NCBI GenBank assembly: GCA_963692945.1
Contig: OY843585.1
Coordinates: forward strand, 1,230,001 to 1,262,000
Direction of reading: 5' to 3'
DNA length: 32,000 nucleotides
Source of the DNA: Bdellovibrionales bacterium
GTDB taxonomy: Bacteria; Bdellovibrionota; Bdellovibrionia; Bdellovibrionales; UBA1609
In this document: piece after piece, positions 1 through 32,000 of the stretch
Numbering within the stretch: the first letter of the stretch is position 1
How the letters are laid out: each line of letters opens with the position of its first letter
Translations under genes and position numbers: made by a program
Notes under the pieces: generated by a model
The model's database searches: none
Seen by the model: the letters and a program-made list of their open reading frames with translations, nothing else
What the model was told of the DNA's origin: nothing

Positions 1-771
1 AAAGTTCCTAAGCCTCCTAGCTTTGTTAAATCAGAAGCCTATCTACCTTTAAAACCTATATTACCTCCTGAAGAACAAAGAAAAATTGTAAAACCAGAAG
101 TAAAAAAGAGAAAACCAGAATGTGCCTCTGTTCCTCTAATAGATGAAGCTGTTGTTTTTCAAAGTGTGGAAGCCCCTCAAATAGAATTTATGGATGAGCA
201 AAAACATCCTCCTTATGACAACTATGATTTAGTTATGGGAAAACCTGCTGGTGTTCTAGTCACAATAGATGTGAAAAGTATGGACAAGAAATCTAAAAAC
301 AAACTAAAACTCCATAGAGATTTTAGACTTTCTTTATCTATACAAGGTATGAAAATATCTAAATGCTTTAGAGAACCTTTTGCTAAAAGAAAAAATAAAT
401 CGTTTAAAACAATGAAAAAAGAGGATGGGATACCTTGTCATTTAAAAAAATCAGAAATTTTAAAAGGTAAATTTCAAGTCTTTTTTCCTCTTCCTATGAA
501 TGAAAATTTTATGAAAAGAGAACTGAGAAGTTTACCTATTAAAGTAACTCTTTTCCCTAGATGGCAAATTGACAATCCAAAATGCTTAAGTGAAAAGACA
601 GTGAATATAAACACTTGGAGTACACCAGATTTGAATTTAGGTTTTACAGCAGTGGATAGTTATAAATGTAATAAATATAAATCTGTTCCTCCTAAAATGG
701 TCGGTCAATTTGCTATAATTCAAATGAGGTTACAAATTATATACCAGCTATGTTTCCTATTAACAAAGTAA
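1..771 (+). CDS. Hypothetical Pro/Lys-rich protein, 5'-truncated by the window edge; possibly the N-terminal part of the downstream HExxH protein
   Basis: Frame 1 has no stop from nt 1 (KVPKPPSFVKSEAYLPLKPILPPEEQRKIVKPEV...) into the listed 166..771 ORF, so the GTG at 166 is unlikely to be the true start. No domain recognised by eye. The last 22 nt overlap the next ORF. Confidence 0.5.
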   Translation, partial: KVPKPPSFVKSEAYLPLKPILPPEEQRKIVKPEVKKRKPECASVPLIDEAVVFQSVEAPQIEFMDEQKHPPYDNYDLVMGKPAGVLVTIDVKSMDKKSKNKLKLHRDFRLSLSIQGMKISKCFREPFAKRKNKSFKTMKKEDGIPCHLKKSEILKGKFQVFFPLPMNENFMKRELRSLPIKVTLFPRWQIDNPKCLSEKTVNINTWSTPDLNLGFTAVDSYKCNKYKSVPPKMVGQFAIIQMRLQIIYQLCFLLTK

Positions 772-1841
772 ATACTGGCATATTAAATTCTATAAGAGGA
801 CTTTGTAATAATAGACCAGTGAAACATAAAAGGTTTCGCCACCCTATATCTATTGGTTTATTAAAAGATGCAGATAAGTTGTATAAACTTATACATAACA
901 ACTCCTATGATAAAGTAGTAGCCATTGCTTCAATTGAATACTTTGATTTTCATAATAGAAAAACTGCAGCAGGGACAGTTATAAGACCTCGTTCAAATGA
1001 GAACCTTATATCTAGGATTTTAAAAGGACGTTATATTGGTGGAAATAACAATGTGACTTTTATTAGAGAAGATCAAGAAAATACAGGAACAATATCTCAT
1101 GAGTTGGCACACACTCTAGGACAAGGAAAAGAACAATATAAAAAAGCAAAAAGTTACTGCAAAGAATTTAAGGGTTCTGATCCTAATCCTTGTGAAGATC
1201 TCAAAATTGCTCGTGGTTTAAAGGCTACTAAAAGTAACAGATGGAGATTTATAGAAAATAAATATAGCATTATGAATAGTAGTAACAAGATTGGAAATCA
1301 ATGGATAGATAGAGATACCTTTCAAAAAATCTTTTATTTTCTTACAAATTTTGGAACTCATTTTCCAAGAACAAGCATGTCCAATAACAGATTAAAAAAT
1401 AGAGAAGCCATTACTATTTCTGGTTTTTATAATGAAAAAGAAGATATTTTTGTTGTTCCTACAAAAAGAAAAGTCAAAACCTATAAATCTACCCCTACTT
1501 TTCCAACAGAGAAATATAAAGATACTCCTGTTTTAACTTTTCAGTTCAAATATAATGAAAAGATTCTCAAAGAAATAAAAAGACCAATTTTTGAAATGGA
1601 AATCAAAACTTTATATAGTGACAAACCTCCAGAAGTTAAACCTTTTGACTTTTCACATGCTATGGCTTCTTTTGAGATTCCTAGAAATCACAAAAACAAA
1701 GTTTTTCAAATTCTTGTTTTAAATCCAAAAGAAAAAATCATTTATGATTCTAAATTTAGAATCAAAAAAAATAAAAAACCTAAACAACAAAAAAAGAAAG
1801 ATAAAAATGGAAATTTTGCTTTTCTTGACAAAACTTATTAA
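750..1841 (+). CDS. Putative zinc metalloprotease (zincin, HExxH motif)
   Basis: Single HExxH site in the context TGTISHELAHTLGQGKEQY. Lys-rich C-terminal tail (RIKKNKKPKQQKKKDKNG). No Shine-Dalgarno before the ATG at 750, and frame 3 is open back to 696, so the start is uncertain. Family not recognised. Confidence 0.5.
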   Translation: MFPINKVNTGILNSIRGLCNNRPVKHKRFRHPISIGLLKDADKLYKLIHNNSYDKVVAIASIEYFDFHNRKTAAGTVIRPRSNENLISRILKGRYIGGNNNVTFIREDQENTGTISHELAHTLGQGKEQYKKAKSYCKEFKGSDPNPCEDLKIARGLKATKSNRWRFIENKYSIMNSSNKIGNQWIDRDTFQKIFYFLTNFGTHFPRTSMSNNRLKNREAITISGFYNEKEDIFVVPTKRKVKTYKSTPTFPTEKYKDTPVLTFQFKYNEKILKEIKRPIFEMEIKTLYSDKPPEVKPFDFSHAMASFEIPRNHKNKVFQILVLNPKEKIIYDSKFRIKKNKKPKQQKKKDKNGNFAFLDKTY

Positions 1842-1859
1842 AAGAGGGTTAATTAAGTT

Positions 1860-2414
1860 ATGAAAGTATTTTTTTGTTTATGGTTAGGATTGATTATTGT
1901 TTCTTTTGGTTGTTGGGAAAAAGATTATAAAAACTATCCTCATAAAAAATATTCAATTAGAGAACCTGTGACTTTTCCTGATAAGAATTTGTCTGAGATT
2001 AGACTCTCTGGTGATTATTCTACATCAGGAACTAAGGAAAAGTTTGAATATAAAGGAAGCAATCCCTGCTATTATGTAAAAAAACCTAAAAAAGGAGATA
2101 TTTTAGATAAAAATTTAAGAGCTAGGCTTTATGATAAAGATGGCAATATACTTACCGAAGATTTCTTGAGAGTCTGGGATACTTATGATAAATATTTTAG
2201 AGTAATATCTTATCTTCCTTATGATGACAATGGTCATGAGATTCGCATTGTAAGATTAAAAGACAATCAGGAGGTAACTCTTGAAACCATTGAATTTTTA
2301 TCTGAATCTCAATTAAAAGAATTAGATGGTGGAGGGAGGCTTAACATCACTATTAACCATGGTTGGTATTTTAAAAAAGAAGCCCAGTGCTTTATTCCTC
2401 CTCCTTATAGATAA
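1860..2414 (+). CDS. Paralogous lipoprotein family, copy 1 (184 aa)
   Basis: Signal peptide MKVFFCLWLGLIIVSFGC. Shares the motifs LSGDYS.SG.KEKFEY.G, LRARLYDKDGNILTEDFLR, YLPYDDNGHEIRIVRLKDN and CFIPPPYR with copies 2 and 4. Conserved AATTAAGTT leader before the ATG. Confidence 0.75.
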   Translation: MKVFFCLWLGLIIVSFGCWEKDYKNYPHKKYSIREPVTFPDKNLSEIRLSGDYSTSGTKEKFEYKGSNPCYYVKKPKKGDILDKNLRARLYDKDGNILTEDFLRVWDTYDKYFRVISYLPYDDNGHEIRIVRLKDNQEVTLETIEFLSESQLKELDGGGRLNITINHGWYFKKEAQCFIPPPYR

Positions 2415-2464
2415 ATTTTTGTAAATTCTGCACTTTTAACGGAGCAAAAATAAAAGATTTAAGT

Positions 2465-2485
2465 ATTAGAATTTTAAATTCTAAT
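2465..2485. promoter_or_regulatory. Perfect 10+1+10 palindrome in the copy 1 / copy 2 intergenic spacer
   Basis: attagaattt-t-aaattctaat. The arms are exact reverse complements. A 1-nt centre suits a dimeric DNA-binding site better than an RNA hairpin. AT-rich, so chance is not excluded. Confidence 0.25.
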
Positions 2486-2558
2486 AGAAAAGTTCTTTAC
2501 AAAGCTCCTCTTATTAAAAAAGAAAGCAATGCTAAAAAAACAGAAGGAGAATAAGAAG

Positions 2559-2603
2559 ATGAGATTGACAAAAATCACTGGAAAAGAGTTAATTAAGTTA
2601 TGA
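2559..2603 (+). CDS. Possible 14-aa leader ORF (MRLTKITGKELIKL) ending in an ATGA overlap with paralog copy 2
   Basis: AAGGAG (2544-2549) lies 9 nt upstream of the ATG at 2559. The TGA stop (2601-2603) overlaps the ATG (2600-2602) of the next gene. Very short, A-rich and unvalidated. Confidence 0.2.
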   Translation: MRLTKITGKELIKL

Positions 2604-3163
2604 AGATGTTTTTTTGTTTATGGTTAGGATTGATTATTGTTTCTTGTGGTTTTCTAGAAGAAGATTATAATTCTGATTTTTCTGATTTTTTTGAAGTTTA
2701 TAATTCTGATTTTCTTCCTGAACAATCTTTTACATATCCTGATAAAAACTTAGGGGAAATTCAACTCTCTGGTGATTATTCTGTATCAGGAATTAAAGAA
2801 AAATTTGAATATAGAGGAATTAGATACTGTTATTATACAACAAAACCTAAAAAAGATACTTTGGATAAAAATTTAAGAGCTAGGCTTTATGATAAAGATG
2901 GCAATATACTTACCGAAGATTTCTTGAGAACCAGTGAAATTTTTAGAACTAGTACTAGAATTAACTCTTATCTTCCTTATGATGACAATGGTCATGAAAT
3001 CCGTATCGTAAGGTTAAAAGATAATAAGGAAATAACTATTGAAACCATTGAATTTTTATCTGAAGCTCAATTAAAAGATTTTAATGAAGGAATTGGATTT
3101 AATCCCGGATGGTATTTTAGAGGAGGGAGAGCTCATTGTTTTATTCCTCCTCCTTACAGATAA
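2600..3163 (+). CDS. Paralogous lipoprotein family, copy 2 (187 aa)
   Basis: Lipobox-type signal peptide MKMFFCLWLGLIIVSCG. Near-identical to copy 4 over most of its length. Carries an internal ~33-nt duplication (YNSDFSDFFEV/YNSDFLPE). Confidence 0.75.
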   Translation: MKMFFCLWLGLIIVSCGFLEEDYNSDFSDFFEVYNSDFLPEQSFTYPDKNLGEIQLSGDYSVSGIKEKFEYRGIRYCYYTTKPKKDTLDKNLRARLYDKDGNILTEDFLRTSEIFRTSTRINSYLPYDDNGHEIRIVRLKDNKEITIETIEFLSEAQLKDFNEGIGFNPGWYFRGGRAHCFIPPPYR

Positions 3164-3184
3164 GTTTATTGTAAAAATTAAGTT

Positions 3185-4111
3185 ATGAGAGCATTTTTAT
3201 TATTCAGCTTTTTATTATCAACCTGTTTAGGTTTTACATCTTGCAATGAGAAAAATTTAGGAACTATTCATCAATCTTCAGGGTCAGAAAATAATCAAGA
3301 AGATATTTCAGAAGAAAAACCCAATGAAGAAGATATTAAGTATTTTTTTATTCGTATGGATTATGAAATTTCTATGTGGGATATAGATACTGATGATTAT
3401 TATGATTCTGATTCTGGTTGGGTTTATGTACCTCAAGATATAGAAGAGGAATTTAATATAGTAGATTCAAAAAGAAATGTAGTAGATATAATGAAGATGT
3501 TAAAATTAGTAAAAATACTATGTGATGATGAAGAGGATGAGTGCATGGAAGAGCCAGCAGAACATGGAGAATGTGAAAATCATTATAAATATGGCCATGA
3601 ATGTTACTATAAAACAAATACAAATATAATAGAAGAGCATAAACAAATTGCTGAAGACTATACTTCTAAGTATAAAAAATATTGCACAGACTTTCCAAAA
3701 AATGAGATAGAGGCTCCTATTTTTAATGACAATATTCGTATTAGATTGTATGACAGGAATGATAAGATAATTGCAGAAAGCAAAGTAAAAGGAGATGTTT
3801 CAGCTCCAAAAACCTATGATGGTAGAACCTATTTAACTGGGATTTTAAAACTTCCTCCAAAAGAACAAAGAGAGGGATTAAAATATCGTATAGTTCATTT
3901 AGATGAAAATGGAAATCCAAAACCTTATCTTTTTCAAGGAGTAAAAAAACCGTTTATATATTATTTCTTAGAAGGCGATATTGAGTCTTATTCTAGAATA
4001 CAAAAGTACTGGAACTACGTTAAAAATGAAGAAAGTAATGAGTGTTACCATAAACCACGACGAAAATCTTGCAACCTATTACCATCTACAAGATGCATAT
4101 TAAAATATTAA
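3185..4111 (+). CDS. Expanded, divergent member of the lipoprotein family, copy 3 (308 aa)
   Basis: Signal peptide MRAFLLFSFLLSTCLGFTSC. The C-terminal half keeps the family motifs (IRIRLYDRNDKIIAES versus LRARLYDKDGNILTED; YRIVHLDENGNP versus IRIVRLKDNKE). The N-terminal half is acidic with a Cys/His/Glu-rich insert. Same AATTAAGTT leader. Confidence 0.7.
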   Translation: MRAFLLFSFLLSTCLGFTSCNEKNLGTIHQSSGSENNQEDISEEKPNEEDIKYFFIRMDYEISMWDIDTDDYYDSDSGWVYVPQDIEEEFNIVDSKRNVVDIMKMLKLVKILCDDEEDECMEEPAEHGECENHYKYGHECYYKTNTNIIEEHKQIAEDYTSKYKKYCTDFPKNEIEAPIFNDNIRIRLYDRNDKIIAESKVKGDVSAPKTYDGRTYLTGILKLPPKEQREGLKYRIVHLDENGNPKPYLFQGVKKPFIYYFLEGDIESYSRIQKYWNYVKNEESNECYHKPRRKSCNLLPSTRCILKY

Positions 4112-4140
4112 AGAAAACACAAATTCACTTGAATTAAGTT

Positions 4141-4671
4141 ATGAAAATATTTTTTTATTTATGGTTAGGATTGGTTATTATCTCTTGTGGTTTTCTAGAA
4201 GAAGATTATAATACTGATTTTCATTTGTTTCCTGAACTATCTTTCACATATCCTGATAAAAACTTAGGGGAAATTCAACTCTCTGGTGATTATTCTGTAT
4301 CAGGAATTAAAGAAAAATTTGAATATAGAGGAATTAGATACTGTTATTATACAACAAAACCTAAAAAAGATACTTTGGATAAAAACTTAAGAGCTAGGCT
4401 TTATGATAAAGCAGGTAATATACTTTCAGAAGATTTTTTGAGAACCAGTGAAATTTTTAGAACTAGTACTAGATTTAACTCTTATCTTCCTTATGATGAC
4501 AATGGTCATGAAATCCGTATCGTAAGGTTAAAAGATAATAAGGAAGTAACTATTGAAACCATTGAATTTTTATCTGAAGCTCAATTAAAAGATTTTAATG
4601 AAGGGATTGGATCTAATCATGGGTTGTATTTCAACAGAAAAACTCATTGCTTTCAGTATCCACATCATTAG
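4141..4671 (+). CDS. Paralogous lipoprotein family, copy 4 (176 aa)
   Basis: Signal peptide MKIFFYLWLGLVIISCG. Near-identical DNA to copy 2 except for a short central tract and a divergent C-terminus (NRKTHCFQYPHH instead of GGRAHCFIPPPYR). Confidence 0.75.
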   Translation: MKIFFYLWLGLVIISCGFLEEDYNTDFHLFPELSFTYPDKNLGEIQLSGDYSVSGIKEKFEYRGIRYCYYTTKPKKDTLDKNLRARLYDKAGNILSEDFLRTSEIFRTSTRFNSYLPYDDNGHEIRIVRLKDNKEVTIETIEFLSEAQLKDFNEGIGSNHGLYFNRKTHCFQYPHH

Positions 4672-4710
4672 AATCTACTATCTTTATAGAAAAAAAGGTT
4701 AATGTAAATT

Positions 4711-4752
4711 ATGAAAATATTTTTATTGTTAGGATTGGTCGCAATTCATTAA
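4711..4752 (+). pseudogene. Remnant of a fifth paralog 5' end (MKIFLLLGLVAIH, then stop)
   Basis: atgaaaatatttttattgttaggattggtc resembles the copy 4 start atgaaaatatttttttatttatggttaggattggtt. It is preceded by ttaatgtaaatt, which resembles the family leader, and hits a stop after 13 codons. Confidence 0.35.
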
Positions 4753-4853
4753 ATCCTTTTTTAAATGTTAATACATTAGAAAAACTAGTTTTAATGCAAA
4801 TACCAAAAACAAAAATAATCTGTATCTTACAAATTTTTAAGAATGCTTTGATC

Positions 4854-5858
4854 TTAAAACTTGGTCTTTAAAGAAAAAATCCATTCCTTTTTTTTAAGAA
4901 TAGCATCTTGTTCTTTCAACCATTCCACTGTAAAAAATAAATTTTTTGTGAAATAAAAATCTCCTCTGAAAAGATATTCTTCCATAAAATATTGATCTTT
5001 TTGTAATACACTCTCAGTTCTTCCAAACAAAAAGCCAAAAGACCATTTTTTCCATTTTAAATAAGGAAAAACATAGTAGGTCAATGAGTTTTGATGAGGC
5101 TCACTCTTTTTCACCCCCCAAAACTCTCCTCTAAAACCCAAAAGCAAAGATTTAATATCAAAAAATAAATCTGAACCAAAACCTAAAGATCGTATTTTTC
5201 CTTCTAAAAAAAACTTTTGTTGAAAGTAACTGGCAAAAAAACTTTTGTTGAATTGCTCATAAATAAAACTCGTAGTGAAGATAGGATATAGATCTGACTT
5301 TTGAATCAAATCAGTTCCTCTTTGAAGAGATGATGACTGCAAACTTGTCTTCCAATAAAAAGAAGGAACCACCTCTCTTTCTAACATTACTCCAATAGCT
5401 CTATCTCCTTCAAAAAAGAGAGTTTTATGCATTAAAGTTTTTTTGGAAAACAGATTTTCATTTTCTATCACATAGGACACAGGATAAGAAAAATAACCAA
5501 ACTGAAAACTAAACGGAGTAAAGTTTTGTTGCTTCACAAAAAAATTATCAATCGCATAAGCCCAATCTCCCTTTTGATAAGAAAACTCAATTTCCATCTT
5601 GATAAAATTACTTTTTGAAAAAGGATAATAAAACTCCATTTCTGTATAAGGAATCTCTGCTGACCAAGAATTGATTAAATTATTTTTTATTAAAGCCAAA
5701 GAACTTTCTAAATGAAAAGAAATATCAAAGTCTTTGTTATCTTTTTGTAAATCTTGTGTATCTAATGGATTAGATAAGTTTAAAGAAATTTCAGACCTGT
5801 TTTTATTAGCAAAAACTGTTTGTGCAAAAAATAAAATAAAAAATAAAATAGTTTTCAT
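4854..5858 (-). CDS. Putative outer-membrane beta-barrel protein
   Basis: Cleavable signal peptide MKTILFFILFFAQTVFA. Aromatic-rich alternating segments throughout. C-terminal residue is Phe (..IFSLKTKF), typical of BAM substrates. Family not recognised. Confidence 0.55.
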   Translation of the reverse strand: MKTILFFILFFAQTVFANKNRSEISLNLSNPLDTQDLQKDNKDFDISFHLESSLALIKNNLINSWSAEIPYTEMEFYYPFSKSNFIKMEIEFSYQKGDWAYAIDNFFVKQQNFTPFSFQFGYFSYPVSYVIENENLFSKKTLMHKTLFFEGDRAIGVMLEREVVPSFYWKTSLQSSSLQRGTDLIQKSDLYPIFTTSFIYEQFNKSFFASYFQQKFFLEGKIRSLGFGSDLFFDIKSLLLGFRGEFWGVKKSEPHQNSLTYYVFPYLKWKKWSFGFLFGRTESVLQKDQYFMEEYLFRGDFYFTKNLFFTVEWLKEQDAILKKKEWIFSLKTKF

Positions 5859-5897
5859 AAAAAAATTTAATTCAATCTCAAAAAGCTTTATTTGAAC

Positions 5898-6524
5898 TTA
5901 TAAAACTCTTGGAGATATTCTAGCTCCTTCAATCAAATTTGAGTGAGACAATTTAAGCCCCCATTTTACACCCTGACCTTTTGTATAAAAAATCAACCCT
6001 TCTGAAAGAGAGTCAACCAAGAGATTTTCATTACTTAAAATTCCTACCTTATGTTTTAAGATTCCATTTCTATTTACAAAATTTTCCCATATTTGAATAT
6101 GAAAACCGTAACTCACTCCATTTTCCACCTCTACAGTGAAATCTATTTCATTGTTATTTAAAAAATAATTTTCTTTTTTAAGTAAAAGTTTATCTGGGTA
6201 ACCTTGAATAGAAACTTTTACAACCAAATGAAATGCTTTTCTTTCAAACTGAACTCTCACTCCATCTTCCAAATCAAATCCTCTAAAATGACTAAATAAT
6301 TCCAACTGAGACATTTCAGAAGGAAGATAGGCTTTAATCAAGTAGTATTCCTTTGATAGAACTCCTGAAATAGGTTTCTTAGATAGAAATCTCATAACAG
6401 AATTGTCATTTTGAATAAGATTCATTTCTTCTATAGACAAATAGGTTTCAGACATAAAAAAAGAATTGCAAGAACAAAAACAAAATAAAATCTTAATAAA
6501 AATAATTACTAATGGTTTTCTCAT
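5898..6524 (-). CDS. Hypothetical lipoprotein (208 aa)
   Basis: N-terminus MRKPLVIIFIKILFCFCSCN has a signal peptide with Cys-containing lipobox-like end. Sits 39 nt upstream of the beta-barrel gene and 22 nt downstream of the ankyrin gene. Confidence 0.55.
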   Translation of the reverse strand: MRKPLVIIFIKILFCFCSCNSFFMSETYLSIEEMNLIQNDNSVMRFLSKKPISGVLSKEYYLIKAYLPSEMSQLELFSHFRGFDLEDGVRVQFERKAFHLVVKVSIQGYPDKLLLKKENYFLNNNEIDFTVEVENGVSYGFHIQIWENFVNRNGILKHKVGILSNENLLVDSLSEGLIFYTKGQGVKWGLKLSHSNLIEGARISPRVL

Positions 6525-6546
6525 CTCTTACTCTTTTTTAAAATGA

Positions 6547-7773
6547 CTAAATACTACCTTCTAATTGTTGTCTTTTAAATTGAAAAATCTCTTTAGGAGT
6601 TTGACCGTCATGATTGACCTGCTCTATATCACCATATTTTTTAAGTTGCTCATAAAAAAAAGAATCTACTAATCTTGCTGAAATGTGCAAACTACTTTCT
6701 CCTTGTTTATTGATAGAATTGACATGATCTGCAATTCCTAACCAAGTTAATCTTGTCTGACTTTCCATAAGAAGAACAAAAATCTCTTTTATCCATTCAT
6801 CATGATAAGATTTTGAGACATCTAAAGTTAATAAAAAGTTTTGAAGAGGAGTGTTTCCTTTATTGTCTGGCAAAATATAATCCGTCCATTGGCAAGAAGA
6901 CAGAATACGAATCCCATCAAAAAACATATTTTTTGCACTAAAATTTATAGCTGTCATTCCCTCTTCATCCTGAGTATTTATCAAATCATCAACATCAAGT
7001 CCTATGGGCTTTCCATACCTTTGGACACCTCTCCAAAATAAAATAGGATATTTATAATAAAATTCTTTATGTCCCCACTCTTCTTTTTTTACGCAATTTT
7101 GTTCTAAACCCCAACGAAGTAAATCGCTATTTTGATCTCTCACAGCTGTATGTAAAATACTTTGATCTTTATTATTTTTAAGATACTGAAATTTTCTAAA
7201 AGGATATTCAAAAGAACCCCGCCAATACTCATGCTTTAAGGCTTCAGCCGTAATGTAATTTTTTGCTACATGAATAGCTCGCTCCCCTGCATGAGTTACC
7301 CTATCCAAATCAGAAAATTCATAATCAGATAAAATAAAATCCTGTTTGTTATCAAAAAAACCATTTGCTAAAAATTTGATTAAACTCACATAGCCTTTTT
7401 GAGAAGCTAAATAGATATAACCTTCCCCTTGATGATTTGTCTTCAAATAATGTTGAGGGCTTAATTGTTTTGTAATAAATAAAGCTCCCTTTAAATTGTA
7501 AAATTTTATAGCCAAAGCCAAAGCTGTATCTCCGTTGGCATTGACATCAAAAAGATACTGCCCGTTTTGATCTATTATTTCCTGTAAAACTTGATTCTTA
7601 GATTTATCTACTAAAGCTACAAAGAGTGGATTAGGGAAAAGGGCTTGTCTTTGTTCAGGTGAGAAAGAATCACTCCGATGGCTTGAACTCTCTTGAACGT
7701 TTTGCCAATCTGCACAGGACAATAACCAACTACAGAAAAAAATTATTATTATTATTTGTTTCATTGATTTCAC
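6547..7773 (-). CDS. Ankyrin-repeat lipoprotein (408 aa)
   Basis: Lipobox signal MKSMKQIIIIIFFCSWLLSC. Several ankyrin-like units: NANGDTALALAIKFYNLKGALFI, NHQGEGYIYLASQKGYVSLIKFL, DQSILHTAVRDQNSDLLRWGLEQ, DEEGMTAINFSAKNMFFDGIRIL, DNKGNTPLQNFL, NKQGESSLHISARL...GDIEQVNHDGQTPKEI. Confidence 0.7.
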   Translation of the reverse strand: MKSMKQIIIIIFFCSWLLSCADWQNVQESSSHRSDSFSPEQRQALFPNPLFVALVDKSKNQVLQEIIDQNGQYLFDVNANGDTALALAIKFYNLKGALFITKQLSPQHYLKTNHQGEGYIYLASQKGYVSLIKFLANGFFDNKQDFILSDYEFSDLDRVTHAGERAIHVAKNYITAEALKHEYWRGSFEYPFRKFQYLKNNKDQSILHTAVRDQNSDLLRWGLEQNCVKKEEWGHKEFYYKYPILFWRGVQRYGKPIGLDVDDLINTQDEEGMTAINFSAKNMFFDGIRILSSCQWTDYILPDNKGNTPLQNFLLTLDVSKSYHDEWIKEIFVLLMESQTRLTWLGIADHVNSINKQGESSLHISARLVDSFFYEQLKKYGDIEQVNHDGQTPKEIFQFKRQQLEGSI

Positions 7774-7792
7774 ACTCCCCTCCTCAGTTTTA

Positions 7793-8446
7793 TTATTTGC
7801 AATTTATATACTCCTTAATAGAATATTTTTCCTTAACGACTCTTTGAATTTTATAAAGTGAAAAAGCATTTGGTTGATCTTTAAAATCTGAAATACTTTT
7901 TATTATAAGATTCAATCTAGTCCAATCCAATTCTTTCAAAGAATGGGTTAAATAAGTTACCATATGTTGACTAAAAGTAGAAAGAATAATTTTTAAAATC
8001 ACTTCTGTATCCAAAGCCTCATAATCCTTAGCTTTGCCACTCTTTAAAAAACGTACGATTTCAGGAAAAGATTTCATAGCATTAAATAACTTAGGATTCA
8101 TTGAATCCGAATCCATTAACTTCATACGAGTTTTTAAATCTGACTGGTGTGGAAATTCTATTTGTTTGAGAGTTTCTTTTTCAAAATAAGTAATAGCTTC
8201 CTCCAAAACAGAAACATAAAAATTCATCTCTGTATCAGAAAGTATCCCTTTTAAAAGAGGCATCTCTTTATAAACAGAAGAAAAAAGCTCTTTAGAGTAA
8301 GCACTTGTCCATTTGTCTTTTAAAAATAGATTGTACTTCACAGGATCTGATCTAAAAACAGTCTTGCACTTTTCCAATAAACTAGAACTAGCAGATGAGT
8401 AAAAAACAAATATTATAAAAAATAATAGAGTTAAATATTTTATCAT
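7793..8446 (-). CDS. Hypothetical secreted protein (about 217 aa from the internal Met)
   Basis: The Met at 8446 (MIKYLTLLFFIIFVFYSSASS = signal peptide) forms an ATGA overlap with the stop (8445-8443) of the upstream gene. The listed start at 8473 is probably too long. No recognisable domain. Confidence 0.55.
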   Translation of the reverse strand: MIKYLTLLFFIIFVFYSSASSSLLEKCKTVFRSDPVKYNLFLKDKWTSAYSKELFSSVYKEMPLLKGILSDTEMNFYVSVLEEAITYFEKETLKQIEFPHQSDLKTRMKLMDSDSMNPKLFNAMKSFPEIVRFLKSGKAKDYEALDTEVILKIILSTFSQHMVTYLTHSLKELDWTRLNLIIKSISDFKDQPNAFSLYKIQRVVKEKYSIKEYINCK

Positions 8447-10251
8447 TGATATTTCTCCACAATTTTTTTGCATTCAGGAATTTTTGTTTTAAATGGCAAA
8501 AAACTAAAGACAGTCTTTTTTTCTTTGGATAAAGACATTGTTTGTATATGATACTTTTGTGAGTTTAATTTTTTAAAAAGAAATTCTTTATTTAAATCAT
8601 TACTTTTTAAGAAAGTTTGAACCTCATGGAGATACGTAAAAAAAGCCAAAAGTTTTTCCATAGATTCATATTTATAAAATTGGATTTTTGTTTTATCTTT
8701 TATCACAGCAACAGAAAGTAAAAAATCAGAAAAATTATAAACTAAATGAAAGAAACGACCAAAAGCCCATTGCAGTTTTAGCTTCTCTGTAAAAGACATT
8801 TGATGTTTTTGTGATAAAATAAGAGAAGACATTTTCAAGTATTTTGTGAACAAAGCTCCTAAAGTCATTTCAAGAACATATACACTGGCCACACGTTCTT
8901 TGGTAGGTAAACTCGTATTAAAAATGACTTCTATATCTTTTAAAAAAAATTGAATGGCTTCTTTTTTATCATCCAATTTGTCATTATTTTCTAAATTTAT
9001 TTTTTTAGACAAAAACTCTTCTATCAAGCCATCTCTAATGATATCAGGATGGACTTGGGAAACTTCAGTTTGAGATTTTGAAATCAGCATTCTCTCTATG
9101 ACATTTTCCTGAAGAGAAAGAGGCCATAAAAGATTTTTATCTATTATTTTATCTGGCATTCCTTTTCCTGCCATATAACCTATGCGACTTTTTCTGGATT
9201 TCAATAACAAATATCTTTTGAATTTTGCACCAAAAAAATCTTTTCTGTTCACTTTAGAAAGATTTTCAATTTTATTTTGAGATTTTGAAATTTGTTTTAT
9301 TATGGATTGTCTCTCTTTTGAGTCAGTCTGTTGTTGTAACTTTTCCTCTAAATATTTTATTTTTTTAAAAAAAGGATCTGTATTTCTTTTTAATTTTTCA
9401 ATCCACAACAAACGATGTCCTTTTCTATGAAATAAACTTTTAGGGCCAGTTTTGTTAACTTTTTCCAACTCCTCCTTCCTAAATATCAATGCTTGATCAA
9501 TATGAAAGAATACTCTTTTCCTACTTTTTTTAATCTGACGAGACAACCAAGCTGTTTTAAACAAAACAAGTGATCCACTTGCATCCATTTGCCTTCCATA
9601 AGAAAAAACTCTTGTATATTTTTGAAATTTTCTGGTTAAAGGAAAAATCATGACATCAATAGCATTACAAAAAATATGTGCTCCTTTAATTCCCATAAAA
9701 ACAGATAAAATAGTTTCAGCCACTTCTGCACTCAACTTTAGCCCTGCTGCAACATAACCATAATTTGCCGTGAGATAAGCACCTTGATAACTGATCTCTT
9801 TTCCCATATGTTTCCCTGGTTCTAAAAATTTTTGTCTTAAAAAACTTTTAGGCAAATAATTTTTTGCTTCTTGAACCATTAAATCAGCATCTAAATCGCA
9901 AGAGCAGTGTTTTTCAATTTCTTCTATATAAATTCTGACCCAAGCTTTTGTTAAATTCCAAAAACCTTGATTTAAATAAATTTTATTCTTCCCCACTTTA
10001 TAAAATGGAACAACGGAATTGTCTTGAACATGAGTTAATAAATCAGGAGATAGTAAAATAGCTTTTTCAAAAACTTTTAAAGCAACTTCAATTTCTTTTT
10101 CATGCAATTCATCATGAGAAAAAGAGATGAAAGAAAAAAAAGTCAGAAATAAAACTAAAACTTTTACAATTCCAATATTTAAAAAATTTATTTTTATAAG
10201 TTTGAACTTTGAAAAAACCTTATAAAAAAGAGAAAAATCACTAAAAGACAT
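8443..10251 (-). CDS. Hypothetical membrane-anchored protein (602 aa)
   Basis: N-terminal hydrophobic segment IGIVKVLVLFLTFFSFISF. A second hydrophobic patch (YVAAGLKLSAEVAETILSVFMGIKGAHIFCNAIDVMIFPL). Lys-rich coiled-coil-like middle. No motif I can assign. First gene of a five-gene co-oriented cluster. Confidence 0.55.
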   Translation of the reverse strand: MSFSDFSLFYKVFSKFKLIKINFLNIGIVKVLVLFLTFFSFISFSHDELHEKEIEVALKVFEKAILLSPDLLTHVQDNSVVPFYKVGKNKIYLNQGFWNLTKAWVRIYIEEIEKHCSCDLDADLMVQEAKNYLPKSFLRQKFLEPGKHMGKEISYQGAYLTANYGYVAAGLKLSAEVAETILSVFMGIKGAHIFCNAIDVMIFPLTRKFQKYTRVFSYGRQMDASGSLVLFKTAWLSRQIKKSRKRVFFHIDQALIFRKEELEKVNKTGPKSLFHRKGHRLLWIEKLKRNTDPFFKKIKYLEEKLQQQTDSKERQSIIKQISKSQNKIENLSKVNRKDFFGAKFKRYLLLKSRKSRIGYMAGKGMPDKIIDKNLLWPLSLQENVIERMLISKSQTEVSQVHPDIIRDGLIEEFLSKKINLENNDKLDDKKEAIQFFLKDIEVIFNTSLPTKERVASVYVLEMTLGALFTKYLKMSSLILSQKHQMSFTEKLKLQWAFGRFFHLVYNFSDFLLSVAVIKDKTKIQFYKYESMEKLLAFFTYLHEVQTFLKSNDLNKEFLFKKLNSQKYHIQTMSLSKEKKTVFSFLPFKTKIPECKKIVEKYQ

Positions 10252-10259
10252 AGCGTGTC

Positions 10260-10287
10260 ATTATAGCCATTTAACAGCATTTGTCTA
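10260..10287 (-). promoter_or_regulatory. Candidate sigma70-type promoter giving a leaderless or near-leaderless mRNA for the 602-aa gene
   Basis: On the - strand: TAGACA (10287-10282), a 16-nt spacer, then TATAAT (10265-10260), which ends 8 nt before the ATG at 10251. No Shine-Dalgarno. AT-rich background makes chance matches likely. Confidence 0.35.
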
Positions 10288-10393
10288 GCCTTTCAGTCTA
10301 ATTATTTAAGATTTTTTACTAGTAATAAAACATTGATCTCCTAAGCAAAACCTTTATTTAGTCAAGAAAGTTAGACTAAAAAATCATAGAATA

Positions 10394-10464
10394 TCTTTCT
10401 AAGAATCCTTTTCTTTTTAAGTATTTGAGGAGTATCTTCTACGACAAAAATTCAAAAAGTAAGG
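10394..10464. repeat. Degenerate third copy of the element found downstream of tRNA-Tyr
   Basis: Colinear matches to copies A and B (..cctttt.ttttt.ag.atttga.gagt.tc..t.tac.a.aaaa..tcaaaaa.taa.gg), at clearly lower identity. Confidence 0.4.
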
Positions 10465-10644
10465 TGCGAAAAACAGTAGTTTTTCTCTAGAAATACCTTT
10501 TTATTTTTTGAGATTTGAAGAGTGTCCCTCTTACAATAAAAAGCTCAAAAAATAAAAAGGAAGCACTAGAGTTTTGTAAAATGGTGGAGGGAGTGATTTG
10601 CCTACTACATTCATTCGCATCCAGCTCACTCATTGCGTAGGCTC
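10465..10644. repeat. Direct repeat copy A: hairpin, ~95-nt element and a decayed 3' fragment of tRNA-Tyr
   Basis: 10465-10594 aligns almost base for base with 10762-10891 (offset about 297 nt). The homology then continues into the tRNA T-arm and variable arm with two 2-nt deletions and a 31-nt insertion (10605-10635). Confidence 0.8.
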
Positions 10645-10761
10645 ACCTCAGTCACTAAGAAAAACATCCTGTTTTTCTTCCCTGTATCACCTGCTCCTAA
10701 AGTCGCAAGCAACACAGGTCGTTCCTTCGTTTCAAATCCTCAAATGAAGCGAAAACCAGTA

Positions 10762-10908
10762 TGCGAAAAACGAAGTTTTTCTCTAGGAATACCTTTCTTA
10801 TTTTTTGAGATTTGAAGAGTGTCCCTCTTACGATGAAAAGCTCAAAAAATAAAAAGGAAGCACTAGAGTTTTGTAAAATGGTGGAGGGAGTAGGATTTGA
10901 ACCTACGT
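10762..10908. repeat. Direct repeat copy B, abutting and including the 3' part of the intact tRNA-Tyr
   Basis: tgcgaaaaacgaagtttttctctaggaatacctttcttattttttgagatttgaagagtgtccctcttacgatgaaaagctcaaaaaataaaaaggaagcactagagttttgtaaaatggtggagggagt... matches copy A. Confidence 0.8.
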
Positions 10909-10964
10909 AGGCATAAGCCAACGATTTTACAGACCGCCCCCTTTAACCACTCGGGCATCCCTCC
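10879..10964 (-). tRNA. tRNA-Tyr (anticodon GUA), class II with long variable arm, CCA encoded
   Basis: - strand reads GGAGGGATGCCCGAGTGGTTAAAGGGGGCGGTCTGTAAAATCGTTGGCTTATGCCTACGTAGGTTCAAATCCTACTCCCTCCACCA. The 7-bp acceptor stem, anticodon loop CTGTAAA and T-arm GTAGG/TTCAAAT/CCTAC were folded by eye. Confidence 0.9.
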
Positions 10965-10967
10965 ATA

Positions 10968-11043
10968 TGGAGCTGGGTAAGGGACTCGAACCCCCAACCT
11001 GCTGATTACAAATCAGCTGCTCTACCAATTGAGCCAACCCAGC
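10968..11043 (-). tRNA. tRNA-Thr (anticodon UGU), CCA encoded
   Basis: - strand reads GCTGGGTTGGCTCAATTGGTAGAGCAGCTGATTTGTAATCAGCAGGTTGGGGGTTCGAGTCCCTTACCCAGCTCCA. Has acceptor GCTGGGT/ACCCAGC, D-arm GCTC/GAGC and anticodon stem GCTGA/TCAGC with loop TTTGTAA. Lies 3 nt upstream of tRNA-Tyr. Confidence 0.9.
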
Positions 11044-11053
11044 TTACTCAATT

Positions 11054-11082
11054 TATATAAAATATCCCCTCTTAAAACACAA
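11054..11082 (-). promoter_or_regulatory. Candidate promoter for the tRNA-Thr/tRNA-Tyr pair
   Basis: On the - strand: TTGTGT (11082-11077), a 17-nt spacer, then TATATA (11059-11054), ending about 10 nt before the mature tRNA-Thr 5' end. Weak evidence in an AT-rich context. Confidence 0.25.
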
Positions 11083-11140
11083 GCCTATTTGCAAAACCAT
11101 TACCAACAAAAATCTCATCACAAACTCACTCCAAATCCAT

Positions 11141-11857
11141 TTAAAAAACTTTATACTGACGGCAATACTCCCCTAAAACCAAGGCTGTAACCACAGAGAC
11201 ATTGTAACTTGCCTCTTTTGTTTTTTGAGGAATAGATAATTTCTTATCTGATGCCTTTAAAAGACTCTTACGAATACCTGATTCTTCACTTCCTAAAATA
11301 AAAGCTGTGCGAACATCAAGATTTTCCTGCCAAATACTGTCCTCTGCCGAATGATCTAAAGCATAAATCCAAAAACCAGATTTTTTTAAAAACTCAACAT
11401 AAGAGTATAAATCATCCCCTATTTCTATAGGAACATGCTCAACTCCTCCACTAGCCGTTTTAATAACGGAAGGGGTTAAAGAGACAGACCGACGAGAAGA
11501 AATAAAAATACCATCCACTCCCATCAACCAAGAAGTCCTTATAATGGCTCCAAAGTTTTTAGGATCTTCCAAACCATCTAAAATAAGAACAACGGATTTT
11601 TCTCCCAAATTTTTTTTTGAAAAAGAAAGATTGTCTTCTACATACACACAAACTCCCTGATGATGATCATAAATTTGATTGAGTTTTTTAAGAGAAAGAG
11701 TTTCTGGATTCAAAGATTTTTGTTGAGCCAATTTAAAAAGATTTACAAGAGTGGAACTTTTCTCCCAGTCTGGCTTAAAATACACTTTTTTTATTTCCTC
11801 TGTTGAACGGACTTTTAAAGCTTCCCTAACAGAGTGAATACCAACCACTTTACGCAT
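11141..11857 (-). CDS. rlmB: SpoU/TrmH-family RNA 2'-O-methyltransferase, RlmB-like
   Basis: Has N-terminal GIHSVREAL, LILDGLEDPKNFGAIIRTS, FILGSEESGIRKSLL and LSIPQ....SYNVSVVTALVLGE, which are the SPOUT methyltransferase motifs. Overlaps the end of pyrF by 8 nt. Confidence 0.75.
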   Translation of the reverse strand: MRKVVGIHSVREALKVRSTEEIKKVYFKPDWEKSSTLVNLFKLAQQKSLNPETLSLKKLNQIYDHHQGVCVYVEDNLSFSKKNLGEKSVVLILDGLEDPKNFGAIIRTSWLMGVDGIFISSRRSVSLTPSVIKTASGGVEHVPIEIGDDLYSYVEFLKKSGFWIYALDHSAEDSIWQENLDVRTAFILGSEESGIRKSLLKASDKKLSIPQKTKEASYNVSVVTALVLGEYCRQYKVF

Positions 11858-12527
11858 AAATAGACTGACTCAAATTCTTTAAAATTTCTGAAGGGTTTTT
11901 AGATTGTGTTAAACTTCTTCCCATAACCAATATAGAACTTCCCGCTTGAAAAGCTTCTGTAGGAGTCATCACTCTTTTTTGATCCCCTTTATCATCATTT
12001 TCTAAACGAATCCCCGGCGTTACTAATAAAATAGTTTTGTATTTCTGCCTTAGATTCTTAACTTCCAAAGGAGAACAAACTAAAGAATTCAATCCACTTT
12101 CAACAACTAAATCGGCAAGTTCCTCCACTTTTTGTTGAGCCTCAACACTCTCTACGCTTGACAAAACTGTCACTGGCAAAACTTTAAACAATCGCTCTTG
12201 AGTTAACTCTTTTTCTAGATCAGCCAATAACTTTAAAGTTTTTCCACCTACAGAAGCATGAACTGTCACATAATTTGCTCCAATATGGTATGACGACTTC
12301 ACAGCCTCTAAAGTGGAAGAGGGAATATCATAAAATTTAAAATCTAAAAAGATTTCTGCTGTGGAGTTGTAGGATTTCAGTTCTGAAATCAATTCCTTAC
12401 CATATTGAAGAAATAAACGAGGACCTATTTTATATCCTAAAATATGGGAATGAGTTTTTTCTACTAAAGAGAAAACTTGCTCTTTTGTATCTACATCAAG
12501 AGCTAAAAAAATAGGAAGCTTTTTCAT
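11850..12527 (-). CDS. pyrF: Orotidine 5'-phosphate decarboxylase
   Basis: Has LPIFLALDV, GYKIGPRLF, IFLDFKFYDIPSST, VTVHASVGG and a C-terminal VMGRSL. Length 225 aa. Confidence 0.9.
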   Translation of the reverse strand: MKKLPIFLALDVDTKEQVFSLVEKTHSHILGYKIGPRLFLQYGKELISELKSYNSTAEIFLDFKFYDIPSSTLEAVKSSYHIGANYVTVHASVGGKTLKLLADLEKELTQERLFKVLPVTVLSSVESVEAQQKVEELADLVVESGLNSLVCSPLEVKNLRQKYKTILLVTPGIRLENDDKGDQKRVMTPTEAFQAGSSILVMGRSLTQSKNPSEILKNLSQSIYA

Positions 12528-12542
12528 TATTATAAAGTCTTA

Positions 12543-13535
12543 TTACTTTTGAGATTTAAATTCAACACTAATAGGATTTTTTATATGTAAATCTCTTTGA
12601 GGGTAAGCAATAGTAATTTCATTTTCCATAAATTGTTTATTGATTTCAAATCTCAGATCACTAGCCACCTTTTGAATATCAAAAATCACTTCTACAGCAA
12701 TCCAATAATTTAATGTAAAAACTAGAGAATCATCCCCAAAGTCAGAAAAGAGAACGACAGGCTTCTGGTTTTTGTTATAAGTTAAAACTCTTTCATGATC
12801 TTCAGCAATTTTTAAAAGAATCTCTTCCACTTTTTTAACTGGAGAACCGTAAGCAACTCCCACTTGAATTTTAGAACGAATCACTTCATCAGAAAGTGTC
12901 CAATTTAAAACATTTTTTTCTAAAAGAAAACTATTTGGGATGATAACATGAGTGTTATCCAGAGTTTTCACAGTTATGGCTCTAAAACCTATACTATCCA
13001 CAACACCTTTTAAATTTTCTACTTCTATTACATCTCCAACTCGTATGGGATGCTCTATAACAATAACAATTCCACTAATAAAATTGTTCATTATATTCTT
13101 AGCACCAAAACCTATTCCCAAGGCAATGGCACCACCTACCACTGTAAAGACAGTAAGAGGAACTTTAATAAGATAAAGAGTAAATAAAAATAATAATGAG
13201 ATTAAAGTATAAAACAGAAGAACTTTAATCGTATATCGCTTTGGGATTTCTATATCTAACCGTGATAAAACCCTATGTTCAAAATAAGAAACAAGTAATT
13301 TTATCGCTATGTATCCACCAATAAGAAAACTTAATCCTATAAGTAGTTTTCCAGCAGTTATGGGATTTTTATCAACATTGAATAAGATAAAATTCCAAAA
13401 AGAAGGGAAGATTTCTAAAAGACTCTCTAAGAACAAACGAACATAAACAAAAAATTCTTCTTTATCCCATGACATATTTCCTATAAGAATTTGACGAAAC
13501 ATAAAACCTACTCCCTTAAATAAATTATGAAACAA
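12543..13535 (-). CDS. Mechanosensitive ion channel, MscS family
   Basis: N-terminal TM helices followed by the MscS core NFISGIVIVIEHPIRVGDVIEVENLKGVVDSIGFRAITVKTLDNTHVIIPNSFLLEKNVLNWT. Exact start uncertain because there are several early Met codons. Confidence 0.85.
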   Translation of the reverse strand: MFHNLFKGVGFMFRQILIGNMSWDKEEFFVYVRLFLESLLEIFPSFWNFILFNVDKNPITAGKLLIGLSFLIGGYIAIKLLVSYFEHRVLSRLDIEIPKRYTIKVLLFYTLISLLFLFTLYLIKVPLTVFTVVGGAIALGIGFGAKNIMNNFISGIVIVIEHPIRVGDVIEVENLKGVVDSIGFRAITVKTLDNTHVIIPNSFLLEKNVLNWTLSDEVIRSKIQVGVAYGSPVKKVEEILLKIAEDHERVLTYNKNQKPVVLFSDFGDDSLVFTLNYWIAVEVIFDIQKVASDLRFEINKQFMENEITIAYPQRDLHIKNPISVEFKSQK

Positions 13536-13634
13536 TTTGTAGAGAAATACAAAACCTTGATAAGCCCCCTATCTTGCAGTGTATAATACTTCTTTGAAAA
13601 AAATGGATATTACTATTTTTCTGAGAACTAAAAA

Positions 13635-13663
13635 TTAACATTGCAAGCCTGTTCATATATGAT
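13635..13663 (+). promoter_or_regulatory. Candidate promoter for the sucA operon
   Basis: TTAACA (13635-13640), a 17-nt spacer, then TATGAT (13658-13663), about 30 nt upstream of the sucA ATG. An alternative is TTGATA (13557-13562) / TATAAT (13582-13587) with a long 19-nt spacer. Confidence 0.25.
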
Positions 13664-13692
13664 AGAAGAATATCGTAGAGAGATAAATACTT

Positions 13693-16434
13693 ATGAGTTC
13701 AGATATTTTTAGGCCAGAAGACCAGATTCAAAGGCCTAACTTAGAGTACTCCGAAGAACTCTATCAACTTTTCTTAGAAGACCCACAAAAAGTTGAAGAT
13801 TCTTGGAGATGGTTTTTCCAAGGCATGAATGCTGTCAAAACTTCTCAATTCAGCCAAACAGAAGATATACAAACAGAACTCAAAGTTTTTCAACTGATTC
13901 GTGCCTATAGAGACCATGGAAGTTTAAAAGCTAAACTTGACCCTTTAGAAATAGACAAAGATAACGGATTTCCAACATTGGAAGACTTTCAACTCAGCAA
14001 GAAAGATCTAGACAAAAAATTCTCTGTGATAAAATATCTCTTCAATAAAGATCAAACCTTAAAACAAGTATTAGATTTTTTAGAAAAAACTTACTGCCAT
14101 AGTTTGACTCTTCAAGTTGGTGGTTGCCATCCCAACATTCGTCAATGGTTTTTTAACGAATTTGAAATTAAAAAATTCCAACTCAATAAAAAAGAAAAAC
14201 AAAATGCTTTTTCCCATCTTATTGCTGCCGAAAATTTAGAAAGATTCCTACAATTTAATTTTTTAGGGAAAAAACGATTTTCTCTGGAAGGTTTAGATGT
14301 CCTAATCCCTATCCTAGAGTATCTCCTGGAAAAAGGAACAAACTTAGAAATGAAAAACCTTATTCTAGGTATGACACACAGAGGTCGAATCAATGTTCTT
14401 ATCAATTTCATGAAAAAAAATCCAAAACTTATTTTTTCAGAATTTGAAGACAACCCAAACCATCTTCTTTTTAGTGAACTCCGTTTTACAGGAGATGTAA
14501 AATATCATCTAGGGTTTTCTTCTCTAAGAGAAACCTCCCATGGATCCTGTCACCTTTACTTAGGCTATAACCCGAGTCATTTAGAAAGTGTTAATCCTGT
14601 GATTTGTGGAATAACAAGAGCCGTTCAAAGAAGAAATAAAGACACCGCTGAAAGAAAAACAGCCGTTCCTGTTCTCATCCATGGTGATGCCGCTTTTTGT
14701 GGGCAAGGTTCTACAAGTGAAACTTTGCAACTTTCTCAACTTAAGGGTTACACTGTTGGTGGTTCTATCCATATTATTTTAAACAATCAAGTGGGTTTTA
14801 CAACTACACCAAAAGATAGTCGCTCTACTCTTTTTGCTTCCGATTTATCAAAATCTATCAAAGCCCCTGTCCTCATTGTCAATGCCGATGATGTCCCATC
14901 TTGTCTCCATGCTATAGACATTGCTCTTCGGTTTCGTTATAAATTTGGTCAAGATATTTTTATTGAATTGGTTGGCTATAGAAAATACGGACACAATGAA
15001 GGAGATGAACCTTCTTTCACTCAACCTTCTATGTATAAAAAAATGAAAAATCTTCCAAGCGTTGTTCAAAAATACAAAGAATCTCTTTTACAAGAAGGAA
15101 GTCTTACAAAAGAAGAAGCAACAAAAATTCACAATCAATACAATCATTTTTTAGAAGAAGCTTTAAAAAATCTTCGTGAATCTAAAAACACATTTAAAAT
15201 AAAAGATTTTATAGGAACCCAAGTTTTTTCCCCTCAAGCCTCTTTAGAAAAAACCAATACAACAAAAAAACATCTTACAGAAGTTTTAGAATCTTTTAGC
15301 ACAGAACCTGACTCTATTCATATTCATCCAAAAGTAAAAAAGTTGATTGAAAAGCGTAAAAAATCCATTGAAGAGGATAAACTGGATTGGGCTCTTTGTG
15401 AATTAGCCAGCTATGGAACTTTATTAAAAGATGGATTCTCTATCCGATTGACTGGACAAGATATTAAAAGAGGCACTTTTTCCCATCGTCATGCCATTTA
15501 TTATGACTATGAAACAGAAGAGGAATTTTCTCCTCTTAAACAACTCAATAAAAATCAAGAGTGTTGTTTATACAACTCTCCTCTTTCTGAAATGGCTGCC
15601 CTTGCTTTTGAGTATGGAAACTCTTGTTTAGCTCCAGACTTCTTGACTCTATGGGAAGCCCAGTTCGGGGATTTTGCAAATGGAGCTCAAATCATTATTG
15701 ATCAATTCATTGCTTCAGGAGAAATGAAATGGCTTCAACAAACAGATATAACTCTTTTACTTCCTCACGGTTACGAAGGACAAGGCCCTGAACATTCAAG
15801 TGCCTACCTAGAAAGATTTTTACAACTTTGTGCACAAGATAATATGAGAGTGTGCAACTTAAGCACACCAGCCAATCTTTTTCATGCTTTGAGACGACAA
15901 AAGATGTTGCTTAAAAATAAAAAACCACTGATTATCATGACCCCAAAATCTCTCTTAAGACACCCAGATGTTATATCCTCTAAAAAAGATCTCATTGAAG
16001 GTCAATTTGAAGAAGTGATTTGGGATAAAGAGATAAAAGATCAAAGAGATATACAAACTTTGATTCTATGTAGTGGAAAAGTTTTTTATGACCTTAAATC
16101 TCATCTTGCTCAACAGCAATCCTTTCAAAAACGAAATCAATTTGCTATTTTCCGTATTGAACAACTCTACCCTTTTCCTGACATTCAACTCAATCCTATT
16201 TTAAATGGATTTCAAAATTTAAAAAAGATAGTCTGGCTTCAAGAAGAAACTAAAAATCGTGGAGCTTGGACATATATCAAGGCCAAACTAGAATTTTTAC
16301 TCAAAGCCATAGGTCAAAATATAGAAATTCAATACATAGGACGAAAAGAAGGGGCTGCGTCTGCTGAAGGATCCGAAAGACTACATAAAAAAGAACAAGA
16401 AAAGATAATGAAAAATTGTCTCTCAGCCATTTAA
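13693..16434 (+). CDS. sucA: 2-oxoglutarate dehydrogenase E1 component
   Basis: 913 aa. Typical E1o segments GMTHRGRINVL, IHGDAAFCGQG, NNQVGFTT, GYRKYGHNEGDEPSFTQP, WEAQFGDFANGAQ and LLPHGYEGQGPEHSS. Confidence 0.95.
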   Translation: MSSDIFRPEDQIQRPNLEYSEELYQLFLEDPQKVEDSWRWFFQGMNAVKTSQFSQTEDIQTELKVFQLIRAYRDHGSLKAKLDPLEIDKDNGFPTLEDFQLSKKDLDKKFSVIKYLFNKDQTLKQVLDFLEKTYCHSLTLQVGGCHPNIRQWFFNEFEIKKFQLNKKEKQNAFSHLIAAENLERFLQFNFLGKKRFSLEGLDVLIPILEYLLEKGTNLEMKNLILGMTHRGRINVLINFMKKNPKLIFSEFEDNPNHLLFSELRFTGDVKYHLGFSSLRETSHGSCHLYLGYNPSHLESVNPVICGITRAVQRRNKDTAERKTAVPVLIHGDAAFCGQGSTSETLQLSQLKGYTVGGSIHIILNNQVGFTTTPKDSRSTLFASDLSKSIKAPVLIVNADDVPSCLHAIDIALRFRYKFGQDIFIELVGYRKYGHNEGDEPSFTQPSMYKKMKNLPSVVQKYKESLLQEGSLTKEEATKIHNQYNHFLEEALKNLRESKNTFKIKDFIGTQVFSPQASLEKTNTTKKHLTEVLESFSTEPDSIHIHPKVKKLIEKRKKSIEEDKLDWALCELASYGTLLKDGFSIRLTGQDIKRGTFSHRHAIYYDYETEEEFSPLKQLNKNQECCLYNSPLSEMAALAFEYGNSCLAPDFLTLWEAQFGDFANGAQIIIDQFIASGEMKWLQQTDITLLLPHGYEGQGPEHSSAYLERFLQLCAQDNMRVCNLSTPANLFHALRRQKMLLKNKKPLIIMTPKSLLRHPDVISSKKDLIEGQFEEVIWDKEIKDQRDIQTLILCSGKVFYDLKSHLAQQQSFQKRNQFAIFRIEQLYPFPDIQLNPILNGFQNLKKIVWLQEETKNRGAWTYIKAKLEFLLKAIGQNIEIQYIGRKEGAASAEGSERLHKKEQEKIMKNCLSAI

Positions 16435-16450
16435 GTATTAAGGTTTATTT

Positions 16451-17725
16451 ATGAAGTTAGAAATTAAAGTTCCCTCTGTTGGAGAATCTGTCACTCAAGC
16501 GGATATTGAAACTTGGGAAAAATCTGACGGAGACTTTGTTCAAAAAGGAGAAACTCTTGTTGTTTTAGGAACTGATAAAGCCTCTATGGAAGTACCAGCC
16601 GAAATGGATGGAGTTCTTAACCTTATCAAACAAAACGGAGAAACTGTTTCAGTAGGAGAAGTGATTGCCACTATAGATACAGATGAAAAAGCCATTGCCA
16701 AAGCACAATCAGCTTCTCAAGTACAAAAAACTCAAAAAGATACAAAAACTTCACAATCACTGGAAAGGATGGATCATTCACAACAAGAATCAAAACATCC
16801 TCCTGAAATGAAATTAAGCCCTTCTGTAAGACATTTAGCAGGAGAACATAATATAGATCCTAAAAATGTCACTACCACTGGAAAGAATGGACGACTCACA
16901 AAAAAAGATATTTTAGAAGCTCTCGCTCACCCTGAATCCTCTAAAGAAACGGAAGTTTTACAAACGGAAGTTTTACAAACGAAAGTTTTACAAACGGAAG
17001 TTTTACAAACGGTAACATCTGTCAAAAAAGGACAACAAAGAGAGGCTATGAGTAGATTACGTAAAAGAACAGCAGAGCGATTGGTTCAATCTCAACAAGC
17101 CACAGCAACTCTAAGTACTTTTAATGAAGTGGATATGTCTCGCATTATGGAATTGAGAAAGAACTATCAAGATACTTTTGTAAAAAGATATGGAATCAAA
17201 CTTGGTTTCATGAGTTTTTTTGTAAAAGCCATTGTGTCAGCTCTTAAACAGTATCCCAAAATGAATGCCTTTATTGACGGAACAGATATCATCTATAACA
17301 ACTCTTACAATATAGGCGTTGCTGTAGGAACAGAAAGAGGTTTGGTTGTTCCTGTTATTTTTAATAGTGAAGATTTAAGTTTAGCAGCTATTGAAAAACA
17401 AATTCTTATTTACAAAGAAAAAGCGATTTCTAAAAAATTAACACCTGACGATCTCCTAGGTGGGACTTTCACTATCAGCAACGGAGGAGTCTTTGGTTCT
17501 TTACTCTCCACACCGATTTTGAACCCTCCACAAAGTGGGATTTTAGGAATGCATAAAATAGAACAAAGACCTGTTGTGATTGACAATAAAATAGAAATAA
17601 GACCTCTCATGTATGTTGCTCTTTCTTATGACCATCGTATTGTGGACGGAAGAGAGTCCGTTGGATTTTTAGTCAAAGTCAAAGAAGGTCTGGAAGAGCC
17701 TGCTCGTTTACTGATAGATATTTAG
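16451..17725 (+). CDS. sucB: Dihydrolipoyllysine-residue succinyltransferase (E2o)
   Basis: Lipoyl domain with [11 protein letters not shown], subunit-binding domain [29 protein letters not shown], and catalytic domain ending [13 protein letters not shown]. Confidence 0.95.
16949..17012 (+). repeat. 15-bp in-frame tandem repeat (4 copies plus a partial) in the sucB inter-domain linker
   Basis: acggaagttttacaa x4, with one a/g variant in copy 3. Encodes [21 protein letters not shown]. Confidence 0.9.
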
Positions 17726-17736
17726 GAGATATAAAA

Positions 17737-19134
17737 ATGCAAGAATTTGATTTAGTTGTTATAGGTTCAGGTCCCGGTGGATATGTAGGAGCTATAAGGG
17801 CTGCTCAGTTGGGCCTTAAAACAGCTGTCGTTGAAAAGTCAAAAACACTGGGTGGAACTTGTCTCAATGTAGGATGCATTCCTTCAAAAGCTCTTTTAGA
17901 GTCGAGTGAACATTATGAGTTTCTAAAAAAAGAAGTGAATCAACACGGCATCTCTGTAAAAAAACCCTCTCTCCATTTAGACACTATGATGAAAAGAAAA
18001 CAAAGCATTGTTTCTGACCTCACTCGTGGTATTGAGTTTTTATTCAAAAAAAATAAAATCACAAGACTAGAAGGTTTTGGGAAATTAAAATCCAATACCG
18101 AAGTGGAAGTGACTTCGGGTAAAAAAACAGAAATTGTTAAAGCAAAATACATTGTTCTTTCTACAGGAAGCCTACCTATTGAACTTCCTTTTGCAAAATG
18201 GAATCAAAAAACAATTGTATCCTCCACAGAAGCTTTAAGTTTTGACAAGGTTCCCAAAAAATTGATTGTGATTGGTGGTGGTTATATAGGTTTGGAATTA
18301 GGTTCTGTTTGGGGTCGGCTTGGAAGTGAAGTTACTGTTATAGAATATGCTTCCTCTATTTGTCCTGGAATGGATAAAGATGTAAGAGAGCAGTTATTTA
18401 AAATTTTAGGGAAACAAGGAATAAATTTTAAATTGGAATCTAAAGTGATAAAAGTAGAATCCAAAAAAGACAGTGCCGATGTGACTTTTACAAATACTAA
18501 AGGCAAAACAGAAACTTTAAACGGTGACAAAGTTCTAGTTTGTGTTGGAAGAAAACCTTTTACAGAAAATCTAGGTTTAGAAAATCTTAATATTCAAACA
18601 AACTCTAAAGGACAAATAGAAGTGAATATCCATTTTCAAACTTCTCAAAAAAATATTTTTGCGATTGGAGATGTCATTAGAGGGGCTATGTTGGCTCATA
18701 AAGCTGAAGAAGAAGGAGTGGCTGTAGCAGAATTTATTGTGAAAGGTTTTGGGCATGTCAATTACGAGACCGTCCCAAGCGTTATTTACACTTGGCCAGA
18801 GGTGGCCAGTGTCGGTCAAACAGAAGAAACTTTAAAACAAGAAAATACTCCCTACAATGTAGGAACCTTTCCCTTTCTTGCTAATGGAAGAGCAAGAGCT
18901 TTAGGTTCTACAGAAGGATTTGTAAAAATTTTAGCTCATAAAAAAAGTGATAAAATTTTAGGAGTTCATATTATAGGAGCTCGTGCAGGAGATTTAATCT
19001 CTGAAGCTGTTGTCGCTATGGAATTTGAAGGCAACAGTGAAGACCTTGCTAGAAGTTTTCATGCCCATCCTACTCTTTCCGAAGCTCTAAGAGAGGCAGC
19101 TCTCGGAGTGCATAAAAGAACTCGCCAAATGTAA
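17737..19134 (+). CDS. lpdA: Dihydrolipoyl dehydrogenase (E3)
   Basis: FAD-binding GSGPGGY, redox-active disulfide GGTCLNVGCIPSK, NAD-binding GGGYIGLELG, and C-terminal HAHPTLSE. Confidence 0.95.
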   Translation: MQEFDLVVIGSGPGGYVGAIRAAQLGLKTAVVEKSKTLGGTCLNVGCIPSKALLESSEHYEFLKKEVNQHGISVKKPSLHLDTMMKRKQSIVSDLTRGIEFLFKKNKITRLEGFGKLKSNTEVEVTSGKKTEIVKAKYIVLSTGSLPIELPFAKWNQKTIVSSTEALSFDKVPKKLIVIGGGYIGLELGSVWGRLGSEVTVIEYASSICPGMDKDVREQLFKILGKQGINFKLESKVIKVESKKDSADVTFTNTKGKTETLNGDKVLVCVGRKPFTENLGLENLNIQTNSKGQIEVNIHFQTSQKNIFAIGDVIRGAMLAHKAEEEGVAVAEFIVKGFGHVNYETVPSVIYTWPEVASVGQTEETLKQENTPYNVGTFPFLANGRARALGSTEGFVKILAHKKSDKILGVHIIGARAGDLISEAVVAMEFEGNSEDLARSFHAHPTLSEALREAALGVHKRTRQM

Positions 19135-19982
19135 TGTTTAATAAAAAGAAGTTCAAAAAATATAGTTTTTTTACACTTGTTTTTACAATTTTAACGATCT
19201 TATGGGGAGCATGGGTTCGCATTTCTGTTTCAGGAGATGGTTGTGGCAATCATTGGCCTCTTTGCAAACAATCTTTTTTACCAGATGACTCTTTTGCATT
19301 GATTGAATGGTTACACCGTTTAACATCGGGTTTATGTCTTTTATTTATTCTAGTTTTATGGATTTTATCTTTTAAAATTTATCCTAAAAAACATCTTCTT
19401 AGAAAGTTATCTTCTCTCTCTTTTTTATTGATACTTATAGAAGCTTTAATCGGTGCTGTGTTAGTCTTGGGCAATCTAGTGGGTTTAAACGAATCTTACT
19501 TTAGAGTTTCTGTATTAGCTTTTCACCTTATCAACAGTTTGATTCTAGTGGCTTCTCTCACTCTTTGTTGGCAAGCTTCTTTGTGGGATAAAATAAAAGT
19601 TAAAACTCCTCCATTTTATTTTTTATTAGCCTTCCCTATTTTAGCCCTTACAGGAAATATAGCTTCTCTAGCTGGAGTTCTTTTCCCAACTGAATCTTTA
19701 AGCCAAGCTCTGGCTTTAGATTTCTTACCAACGGCTCATATCACTTTGAAACTCAGACCACTTCATCCTCTATTTGCAACACTCTTCCTCATTATTTTAG
19801 GAGTTTTCACTTTTTCTGAAAAAACACTAAAGTCTATAGCCATCTTTACCTTGTTTGCTTTTCTTTTTGGTTTTGCAACCCTTGTAAGCCTTTCACCTCT
19901 ATGGATGAAACTTTCCCACTTGCTTATTGCTTACATTTTATGGATTAGTTTAGTTCGCATCTCTTTTGAAAAAAACTATTGA
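19134..19982 (+). CDS. ctaA: Heme A synthase (CtaA/COX15 family)
   Basis: Polytopic membrane protein. The N-terminal WGAWVRISVSGDGCGNHWPLC matches the conserved V-R-x-x-x-SG-x-GC-x-x-WP-x-C segment. HRLTSG is also present. The start overlaps the lpd stop (TAATG). Confidence 0.7.
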   Translation: MFNKKKFKKYSFFTLVFTILTILWGAWVRISVSGDGCGNHWPLCKQSFLPDDSFALIEWLHRLTSGLCLLFILVLWILSFKIYPKKHLLRKLSSLSFLLILIEALIGAVLVLGNLVGLNESYFRVSVLAFHLINSLILVASLTLCWQASLWDKIKVKTPPFYFLLAFPILALTGNIASLAGVLFPTESLSQALALDFLPTAHITLKLRPLHPLFATLFLIILGVFTFSEKTLKSIAIFTLFAFLFGFATLVSLSPLWMKLSHLLIAYILWISLVRISFEKNY

Positions 19983-19989
19983 GAAATAA

Positions 19990-21369
19990 TTAAAGATCAA
20001 AAATCTTTCCAGGATTTAAAATATGAAACGGATCAAAAACTTTTTTGAGACTTTTCATAACCTCTATTTCCTCTTTGGAACATGAGTAAGACAAATAAGA
20101 TTTCTTTAAAAGCCCCACCCCATGTTCAGCAGAAATAGTTCCTTTAAATTCTTTCACAAGTGAAAATAAAATATCATTCACTTTTTCACACTGCTGAATA
20201 AAATCTTCCTTGCTCCAATTTTCAGGTTTTAAAATATTGATATGAAGATTTCCATCTCCAAAATGACCAAACCAAATGACTTCAAAATCAGGGTAATGCT
20301 TTTCCAAAACCGATTCCATTTCCTCCAAAAAATCAGAAATCTTTGAAATAGGAACACAAATATCATTTTTATAAGGTTGATAAGAAGAAATGGCTTCACT
20401 GATGTTTTCTCTTAAACTCCAAATCTCTTTAGCTTGAATGGAATTTTGGCTTAAAGTTCCATCTTGAATCACTTCTTGTTCAATTGCTTTTTCAAAAATA
20501 GAAAACGCTTTCTCTCTATCTCTCTCTTCAATCTCCATAAGAAGATAAAAAGAAGAACGACTTTCAAGAGGAAAGTTCATAGACTGATGAGATAAAACAT
20601 GATTTAAAGCTTGATCCGAAAAGACTTCAAAAGCCAGAGGATGTAAAACACTTTTAAAATTTTTATAGATCTCTAAAATAGATTTTCTATTTTCAACAGC
20701 AAATAAAAACACTTGAGGGTTAAAAGGTGGAGGAACTAATTTTATAATAACTTTGGTGATAAAAGCCAAAGTCCCTTCGCTTCCTATAAAAAGATTTTTT
20801 AAATCGTAGCCAGCAGCATTCTTAATTAAACCTTTTCCTAAAGTTAAAACTTCACCCTGACCTGTTACAACTTCTAAACCTAAAACCTGTTGTCTCATAG
20901 AACCATAACGAAGGACATGAACTCCACCTACATTAGTGGCTACATTCCCTCCAATTTGACTAGAACCTTGAGAAGCAAAAGAAATAGGAAAATACAAATC
21001 CTTCCCTCTTGCATACTCTTGAAGAGTTTGTGTAACAACACCAGGTTCCACACAAACGGTTTGTTCCCAAGGATTAAAGTCAGAAATCTGATTCATTTTA
21101 TCAAAGGAAACAACCACTTCTTCTTTTAAAGCAGTAGAACCTCCACTCAGACCTGTCCGACCTCCTGAAGGAATCAATGGACATTTATTTTTTTTAGCCC
21201 AATGAACAATTTGAACAACTTCTTCTGTTGTCTTTGGAAATAAAAGCAACCCTGCCTTTCCATTCCATTGCTTTAACCAATCATTCCCATAAATAGATAA
21301 AAGCTCATTATCTTGTTTGATTTGATCAGGTTTTAAAAAACTTTTTAAGTTAGAAACATCTAAAGGCAA
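19990..21369 (-). CDS. FAD-linked oxidase, GlcD / D-lactate / D-2-hydroxyacid dehydrogenase family
   Basis: 459 aa. PCMH-type FAD-binding N-terminal half (PSGGRTGLSGGS, GGNVATNVGG) and a C-terminal FAD-oxidase domain (SAEHGVGLLK, LNPGKIF). Substrate cannot be read from the sequence. Confidence 0.8.
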   Translation of the reverse strand: MPLDVSNLKSFLKPDQIKQDNELLSIYGNDWLKQWNGKAGLLLFPKTTEEVVQIVHWAKKNKCPLIPSGGRTGLSGGSTALKEEVVVSFDKMNQISDFNPWEQTVCVEPGVVTQTLQEYARGKDLYFPISFASQGSSQIGGNVATNVGGVHVLRYGSMRQQVLGLEVVTGQGEVLTLGKGLIKNAAGYDLKNLFIGSEGTLAFITKVIIKLVPPPFNPQVFLFAVENRKSILEIYKNFKSVLHPLAFEVFSDQALNHVLSHQSMNFPLESRSSFYLLMEIEERDREKAFSIFEKAIEQEVIQDGTLSQNSIQAKEIWSLRENISEAISSYQPYKNDICVPISKISDFLEEMESVLEKHYPDFEVIWFGHFGDGNLHINILKPENWSKEDFIQQCEKVNDILFSLVKEFKGTISAEHGVGLLKKSYLSYSCSKEEIEVMKSLKKVFDPFHILNPGKIFDL

Positions 21370-21402
21370 AACACAAAACTTTTTTAATAAAAATTTTTTC
21401 TA

Positions 21403-21834
21403 TTAAAACGGAAGCTCTTCTTCAGGGCTAGATACATTTTCATTAGAACCAAAAGCAGGTTCATTTTTATAACTCATATCCCCAGATTTCTTTTCCTGAT
21501 TGCTATTAGCACTTAAGAATAACACTTGAGAAGCCACTATTTCTGTAGTGTAACGCTTTTGTCCTTTATCATCTTCCCAAGAACGAGTTTGCAAACGACC
21601 TTCAACATAAACTTTTCGGCCTTTTGCTAAATACTCTCCACAAGTTTCTGCTAGTTTTCCCCAAACAACAATACGATGCCATTCTGTATGTTCTTGTTTT
21701 TGGCCCTCACGGTTTGTCCAACTATTACTTGTCGCTATATTGAACAAAGCGATCGTTTGTCCCGAAGCTATTTTTTTTGTTTCAGGATCTCCACCTAGAT
21801 TTCCCACCAATATCACTTTATTTACACCCATCAT
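21403..21834 (-). CDS. ssb: Single-stranded DNA-binding protein
   Basis: OB-fold start [18 protein letters not shown], then [14 protein letters not shown], and an acidic tail ending EEELPF. GGAGG lies 6 nt upstream of the ATG at 21834, so the listed start at 21867 is probably too long. Confidence 0.9.
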
Positions 21835-21858
21835 AAAATACCTCCTCTGGTCTTTATT

Positions 21859-21887
21859 TATATACACTTTTATAGAAGCAAAATCAA
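21859..21887 (-). promoter_or_regulatory. Candidate ssb promoter
   Basis: On the - strand: TTGATT (21887-21882), a 17-nt spacer, then TATATA (21864-21859), about 25 nt upstream of the ssb ATG. AT-rich context, so weak. Confidence 0.3.
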
Positions 21888-21921
21888 AACAGAAATAAAC
21901 TCATTTTAAACAGGTGTTTCC

Positions 21922-22872
21922 TTAAAATTCTGACAGCCGTTTGATATGTGGTGGTTTATGACCCTGTCCAGTGATACGAACCTTATAAAGATATTTATCA
22001 GGCGATTCTTCCTTTACTCCAGACAGCAACAACTCTATCAAGCTCAATCGTAGTTTTTTTGAAACCTCTATTTTCATCTGAAAATCATAAGAACCTAAAC
22101 GAAATTGATTGTAAGCATAAACCAACTCCCCATTTCCCCTTAATTGCAAGTACAATTCATCCGAATCAGAACCCAAAACGAGAGATTCCACAACAATATT
22201 ACCTTCTTTTAGTCTTAAAACAGCCTCTGCCTTAGACCAACTCAGTTTAGGCAATTCTAAAAAGCCCATATTTGTTTCTATTTGAGACTGCAACCAACGG
22301 ATTTGAGAGGCCTTAAGTTTTAAAACCCCCTTAGCCTCTTCTAAATTTTCAACACTCCCCTCATATCGCATCTTAAAAGAAGACTGACCTTCCATTTTTA
22401 TATTAGGCAAGAAATCCCTGATTAGAGAAAAATCCAATAAAGGAGAAGACCCCTCTAAAAACACATAAGAAGTCTTTAAATCTTTAAAAAGTCTTTTTTC
22501 CTGCCAAAAAGTAAAAGCAATAGAAGACTTATCTTTAACCCCTTCTATACTCCAAGCCTTTTTTAAAGCCAACCATTTTGTAATAGCCATTGAAAAGACA
22601 AAAGTATCTAGCGTAATAGGTTCTTTTAAAACAGAGTTATTTAAAGATACTTTATAAAAGGCTACACCAGGTGGCAAAACTTTTAACTTTAACTTTTTAA
22701 ATTTCAAATCAATAGAAAGTTGTTTTTGAGATTGTCTGACTATTTTTTCCAAAGTTTCAGACCAAGGGAATCTAAGTATAAATAGAAAAGAGGTGAGCAT
22801 CAAAAAAAGAAAAAAAACTTTTTTATATTTCCAAAAAGTAGAAAGTAATTGTTTTAATAGTTTATACACCAA
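21922..22872 (-). CDS. gspN: Putative type II secretion protein N (assigned by position)
   Basis: Single N-terminal TM (VFFLFLMLTSFLFIL) and a large periplasmic part. It is the last gene of the gsp block, 12 nt after gspM. Called mainly from synteny. Confidence 0.45.
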   Translation of the reverse strand: MVYKLLKQLLSTFWKYKKVFFLFLMLTSFLFILRFPWSETLEKIVRQSQKQLSIDLKFKKLKLKVLPPGVAFYKVSLNNSVLKEPITLDTFVFSMAITKWLALKKAWSIEGVKDKSSIAFTFWQEKRLFKDLKTSYVFLEGSSPLLDFSLIRDFLPNIKMEGQSSFKMRYEGSVENLEEAKGVLKLKASQIRWLQSQIETNMGFLELPKLSWSKAEAVLRLKEGNIVVESLVLGSDSDELYLQLRGNGELVYAYNQFRLGSYDFQMKIEVSKKLRLSLIELLLSGVKEESPDKYLYKVRITGQGHKPPHIKRLSEF

Positions 22873-22884
22873 TAACCTCTCCCT

Positions 22885-23724
22885 TTATTTTACATCCATT
22901 TCTTTAGTATTTTTAAGTTTTATCGTCTTTGATTTTACATCCTTTAAATCTTTAAGATCTAAAGGTTTTTTATCCAAAAATTTTGAAGGTTTTTTGTCCA
23001 AATCATCCTTGTACGATTTAGACTTTCTCTTTTTTCTAGAGTTCCTATCTTCTTTAAACCTTCTATTTCTTTTAAGGTTTGAAGGCTTCTTCCTTCCTTC
23101 CATCTTTGGCCGAACTCTAGAAGATTCCCTCATTTTCTTTGCTTTAGAAAAATACACGGAAAGTTCAAACGAAACATCATAGTGTTTAGGATACAAATCA
23201 GATTCTTGCATCTGCAAAGAAGACAAATGAGCAGAAAGAATATTATGTAACTCCACACCCATTTGTACAGCTTGACGAATATTGAGATGATTCACTTTCA
23301 CTTCATAAATAACTTTTTTGAGATTCTTTTCTTTAGAAGGAACTGGGTTGTCTTTAATAGAGTAATCTTTTTCTTTATACTTCTTAATAATTCTTACAAC
23401 ATCTTGACGTAATTTGTATTCAGACAGATCTAAAAAGTTAGATTTATAATTTCTCACTCTTAAAAGATCTAAAGATAATTTTCGTTTCTCTTTAAATTCA
23501 GACCAATATTTTGAAGACAAATAAAAATTATAAAAAGGAATAAAAGAAATTAAAAAAACAATAACACTTACAATTCCATATTTTATTATTTTTTGATGAA
23601 ATAAAGAATAAGATTGATACTTCTCTTTCAAAGCATTAAAAGTGTTACTCTCAATGATACGACTTTGAATATGTTCTACATAATACAAAAGTTGTTTTTT
23701 TATTTCTCCTAGTTTTTGAAACAT
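22885..23724 (-). CDS. gspM: Putative type II secretion protein M with a long basic C-terminal tail
   Basis: Bitopic: short cytoplasmic N-terminus, TM (YGIVSVIVFLISFIPFYNFY), then a periplasmic domain. Position after gspL with a 1-nt gap. About 85 C-terminal residues are Lys/Arg-rich low complexity. Confidence 0.5.
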   Translation of the reverse strand: MFQKLGEIKKQLLYYVEHIQSRIIESNTFNALKEKYQSYSLFHQKIIKYGIVSVIVFLISFIPFYNFYLSSKYWSEFKEKRKLSLDLLRVRNYKSNFLDLSEYKLRQDVVRIIKKYKEKDYSIKDNPVPSKEKNLKKVIYEVKVNHLNIRQAVQMGVELHNILSAHLSSLQMQESDLYPKHYDVSFELSVYFSKAKKMRESSRVRPKMEGRKKPSNLKRNRRFKEDRNSRKKRKSKSYKDDLDKKPSKFLDKKPLDLKDLKDVKSKTIKLKNTKEMDVK

Positions 23725-23725
23725 C

Positions 23726-25459
23726 TCAAATATCTTCCTTTATTATGAATTCATAAGCAAACTTTTCCAAAGGAAGTTTCTTTTCTTCTTCCACAGAATC
23801 TACATTTTCAGACGACACATCCTCAGATGTTACATCCTTGGATGTTGCATCCTTGGATGTTGCGTTTTTTACATCCATCTTTTTTAATTTCATCTTTTTT
23901 TCATTTGATTCTTCCGCTTTTATATCTTTTAATTTTTTAATTTTATTTTTTGAGATTTTCTGTAGCTGACTTTTTAAAGTGGATAAAAAATCTTTATGAA
24001 TAGAACCTCTTATGAAAATACGTCTATCTTTGATCTTTAAATAAGTGATTTTTAACTGTGAAGATTGTTCCACATCAATAGCTTCGGTTACAATTTTTAA
24101 TTGATTCATAGGACTCTCTTTAGAAACCTTTTCCTTAATCAACTTTTCAACCTCTAATAAAACCTCCTTATCTTCTAAATATCCTTTCACCTTATCCACA
24201 CTCACCTGACTTTTCCTAAGAGAAGCAATTTTTTTTCCATAATCCACAAAAACATCTTGCATCTTATCTACCAGATGTAGGCTTTCTTGATTCCGAATAA
24301 AAACATAAACAGAAAAAAGAAATAGAATCATAAAAAATCCAATAAAAGTAGATTTCCATTTTTTAGGAATCAATTGAAAATTTTGTTTATTCAAACTGTG
24401 AAGAAAATTCACTCCTCCATAAGGAGGTCTCTTAAAGCCTTCCATAGCTAAACCTATGGGTATAAGTAAATTTTGATTTTTAGATTCGGACAGATCAAAG
24501 GTCTTTATATCTCGGAGATTTTTAAGTCGTGAAAAATAAGAAGAAGATTCTGTTGATAAATAAGCAGAAAGATTTTTAATAACTGAAGCTGGACCGAATA
24601 TAAAATTTTCTTGAAACTTAATTTTACTCTCTGTTTCAAGAGACAGTTTTAACAATTTAAATTGATGAATTAAAGACTTTAATTCTTTTTCTATAAGATC
24701 TGAAAAAAACACTTGCTCTTTTGTAAAACCTTTCTGGCTTGTCAAAATAAAAGATTTTTCAAAAAATTGATCTATAGAATTTTCAAGGGACAATTTGTAT
24801 TTATTAGACATTTGTTCAATGATAGAAGCAGCTCCCCACTCTAAATTGGAAATGCTATTTAAATGCCCTTCTTTAAAAACTAAAACAATACTCCCATGAA
24901 ACCCTAAATAAATATACAGAGCATTCTTAATGCCACGAATGCTTTTTGTGGCATTGTAATTCCAACCACTAATAATATTCATTAAAGCAATCCCTTCAAC
25001 ACTTAAAAGATAAGGTTTTGTTTTTAAAGATTCAGAAAATTTTAAAAAATCTTGAATATTACTTTCAGGCGTTACAAAACAGGTTACATAACTATTATTA
25101 TTTGTAATTTTTGTGATTCTTCCATCATAAAAAGTTTTATCAGAACGAAAAGGAGATTTGTCTTCAATTTGAAATGGAAGAGTCTTTAAAATTTTAAACT
25201 TTTCTTTAAATGGAAATTCTATTGAAAAACCACTCACTTGATTTTGAGCTAAACCGTAACAAAACCGAACAGGTTCGTTTCTGTACTTTTCTTCTAAAGT
25301 TTGTAGGTACTCAAGAATAATTATTTGCTTGTGTTCTTCCTGACTTTGAGAAACAAAAACATGATTATGGCTGTTTTTTATTTTAAGGGAGCCTCTATGC
25401 AAATCAAGCTCTACAACATTAAACCCTTGTGAATGAATATGTATTCCAATACTAATCAT
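23726..25459 (-). CDS. gspL: Putative type II secretion protein L (PilM/actin-like N-domain, TM, periplasmic domain)
   Basis: N-terminus MISIGIHIHSQGFNVVELDL resembles the PilM/GspL cytoplasmic domain start. Central TM (FIGFFMILFLFSVYVFI). Position between gspK and gspM. Confidence 0.55.
   Translation of the reverse strand: MISIGIHIHSQGFNVVELDLHRGSLKIKNSHNHVFVSQSQEEHKQIIILEYLQTLEEKYRNEPVRFCYGLAQNQVSGFSIEFPFKEKFKILKTLPFQIEDKSPFRSDKTFYDGRITKITNNNSYVTCFVTPESNIQDFLKFSESLKTKPYLLSVEGIALMNIISGWNYNATKSIRGIKNALYIYLGFHGSIVLVFKEGHLNSISNLEWGAASIIEQMSNKYKLSLENSIDQFFEKSFILTSQKGFTKEQVFFSDLIEKELKSLIHQFKLLKLSLETESKIKFQENFIFGPASVIKNLSAYLSTESSSYFSRLKNLRDIKTFDLSESKNQNLLIPIGLAMEGFKRPPYGGVNFLHSLNKQNFQLIPKKWKSTFIGFFMILFLFSVYVFIRNQESLHLVDKMQDVFVDYGKKIASLRKSQVSVDKVKGYLEDKEVLLEVEKLIKEKVSKESPMNQLKIVTEAIDVEQSSQLKITYLKIKDRRIFIRGSIHKDFLSTLKSQLQKISKNKIKKLKDIKAEESNEKKMKLKKMDVKNATSKDATSKDVTSEDVSSENVDSVEEEKKLPLEKFAYEFIIKEDI
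23811..23870 (-). repeat. 15-bp in-frame tandem repeat (about 4 degenerate copies) near the gspL 3' end
   Basis: + strand reads gacgacacatcctca/gatgttacatccttg/gatgttgcatccttg/gatgttgcgtttttt. Encodes KNATSKDATSKDVTSEDVSS. Confidence 0.8.
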
Positions 25460-25492
25460 ACTGTAAAAATCTCCACTTTACATATTATATCC

Positions 25493-26761
25493 TTAAAGGT
25501 TTTCTTTCCAATACATTATAAAGAAAGGTAAGGGTGCAATAGACTTTGGTAGGCTCAACTTATCTTTTTTCTTTTCTTTCTTTTGCCCCGTTTGAGGAGG
25601 AGAGTTTTGAAAGTCATCCGTGTTTTCATTATAGAGTTTCTTTTGAATCTCTACAGATTTCTTATAATTTTCTATGGCTTGCAAAGGATCGTAAACTAGA
25701 GATTCTGTATAGGTAGTGATTTTTCTTGAACGAGCTAGTCCTTCTATACGAAAATGGGACACCGTATTAAACTGAAACATTTCTAATGTCTCATATTCTC
25801 TTTGGAAATCTTCGCAAAGTGCCAAAGACCTTTCTCTCAAATAACTGCAAAAATTTTCTACATCTTTAAATGGAGCATATTCACTACTACCAAATGTTGT
25901 ATAACGACGAATTTCATCCACAATCATTTCGGATAGATTGAGAGCCTCTAAAACTTCCCGACTTGCATAATTGAGGTTTAAACCTTTAGAACCATAAGCT
26001 GTAATATGAGGCTCTAAAAGTGTGTAAATTTCTTTTGTCACACCTGGGACTTCTTGAATCTCCTCAATATATATAAAAGACCTATTGAAAGGATATTTAC
26101 CTTCCTCAACAGATTCTTCACTACCACCATTTTGACTGTCATTATCTCTATCTGACCAATCGGAGATATTATTTAAAATCTCCCTTACATCAGAAACATC
26201 ATATTTATCTTTGAGTTTAGAATCTTTTTCTATAGAAAAAACAAGAAGATTTAAAAGAGTGTTAAAAGTAAATTCACGAAGATAATCAAGAGGAACTGAA
26301 AGATCATTTACATCCAATCGTCCATCTTCTGGATAGATCTTTACACTATAAGATTCTTTTAAAAAAGATTTCGCCGTTAAATCTTGAAGTGATTTTTTAT
26401 CACTACCTGAAATGTTTTCTGATACAGGTAAAGGCCACACTAAAGGGACAGACCATATTAAATCTATATAAGGTTTTACAAGATCAGTCACTTGTTGATT
26501 GACTCCAATTACTTTTTTAGCCTCCTTATAGATAAACAAACGTAGTAAAGACATTTCCATTCCCGACCTTGCACTATAACGAGATTTCAATTCTGCCAAT
26601 TGCTGATAAGAAGAAGAGTGCTCTAGTCTCGACTCCATCCATATATTTTGTATAAAAACGAGCAAAATAGTAGAAACAGCCAAAACAGAAATAAGAGCAG
26701 CTCCTTTTTTTTGATGAGTCTTTTGATGAAAAAATGAAAAAAATATTTTAATTCCTTTCAT
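25493..26761 (-). CDS. gspK: Type II secretion minor pseudopilin K
   Basis: N-terminus QKKGAALISVLAVSTILLVFI is GspK-type (no Glu at +5). Large periplasmic body. Position after gspJ with a 14-nt overlap. Confidence 0.65.
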   Translation of the reverse strand: MKGIKIFFSFFHQKTHQKKGAALISVLAVSTILLVFIQNIWMESRLEHSSSYQQLAELKSRYSARSGMEMSLLRLFIYKEAKKVIGVNQQVTDLVKPYIDLIWSVPLVWPLPVSENISGSDKKSLQDLTAKSFLKESYSVKIYPEDGRLDVNDLSVPLDYLREFTFNTLLNLLVFSIEKDSKLKDKYDVSDVREILNNISDWSDRDNDSQNGGSEESVEEGKYPFNRSFIYIEEIQEVPGVTKEIYTLLEPHITAYGSKGLNLNYASREVLEALNLSEMIVDEIRRYTTFGSSEYAPFKDVENFCSYLRERSLALCEDFQREYETLEMFQFNTVSHFRIEGLARSRKITTYTESLVYDPLQAIENYKKSVEIQKKLYNENTDDFQNSPPQTGQKKEKKKDKLSLPKSIAPLPFFIMYWKENL

Positions 26762-27695
26762 CAGAATTCCTTTTTGTTGGGGGAGAAATAAAAGGATGAA
26801 CTCTTGTTGATGCTCTTGGAATTCCTATGGGTGGTTGCCTATCAAAAGATTTTAGATCCTTTTCATCCTTATTTCCTCTATTGGGTTCATTTTTAGTATT
26901 GACGGTTCCCTTCTTTTTATTTTTAACAAAAGAGAGTATTCTTTGTAACTGATGTTTTTGATTTCTCAATAGAGGGTAAGATAAAGGAAAAATATGGGAT
27001 TCTTTATAAAGTTTTTTACCTTTCCACTCTACATCCATTTTTATAAATTCTGGAAGCCATTTTGAAAAGGATGCATTGCCTTGAAAGTTTTCATAAGAAC
27101 TGACATCCCATTCTTTAAGCCATTCTTTTTCTTCTCTGTTATAATAAAAAAAATTAAAAGACTGAATTCCTCTCAATATAACATAGGTATTTATAATTTC
27201 TCTATCATCTCTAAAACGAACAATAGATCTTAGTAAACATTGAGTTTTCTTGTCTGTTTTTAAATCTCTGCATTCTTGTAAAAAATAGTGAACTCTAATC
27301 AATTGATAAGCCTTCTCTCCATTTGTAGATTCCACCAATGAAAAAGTAACAAATTTGAACTCCTGCTCTTTTCCAAAAAAATCAAACTCTGGATTTGAAA
27401 TAAAAAGGTCTGGATTCTCTTTATTTCCATCTGAAACATTCTTCTTCTCCTTTAAAGAATAAAAGTATTCAAGATTTTTATTAAAATCAAAAAATGTAGT
27501 CATCCCGTTAATATCTTGAGTTACAACTTCTAAAGTGTTTGAAATTTCTCTTTGAGATTTAACATCTCTACTGATTTTCTTTTTATACCTAAAAGACATA
27601 CGAACCATCTGAGTTATAAAAATCATCATTATAGAAAAAAGCGTAACGGCAACAAGTATTTCTAAAAGAGTCAGTCCTTTTTTTGAAAAAATCAT
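26748..27695 (-). CDS. gspJ: Type II secretion minor pseudopilin J (extended)
   Basis: Prepilin-type N-terminus SKKG/LTLLEILVAVTLFSIMM. ATGA overlap with gspI. Basic low-complexity C-terminal extension. Confidence 0.6.
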   Translation of the reverse strand: MIFSKKGLTLLEILVAVTLFSIMMIFITQMVRMSFRYKKKISRDVKSQREISNTLEVVTQDINGMTTFFDFNKNLEYFYSLKEKKNVSDGNKENPDLFISNPEFDFFGKEQEFKFVTFSLVESTNGEKAYQLIRVHYFLQECRDLKTDKKTQCLLRSIVRFRDDREIINTYVILRGIQSFNFFYYNREEKEWLKEWDVSSYENFQGNASFSKWLPEFIKMDVEWKGKKLYKESHIFPLSYPLLRNQKHQLQRILSFVKNKKKGTVNTKNEPNRGNKDEKDLKSFDRQPPIGIPRASTRVHPFISPPTKRNSDERN

Positions 27696-28240
27696 AAAGG
27701 AATCTCTTTTTGTAAAGTATTTGCATTTCCTAAAGAAGGAACCATTTTTGAAATTATATTTTGAATGTAACTAGGAACATCTCCATAATTTACAAAATAA
27801 GACACCAAAGAATAATCTGCACTTCTATTTGCTTTTTCATAAGTAACGGTCAATTTTAACTCTACCACAGCATTGGTCAAAACTTCTATTATCAAATGAA
27901 CCACTTCCCTATTACTATCTGTTTGAGGAAGACCTTGAAGTGATAATAAAGTTAAAGCGGAAGGCATTTTCAAGCTTTGAGTCTCATATCTCCAAATGTA
28001 ATTTTTTTCCTCTTCAAAAACTCCTTTATCTTCAGAAGGTAATTTAAAAATATTTTCATTTTTATATTCAGCCTCTATCTCAGACATTTTTTGCTGTAAT
28101 AATTGAGCTGCTTTTTGAATGTTCCGACTTTTTTCAACTCTCTTAAAACTTCCCGAAGTCACTTGAGAAATAATAGCTATCATTCCTCCAAAAATAAGAA
28201 TAGAGCCTAAAACTTCAAGTAAAGTAAAACCTCTCTTCAT
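27692..28240 (-). CDS. gspI: Type II secretion minor pseudopilin I
   Basis: MKRG/FTLLEVLGSILIFGGMIAI is a canonical prepilin cleavage and methylation site. 4-nt overlaps with both neighbours. Confidence 0.6.
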   Translation of the reverse strand: MKRGFTLLEVLGSILIFGGMIAIISQVTSGSFKRVEKSRNIQKAAQLLQQKMSEIEAEYKNENIFKLPSEDKGVFEEEKNYIWRYETQSLKMPSALTLLSLQGLPQTDSNREVVHLIIEVLTNAVVELKLTVTYEKANRSADYSLVSYFVNYGDVPSYIQNIISKMVPSLGNANTLQKEIPL

Positions 28241-28788
28241 AAACTCTCTTTAATCTCTCTCATGTTTTTTTCTTTCTCTAAAAGTTGAAACTCTTTTTGA
28301 ACAGGATCTACATACAAAGTCCACTTCCCTTGATTATCTGATCTTAAAAATTGTATGGCTAATTCTTGAGATAAACCCTTTGGATAATAGTAAATATAAA
28401 CCATCCCAGAAGTTTTCGCTTTTTCCCAAACCATCGACTCCACAGAATCTATATTAAGAAGAGGGTGAATTTTTTGAGGTTCATCAAAAAAGTTATCATC
28501 TAAAGTAAAAACCTTTCCCTCTTTTTTATTTGCCACCTGCTTTTCAACCCAAAATTCATCAACCCCCTCTGGATTTAAATTCAAAGCCAACCGATAAATA
28601 TTCCTATGCAATTCAGAAGATATATATAAACGACGGTTCAAGTGGATCAATTGATTAAAAGTACTACCAATTTTTCTTTCCGCAGAAAATATTCTTCTAG
28701 AAGCTAAGGTGAAAAGAAAAACCATGATAAAAAGAACAACCAGAATTTCAAGAAGTGTAAAAGCTTTTTTTGATTTAAGAAAAAGCAC
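28237..28788 (-). CDS. gspH: Type II secretion minor pseudopilin H
   Basis: GTG start preceded by AGGGG. N-terminus KSKKA/FTLLEILVVLFIMVFLF. Position between gspG and gspI. Confidence 0.55.
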   Translation of the reverse strand: MLFLKSKKAFTLLEILVVLFIMVFLFTLASRRIFSAERKIGSTFNQLIHLNRRLYISSELHRNIYRLALNLNPEGVDEFWVEKQVANKKEGKVFTLDDNFFDEPQKIHPLLNIDSVESMVWEKAKTSGMVYIYYYPKGLSQELAIQFLRSDNQGKWTLYVDPVQKEFQLLEKEKNMREIKESL

Positions 28789-28829
28789 AGTACCCCTTTA
28801 AAAGGTCAGATAAGATCTCAAAGAAAATT

Positions 28830-29243
28830 TTAATCTCTGGAGGATATATCTTTATTAAAACTATCCCCACCTGGACGCCTATCTGCCCCTTGACTAATAA
28901 TCTCATAATCGTTTATTTCTGCATCATATTCATAAATCAGTCTATTGTTCCAAGGGTCTTTTGGTATCTTTCCATTTTTTAAATAAGAGTCTGGACCCCA
29001 TGATTCACAATCTTCAACAGGTTTAACAAGGTCTTCCAAAGAAGAGGGATAAAAACCACAGTCATAATTAAATTCTGTAATCGCTTGATCCACAATACCA
29101 ATAACAATTTTTGCTTGAGAAATCTGAGCTTTTTTTCTTCTTTGATTCACTGCCTGACCAACAATCGCAAACAAAAAAGCAATAATGGTTACAACAACTA
29201 AAATCTCAATAAGAGTCATTCCCATTTTATTTTTTAAATTCAC
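28830..29243 (-). CDS. gspG: Type II secretion major pseudopilin G
   Basis: Prepilin N-terminus KMG/MTLIEILVVVTIIAFL and a GspG-type C-terminal region PKDPWNNRLIYEY...YEIISQGADRRPGG. AAGGAG lies 7 nt upstream of an in-frame GTG at 29243, giving the leader MNLKNKMG. The listed 29327 start would overlap gspF and is probably too long. Confidence 0.85.
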   Translation of the reverse strand: MNLKNKMGMTLIEILVVVTIIAFLFAIVGQAVNQRRKKAQISQAKIVIGIVDQAITEFNYDCGFYPSSLEDLVKPVEDCESWGPDSYLKNGKIPKDPWNNRLIYEYDAEINDYEIISQGADRRPGGDSFNKDISSRD

Positions 29244-29304
29244 ACCTATTCTCCTTTTTAAAATTTTATTATAAACTACGCTATTAAAACATAGGTTAGA
29301 CCTT

Positions 29305-30510
29305 TTAAGCAAGGTCTCCAAAAGCACCTAGCATAGGTAACATAACAGAAACTAAAACAAACCCTATTATGCAAGCCATAAAAATCAACATAACTGGACC
29401 TAAAACAGAAGTAAATGCTGTCACTTCTACATCTACTTGACGGTCATAATTTTCACTGATCTCAGTGAGCATCATTTCTAATTCTCCTGTTTTTTCTCCA
29501 ATACGAATCATCTGTAAAACAACAGGAGGAAATTGACCAGACCTTTTTAAAGGGTTTGTAATAGATTCCCCTTCTTTAATATTTTCTCTAGCCACCATAA
29601 TAGCTTCTTTTATGAGTTCATTTTTTACAATATTTTTAACAATATCCATAGATTGTAAAACAGGAATTCCACCAGACATAAGCGTTGATAAAGTTCTAGA
29701 AAAAAGAGAAATGTCAGCAGCCCGTATAAGCCGACCTAAAACCGGTGTTTTTAACATCACTTTATCCCACATGTATTTTCCAGTAGGAGTCCGTTTCCAT
29801 CTCGCAAAAAGAAAAATTCCAAAAACAATTCCCACAATAAGACTTAACCAGTAGCTGACAAGAAATTCACTCAAACCAATAGTTACTTTTGTCATCCAAG
29901 GCAACTTCTCTTGATCCTCAAATAGCTCTGTCACTGTCGGCACAACATAAACACAAAGAACAATCATAATACTGAAAGTTACAAATAATAAAATGGCTGG
30001 ATAAATAAGTGCTGAAATGATTTTGCTCCTTATAATAGATCGTTTTTCTACCAACTGAGCAAGCCTTTCTAAAACAATATCTAAACTACCACTGGTTTCT
30101 CCTGATTCACAAAGAGAGATATAAATGGTGTCAAAAATATGAGAGTACTCTTTCAAAGATAAATAAAAAGGCTTCCCTTCATTCACCTGATTTTTTATAT
30201 TTGTAATACTTGCTGCAAAATAAGGATCATCCATTTGTTGAGAGATAGCATCCAAAGCTTCTACAAGAGGTATATTAGACTTTAAAAGAGTTGAAAGAAG
30301 ACGAGTGAAAACAGATAGTTGTTTTACACTCACCTTTTTTGAAATGAAAGAAATATTTTGAGTTTGATCTTGATCTTTAGCTCGTAACTCTTGTAAAAAA
30401 AAACCACGATTAGAAAGATGATTTCTAGCAGACTTAAGACTATCTGCTTCAAAATCTCCTTTTATAGATTTTCCTTCTTGATCTAAACCTTTGTATTCAA
30501 AAATAGGCAT
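29305..30510 (-). CDS. gspF: Type II secretion inner-membrane platform protein F
   Basis: 401 aa. Starts MPIFEYKGLDQEGKSIKG. Two GspF/PilC-type cytoplasmic repeats and three TM segments. Lies directly after gspE. Confidence 0.9.
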   Translation of the reverse strand: MPIFEYKGLDQEGKSIKGDFEADSLKSARNHLSNRGFFLQELRAKDQDQTQNISFISKKVSVKQLSVFTRLLSTLLKSNIPLVEALDAISQQMDDPYFAASITNIKNQVNEGKPFYLSLKEYSHIFDTIYISLCESGETSGSLDIVLERLAQLVEKRSIIRSKIISALIYPAILLFVTFSIMIVLCVYVVPTVTELFEDQEKLPWMTKVTIGLSEFLVSYWLSLIVGIVFGIFLFARWKRTPTGKYMWDKVMLKTPVLGRLIRAADISLFSRTLSTLMSGGIPVLQSMDIVKNIVKNELIKEAIMVARENIKEGESITNPLKRSGQFPPVVLQMIRIGEKTGELEMMLTEISENYDRQVDVEVTAFTSVLGPVMLIFMACIIGFVLVSVMLPMLGAFGDLA

Positions 30511-30541
30511 ATTGTATTTCCATTTTAACTTTTAAAAAGCA

Positions 30542-32000
30542 TCAAATATCAAGTTGTGTATTTGAAAGAACCTCTTCAATCGTTGTAATACCTTGAGTCA
30601 CTTTTTCTAACCCATGATCTCTAAAAGTAATCATGCCCGATTCCACAGCCGCTTTTTTAATATCTGTCCCACTGGCTTGTTTCAATATAAGAGAACGGAG
30701 ATGATCGTTAACAGTCAATATCTCAGCAATAGCTGTTCGCCCCATATATCCTTTATAATTGCATTGACTACAACCTACCGCCTTGTAAATCACGGACTGC
30801 TTAGGAAAAGAAAGATTTAATGACTTCAATTCTTCTTGATTCGGTTTATGAATCTCTTTACACAAAGGACATAACACTCTAACTAGCCGTTGAGAAAGAA
30901 CACCTAAAAGAGATGTTGCAATTAAAAAAGGTTCACAACCCATATCTATCAACCTAGGAAATACACCTGCTGAATCATTTGTATGTAATGTTGATAAAAC
31001 AAGATGACCTGTCAAAGAAGCATTGATAGCTATTTTCATAGTGTCTATATCTCTAATTTCACCCACCATAATAACATCAGGGTCTTGCCTTAAAATAGAG
31101 CGAAGTCCATTAGCAAAAGTTAAACCTATTTTAGGATTCACTTGAATTTGTCCTATCCCTGAAATTCTCTGCTCTACAGGGTCTTCAATGGTAATGATAT
31201 TACTATCTATAGAATTTATTTTTGATAAAGCCGCATATAAGCTGGAAGATTTACCACTTCCTGTAGGACCTGTTGCCAAAATAATTCCATAACTTTTTTC
31301 TAATAGTTCTGTCAGAGTATTCACACAGTTTTCTGAAAAACCCAATTGATCAATTTTTAAAAAAACTTGAGAACGATCTTGAAGTCGCAAAACCAATCTT
31401 TCTCCAAAAGAGGTAGGAACTGTATTTAAACGAATATCAATATCTTTCCCGGCCAACCTTAAAGGTATGCTTCCATCTTGAGGCAATCGCTTTTCAGCAA
31501 TATTTAACTTACCCATAATTTTCACACGAGAGGTGACAGCATTTTGTAGTCGTTTTTGAATTTTTAAAACAGAATATAAACTTCCATCTACACGAAATCG
31601 GATAACCACTTCTTTTTCATAAGGTTCTATATGAATATCTGAAGCTCTCTCCTTAACCGCTCGCACTAAAATGGTATTGACCAATTTTATAATCGGAGCT
31701 TCATCATGAGCTTCTAATAAATCAATAACAGGGTCACTTAAATTGTATTCTTCGGCTTGAATATCTTCAAAGTCCGTAAAATCTTGGGTGTTTTTTTCAT
31801 AAACACGATTGATGGCTTCTTGAATTTTATAATTAAAACTCATAATAGGCTCAACACGCTTTTTAAATTTTACTTTTAAATTATTAAAAATTTCTAAATT
31901 TAAAGGGTTACTTGTTAAAATTTGAACAAAAGAATCTTGTTCTTTAAAAGGTAAAATGCCATGAACTTTTGCATAATGAATAGGTATATCTGTAACAAGA
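30542..32000 (-). CDS. gspE: Type II secretion ATPase E, 5'-truncated by the window edge
   Basis: Walker A GPTGSGKSS, Walker B region DPDVIMVGEIRD, His box TGHLVLSTLHTN and tetracysteine CPLC...CSQC. The frame stays open upstream of the listed ATG (31843) to nt 31999. That extension (LVTDIPIHYAKVHGILPFKEQDSFVQILTSNPLNLEIF..) looks like the GspE N-terminal domain. Confidence 0.9.
   Translation of the reverse strand, partial: LVTDIPIHYAKVHGILPFKEQDSFVQILTSNPLNLEIFNNLKVKFKKRVEPIMSFNYKIQEAINRVYEKNTQDFTDFEDIQAEEYNLSDPVIDLLEAHDEAPIIKLVNTILVRAVKERASDIHIEPYEKEVVIRFRVDGSLYSVLKIQKRLQNAVTSRVKIMGKLNIAEKRLPQDGSIPLRLAGKDIDIRLNTVPTSFGERLVLRLQDRSQVFLKIDQLGFSENCVNTLTELLEKSYGIILATGPTGSGKSSSLYAALSKINSIDSNIITIEDPVEQRISGIGQIQVNPKIGLTFANGLRSILRQDPDVIMVGEIRDIDTMKIAINASLTGHLVLSTLHTNDSAGVFPRLIDMGCEPFLIATSLLGVLSQRLVRVLCPLCKEIHKPNQEELKSLNLSFPKQSVIYKAVGCSQCNYKGYMGRTAIAEILTVNDHLRSLILKQASGTDIKKAAVESGMITFRDHGLEKVTQGITTIEEVLSNTQLDI

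What the first reader, a model, noticed from the sequence alone, without database searches (positions are those of the whole stretch)
1860..4752. Tandem array of four paralogous lipoprotein genes (plus a decayed fifth start) directly behind an HExxH protease gene
Four consecutive + strand genes encode paralogs with a lipoprotein-type signal peptide (MK.FFCLWLGLIIVSCG). They share a conserved core: PDKNL.EI.LSGDYS.SG.KEKFEY.G...CYY..KPKK, LRARLYDKDGNIL.EDF, YLPYDDNGHEIRIVRLKDN.E.T.ETIEFLSE.QLK and a C-terminal HCFIPPPYR. The 308-aa member keeps only the C-terminal-half motifs. I do not recognise this family. The array begins 18 nt after the stop of a gene carrying a zincin HExxH site. Arrays of small exported paralogs beside a secreted enzyme are the layout seen for immunity/inhibitor arrays and for variable surface-lipoprotein families. 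Either role would be new for this family, and both are inference.
Basis: partly seen in the sequence, partly recalled or inferred. Interest (0 to 1): 0.7.

Follow-up and report, generated by a model that had tools for sequence, protein, structure and literature searches.

The report
Secreted zinc-protease gene with lipoprotein-partner array
A previously undescribed small lipoprotein gene always sits directly behind a previously undescribed HExxH (zinc-protease-like) gene in a group of little-known Bdellovibrio-related bacteria, and in this window it has been duplicated into an array of four; the lipoprotein is most likely a membrane-anchored inhibitor that shields the cell from its own secreted enzyme, but that role is inferred, not shown.

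Summary
Four intact + strand genes (1860-2414, 2600-3163, 3185-4111, 4141-4671) and a 13-codon stub (4711-4752) encode paralogous lipobox proteins, starting 18 nt after a gene with an invariant HExxH site.

Neither the lipoprotein nor the HExxH protein matches any Pfam, NCBIfam, PADLOC or PDB entry. The lipoprotein family is rare: 103 clusters among 1.84 billion representative proteins. The named source records are Bdellovibrionales or Oligoflexia metagenome-assembled genomes (MAGs).

The main new result is linkage. In all 12 cassettes with readable flanks, the lipoprotein gene lies directly downstream of an HExxH-family gene on the same strand (gaps -4 to 129 nt). The pair duplicates as a unit, both dispersed and in tandem, and the two partners diverge together. 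Arrays or protease 3' relics recur in four other loci. The only protease gene without a partner is a truncated one.

The best reading is a secreted zincin with a cognate membrane-anchored lipoprotein, most likely an inhibitor or self-protection factor. This is functionally analogous to the potempin/KLIKK-peptidase system but unrelated in sequence. Inhibition is untested.

The predicted all-beta core has no significant structural match. The protease model was too poor to classify. The protease gene in the window carries an apparent frameshift.

The parts
1..722 (+). HExxH protein gene, upstream part (frame 1). It runs off the left edge of the window. It holds the end of the basic linker and the beta-rich middle domain (SVEAPQIE...YDLVMGKPAGVLV).
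   Evidence: ORF 166-771 is open to base 1. It is collinear with the contiguous homologues L002 1343-3598, L007 51-2333 and L010 6440-9601.
717..1841 (+). HExxH protein gene, downstream part (frame 3): the catalytic region and a C-terminal beta-sandwich with a Lys-rich tail. HELAH is at 1098-1112 and the invariant Glu at 1131-1133. An apparent -1 frameshift near 717-722 separates it from the upstream part.
   Evidence: A profile of the protease family matches 717-1838 in frame 3 at E 1.7e-159. HEL[AST]HxxGQx[RK]ExY is invariant or conservatively substituted in 12 homologues. The frame change is seen.
1860..2414 (+). Lipoprotein paralog 1 (184 aa; lipobox ...VSFG|C).
   Evidence: (P0003).
2444..2572 (+). 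Probable relic of the last ~45 codons of a protease gene (..LSIRILNSNRKVLYKAPLIKKESNAKK..), interrupted by a stop. It lies where a protease 3' end would precede paralog 2.
   Evidence: Protease profile positions 335-380 match here with i-E 7e-4, but only 7.1 bits. The DNA aligns with 1700-1859. Much stronger relics occur in L011 and L012 (E 2.5e-22 and 4.7e-36).
2600..3163 (+). Lipoprotein paralog 2 (187 aa; lipobox ...IVS|C).
   Evidence: (P0001). This is the protein modelled.
3185..4111 (+). Divergent lipoprotein paralog 3 (308 aa; lipobox ...FTS|C). It has an acidic N-terminal extension, and only the C-terminal core is recognisably homologous.
   Evidence: hhalign probability 94.7%, E 5.9e-8. 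Family profile hit at 3563-4060, E 8.7e-6. Lipobox.
4141..4671 (+). Lipoprotein paralog 4 (176 aa). It is 88% identical to paralog 2, with an altered C-terminus (HCFQYPHH).
   Evidence: (P0002).
4711..4752 (+). Truncated fifth start (MKIFLLLGLVAIH*). It marks the right end of the array.
   Evidence: Repeat family D4 copy 4705-4736 is 81% identical to the reference leader plus start. Sequence.
1854..1885 (+). Conserved leader plus start (TAAGTTATGAAA.TATTTTTTT...) repeated before every copy: 1854, 2594, 3179, 4135 and 4705.
   Evidence: the repeat finder family D4, five copies at 72-100% identity.

Best explanation
The locus is a two-gene cassette: an exported HExxH zincin (probable metallopeptidase) followed by its cognate lipoprotein. 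Here the lipoprotein gene has been amplified by tandem duplication into four live copies plus a stub.

Shown:
- The pair is strictly syntenic, closely spaced and on one strand.
- It duplicates as a unit.
- The paralogs exchange sequence by gene conversion.
- Lipoprotein copies persist where the neighbouring protease copy has been reduced to a 3' relic.

Inferred mechanism:
- The enzyme enters the periplasm through Sec. Full-length homologues carry signal peptides.
- It probably leaves through the type II secretion system encoded in the same window.
- The lipoprotein is lipid-anchored and probably disulfide-bonded (two invariant Cys).
- It binds the enzyme and blocks it while it is in, or returns to, the producer's envelope.
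- It would therefore act as a self-protection inhibitor, as potempins do for KLIKK peptidases.
- Extra or divergent copies would widen the range of related enzymes that are neutralised.
For: Linkage. In 12 of 12 cassettes with readable flanks, the lipoprotein gene directly follows an HExxH-family gene on the same strand. These are the window, L001, L002, L005, L007, L009, L010, L011, L012, L013 and L014 A and B. Gaps run from -4 to 129 nt. L006 also has a protease C-terminus upstream. Linkage holds whether loci were found through the lipoprotein or through the protease.

The one exception. The only protease gene without a partner (L015) is truncated after the HExxH region and sits in a restriction/SIR2 island beside an ISL3 transposase.

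Duplication as a unit.
- Three dispersed cassettes lie in one 1.78-Mb chromosome.
- Two complete tandem cassettes lie in L014, and both partners are strongly diverged between them.
- Identity of catalytic regions and of lipoproteins correlates across 9 pairs (r 0.72, Mantel p about 0.001).

Asymmetric retention.
- L002 has 1 protease and 3 lipoproteins.
- The window has 1 protease, 4 lipoproteins and a protease relic.
- Protease C-terminal relics follow the lipoprotein gene in L011 and L012.

Export.
- All four window copies and 62 of 81 family members with an intact N-terminus pass a strict lipobox rule.
- Two Cys are invariant across 48 members.
- The full-length enzymes L010 and P0111 start with Sec-type signal peptides.
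- T2SS genes E, F, G and K are in the window.

Enzyme. HEL[AST]HxxGQx[RK]ExY is invariant across homologues with 33% mean column identity. There are weak, sub-threshold hits only to metzincin families: Astacin, M8 and Reprolysin.

The copies are alive. They are intact ORFs with dN/dS of 0.43-0.51. No terminator-like site lies inside the array.

Precedent. Potempins are outer-membrane lipoproteins co-transcribed with secreted peptidases. They inhibit those peptidases and protect the producer's surface (PMC9890683).
Against: - No binding or inhibition was tested, and no complex could be modelled.
- The lipoprotein model (core pLDDT above 90) has no significant match to any solved structure, including known peptidase inhibitors (best Foldseek E 0.08, TM below 0.35). 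Fold gives no support.
- The enzyme's catalytic region could not be modelled (pLDDT 44.6).
- The position of the metzincin third His is Arg or Lys, so even peptidase activity is motif-level inference.
- Adjacency and co-duplication are equally expected for a private foldase or an anchor.
- In this window the protease gene is frameshifted. If that is real, the four lipoproteins have no local enzyme to inhibit.
- Gene order (partner downstream) is the reverse of the potempin operons.
Confidence: 0.45

Rival explanations
1. The lipoprotein is a private accessory factor of the enzyme rather than an inhibitor. It could be a periplasmic, membrane-anchored foldase or steric chaperone, like the Lif foldase encoded just downstream of T2SS-secreted lipases (established knowledge of the Pseudomonas/Burkholderia lipA-lif operons). 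It could also be a pilot or anchor that holds the enzyme on the cell surface.
For: It rests on the same strict downstream adjacency, tight spacing and co-duplication. The enzyme is Sec-exported and a T2SS is present. No recognisable propeptide family was found in the enzyme, which leaves room for a chaperone acting in trans.
Against: One enzyme gene with three or four live partner copies (window, L002) is not expected for a one-to-one foldase. Nor is retention of the partner after loss of the enzyme copy. The partner is all-beta, unlike helical Lif foldases. None of this is decisive.
Confidence: 0.25
2. The lipoproteins are the substrates or cargo: a variable family of surface lipoproteins that the neighbouring peptidase processes or sheds. 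The array would provide surface diversity.
For: It is a paralogous array with variable N-terminal linkers, one variable loop and variable C-termini around a conserved core. The leader and signal-peptide regions are conserved. Relatives come from sponge metagenomes or sponge-named MAG bins, where surface variation could matter.
Against: No switching machinery was found: no flanking inverted repeats, no long simple repeats, and all copies have their own start and leader. Most genomes carry one lipoprotein per enzyme gene. dN/dS is below 1. Gene conversion homogenises the copies rather than diversifying them.
Confidence: 0.12
3. There is no functional coupling. The repeats are a decaying by-product of local duplication next to a pseudogenised enzyme gene.
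For: The window's protease gene is frameshifted. Relics and a stub are present. Protease genes are fragmented in several related MAGs.
Against: Linkage is conserved across loci with only 40-50% identity. The lipoprotein ORFs are intact and under purifying selection. The frameshifts lie at different sites, and those in L011-L013 lie in homopolymer runs, as expected of long-read errors.
Confidence: 0.06

Closest known systems
Potempin / KLIKK-peptidase system of Tannerella forsythia (PMC9890683)
   Same: Small lipoproteins with conserved signal peptides are encoded in tight bicistronic pairs with secreted peptidases, including metzincins. There are several pairs per genome and some orphan lipoprotein ORFs. 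Their demonstrated role is self-protection of the outer membrane by specific inhibition.
   Different: There is no sequence similarity, and the PDB fold search, whose library runs to April 2026, gave no significant match of any kind. Here the partner gene is downstream rather than upstream. The mature protein is larger (about 150-230 aa versus 98-132). It forms tandem arrays of close paralogs. The hosts are Bdellovibrionota with a T2SS rather than Bacteroidota with a T9SS, and the enzyme has no KLIKK C-terminal domain. Inhibition is unproven here.
Periplasmic inhibitors of serralysins (aprA-aprI / Inh; MEROPS I38) and other operon-encoded bacterial peptidase inhibitors (staphostatins, emfourin). 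Comparison is from established knowledge.
   Same: A small beta-rich protein is encoded next to the secreted peptidase it neutralises, protecting the producer's own compartment.
   Different: Those inhibitors are soluble, not lipoproteins, and single-copy. No sequence or structural match to them was found.
Toxin-immunity loci with orphan immunity arrays (polymorphic toxins)
   Same: The partner gene lies immediately downstream. There are arrays of partner paralogs and 3' fragments of the enzyme gene between them.
   Different: The enzyme has a Sec signal peptide and no T5, T6 or T7SS trafficking domain. Its conserved catalytic region is central, not a swappable C-terminal toxin tip.
Bd3459/Bd3460 self-protection pair of Bdellovibrio bacteriovorus (PMC4686830)
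   Same: A member of the same phylum protects itself from its own secreted hydrolase with an adjacent, exported binding protein. Two members of the present family are fused to ankyrin repeats (P0066, P0058).
   Different: Bd3460 is an ankyrin-repeat protein acting against a DD-endopeptidase. It is unrelated in sequence to either family here.
Astacin-type metzincins (Pfam PF01400, MEROPS M12A)
   Same: HExxHxxG followed by Glu at +11, a preceding edge strand (GGSWNVAF) and a downstream S-I-M motif resemble astacin's HExxHxxGFxHE and SxMHY. Sub-threshold hits occur.
   Different: The third zinc-binding His is Arg or Lys in all members. The Met is Val in four of twelve. Scores lie below the Pfam cut-off.

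Membership tests
Bacterial lipoprotein (signal peptidase II substrate; PROSITE PS51257-type signal) | Basic n-region, hydrophobic h-region and a lipobox [LIVMFWSTAG]2-[LIVMFYSTAGCQ]-[AGS]-C with the Cys at about residue 15-35 | tested here: met
   All four window paralogs match, with Cys at 18, 16, 20 and 16. So do 62 of 81 family members with an intact N-terminus.
Bacterial lipoprotein (signal peptidase II substrate; PROSITE PS51257-type signal) | Actual lipidation and membrane anchoring | not testable with these tools
   This needs globomycin sensitivity, palmitate labelling or fractionation.
Zincin metallopeptidase | HExxH zinc-binding/catalytic motif conserved across the family | tested here: met
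   H375, E376 and H379 (P0111 numbering) are invariant in 12 homologues with 33% mean column identity. Window codons are 1098-1112.
Zincin metallopeptidase | Zincin fold of the catalytic domain | tested here: inconclusive
   The AlphaFold model has pLDDT 44.6 and about 30 over the catalytic region. The Foldseek result is therefore meaningless.
Metzincin / astacin (M12A, PF01400) | HExxHxxGxxH with a third His, plus a strictly conserved Met-turn; score above the Pfam gathering threshold | tested here: not met
   The position of the third His is R or K. Met is replaced by Val in 4 of 12. Astacin scores 15.9 bits against a cut-off of 22.5. Best E is 0.0043 in 3 of 10 members. PDB astacins score E 0.56-1.
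Potempin / KLIKK-peptidase system | Small lipoprotein encoded in a tight pair with a secreted peptidase | tested here: met
   12 of 12 cassettes, with gaps of -4 to 129 nt. Co-transcription itself was not tested.
Potempin / KLIKK-peptidase system | Lipoprotein ORF immediately upstream of the peptidase gene; peptidase carries a T9SS C-terminal domain ending KLIKK | tested here: not met
   The lipoprotein is downstream in every locus. The enzyme C-terminus is a beta-sandwich plus a Lys-rich tail with no KLIKK domain. Compared with PMC9890683.
Potempin / KLIKK-peptidase system | Five-stranded OB or eight-stranded up-and-down beta-barrel homologous to PotA-E | tested here: not met
Potempin / KLIKK-peptidase system | Specific, potent inhibition of the linked peptidase | not testable with these tools
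   This needs enzyme assays or at least complex prediction.
Polymorphic toxin-immunity system | N-terminal trafficking domain (T5/T6/T7SS, Rhs, PAAR, LXG and so on) and a variable C-terminal toxin domain | tested here: not met
   Pfam finds none. The N-terminus is a Sec signal followed by a Cys-rich and a basic region. The catalytic region is internal and conserved.
Polymorphic toxin-immunity system | Immunity gene directly downstream, with orphan immunity copies and toxin 3' fragments | tested here: met
   Window, L002, L011 and L012.
Phase-variable surface lipoprotein family | Switch elements such as invertible promoter repeats, long simple-sequence tracts or silent cassettes | tested here: not met
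   Only AT-rich chance inverted repeats were found. Each copy has its own leader and ATG. T7 runs occur in the signal-peptide codons, but the genome has only about 29% G+C.
Known anti-phage defence systems (PADLOC) | Match to a PADLOC model | tested here: not met
   No hits for three lipoproteins or three enzymes at E up to 0.1.

The most novel reading that the evidence does not exclude
The two families form a new, Sec/T2SS-dependent attack-and-immunity module of host-associated or predatory Bdellovibrionota. The enzyme would be a new metzincin-like peptidase family with an unusual zinc site (HExxHxxGxx[RK]E), released against prey, competitors or host. The lipoprotein would be a new-fold, tight-binding inhibitor. 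Its tandem and orphan copies would act as an immunity repertoire against the enzymes of related strains.
Probability: 0.2. Interest if true: 0.7.

Novelty: new variant of a known kind. Interest (0 to 1): 0.5.

Why it matters
If the reading is right, this adds a second, independently evolved example of a strategy so far described in detail only for Tannerella potempins: a bacterium arms itself with a secreted peptidase and coats its own envelope with a dedicated lipoprotein inhibitor.

It would also define two new protein families at once.
- One is a zincin with a non-canonical zinc-site motif.
- The other is an all-beta lipoprotein with no structural relative found in the PDB.

Both occur in an uncultured, small-genome branch of Bdellovibrionota that turns up in sponge and other metagenomes. 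New specific metallopeptidase inhibitors are of practical interest.

The strict one-to-one gene pairing gives a clean, cheap experimental test: express each pair and measure inhibition and cross-inhibition.

Tried and rejected
Family and structure searches that found nothing useful:
- Pfam, NCBIfam and PADLOC scans of the lipoproteins and the enzymes gave nothing above threshold.
- Profile searches against PDB sequences gave nothing significant for the lipoprotein or the enzyme.
- Foldseek of the lipoprotein model against the PDB and BFVD gave no significant match.
- AlphaFold of a full-length enzyme (P0111) failed for the catalytic region. One row of that alignment (window 1-720) was misaligned. 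Its Foldseek search was uninformative.

Collection searches that found nothing:
- Two scans of JGI metagenome contigs, by lipoprotein and by enzyme, found nothing.
- Look-ups of the window's own proteins gave no record. The missing 5' part of the enzyme gene and the source organism could not be read directly.

Ideas considered and rejected:
- The lipoprotein is derived from a domain of the enzyme. hhalign gave probability 0.9%.
- The split of the enzyme gene is a conserved programmed frameshift. The shifts in the window, L011, L012 and L013 lie at different sites, and those in L011-L013 lie in homopolymer runs.
- Phase variation by inversion.
- The 308-aa copy belongs to the same divergent subtype as L014 lipoprotein B. 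Only a 15-residue hairpin aligns.
- The C-terminal Cys-His acts as a zinc-binding switch. His is not conserved in the window copies.
- P0082 (1860 aa) is a homologue. It shares only the RxRLYDxxGNL hairpin, within 40-residue repeats.


Full report
**1. What is in the sequence**

The window has about 30% G+C. On the + strand, ORF listing gives four consecutive genes:
- 1860-2414 (184 aa)
- 2600-3163 (187 aa)
- 3185-4111 (308 aa)
- 4141-4671 (176 aa)

Copies 1, 2 and 4 are 65-88% identical in protein. In a search of 5.8 billion proteins they retrieve each other at E 4e-67 to 5e-93.

The 308-aa gene is a genuine but remote member. A profile of the family aligns to its residues 164-244 with probability 94.7% and E 5.9e-8. 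A 48-member family profile hits 3563-4060 at E 8.7e-6.

A fifth start at 4711-4752 (MKIFLLLGLVAIH, then stop) carries the same leader as the other four. The repeat finder groups 1854, 2594, 3179, 4135 and 4705 into one family of 32-nt 'TAAGTTATGAAA..TTTTTTT' elements.

All four proteins satisfy a strict PROSITE-type lipobox rule.

The upstream gene ends at 1841, 18 nt before the first ATG. It encodes HELAH at 1098-1112.

**2.

*The HExxH gene is split.* Frame 1 is open from base 1 to 771 and frame 3 from 750 to 1841. Both parts are collinear with single, uninterrupted homologues elsewhere, for example L002 1343-3598 (751 aa) and L010 6440-9601 (1053 aa). The change of frame lies near 717-722.

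Related genes in other long-read assemblies are also split. The splits are at different positions, and those in L011-L013 lie in homopolymer runs. I take this as assembly error or ordinary decay, not a programmed shift. I cannot tell which of the two applies here.

*The spacer 2444-2572 resembles the last ~45 codons of the protease family.* It reads LSIRILNSNRKVLYKAPLIKK against the family's LRIxVLSPKGxxIYSAPVPKK. The profile i-E is 7e-4 but the score is only 7.1 bits. On its own this is weak, but far clearer relics occur in the same relative context in other genomes (section 4).

**3. Neither gene belongs to a described family**

Pfam, NCBIfam and PADLOC give nothing above threshold for the lipoproteins or for the enzyme, including full-length homologues.

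An exhaustive profile search of 1.84 billion representative proteins finds only 103 clusters of the lipoprotein family at E up to 1e-3, and 87 at E up to 1e-10. Nearly all are 130-260 aa. Of the 81 with an intact N-terminus, 62 have a strict lipobox. Two Cys, two Tyr and one Pro are invariant over 48 members.

The records that name an organism are 'Bdellovibrionales bacterium' MAGs and 'Oligoflexia bacterium'. One contig comes from a sponge metagenome. The window's own genome (a 1.56-Mb contig) could not be looked up. Its assignment to this group is therefore inference from its nearest relatives.

**4. The decisive result is linkage**

I collected loci in two independent ways: starting from lipoprotein homologues and starting from enzyme homologues. 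I then scanned all six frames with profiles of both families.

In all 12 cassettes with readable flanks, the lipoprotein gene lies directly downstream of an HExxH-family gene on the same strand. These are the window, L001, L002, L005, L007, L009, L010, L011, L012, L013 and L014 A and B. Stop-to-start distances are -4, -1, 1, 9, 15, 18, 46, 120 and 129 nt where measurable. L006 shows the enzyme's C-terminus upstream as well.

No other neighbour is conserved.

| Locus | Arrangement |
|---|---|
| OZ241877.1 (1.78 Mb) | three dispersed cassettes |
| L014 | two complete cassettes in tandem; both enzyme and lipoprotein strongly diverged between A and B |
| L002 | one enzyme gene followed by three lipoprotein genes, 79-87% identical |
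| L011, L012 | clear relics of the enzyme's C-terminal domain after the lipoprotein gene (E 2.5e-22 and 4.7e-36) |
| L015 | truncated enzyme gene, no partner; embedded among restriction, SIR2 and ISL3 transposase genes |

Across nine pairs, the identity of catalytic regions and of lipoproteins correlates (r 0.72, Mantel p about 0.001). Much of that signal comes from one recent paralogous pair.

**5. Dynamics of the window's array**

- dN/dS between copies is 0.43-0.51, indicating relaxed purifying selection.
- Copies 2 and 4 are 98-100% identical in DNA over most of their length.
- In codons 91-110 they drop to 88%, while copies 1 and 2 are 100% identical there. This mosaic is best explained by gene conversion.
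- Variation concentrates in the linker after the lipid-modified Cys, one loop (codons about 111-125) and the C-terminal 25 residues.
- No terminator-like site lies within 1-5200.
- There is no inverted-repeat architecture of the kind used for phase variation.

**6. What the proteins look like**

*Enzyme.*
- Full-length forms begin with a Sec-type signal peptide (L010, P0111).
- Long forms then have a Cys-rich module and an extremely basic low-complexity linker, followed by a beta-rich middle domain.
- The region with the invariant HEL[AST]HxxGQx[RK]ExY comes next, with two invariant Cys, an S-I-M/V motif and WIDR[DE]TxQK.
- A C-terminal beta-sandwich with a Lys-rich tail completes the protein (this is the only confidently modelled part).
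- The catalytic region could not be modelled.
- Sub-threshold similarities point only to metzincins: Astacin, leishmanolysin and reprolysin.
- The position of the third zinc-binding His is Arg or Lys, and the putative Met-turn Met is Val in a third of members.

I call it a putative zincin of a new family, not an astacin.

The lipoprotein is not related to any domain of the enzyme.

**7. How it most likely works**

Shown:
- The cassette is conserved.
- It duplicates as a unit, and its two partners diverge together.
- Retention is asymmetric in favour of the lipoprotein.
- Both partners carry export signals.
- T2SS genes gspE, F, G and K lie at 25.5-31.8 kb in the same window.

Inferred:
- The enzyme folds in the periplasm on its way out.
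- The lipid-anchored partner binds and silences it there or on the cell surface, protecting the producer's envelope.
- Extra copies extend protection to related enzymes.

The closest documented system is the potempin/KLIKK-peptidase network of Tannerella forsythia. There, small outer-membrane lipoproteins are co-transcribed with secreted peptidases, inhibit them and protect the bacterial surface (PMC9890683). In the same phylum as our organism, Bdellovibrio protects itself from its own secreted DD-endopeptidase with an adjacent ankyrin protein (PMC4686830). Two members of the present family are fused to ankyrin repeats.

I put the inhibitor/self-protection mechanism at about 0.45. The main rival, at 0.25, is a Lif-like private foldase or anchor. 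It explains adjacency equally well, but it does not easily explain three or four live copies per enzyme, or the survival of the partner after loss of the enzyme copy. A substrate or variable-surface reading (0.12) and pure decay (0.06) fit less well.

**8. Membership versus analogy**

The system works like a peptidase/lipoprotein-inhibitor pair on the available evidence, but it is not a member of the potempin family.
- Gene order is reversed.
- There is no sequence or detectable fold similarity.
- The enzyme has no T9SS C-terminal domain.
- The phylum is different.

It shares the 'immunity downstream, orphan copies, toxin 3' fragments' layout of polymorphic toxin loci. It lacks their trafficking domains and their swappable C-terminal toxin.

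**9. Verdict**

This is a real, non-random feature. It comprises two undescribed families in an obligate gene pair, here with the partner amplified. I classify it as a new variant of a known kind of system. Interest is moderate (0.5).

The pairing is clean and experimentally tractable, and the lipoprotein core may be a new inhibitor scaffold. Against that, function is inferred, the lineage is uncultured, and the local enzyme gene may be broken.

Noticed in passing
window 700-760: There is an apparent -1 frameshift in the HExxH gene (frame 1 to frame 3 near 717-722, within ..QFA|NSNEV..). Homologous genes in L011, L012, L013 and L009 are also split, but at different sites. Those in L011-L013 lie in A or T homopolymer runs, which suggests long-read assembly errors or independent decay.
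   Followed up: partly
window 23726-31843 (- strand): A type II secretion gene cluster is present. GspE (30542-31843), GspF (29305-30510), GspG (28830-29327) and GspK (25493-26761) are confirmed by Pfam. Pseudopilin-like ORFs lie between them, and two unassigned ORFs (23726-25459 and 22885-23724) could be GspL/M. This is a possible export route for the HExxH protein.
   Followed up: partly
window 4854-8473 (- strand): A run of exported proteins of unknown function sits directly beside the array. It includes a 334-aa signal-peptide protein ending in Phe (porin-like C-terminus), a 208-aa lipobox protein (5898-6524) and a 408-aa ankyrin-repeat protein with a lipobox (LLSC; 6547-7773; Ank_2 E 1.8e-11). 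It also includes a 226-aa signal-peptide protein. Ankyrin-repeat fusions to the lipoprotein family exist elsewhere (P0066, P0058).
   Followed up: no
window 2451-2499: An AT-rich near-palindrome (24-nt arms, 75% complementary, 1-nt loop) lies inside the spacer/relic after paralog 1. It may be a weak transcriptional stop or chance in AT-rich DNA.
   Followed up: no
L002 7692-9914; L010 6440-7700; L009 6478-7722: The Cys-rich N-terminal module and the basic linker of the long enzyme forms also occur as a separate 740-aa protein in L002. This suggests a modular N-terminal domain of unknown role. The linker is extremely Lys/Ser/Arg-rich.
   Followed up: no
L015 1-16852; L013 1-3312 and 11358-14583; L001 11455-13446; L010 10643-11977: Several cassettes sit next to restriction-modification or other defence genes: MethyltransfD12, RE_AlwI, N6_N4_Mtase, MvaI_BcnI, SIR2 and an nSTAND NTPase. 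There is also an ISL3 transposase. The cassette therefore tends to lie in variable genomic islands.
   Followed up: no
P0082 (1860 aa): A large protein carries about twenty 40-residue repeats (..DDGRVRLYDANGNLMSTIFT..). It matches only the RxRLYDxxGNL hairpin of the lipoprotein profile. This is probably a shared beta-hairpin motif rather than homology.
   Followed up: partly
P0096 (74 aa): A fragment from another sample starts MKIFLLLGLVIVSFGCWEEDY.., matching the window's truncated fifth start (MKIFLLLGLV..). It continues into the family's core. A relative may therefore still carry the fifth copy intact.
   Followed up: no
window 13693-19134 (+ strand): An ordinary sucA-sucB-lpdA (2-oxoglutarate dehydrogenase E1, E2, E3) operon is confirmed by Pfam. 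Together with the heme A synthase-like gene at 19134-19982, it indicates an aerobic, TCA-competent organism despite the small genome.
   Followed up: partly

Follow-up and report, generated by a model that had tools for sequence, protein, structure and literature searches.

Parallels to the products of the locus described here can be drawn from several known envelope systems. The genes of the lipoprotein MlaA and of the porin OmpC do not form an operon, and the proteobacterial Pho box has the half-site CTGTCAT. ZinT and the CopC-type "histidine brace" proteins are periplasmic metal handlers that have an N-terminal His ligand or, once mature, a His-rich N-terminus, and both are small and beta-rich. 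Ankyrin repeats typically act as protein-docking scaffolds, and the Bdellovibrio ankyrin protein Bd3460 is said to shield the predator from its own DD-endopeptidases. Sponge-associated Bdellovibrionota have been described as non-motile bacteria with reduced genomes and an abundance of ankyrin domains (PMC9944714). The five genes analysed here, from a Bdellovibrionales genome, are a real, uncharacterised outer-envelope module and not a chance neighbourhood.

The window, that is, the whole stretch of 32,000 nucleotides analysed, encodes on its minus strand five consecutive open reading frames, termed here A (8443–10251, 602 aa), B (7793–8473, 226 aa, or 7793–8446, 217 aa, when read from Met10), C (6547–7773, 408 aa, with a GTG start), D (5898–6524, 208 aa) and E (4854–5858, 334 aa, ending in ...SLKTKF). 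The ORF listing returns all five exactly where the initial annotation had placed them, together with the tight packing from which it had argued for one transcription unit: the A stop codon shares an ATGA with the Met10 start of B, and coordinate arithmetic yields gaps of 19, 22 and 39 nt at the B–C, C–D and D–E junctions. All five are real genes, with orthologues at 22–65% identity in collinear related loci (24–65% for A, C, D and E; 22–52% for B). Each product carries a signal peptide or a lipobox at its N-terminus, and sequence families in Pfam and NCBIfam recognize only the ankyrin repeats of C, both in line with what had been claimed; no product matched in the NCBIfam search, and A, B and D have no match in Pfam, NCBIfam, PADLOC, PHROGs or PDB sequences. 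Family searches find no ATPase, proton-motive-force motor, membrane-fusion adaptor, TolC-like protein or secretin in the cassette, which likewise encodes no inner-membrane component or importer. The cassette does converge, as first described, on a lipoprotein/HExxH array that lies on the plus strand and ends at 4671, but the link to this array is not conserved in relatives. The window also contains a type II secretion operon at 21.9–31.8 kb, 11 kb from the cassette.

Gene order in relatives, which comprise uncultivated Bdellovibrionales, Pseudobdellovibrionaceae and Oligoflexia, provides evidence for a functional unit. Of the related loci, 16 are of sufficient length for a judgement, and in each of these all five families are adjacent; their flanks vary, no flanking gene cluster being common to more than two related loci. 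Eleven of the 16 loci are collinear with the window (L001–L004, L006, L007, L009–L011, L013 and L014), and five (L015, L018, L019, L020 and L021) show a divergent layout, with C, D and E transcribed away from A and B (E←D←C and A→B). The persistence of adjacency through this inversion argues for functional coupling of the five genes, and the divergent layout reveals two sub-modules, A-B and C-D-E, that remain neighbours. The proposal of one transcription unit would thus hold for the window and the collinear loci, where the genes form a tightly packed, conserved unit, but gives way to the A-B/C-D-E split in more distant relatives; the single unit is a lineage-specific arrangement. Stop-start overlaps between A and B and between D and E occur in most related loci. 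The cassette is retained in genomes of 1.3–2.2 Mb and in one of 3.3 Mb (a 3.33-Mb Pseudobdellovibrionaceae genome). Many of the relatives derive from sponge metagenomes (the CAR1, RHO2, RHO3 and APA bins, and SRR1802789, labelled "sponge metagenome"), and the cassette is also present in a sea-cave metagenome bin.

Features in front of A hint at controlled expression in many lineages. In the window, a promoter-like site (TAGACA-16 nt-TATAAT, 10260–10287, minus strand), the best in a consensus scan with 11/12 matches, ends 8 nt before the A ATG, implying an mRNA with little or no leader. A lacks a Shine-Dalgarno sequence; that of C reads GAGGAGGGG. L001, L003 and L014 have the same arrangement, TAGACAA/TGGACAA ... 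TATAAT/CATAAT/GATAAT, immediately in front of the ATG, so that the predicted promoter of A is conserved. Upstream of A, 11–12 of 21 loci feature direct repeats of the form TTTCATT-N4-TTTCATT, with an 11-bp period, at a density about 16-fold above that of the searched sequence as a whole, and almost every intergenic copy of the repeat falls there. No such repeats precede A in the window itself or in L001, L004, L013 and L014.

Among the C-D-E products, E is, according to its AF2 model (pLDDT 76.8, pTM 0.71), an outer-membrane beta-barrel of 16 strands with a general-porin fold. Its signal peptide ends in ...TVFA before NK, 22% of its residues are aromatic, it lacks Cys and it terminates in Phe; the model places a long, helix-bearing loop (residues 124–153) between strands 5 and 6. 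The initial annotation had described an unrecognized beta-barrel ending in Phe. The barrel is upheld by the model, and E indeed eludes sequence searches, with no Pfam, NCBIfam or PDB sequence match and with no porin model matching any of 10 members of its family at a cut-off as lax as E = 1, but it is recognizable by fold: Foldseek against the PDB retrieves PorB, OmpU, OmpF/C, OmpK36 and OprP (E 2e-11 to 4e-8, TM 0.52–0.67, about 10% identity). Slam/DUF560 and BamA-like features are absent from E. D is, to judge from its FCSC lipobox and invariant Cys19, a lipoprotein of an orphan family, with S72, G88, W146, G183, G185, W188, G189 and R202 also invariant in its alignments; it has no Pfam or NCBIfam match, and in the PDB only a macroglobulin-type domain of CD109 matches it, weakly (E 0.003). 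The D stop overlaps the E start in most loci having both genes, the window itself having the 39-nt gap. C is a predicted lipoprotein (lipobox LLSC, lipidation at C20) built of ankyrin repeats that span about residues 42–402, as delimited by a PDB profile search and matched by Pfam Ank_2 (E 1.8e-11). It is the most conserved and slowest-evolving product, at 35–65% identity to the window protein (24–48% for E), with S19, C20, C227 and C294 invariant and motifs such as DYEFSDLD and GERAIHVA conserved.

The A-B pair is harder to relate to known families. A family search returned 42 homologues of A, and another recovered 105 representatives among 1.84 billion proteins, none of them named and all about 540–680 aa long or fragments except for two borderline matches, one of which (P0141, E 3e-4) is a TPR/GT41 protein; Pfam, PDB and Foldseek searches yield no relative. 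A is very basic (net charge +39), and its AF2 model is all helical and poor (pLDDT 59.5, pTM 0.37) apart from a confident long coiled coil at residues 280–330. A had been taken to be membrane-anchored, a view that its family alignment argues against. Its one hydrophobic segment (residues 16–46), with no further transmembrane segments, belongs to a Sec signal peptide of about residues 1–45, predicted to end in ...ISFS before HDE and to leave His46 as the mature N-terminus, and a small-x-small motif of cleavage type followed by His is found in 43 of 45 family members. Since the sole hydrophobic segment is a signal peptide ending in this conserved motif, A is most likely cleaved and soluble in the periplasm. 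Behind the mature His, the family usually has a His/Asp/Glu-rich tail with HxH or His-Asp runs, for instance HGHDDHDD or HEGHHHGHHHDHEH. Across the 45 sequences, which diverge down to 17% identity, E176, E179, H192, C195 and C594 are invariant and H46, C116 and C118 are conserved in at least 90%, and 39 of the 45 members have exactly four Cys. The near-invariant C116-x-C118 and the invariant E176-x-x-E179, H192-x-x-C195 and C594, near the C-terminus, make A a candidate periplasmic metalloprotein or redox-centre protein; alternatively, its four cysteines could merely form two structural disulfides. The gene for B always follows that for A immediately. B is a small secreted protein that has a signal peptide and two cysteines invariant in 19 sequences, C36 near the mature N-terminus and C225 as the penultimate residue; it has no Pfam, NCBIfam or PDB match. 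Conserved cysteines thus occur in A, B and C, as fits an oxidizing compartment.

Taken together, these observations suggest, as a tentative best explanation somewhat short of an even chance, a lineage-specific, vertically retained envelope cassette of two sub-modules in uncultivated, often genome-reduced and sponge-associated Bdellovibrionales-like bacteria, in which a porin admits a solute that A and B handle in the periplasm. C-D-E would form an outer-membrane assembly, with E as the 16-stranded channel, D made in step with it through translational coupling and C serving as a docking scaffold. A, exported by Sec and probably cleaved to expose His as its first residue, would carry a metal- or redox-active centre composed of CxC, ExxE, HxxC and the C-terminal Cys within an all-helical protein, and B would be its small helical partner, held together by a single disulfide. 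E may then let in a small solute or metal ion, which A with B, docked to the D-E complex through C, would bind or transform, and expression in many lineages may be set by an OmpR/PhoB-type response regulator. Against this explanation, the cassette encodes no inner-membrane importer, so that an uptake pathway would be incomplete.

The initial annotation had instead envisaged a trans-envelope export or anchoring machine, with A in the inner membrane, B in the periplasm and C, D and E at the outer membrane. The gene order and tight spacing on which it drew do hold, the products are all envelope-directed and A has an N-terminal hydrophobic segment, yet the family-wide signal-peptidase-type motif and N-terminal His behind that segment, the lack of further transmembrane segments in A, the absence of any energizing or adaptor component, the resemblance of E to diffusion porins and not to TolC, secretins, an usher or BamA-type translocators, and the divergent transcription of A-B and C-D-E in five lineages render such a machine highly improbable. 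As inner-membrane and energizing components are absent, the cassette is better read as a periplasm/outer-membrane module, whose function we infer. Within that compartment, a constitutive structural or biogenesis scaffold, engaged in outer-membrane tethering or in lipoprotein or lipid handling, with E as its anchor in place of a channel, and replacing a canonical system missing in the clade, is unlikely. It would account for retention in strongly reduced genomes (1.3–1.8 Mb) and for a conservation of C above that expected of an environment-facing protein, the modelled coiled coil of the very basic A would suit a periplasm-spanning strut, and OmpM1 and OmpC-MlaA, porins of tethering or lipid asymmetry, are on the Foldseek list of E. 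However, no member shows a detectable peptidoglycan-binding domain (OmpA_C, LysM, SLH) or a MlaA, LolB or LptE family, the regulated-looking upstream repeats of many lineages suggest conditional expression, and the invariant His/Glu/Cys pattern of A resembles a site and not a strut.

Two further explanations cast A as a secreted factor. A host- or prey-interaction module, in which C, a eukaryote-like protein, would be shown on the cell surface by means of D and E, and A and B would be secreted, possibly by type II secretion, as effectors modulating sponge phagocytosis or prey contact, seems quite unlikely. The sponge-metagenome origin of many relatives, the report of ankyrin-rich sponge-associated Bdellovibrionota (PMC9944714), the type II secretion operon of the window and the Sec export and conserved cysteines of A and B, typical of type II substrates, are consistent with it. 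The cassette, however, also occurs in the 3.33-Mb genome and in the sea-cave bin, C evolves slowly, opposite to usual host-facing effectors, E has a porin fold and not that of a known lipoprotein-flipping barrel, and in relatives the cassette and the type II secretion genes show no synteny. By analogy with Bd3460, A with B as its chaperone might instead be a secreted toxin or lytic factor and C its immunity protein, given that the bacteria are relatives of predatory Bdellovibrio and that a periplasmic ankyrin protein accompanies a large, basic, exported one. This idea is very doubtful: variability and mobility are usual in toxin-immunity pairs, but the cassette occurs in single copy, is conserved by vertical descent and evolves slowly; neither A nor any of its 105 relatives contains a detectable hydrolase, peptidase or toxin family; and the divergent layout puts C with D and E, not with A.

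Each of the known systems can be compared with one part of the cassette. Like Bd3460 of Bdellovibrio bacteriovorus, C would be an exported ankyrin-repeat protein at work in the periplasm of a Bdellovibrio-type organism, but C, a lipoprotein, is about double the size at some 400 aa, and its gene stays with D and E instead of adjoining a DD-endopeptidase gene. ZinT and CopC provide a lead for A through its predicted mature N-terminal His and its CxC, ExxE and HxxC motifs, although A, at about 560 mature residues, is all-alpha in its model and includes a coiled coil, and neither its sequence nor its fold matches them or any other protein searched. OmpC/OmpF-MlaA likewise pairs an outer-membrane porin with a dedicated lipoprotein, yet OmpC-MlaA structures match E through the porin chain only, D has no MlaA/VacJ or other family signature, D and E overlap in most relatives, and the periplasmic and inner-membrane Mla partners are absent. 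Pho-regulon porin loci (PhoE, OprP), which are under the control of PhoB boxes, offer a regulatory parallel: the two to four T(T/G/A)TCAT direct repeats, 11 bp apart, of the repeat-bearing loci have the architecture of a Pho box and nearly its half-site, and the fold search with E also retrieves OprP and OprO, but the repeats are missing from the window and its closest relatives, and Pfam and NCBIfam reveal no phosphate-binding or phosphatase family in the cassette. Lastly, although E, known here from sequence and model, differs from the general porins (OmpF/OmpC/PhoE, Neisseria PorB, Vibrio OmpU and Pseudomonas OprP) in sitting within a fixed five-gene set and in its translational coupling to a lipoprotein gene, it shares with them a predicted 16-stranded barrel of similar size, a C-terminal Phe and a long loop between strands 5 and 6 at the position of the constriction loop L3.

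The five minus-strand open reading frames claimed in the initial annotation were found exactly as claimed, overlap and gaps included: gene A (8443–10251; 602 aa, with a single hydrophobic segment, N-terminal by inspection), gene B (7793–8473; 226 aa, shortened to 217 aa if Met10 at 8446 is the start, with a signal peptide), gene C (6547–7773; 408 aa, with a GTG start and a lipobox), gene D (5898–6524; 208 aa, with a lipobox) and gene E (4854–5858; 334 aa with Phe as final residue, a signal peptide, 22% aromatic residues and no Cys). The stop of A and the Met10 start of B overlap in ATGA, and the subsequent genes are spaced by 19 nt (B–C), 22 nt (C–D) and 39 nt (D–E), in a region of about 29% G+C. 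The view that only the ankyrin repeats are recognizable also stands, with Pfam detecting ankyrin in C alone among the five proteins and NCBIfam returning zero matches. The strongest promoter-like site of the region, TAGACA-16-TATAAT (10287–10260, minus strand), stops 8 nt short of the ATG of A, and an equivalent −35/−10 pair is located directly 5′ of this ATG in three of the related loci from other genomes (L001, L003 and L014, the closest relative). Given a −10 element about 8 nt from the ATG and the lack of a Shine-Dalgarno sequence before A, the mRNA from which this gene is translated probably has no leader, or almost none, in several genomes; a strong Shine-Dalgarno sequence precedes C. 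Terminator-like sites within the cassette show no excess (3 versus 2.2 expected in shuffled sequence).

The A family appears in an index of 5.8 billion proteins as 42 homologues, none of them named and all from metagenome bins of Bdellovibrionales, Bdellovibrionaceae or Oligoflexia, many on contigs of 1.2–2.2 Mb; an exact look-up of the A protein of the window retrieved no record. Searched with a profile, 1.84 billion representatives yielded just 105 members, which with the exception of two borderline matches are about 540–680 aa long or fragments thereof, carry no fused domains and are named only as 'hypothetical protein', in Bdellovibrionales or Pseudobdellovibrionaceae bins and, for one partial sequence, in a bin labelled Pseudomonadota. 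One of the borderline matches, a TPR/GT41 glycosyltransferase (P0141, E 3e-4), seems to be due to chance. Scanning the profile of A against one genome per species identified 12 loci, which were compared through tblastn with all window proteins and clustering of every open reading frame. Genes A to E keep their order and direction, and either overlap or lie very close together, in every locus of the 12 with sufficient flanking sequence (L001–L004, L006, L007 and L009–L011), the remaining three (L005, L008 and L012) being interrupted by contig ends, and no flanking gene family is common to more than two loci. Two additional loci are also collinear, one from a sponge metagenome (L013, 34% identity) and the other on the 1.29-Mb contig of the closest relative (L014). 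In another five that hold more distant members (L015, L018, L019, L020 and L021), all five families are adjacent in a divergent layout, with E, D and C reading away from A and B (E←D←C, A→B); these include a 3.33-Mb Pseudobdellovibrionaceae chromosome (L015, CP060220.1) and a locus with fragmented genes on a contig labelled 4x (L020). In a very distant locus (L017), A and B alone are present within the 8-kb flanks on each side, and a solitary, weakly A-like protein without B–E (L016, E 3e-6) was deemed too distant to count. Stop/start overlaps of A with B and of D with E are seen in most loci, making these the tightest-coupled pairs. The initial annotation had proposed gene-neighbourhood conservation as a check on the cassette, and the five families prove adjacent in both collinear and divergent relatives with sufficient flank; since adjacency is kept in the two layouts, the five genes form a functional neighbourhood that is conserved and falls into two sub-modules, A-B and C-D-E. 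An island hypothesis based on tRNA linkage was rejected as a general feature, given that tRNA genes flank the cassette in the window and in L001, and in no other locus.

Direct repeats of the form T(T/G/A)TCAT, in two to four copies with an 11-bp period, are found upstream of A in 11–12 of the 21 loci. Sites with this architecture are typical of response regulators of the OmpR/PhoB type, and the half-site is similar to the Pho box of proteobacteria; in operons of the Pho regulon, the Pho box consists of two or more 7-bp direct repeats with an 11-bp period at the promoter. The arrays map to L003 (9671), L005 (6380), L006 (9817), L007 (9918), L008 (2187/2204), L009 (9892), L010 (9672), L011 (9686–9708; TTTCATC-tgat-TCTCATC-ttgc-TTTCATT-ctat-TCTCATC) and L012 (979/1071; CTGTCAT-ctga-TTATCAT), as well as to L015, 104 nt before A, and L019, 126 nt before A on the opposite strand. 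The core pattern TCAY-N7-TCAY has a density of 2.4 per kb over the 300 nt that precede A versus 0.15 per kb overall, an enrichment of about 16-fold. Nearly all its intergenic occurrences in L001–L012 lie upstream of A, and the other two precede genes without Pho or metal annotation. No Pho-box-like repeats were found upstream of A in the window, L001, L004, L013 or L014. In L014, a perfect 43-nt tandem repeat (9783–9949; 3.9 copies, 100% matches), with TCAAATCATTTTCATTTGG in every unit, adjoins the promoter of A on its upstream side.

The product of A was initially described as membrane-anchored, but its N-terminal hydrophobic stretch has family-wide the features of a typical signal peptide, with a small-x-small motif at its end and His directly after it (SFS|HD, SFA|HG, TQA|HG, AYA|HE), so that the protein is presumably cleaved. 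The post-signal His is present in 43 of 45 members of an alignment reaching down to 17% identity, and is usually followed by a run rich in His, Asp and Glu, such as HGHDDHDD, HEGHHHGHHHDHEH or HDDHDHGHNHGHDHD. In the same 45-member alignment E176, E179, H192, C195 and C594 are invariant, the Cys pair of C116-x-C118 is at least 90% conserved, and 39 members have exactly four Cys. The AF2 model of A is all-helical and of low confidence except for a coiled coil (280–330) and a C-terminal bundle (400–570), and places the ExxE and HxxC pairs on consecutive predicted helices. A fold search with this low-confidence model gave nothing better than E 0.59, PDB profile searches with 19 and 45 sequences gave no credible match, and Pfam assigned no family to A or its orthologues. 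From the sequence signature we infer a cleaved, periplasmic or secreted protein with a putative metal- or redox-active site, although the cysteines may be paired in two structural disulfides instead.

The B product is an orphan small protein with two Cys invariant in 19 sequences, one near either end of the mature chain, and a PDB profile search with it gave nothing credible. The C product is the most conserved of the five (35–65% identity). Its ankyrin region, of tandem 33-residue repeats, extends over residues ~42 to 402, with Pfam matches to Ank_2 (44.8 bits, cut-off 27.3) and Ank_4 (37.8 bits, cut-off 22.7) and a PDB profile search retrieving 224 ankyrin chains that cover 42–402. Its lipobox, LLS-C20, keeps S19 and C20 unchanged across 10 orthologues, and the protein has two other invariant Cys; the lipobox Cys of D (FCS-C19) is invariant in 16 orthologues. 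With a signal peptide and a lipobox Cys each, C and D are predicted to be lipoproteins. D is otherwise an orphan with a few invariant Gly, Trp and Arg positions, and its orthologues, like those of E, match no Pfam family. In the PDB profile search, only a macroglobulin-type domain of CD109 matched D, weakly (E 0.003), and it serves as a lead only. The D orthologue of L014 (13680–14291) is intact and has no ATG, GTG or TTG at the conserved N-terminus; its likely start is a CTG behind an AAAGGA ribosome-binding site, and the public gene call is shortened to 103 aa.

For E, word-indexed homologue searches gave 3 and then 7 proteins, and the AF2 model built from the 7-sequence alignment is a 16-stranded barrel (pLDDT 76.8, pTM 0.71). 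The top 50 Foldseek matches are outer-membrane channel barrels, nearly all of them 16-stranded porins, the best being PorB, OmpU, OmpF/OmpC, OmpK36 and OprP (E 2e-11 to 4e-8, TM 0.52–0.67, ~10% identity). Strands 5 and 6 of the model are joined by a loop of 30 residues (124–153) that includes two short helices; general bacterial porins, which are homotrimers with diffusion-channel activity, have a long loop, L3, between these strands that folds into the lumen. Pfam models Porin_1, Porin_4 and OprP-like and the NCBIfam set gave no porin match in the E of the window, nor, with E values admitted up to 1, in any of 10 orthologues, and a PDB profile search returned nothing at E up to 5. On the strength of the structural matches to general porins, the modelled E product is predicted to be a channel with a porin fold rather than a barrel of the exporter type. 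The sponge-metagenome locus L013 carries another E-like barrel gene (4263–5384; 373 aa, profile E 1e-17) 2.6 kb upstream of the cassette, indicating that the E family has paralogues outside it.

Between gene A and the tRNA genes of the window (tRNA-Tyr, 10879–10964; tRNA-Thr, 10968–11043), the last 13 nt of tRNA-Tyr (ACTCCCTCCACCA) and ~110 nt downstream recur 297 nt further on with ~97% identity (10483–10594 and 10780–10891, minus strand). The similarity ends exactly at the tRNA 3′ end, and the repeats look like att-type scars of integration at the tRNA followed by excision, or like a decayed duplication. On the other side of the cassette, a plus-strand array (750–4752) comprises an HExxH protein with a weak Astacin match (750–1841, E 0.01), paralogous lipoprotein genes up to 95% identical over 300 nt (1860–2414, 2600–3163 and 4141–4671), an unrelated 308-aa lipoprotein and, in the convergent spacer before E, a truncated fifth lipoprotein copy, MKIFLLLGLVAIH and stop (4711–4752). 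A homologue lies ~6 kb from the cassette in one relative (L002), and the array is otherwise not syntenic with it. Beyond the tRNAs, a housekeeping stretch (11141–19982) encodes a SpoU/TrmH methyltransferase, an MscS-type channel, 2-oxoacid dehydrogenase E2 and E3 and CtaA, together with 225-aa and 913-aa reading frames that by eye resemble OMP decarboxylase PyrF and 2-oxoglutarate dehydrogenase E1; its G+C content (31–36%) is slightly above that of the left 10 kb (26–31%). A type II secretion-like operon (21922–31843, minus strand), with a GspE-type ATPase (30542–31843) and a GspK-like protein (25493–26761), might offer A and B, as Sec-exported proteins that contain Cys, an exit route, and is unlinked to the cassette in relatives.

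A module of the periplasm and outer membrane would fit these observations best. The porin-fold channel E would be made together with lipoprotein D, the ankyrin lipoprotein C would provide a scaffold for docking, and A, as a processed helical protein that probably binds metal, would work with B as its disulfide-clamped partner. A role in solute or metal handling at the outer membrane and periplasm is the reading we tentatively favor, while a structural or biogenesis scaffold seems doubtful. A display or effector set for host/prey interaction is in keeping with the sponge origin of many relatives and with the description of sponge Bdellovibrionota as genome-reduced, non-motile and ankyrin-rich (PMC9944714), but the cassette is also found in a 3.3-Mb genome and C is its slowest-evolving member, and we regard this explanation as unlikely. 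The trans-envelope export or anchoring machine envisaged in the initial annotation is hard to reconcile with these results: the only hydrophobic segments of the five products are N-terminal signal sequences, no family for an ABC ATPase, an RND/PMF motor or TolQR/ExbBD was detected in them or their orthologues, and E is porin-like. Since the cassette encodes no inner-membrane or energy-coupling protein, such a machine is improbable. An effector paired with an ankyrin immunity protein is similarly improbable.

A more far-reaching proposal, possible though rather unlikely, is that the cassette represents a novel type of system centered on A as an undescribed family of large, all-helical periplasmic metalloproteins. 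The center of A would then consist of the processed N-terminal His and the CxC, ExxE and HxxC residues, and A and its small partner B would work on a platform formed by the ankyrin lipoprotein, the second lipoprotein and a private porin, as an acquisition or detoxification system of the periplasm and outer membrane, restricted to Bdellovibrionales-like bacteria, whose genome-reduced sponge symbionts would keep it as core equipment. Ankyrin proteins in sponge symbionts are usually assumed to be host-targeting effectors. If A is a metalloprotein with a porin-lipoprotein-ankyrin platform of its own, this would amount to a new type of periplasmic system and provide a concrete periplasmic role for a bacterial ankyrin protein, whereas a lineage-specific porin with accessory proteins would be of local interest only. 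The cassette is among the few gene sets kept intact and together by uncultivated, genome-reduced relatives of predatory Bdellovibrio, and this retention in reduced genomes makes it likely to be central to the dealings of the envelope with the environment or host. The evidence for conservation is strong and the sequence signature of A striking; the bacteria that carry the cassette are uncultivated, and the proposed functions are putative.

Trans-envelope export systems such as type I secretion and RND tripartite pumps, Tol-Pal, Lpt and type II secretion have an inner-membrane energizer, which the cassette does not encode, and the modelled E is unlike the exit ducts TolC, secretin and LptD, resembling instead 16-stranded diffusion porins. 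In Slam/type XI secretion, which displays lipoproteins at the surface, a DUF560 14-stranded barrel with an N-terminal TPR domain is encoded beside its lipoprotein substrates; DUF560 and TPR_Slam have no match in E or its orthologues, and the model of E shows 16 strands and lacks a periplasmic domain. The Mla outer-membrane complex pairs a porin with the MlaA/VacJ lipoprotein, and Pfam finds no MlaA match in D and 9 orthologues at E up to 1, nor does the profile retrieve a PDB MlaA chain. Searches against PADLOC (anti-phage defence) and PHROGs (phage) gave chance-level matches only (E 0.016 or weaker). For the A, B and D families, no relative has a known function or structure, and E is recognizable by fold only. 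The cassette hence matches no described system, combining two components of known structural classes, the porin fold and ankyrin repeats, with three orphan families, and we rate it as an outer-membrane module centered on a porin, with lipoproteins as accessories and further partners in the periplasm.
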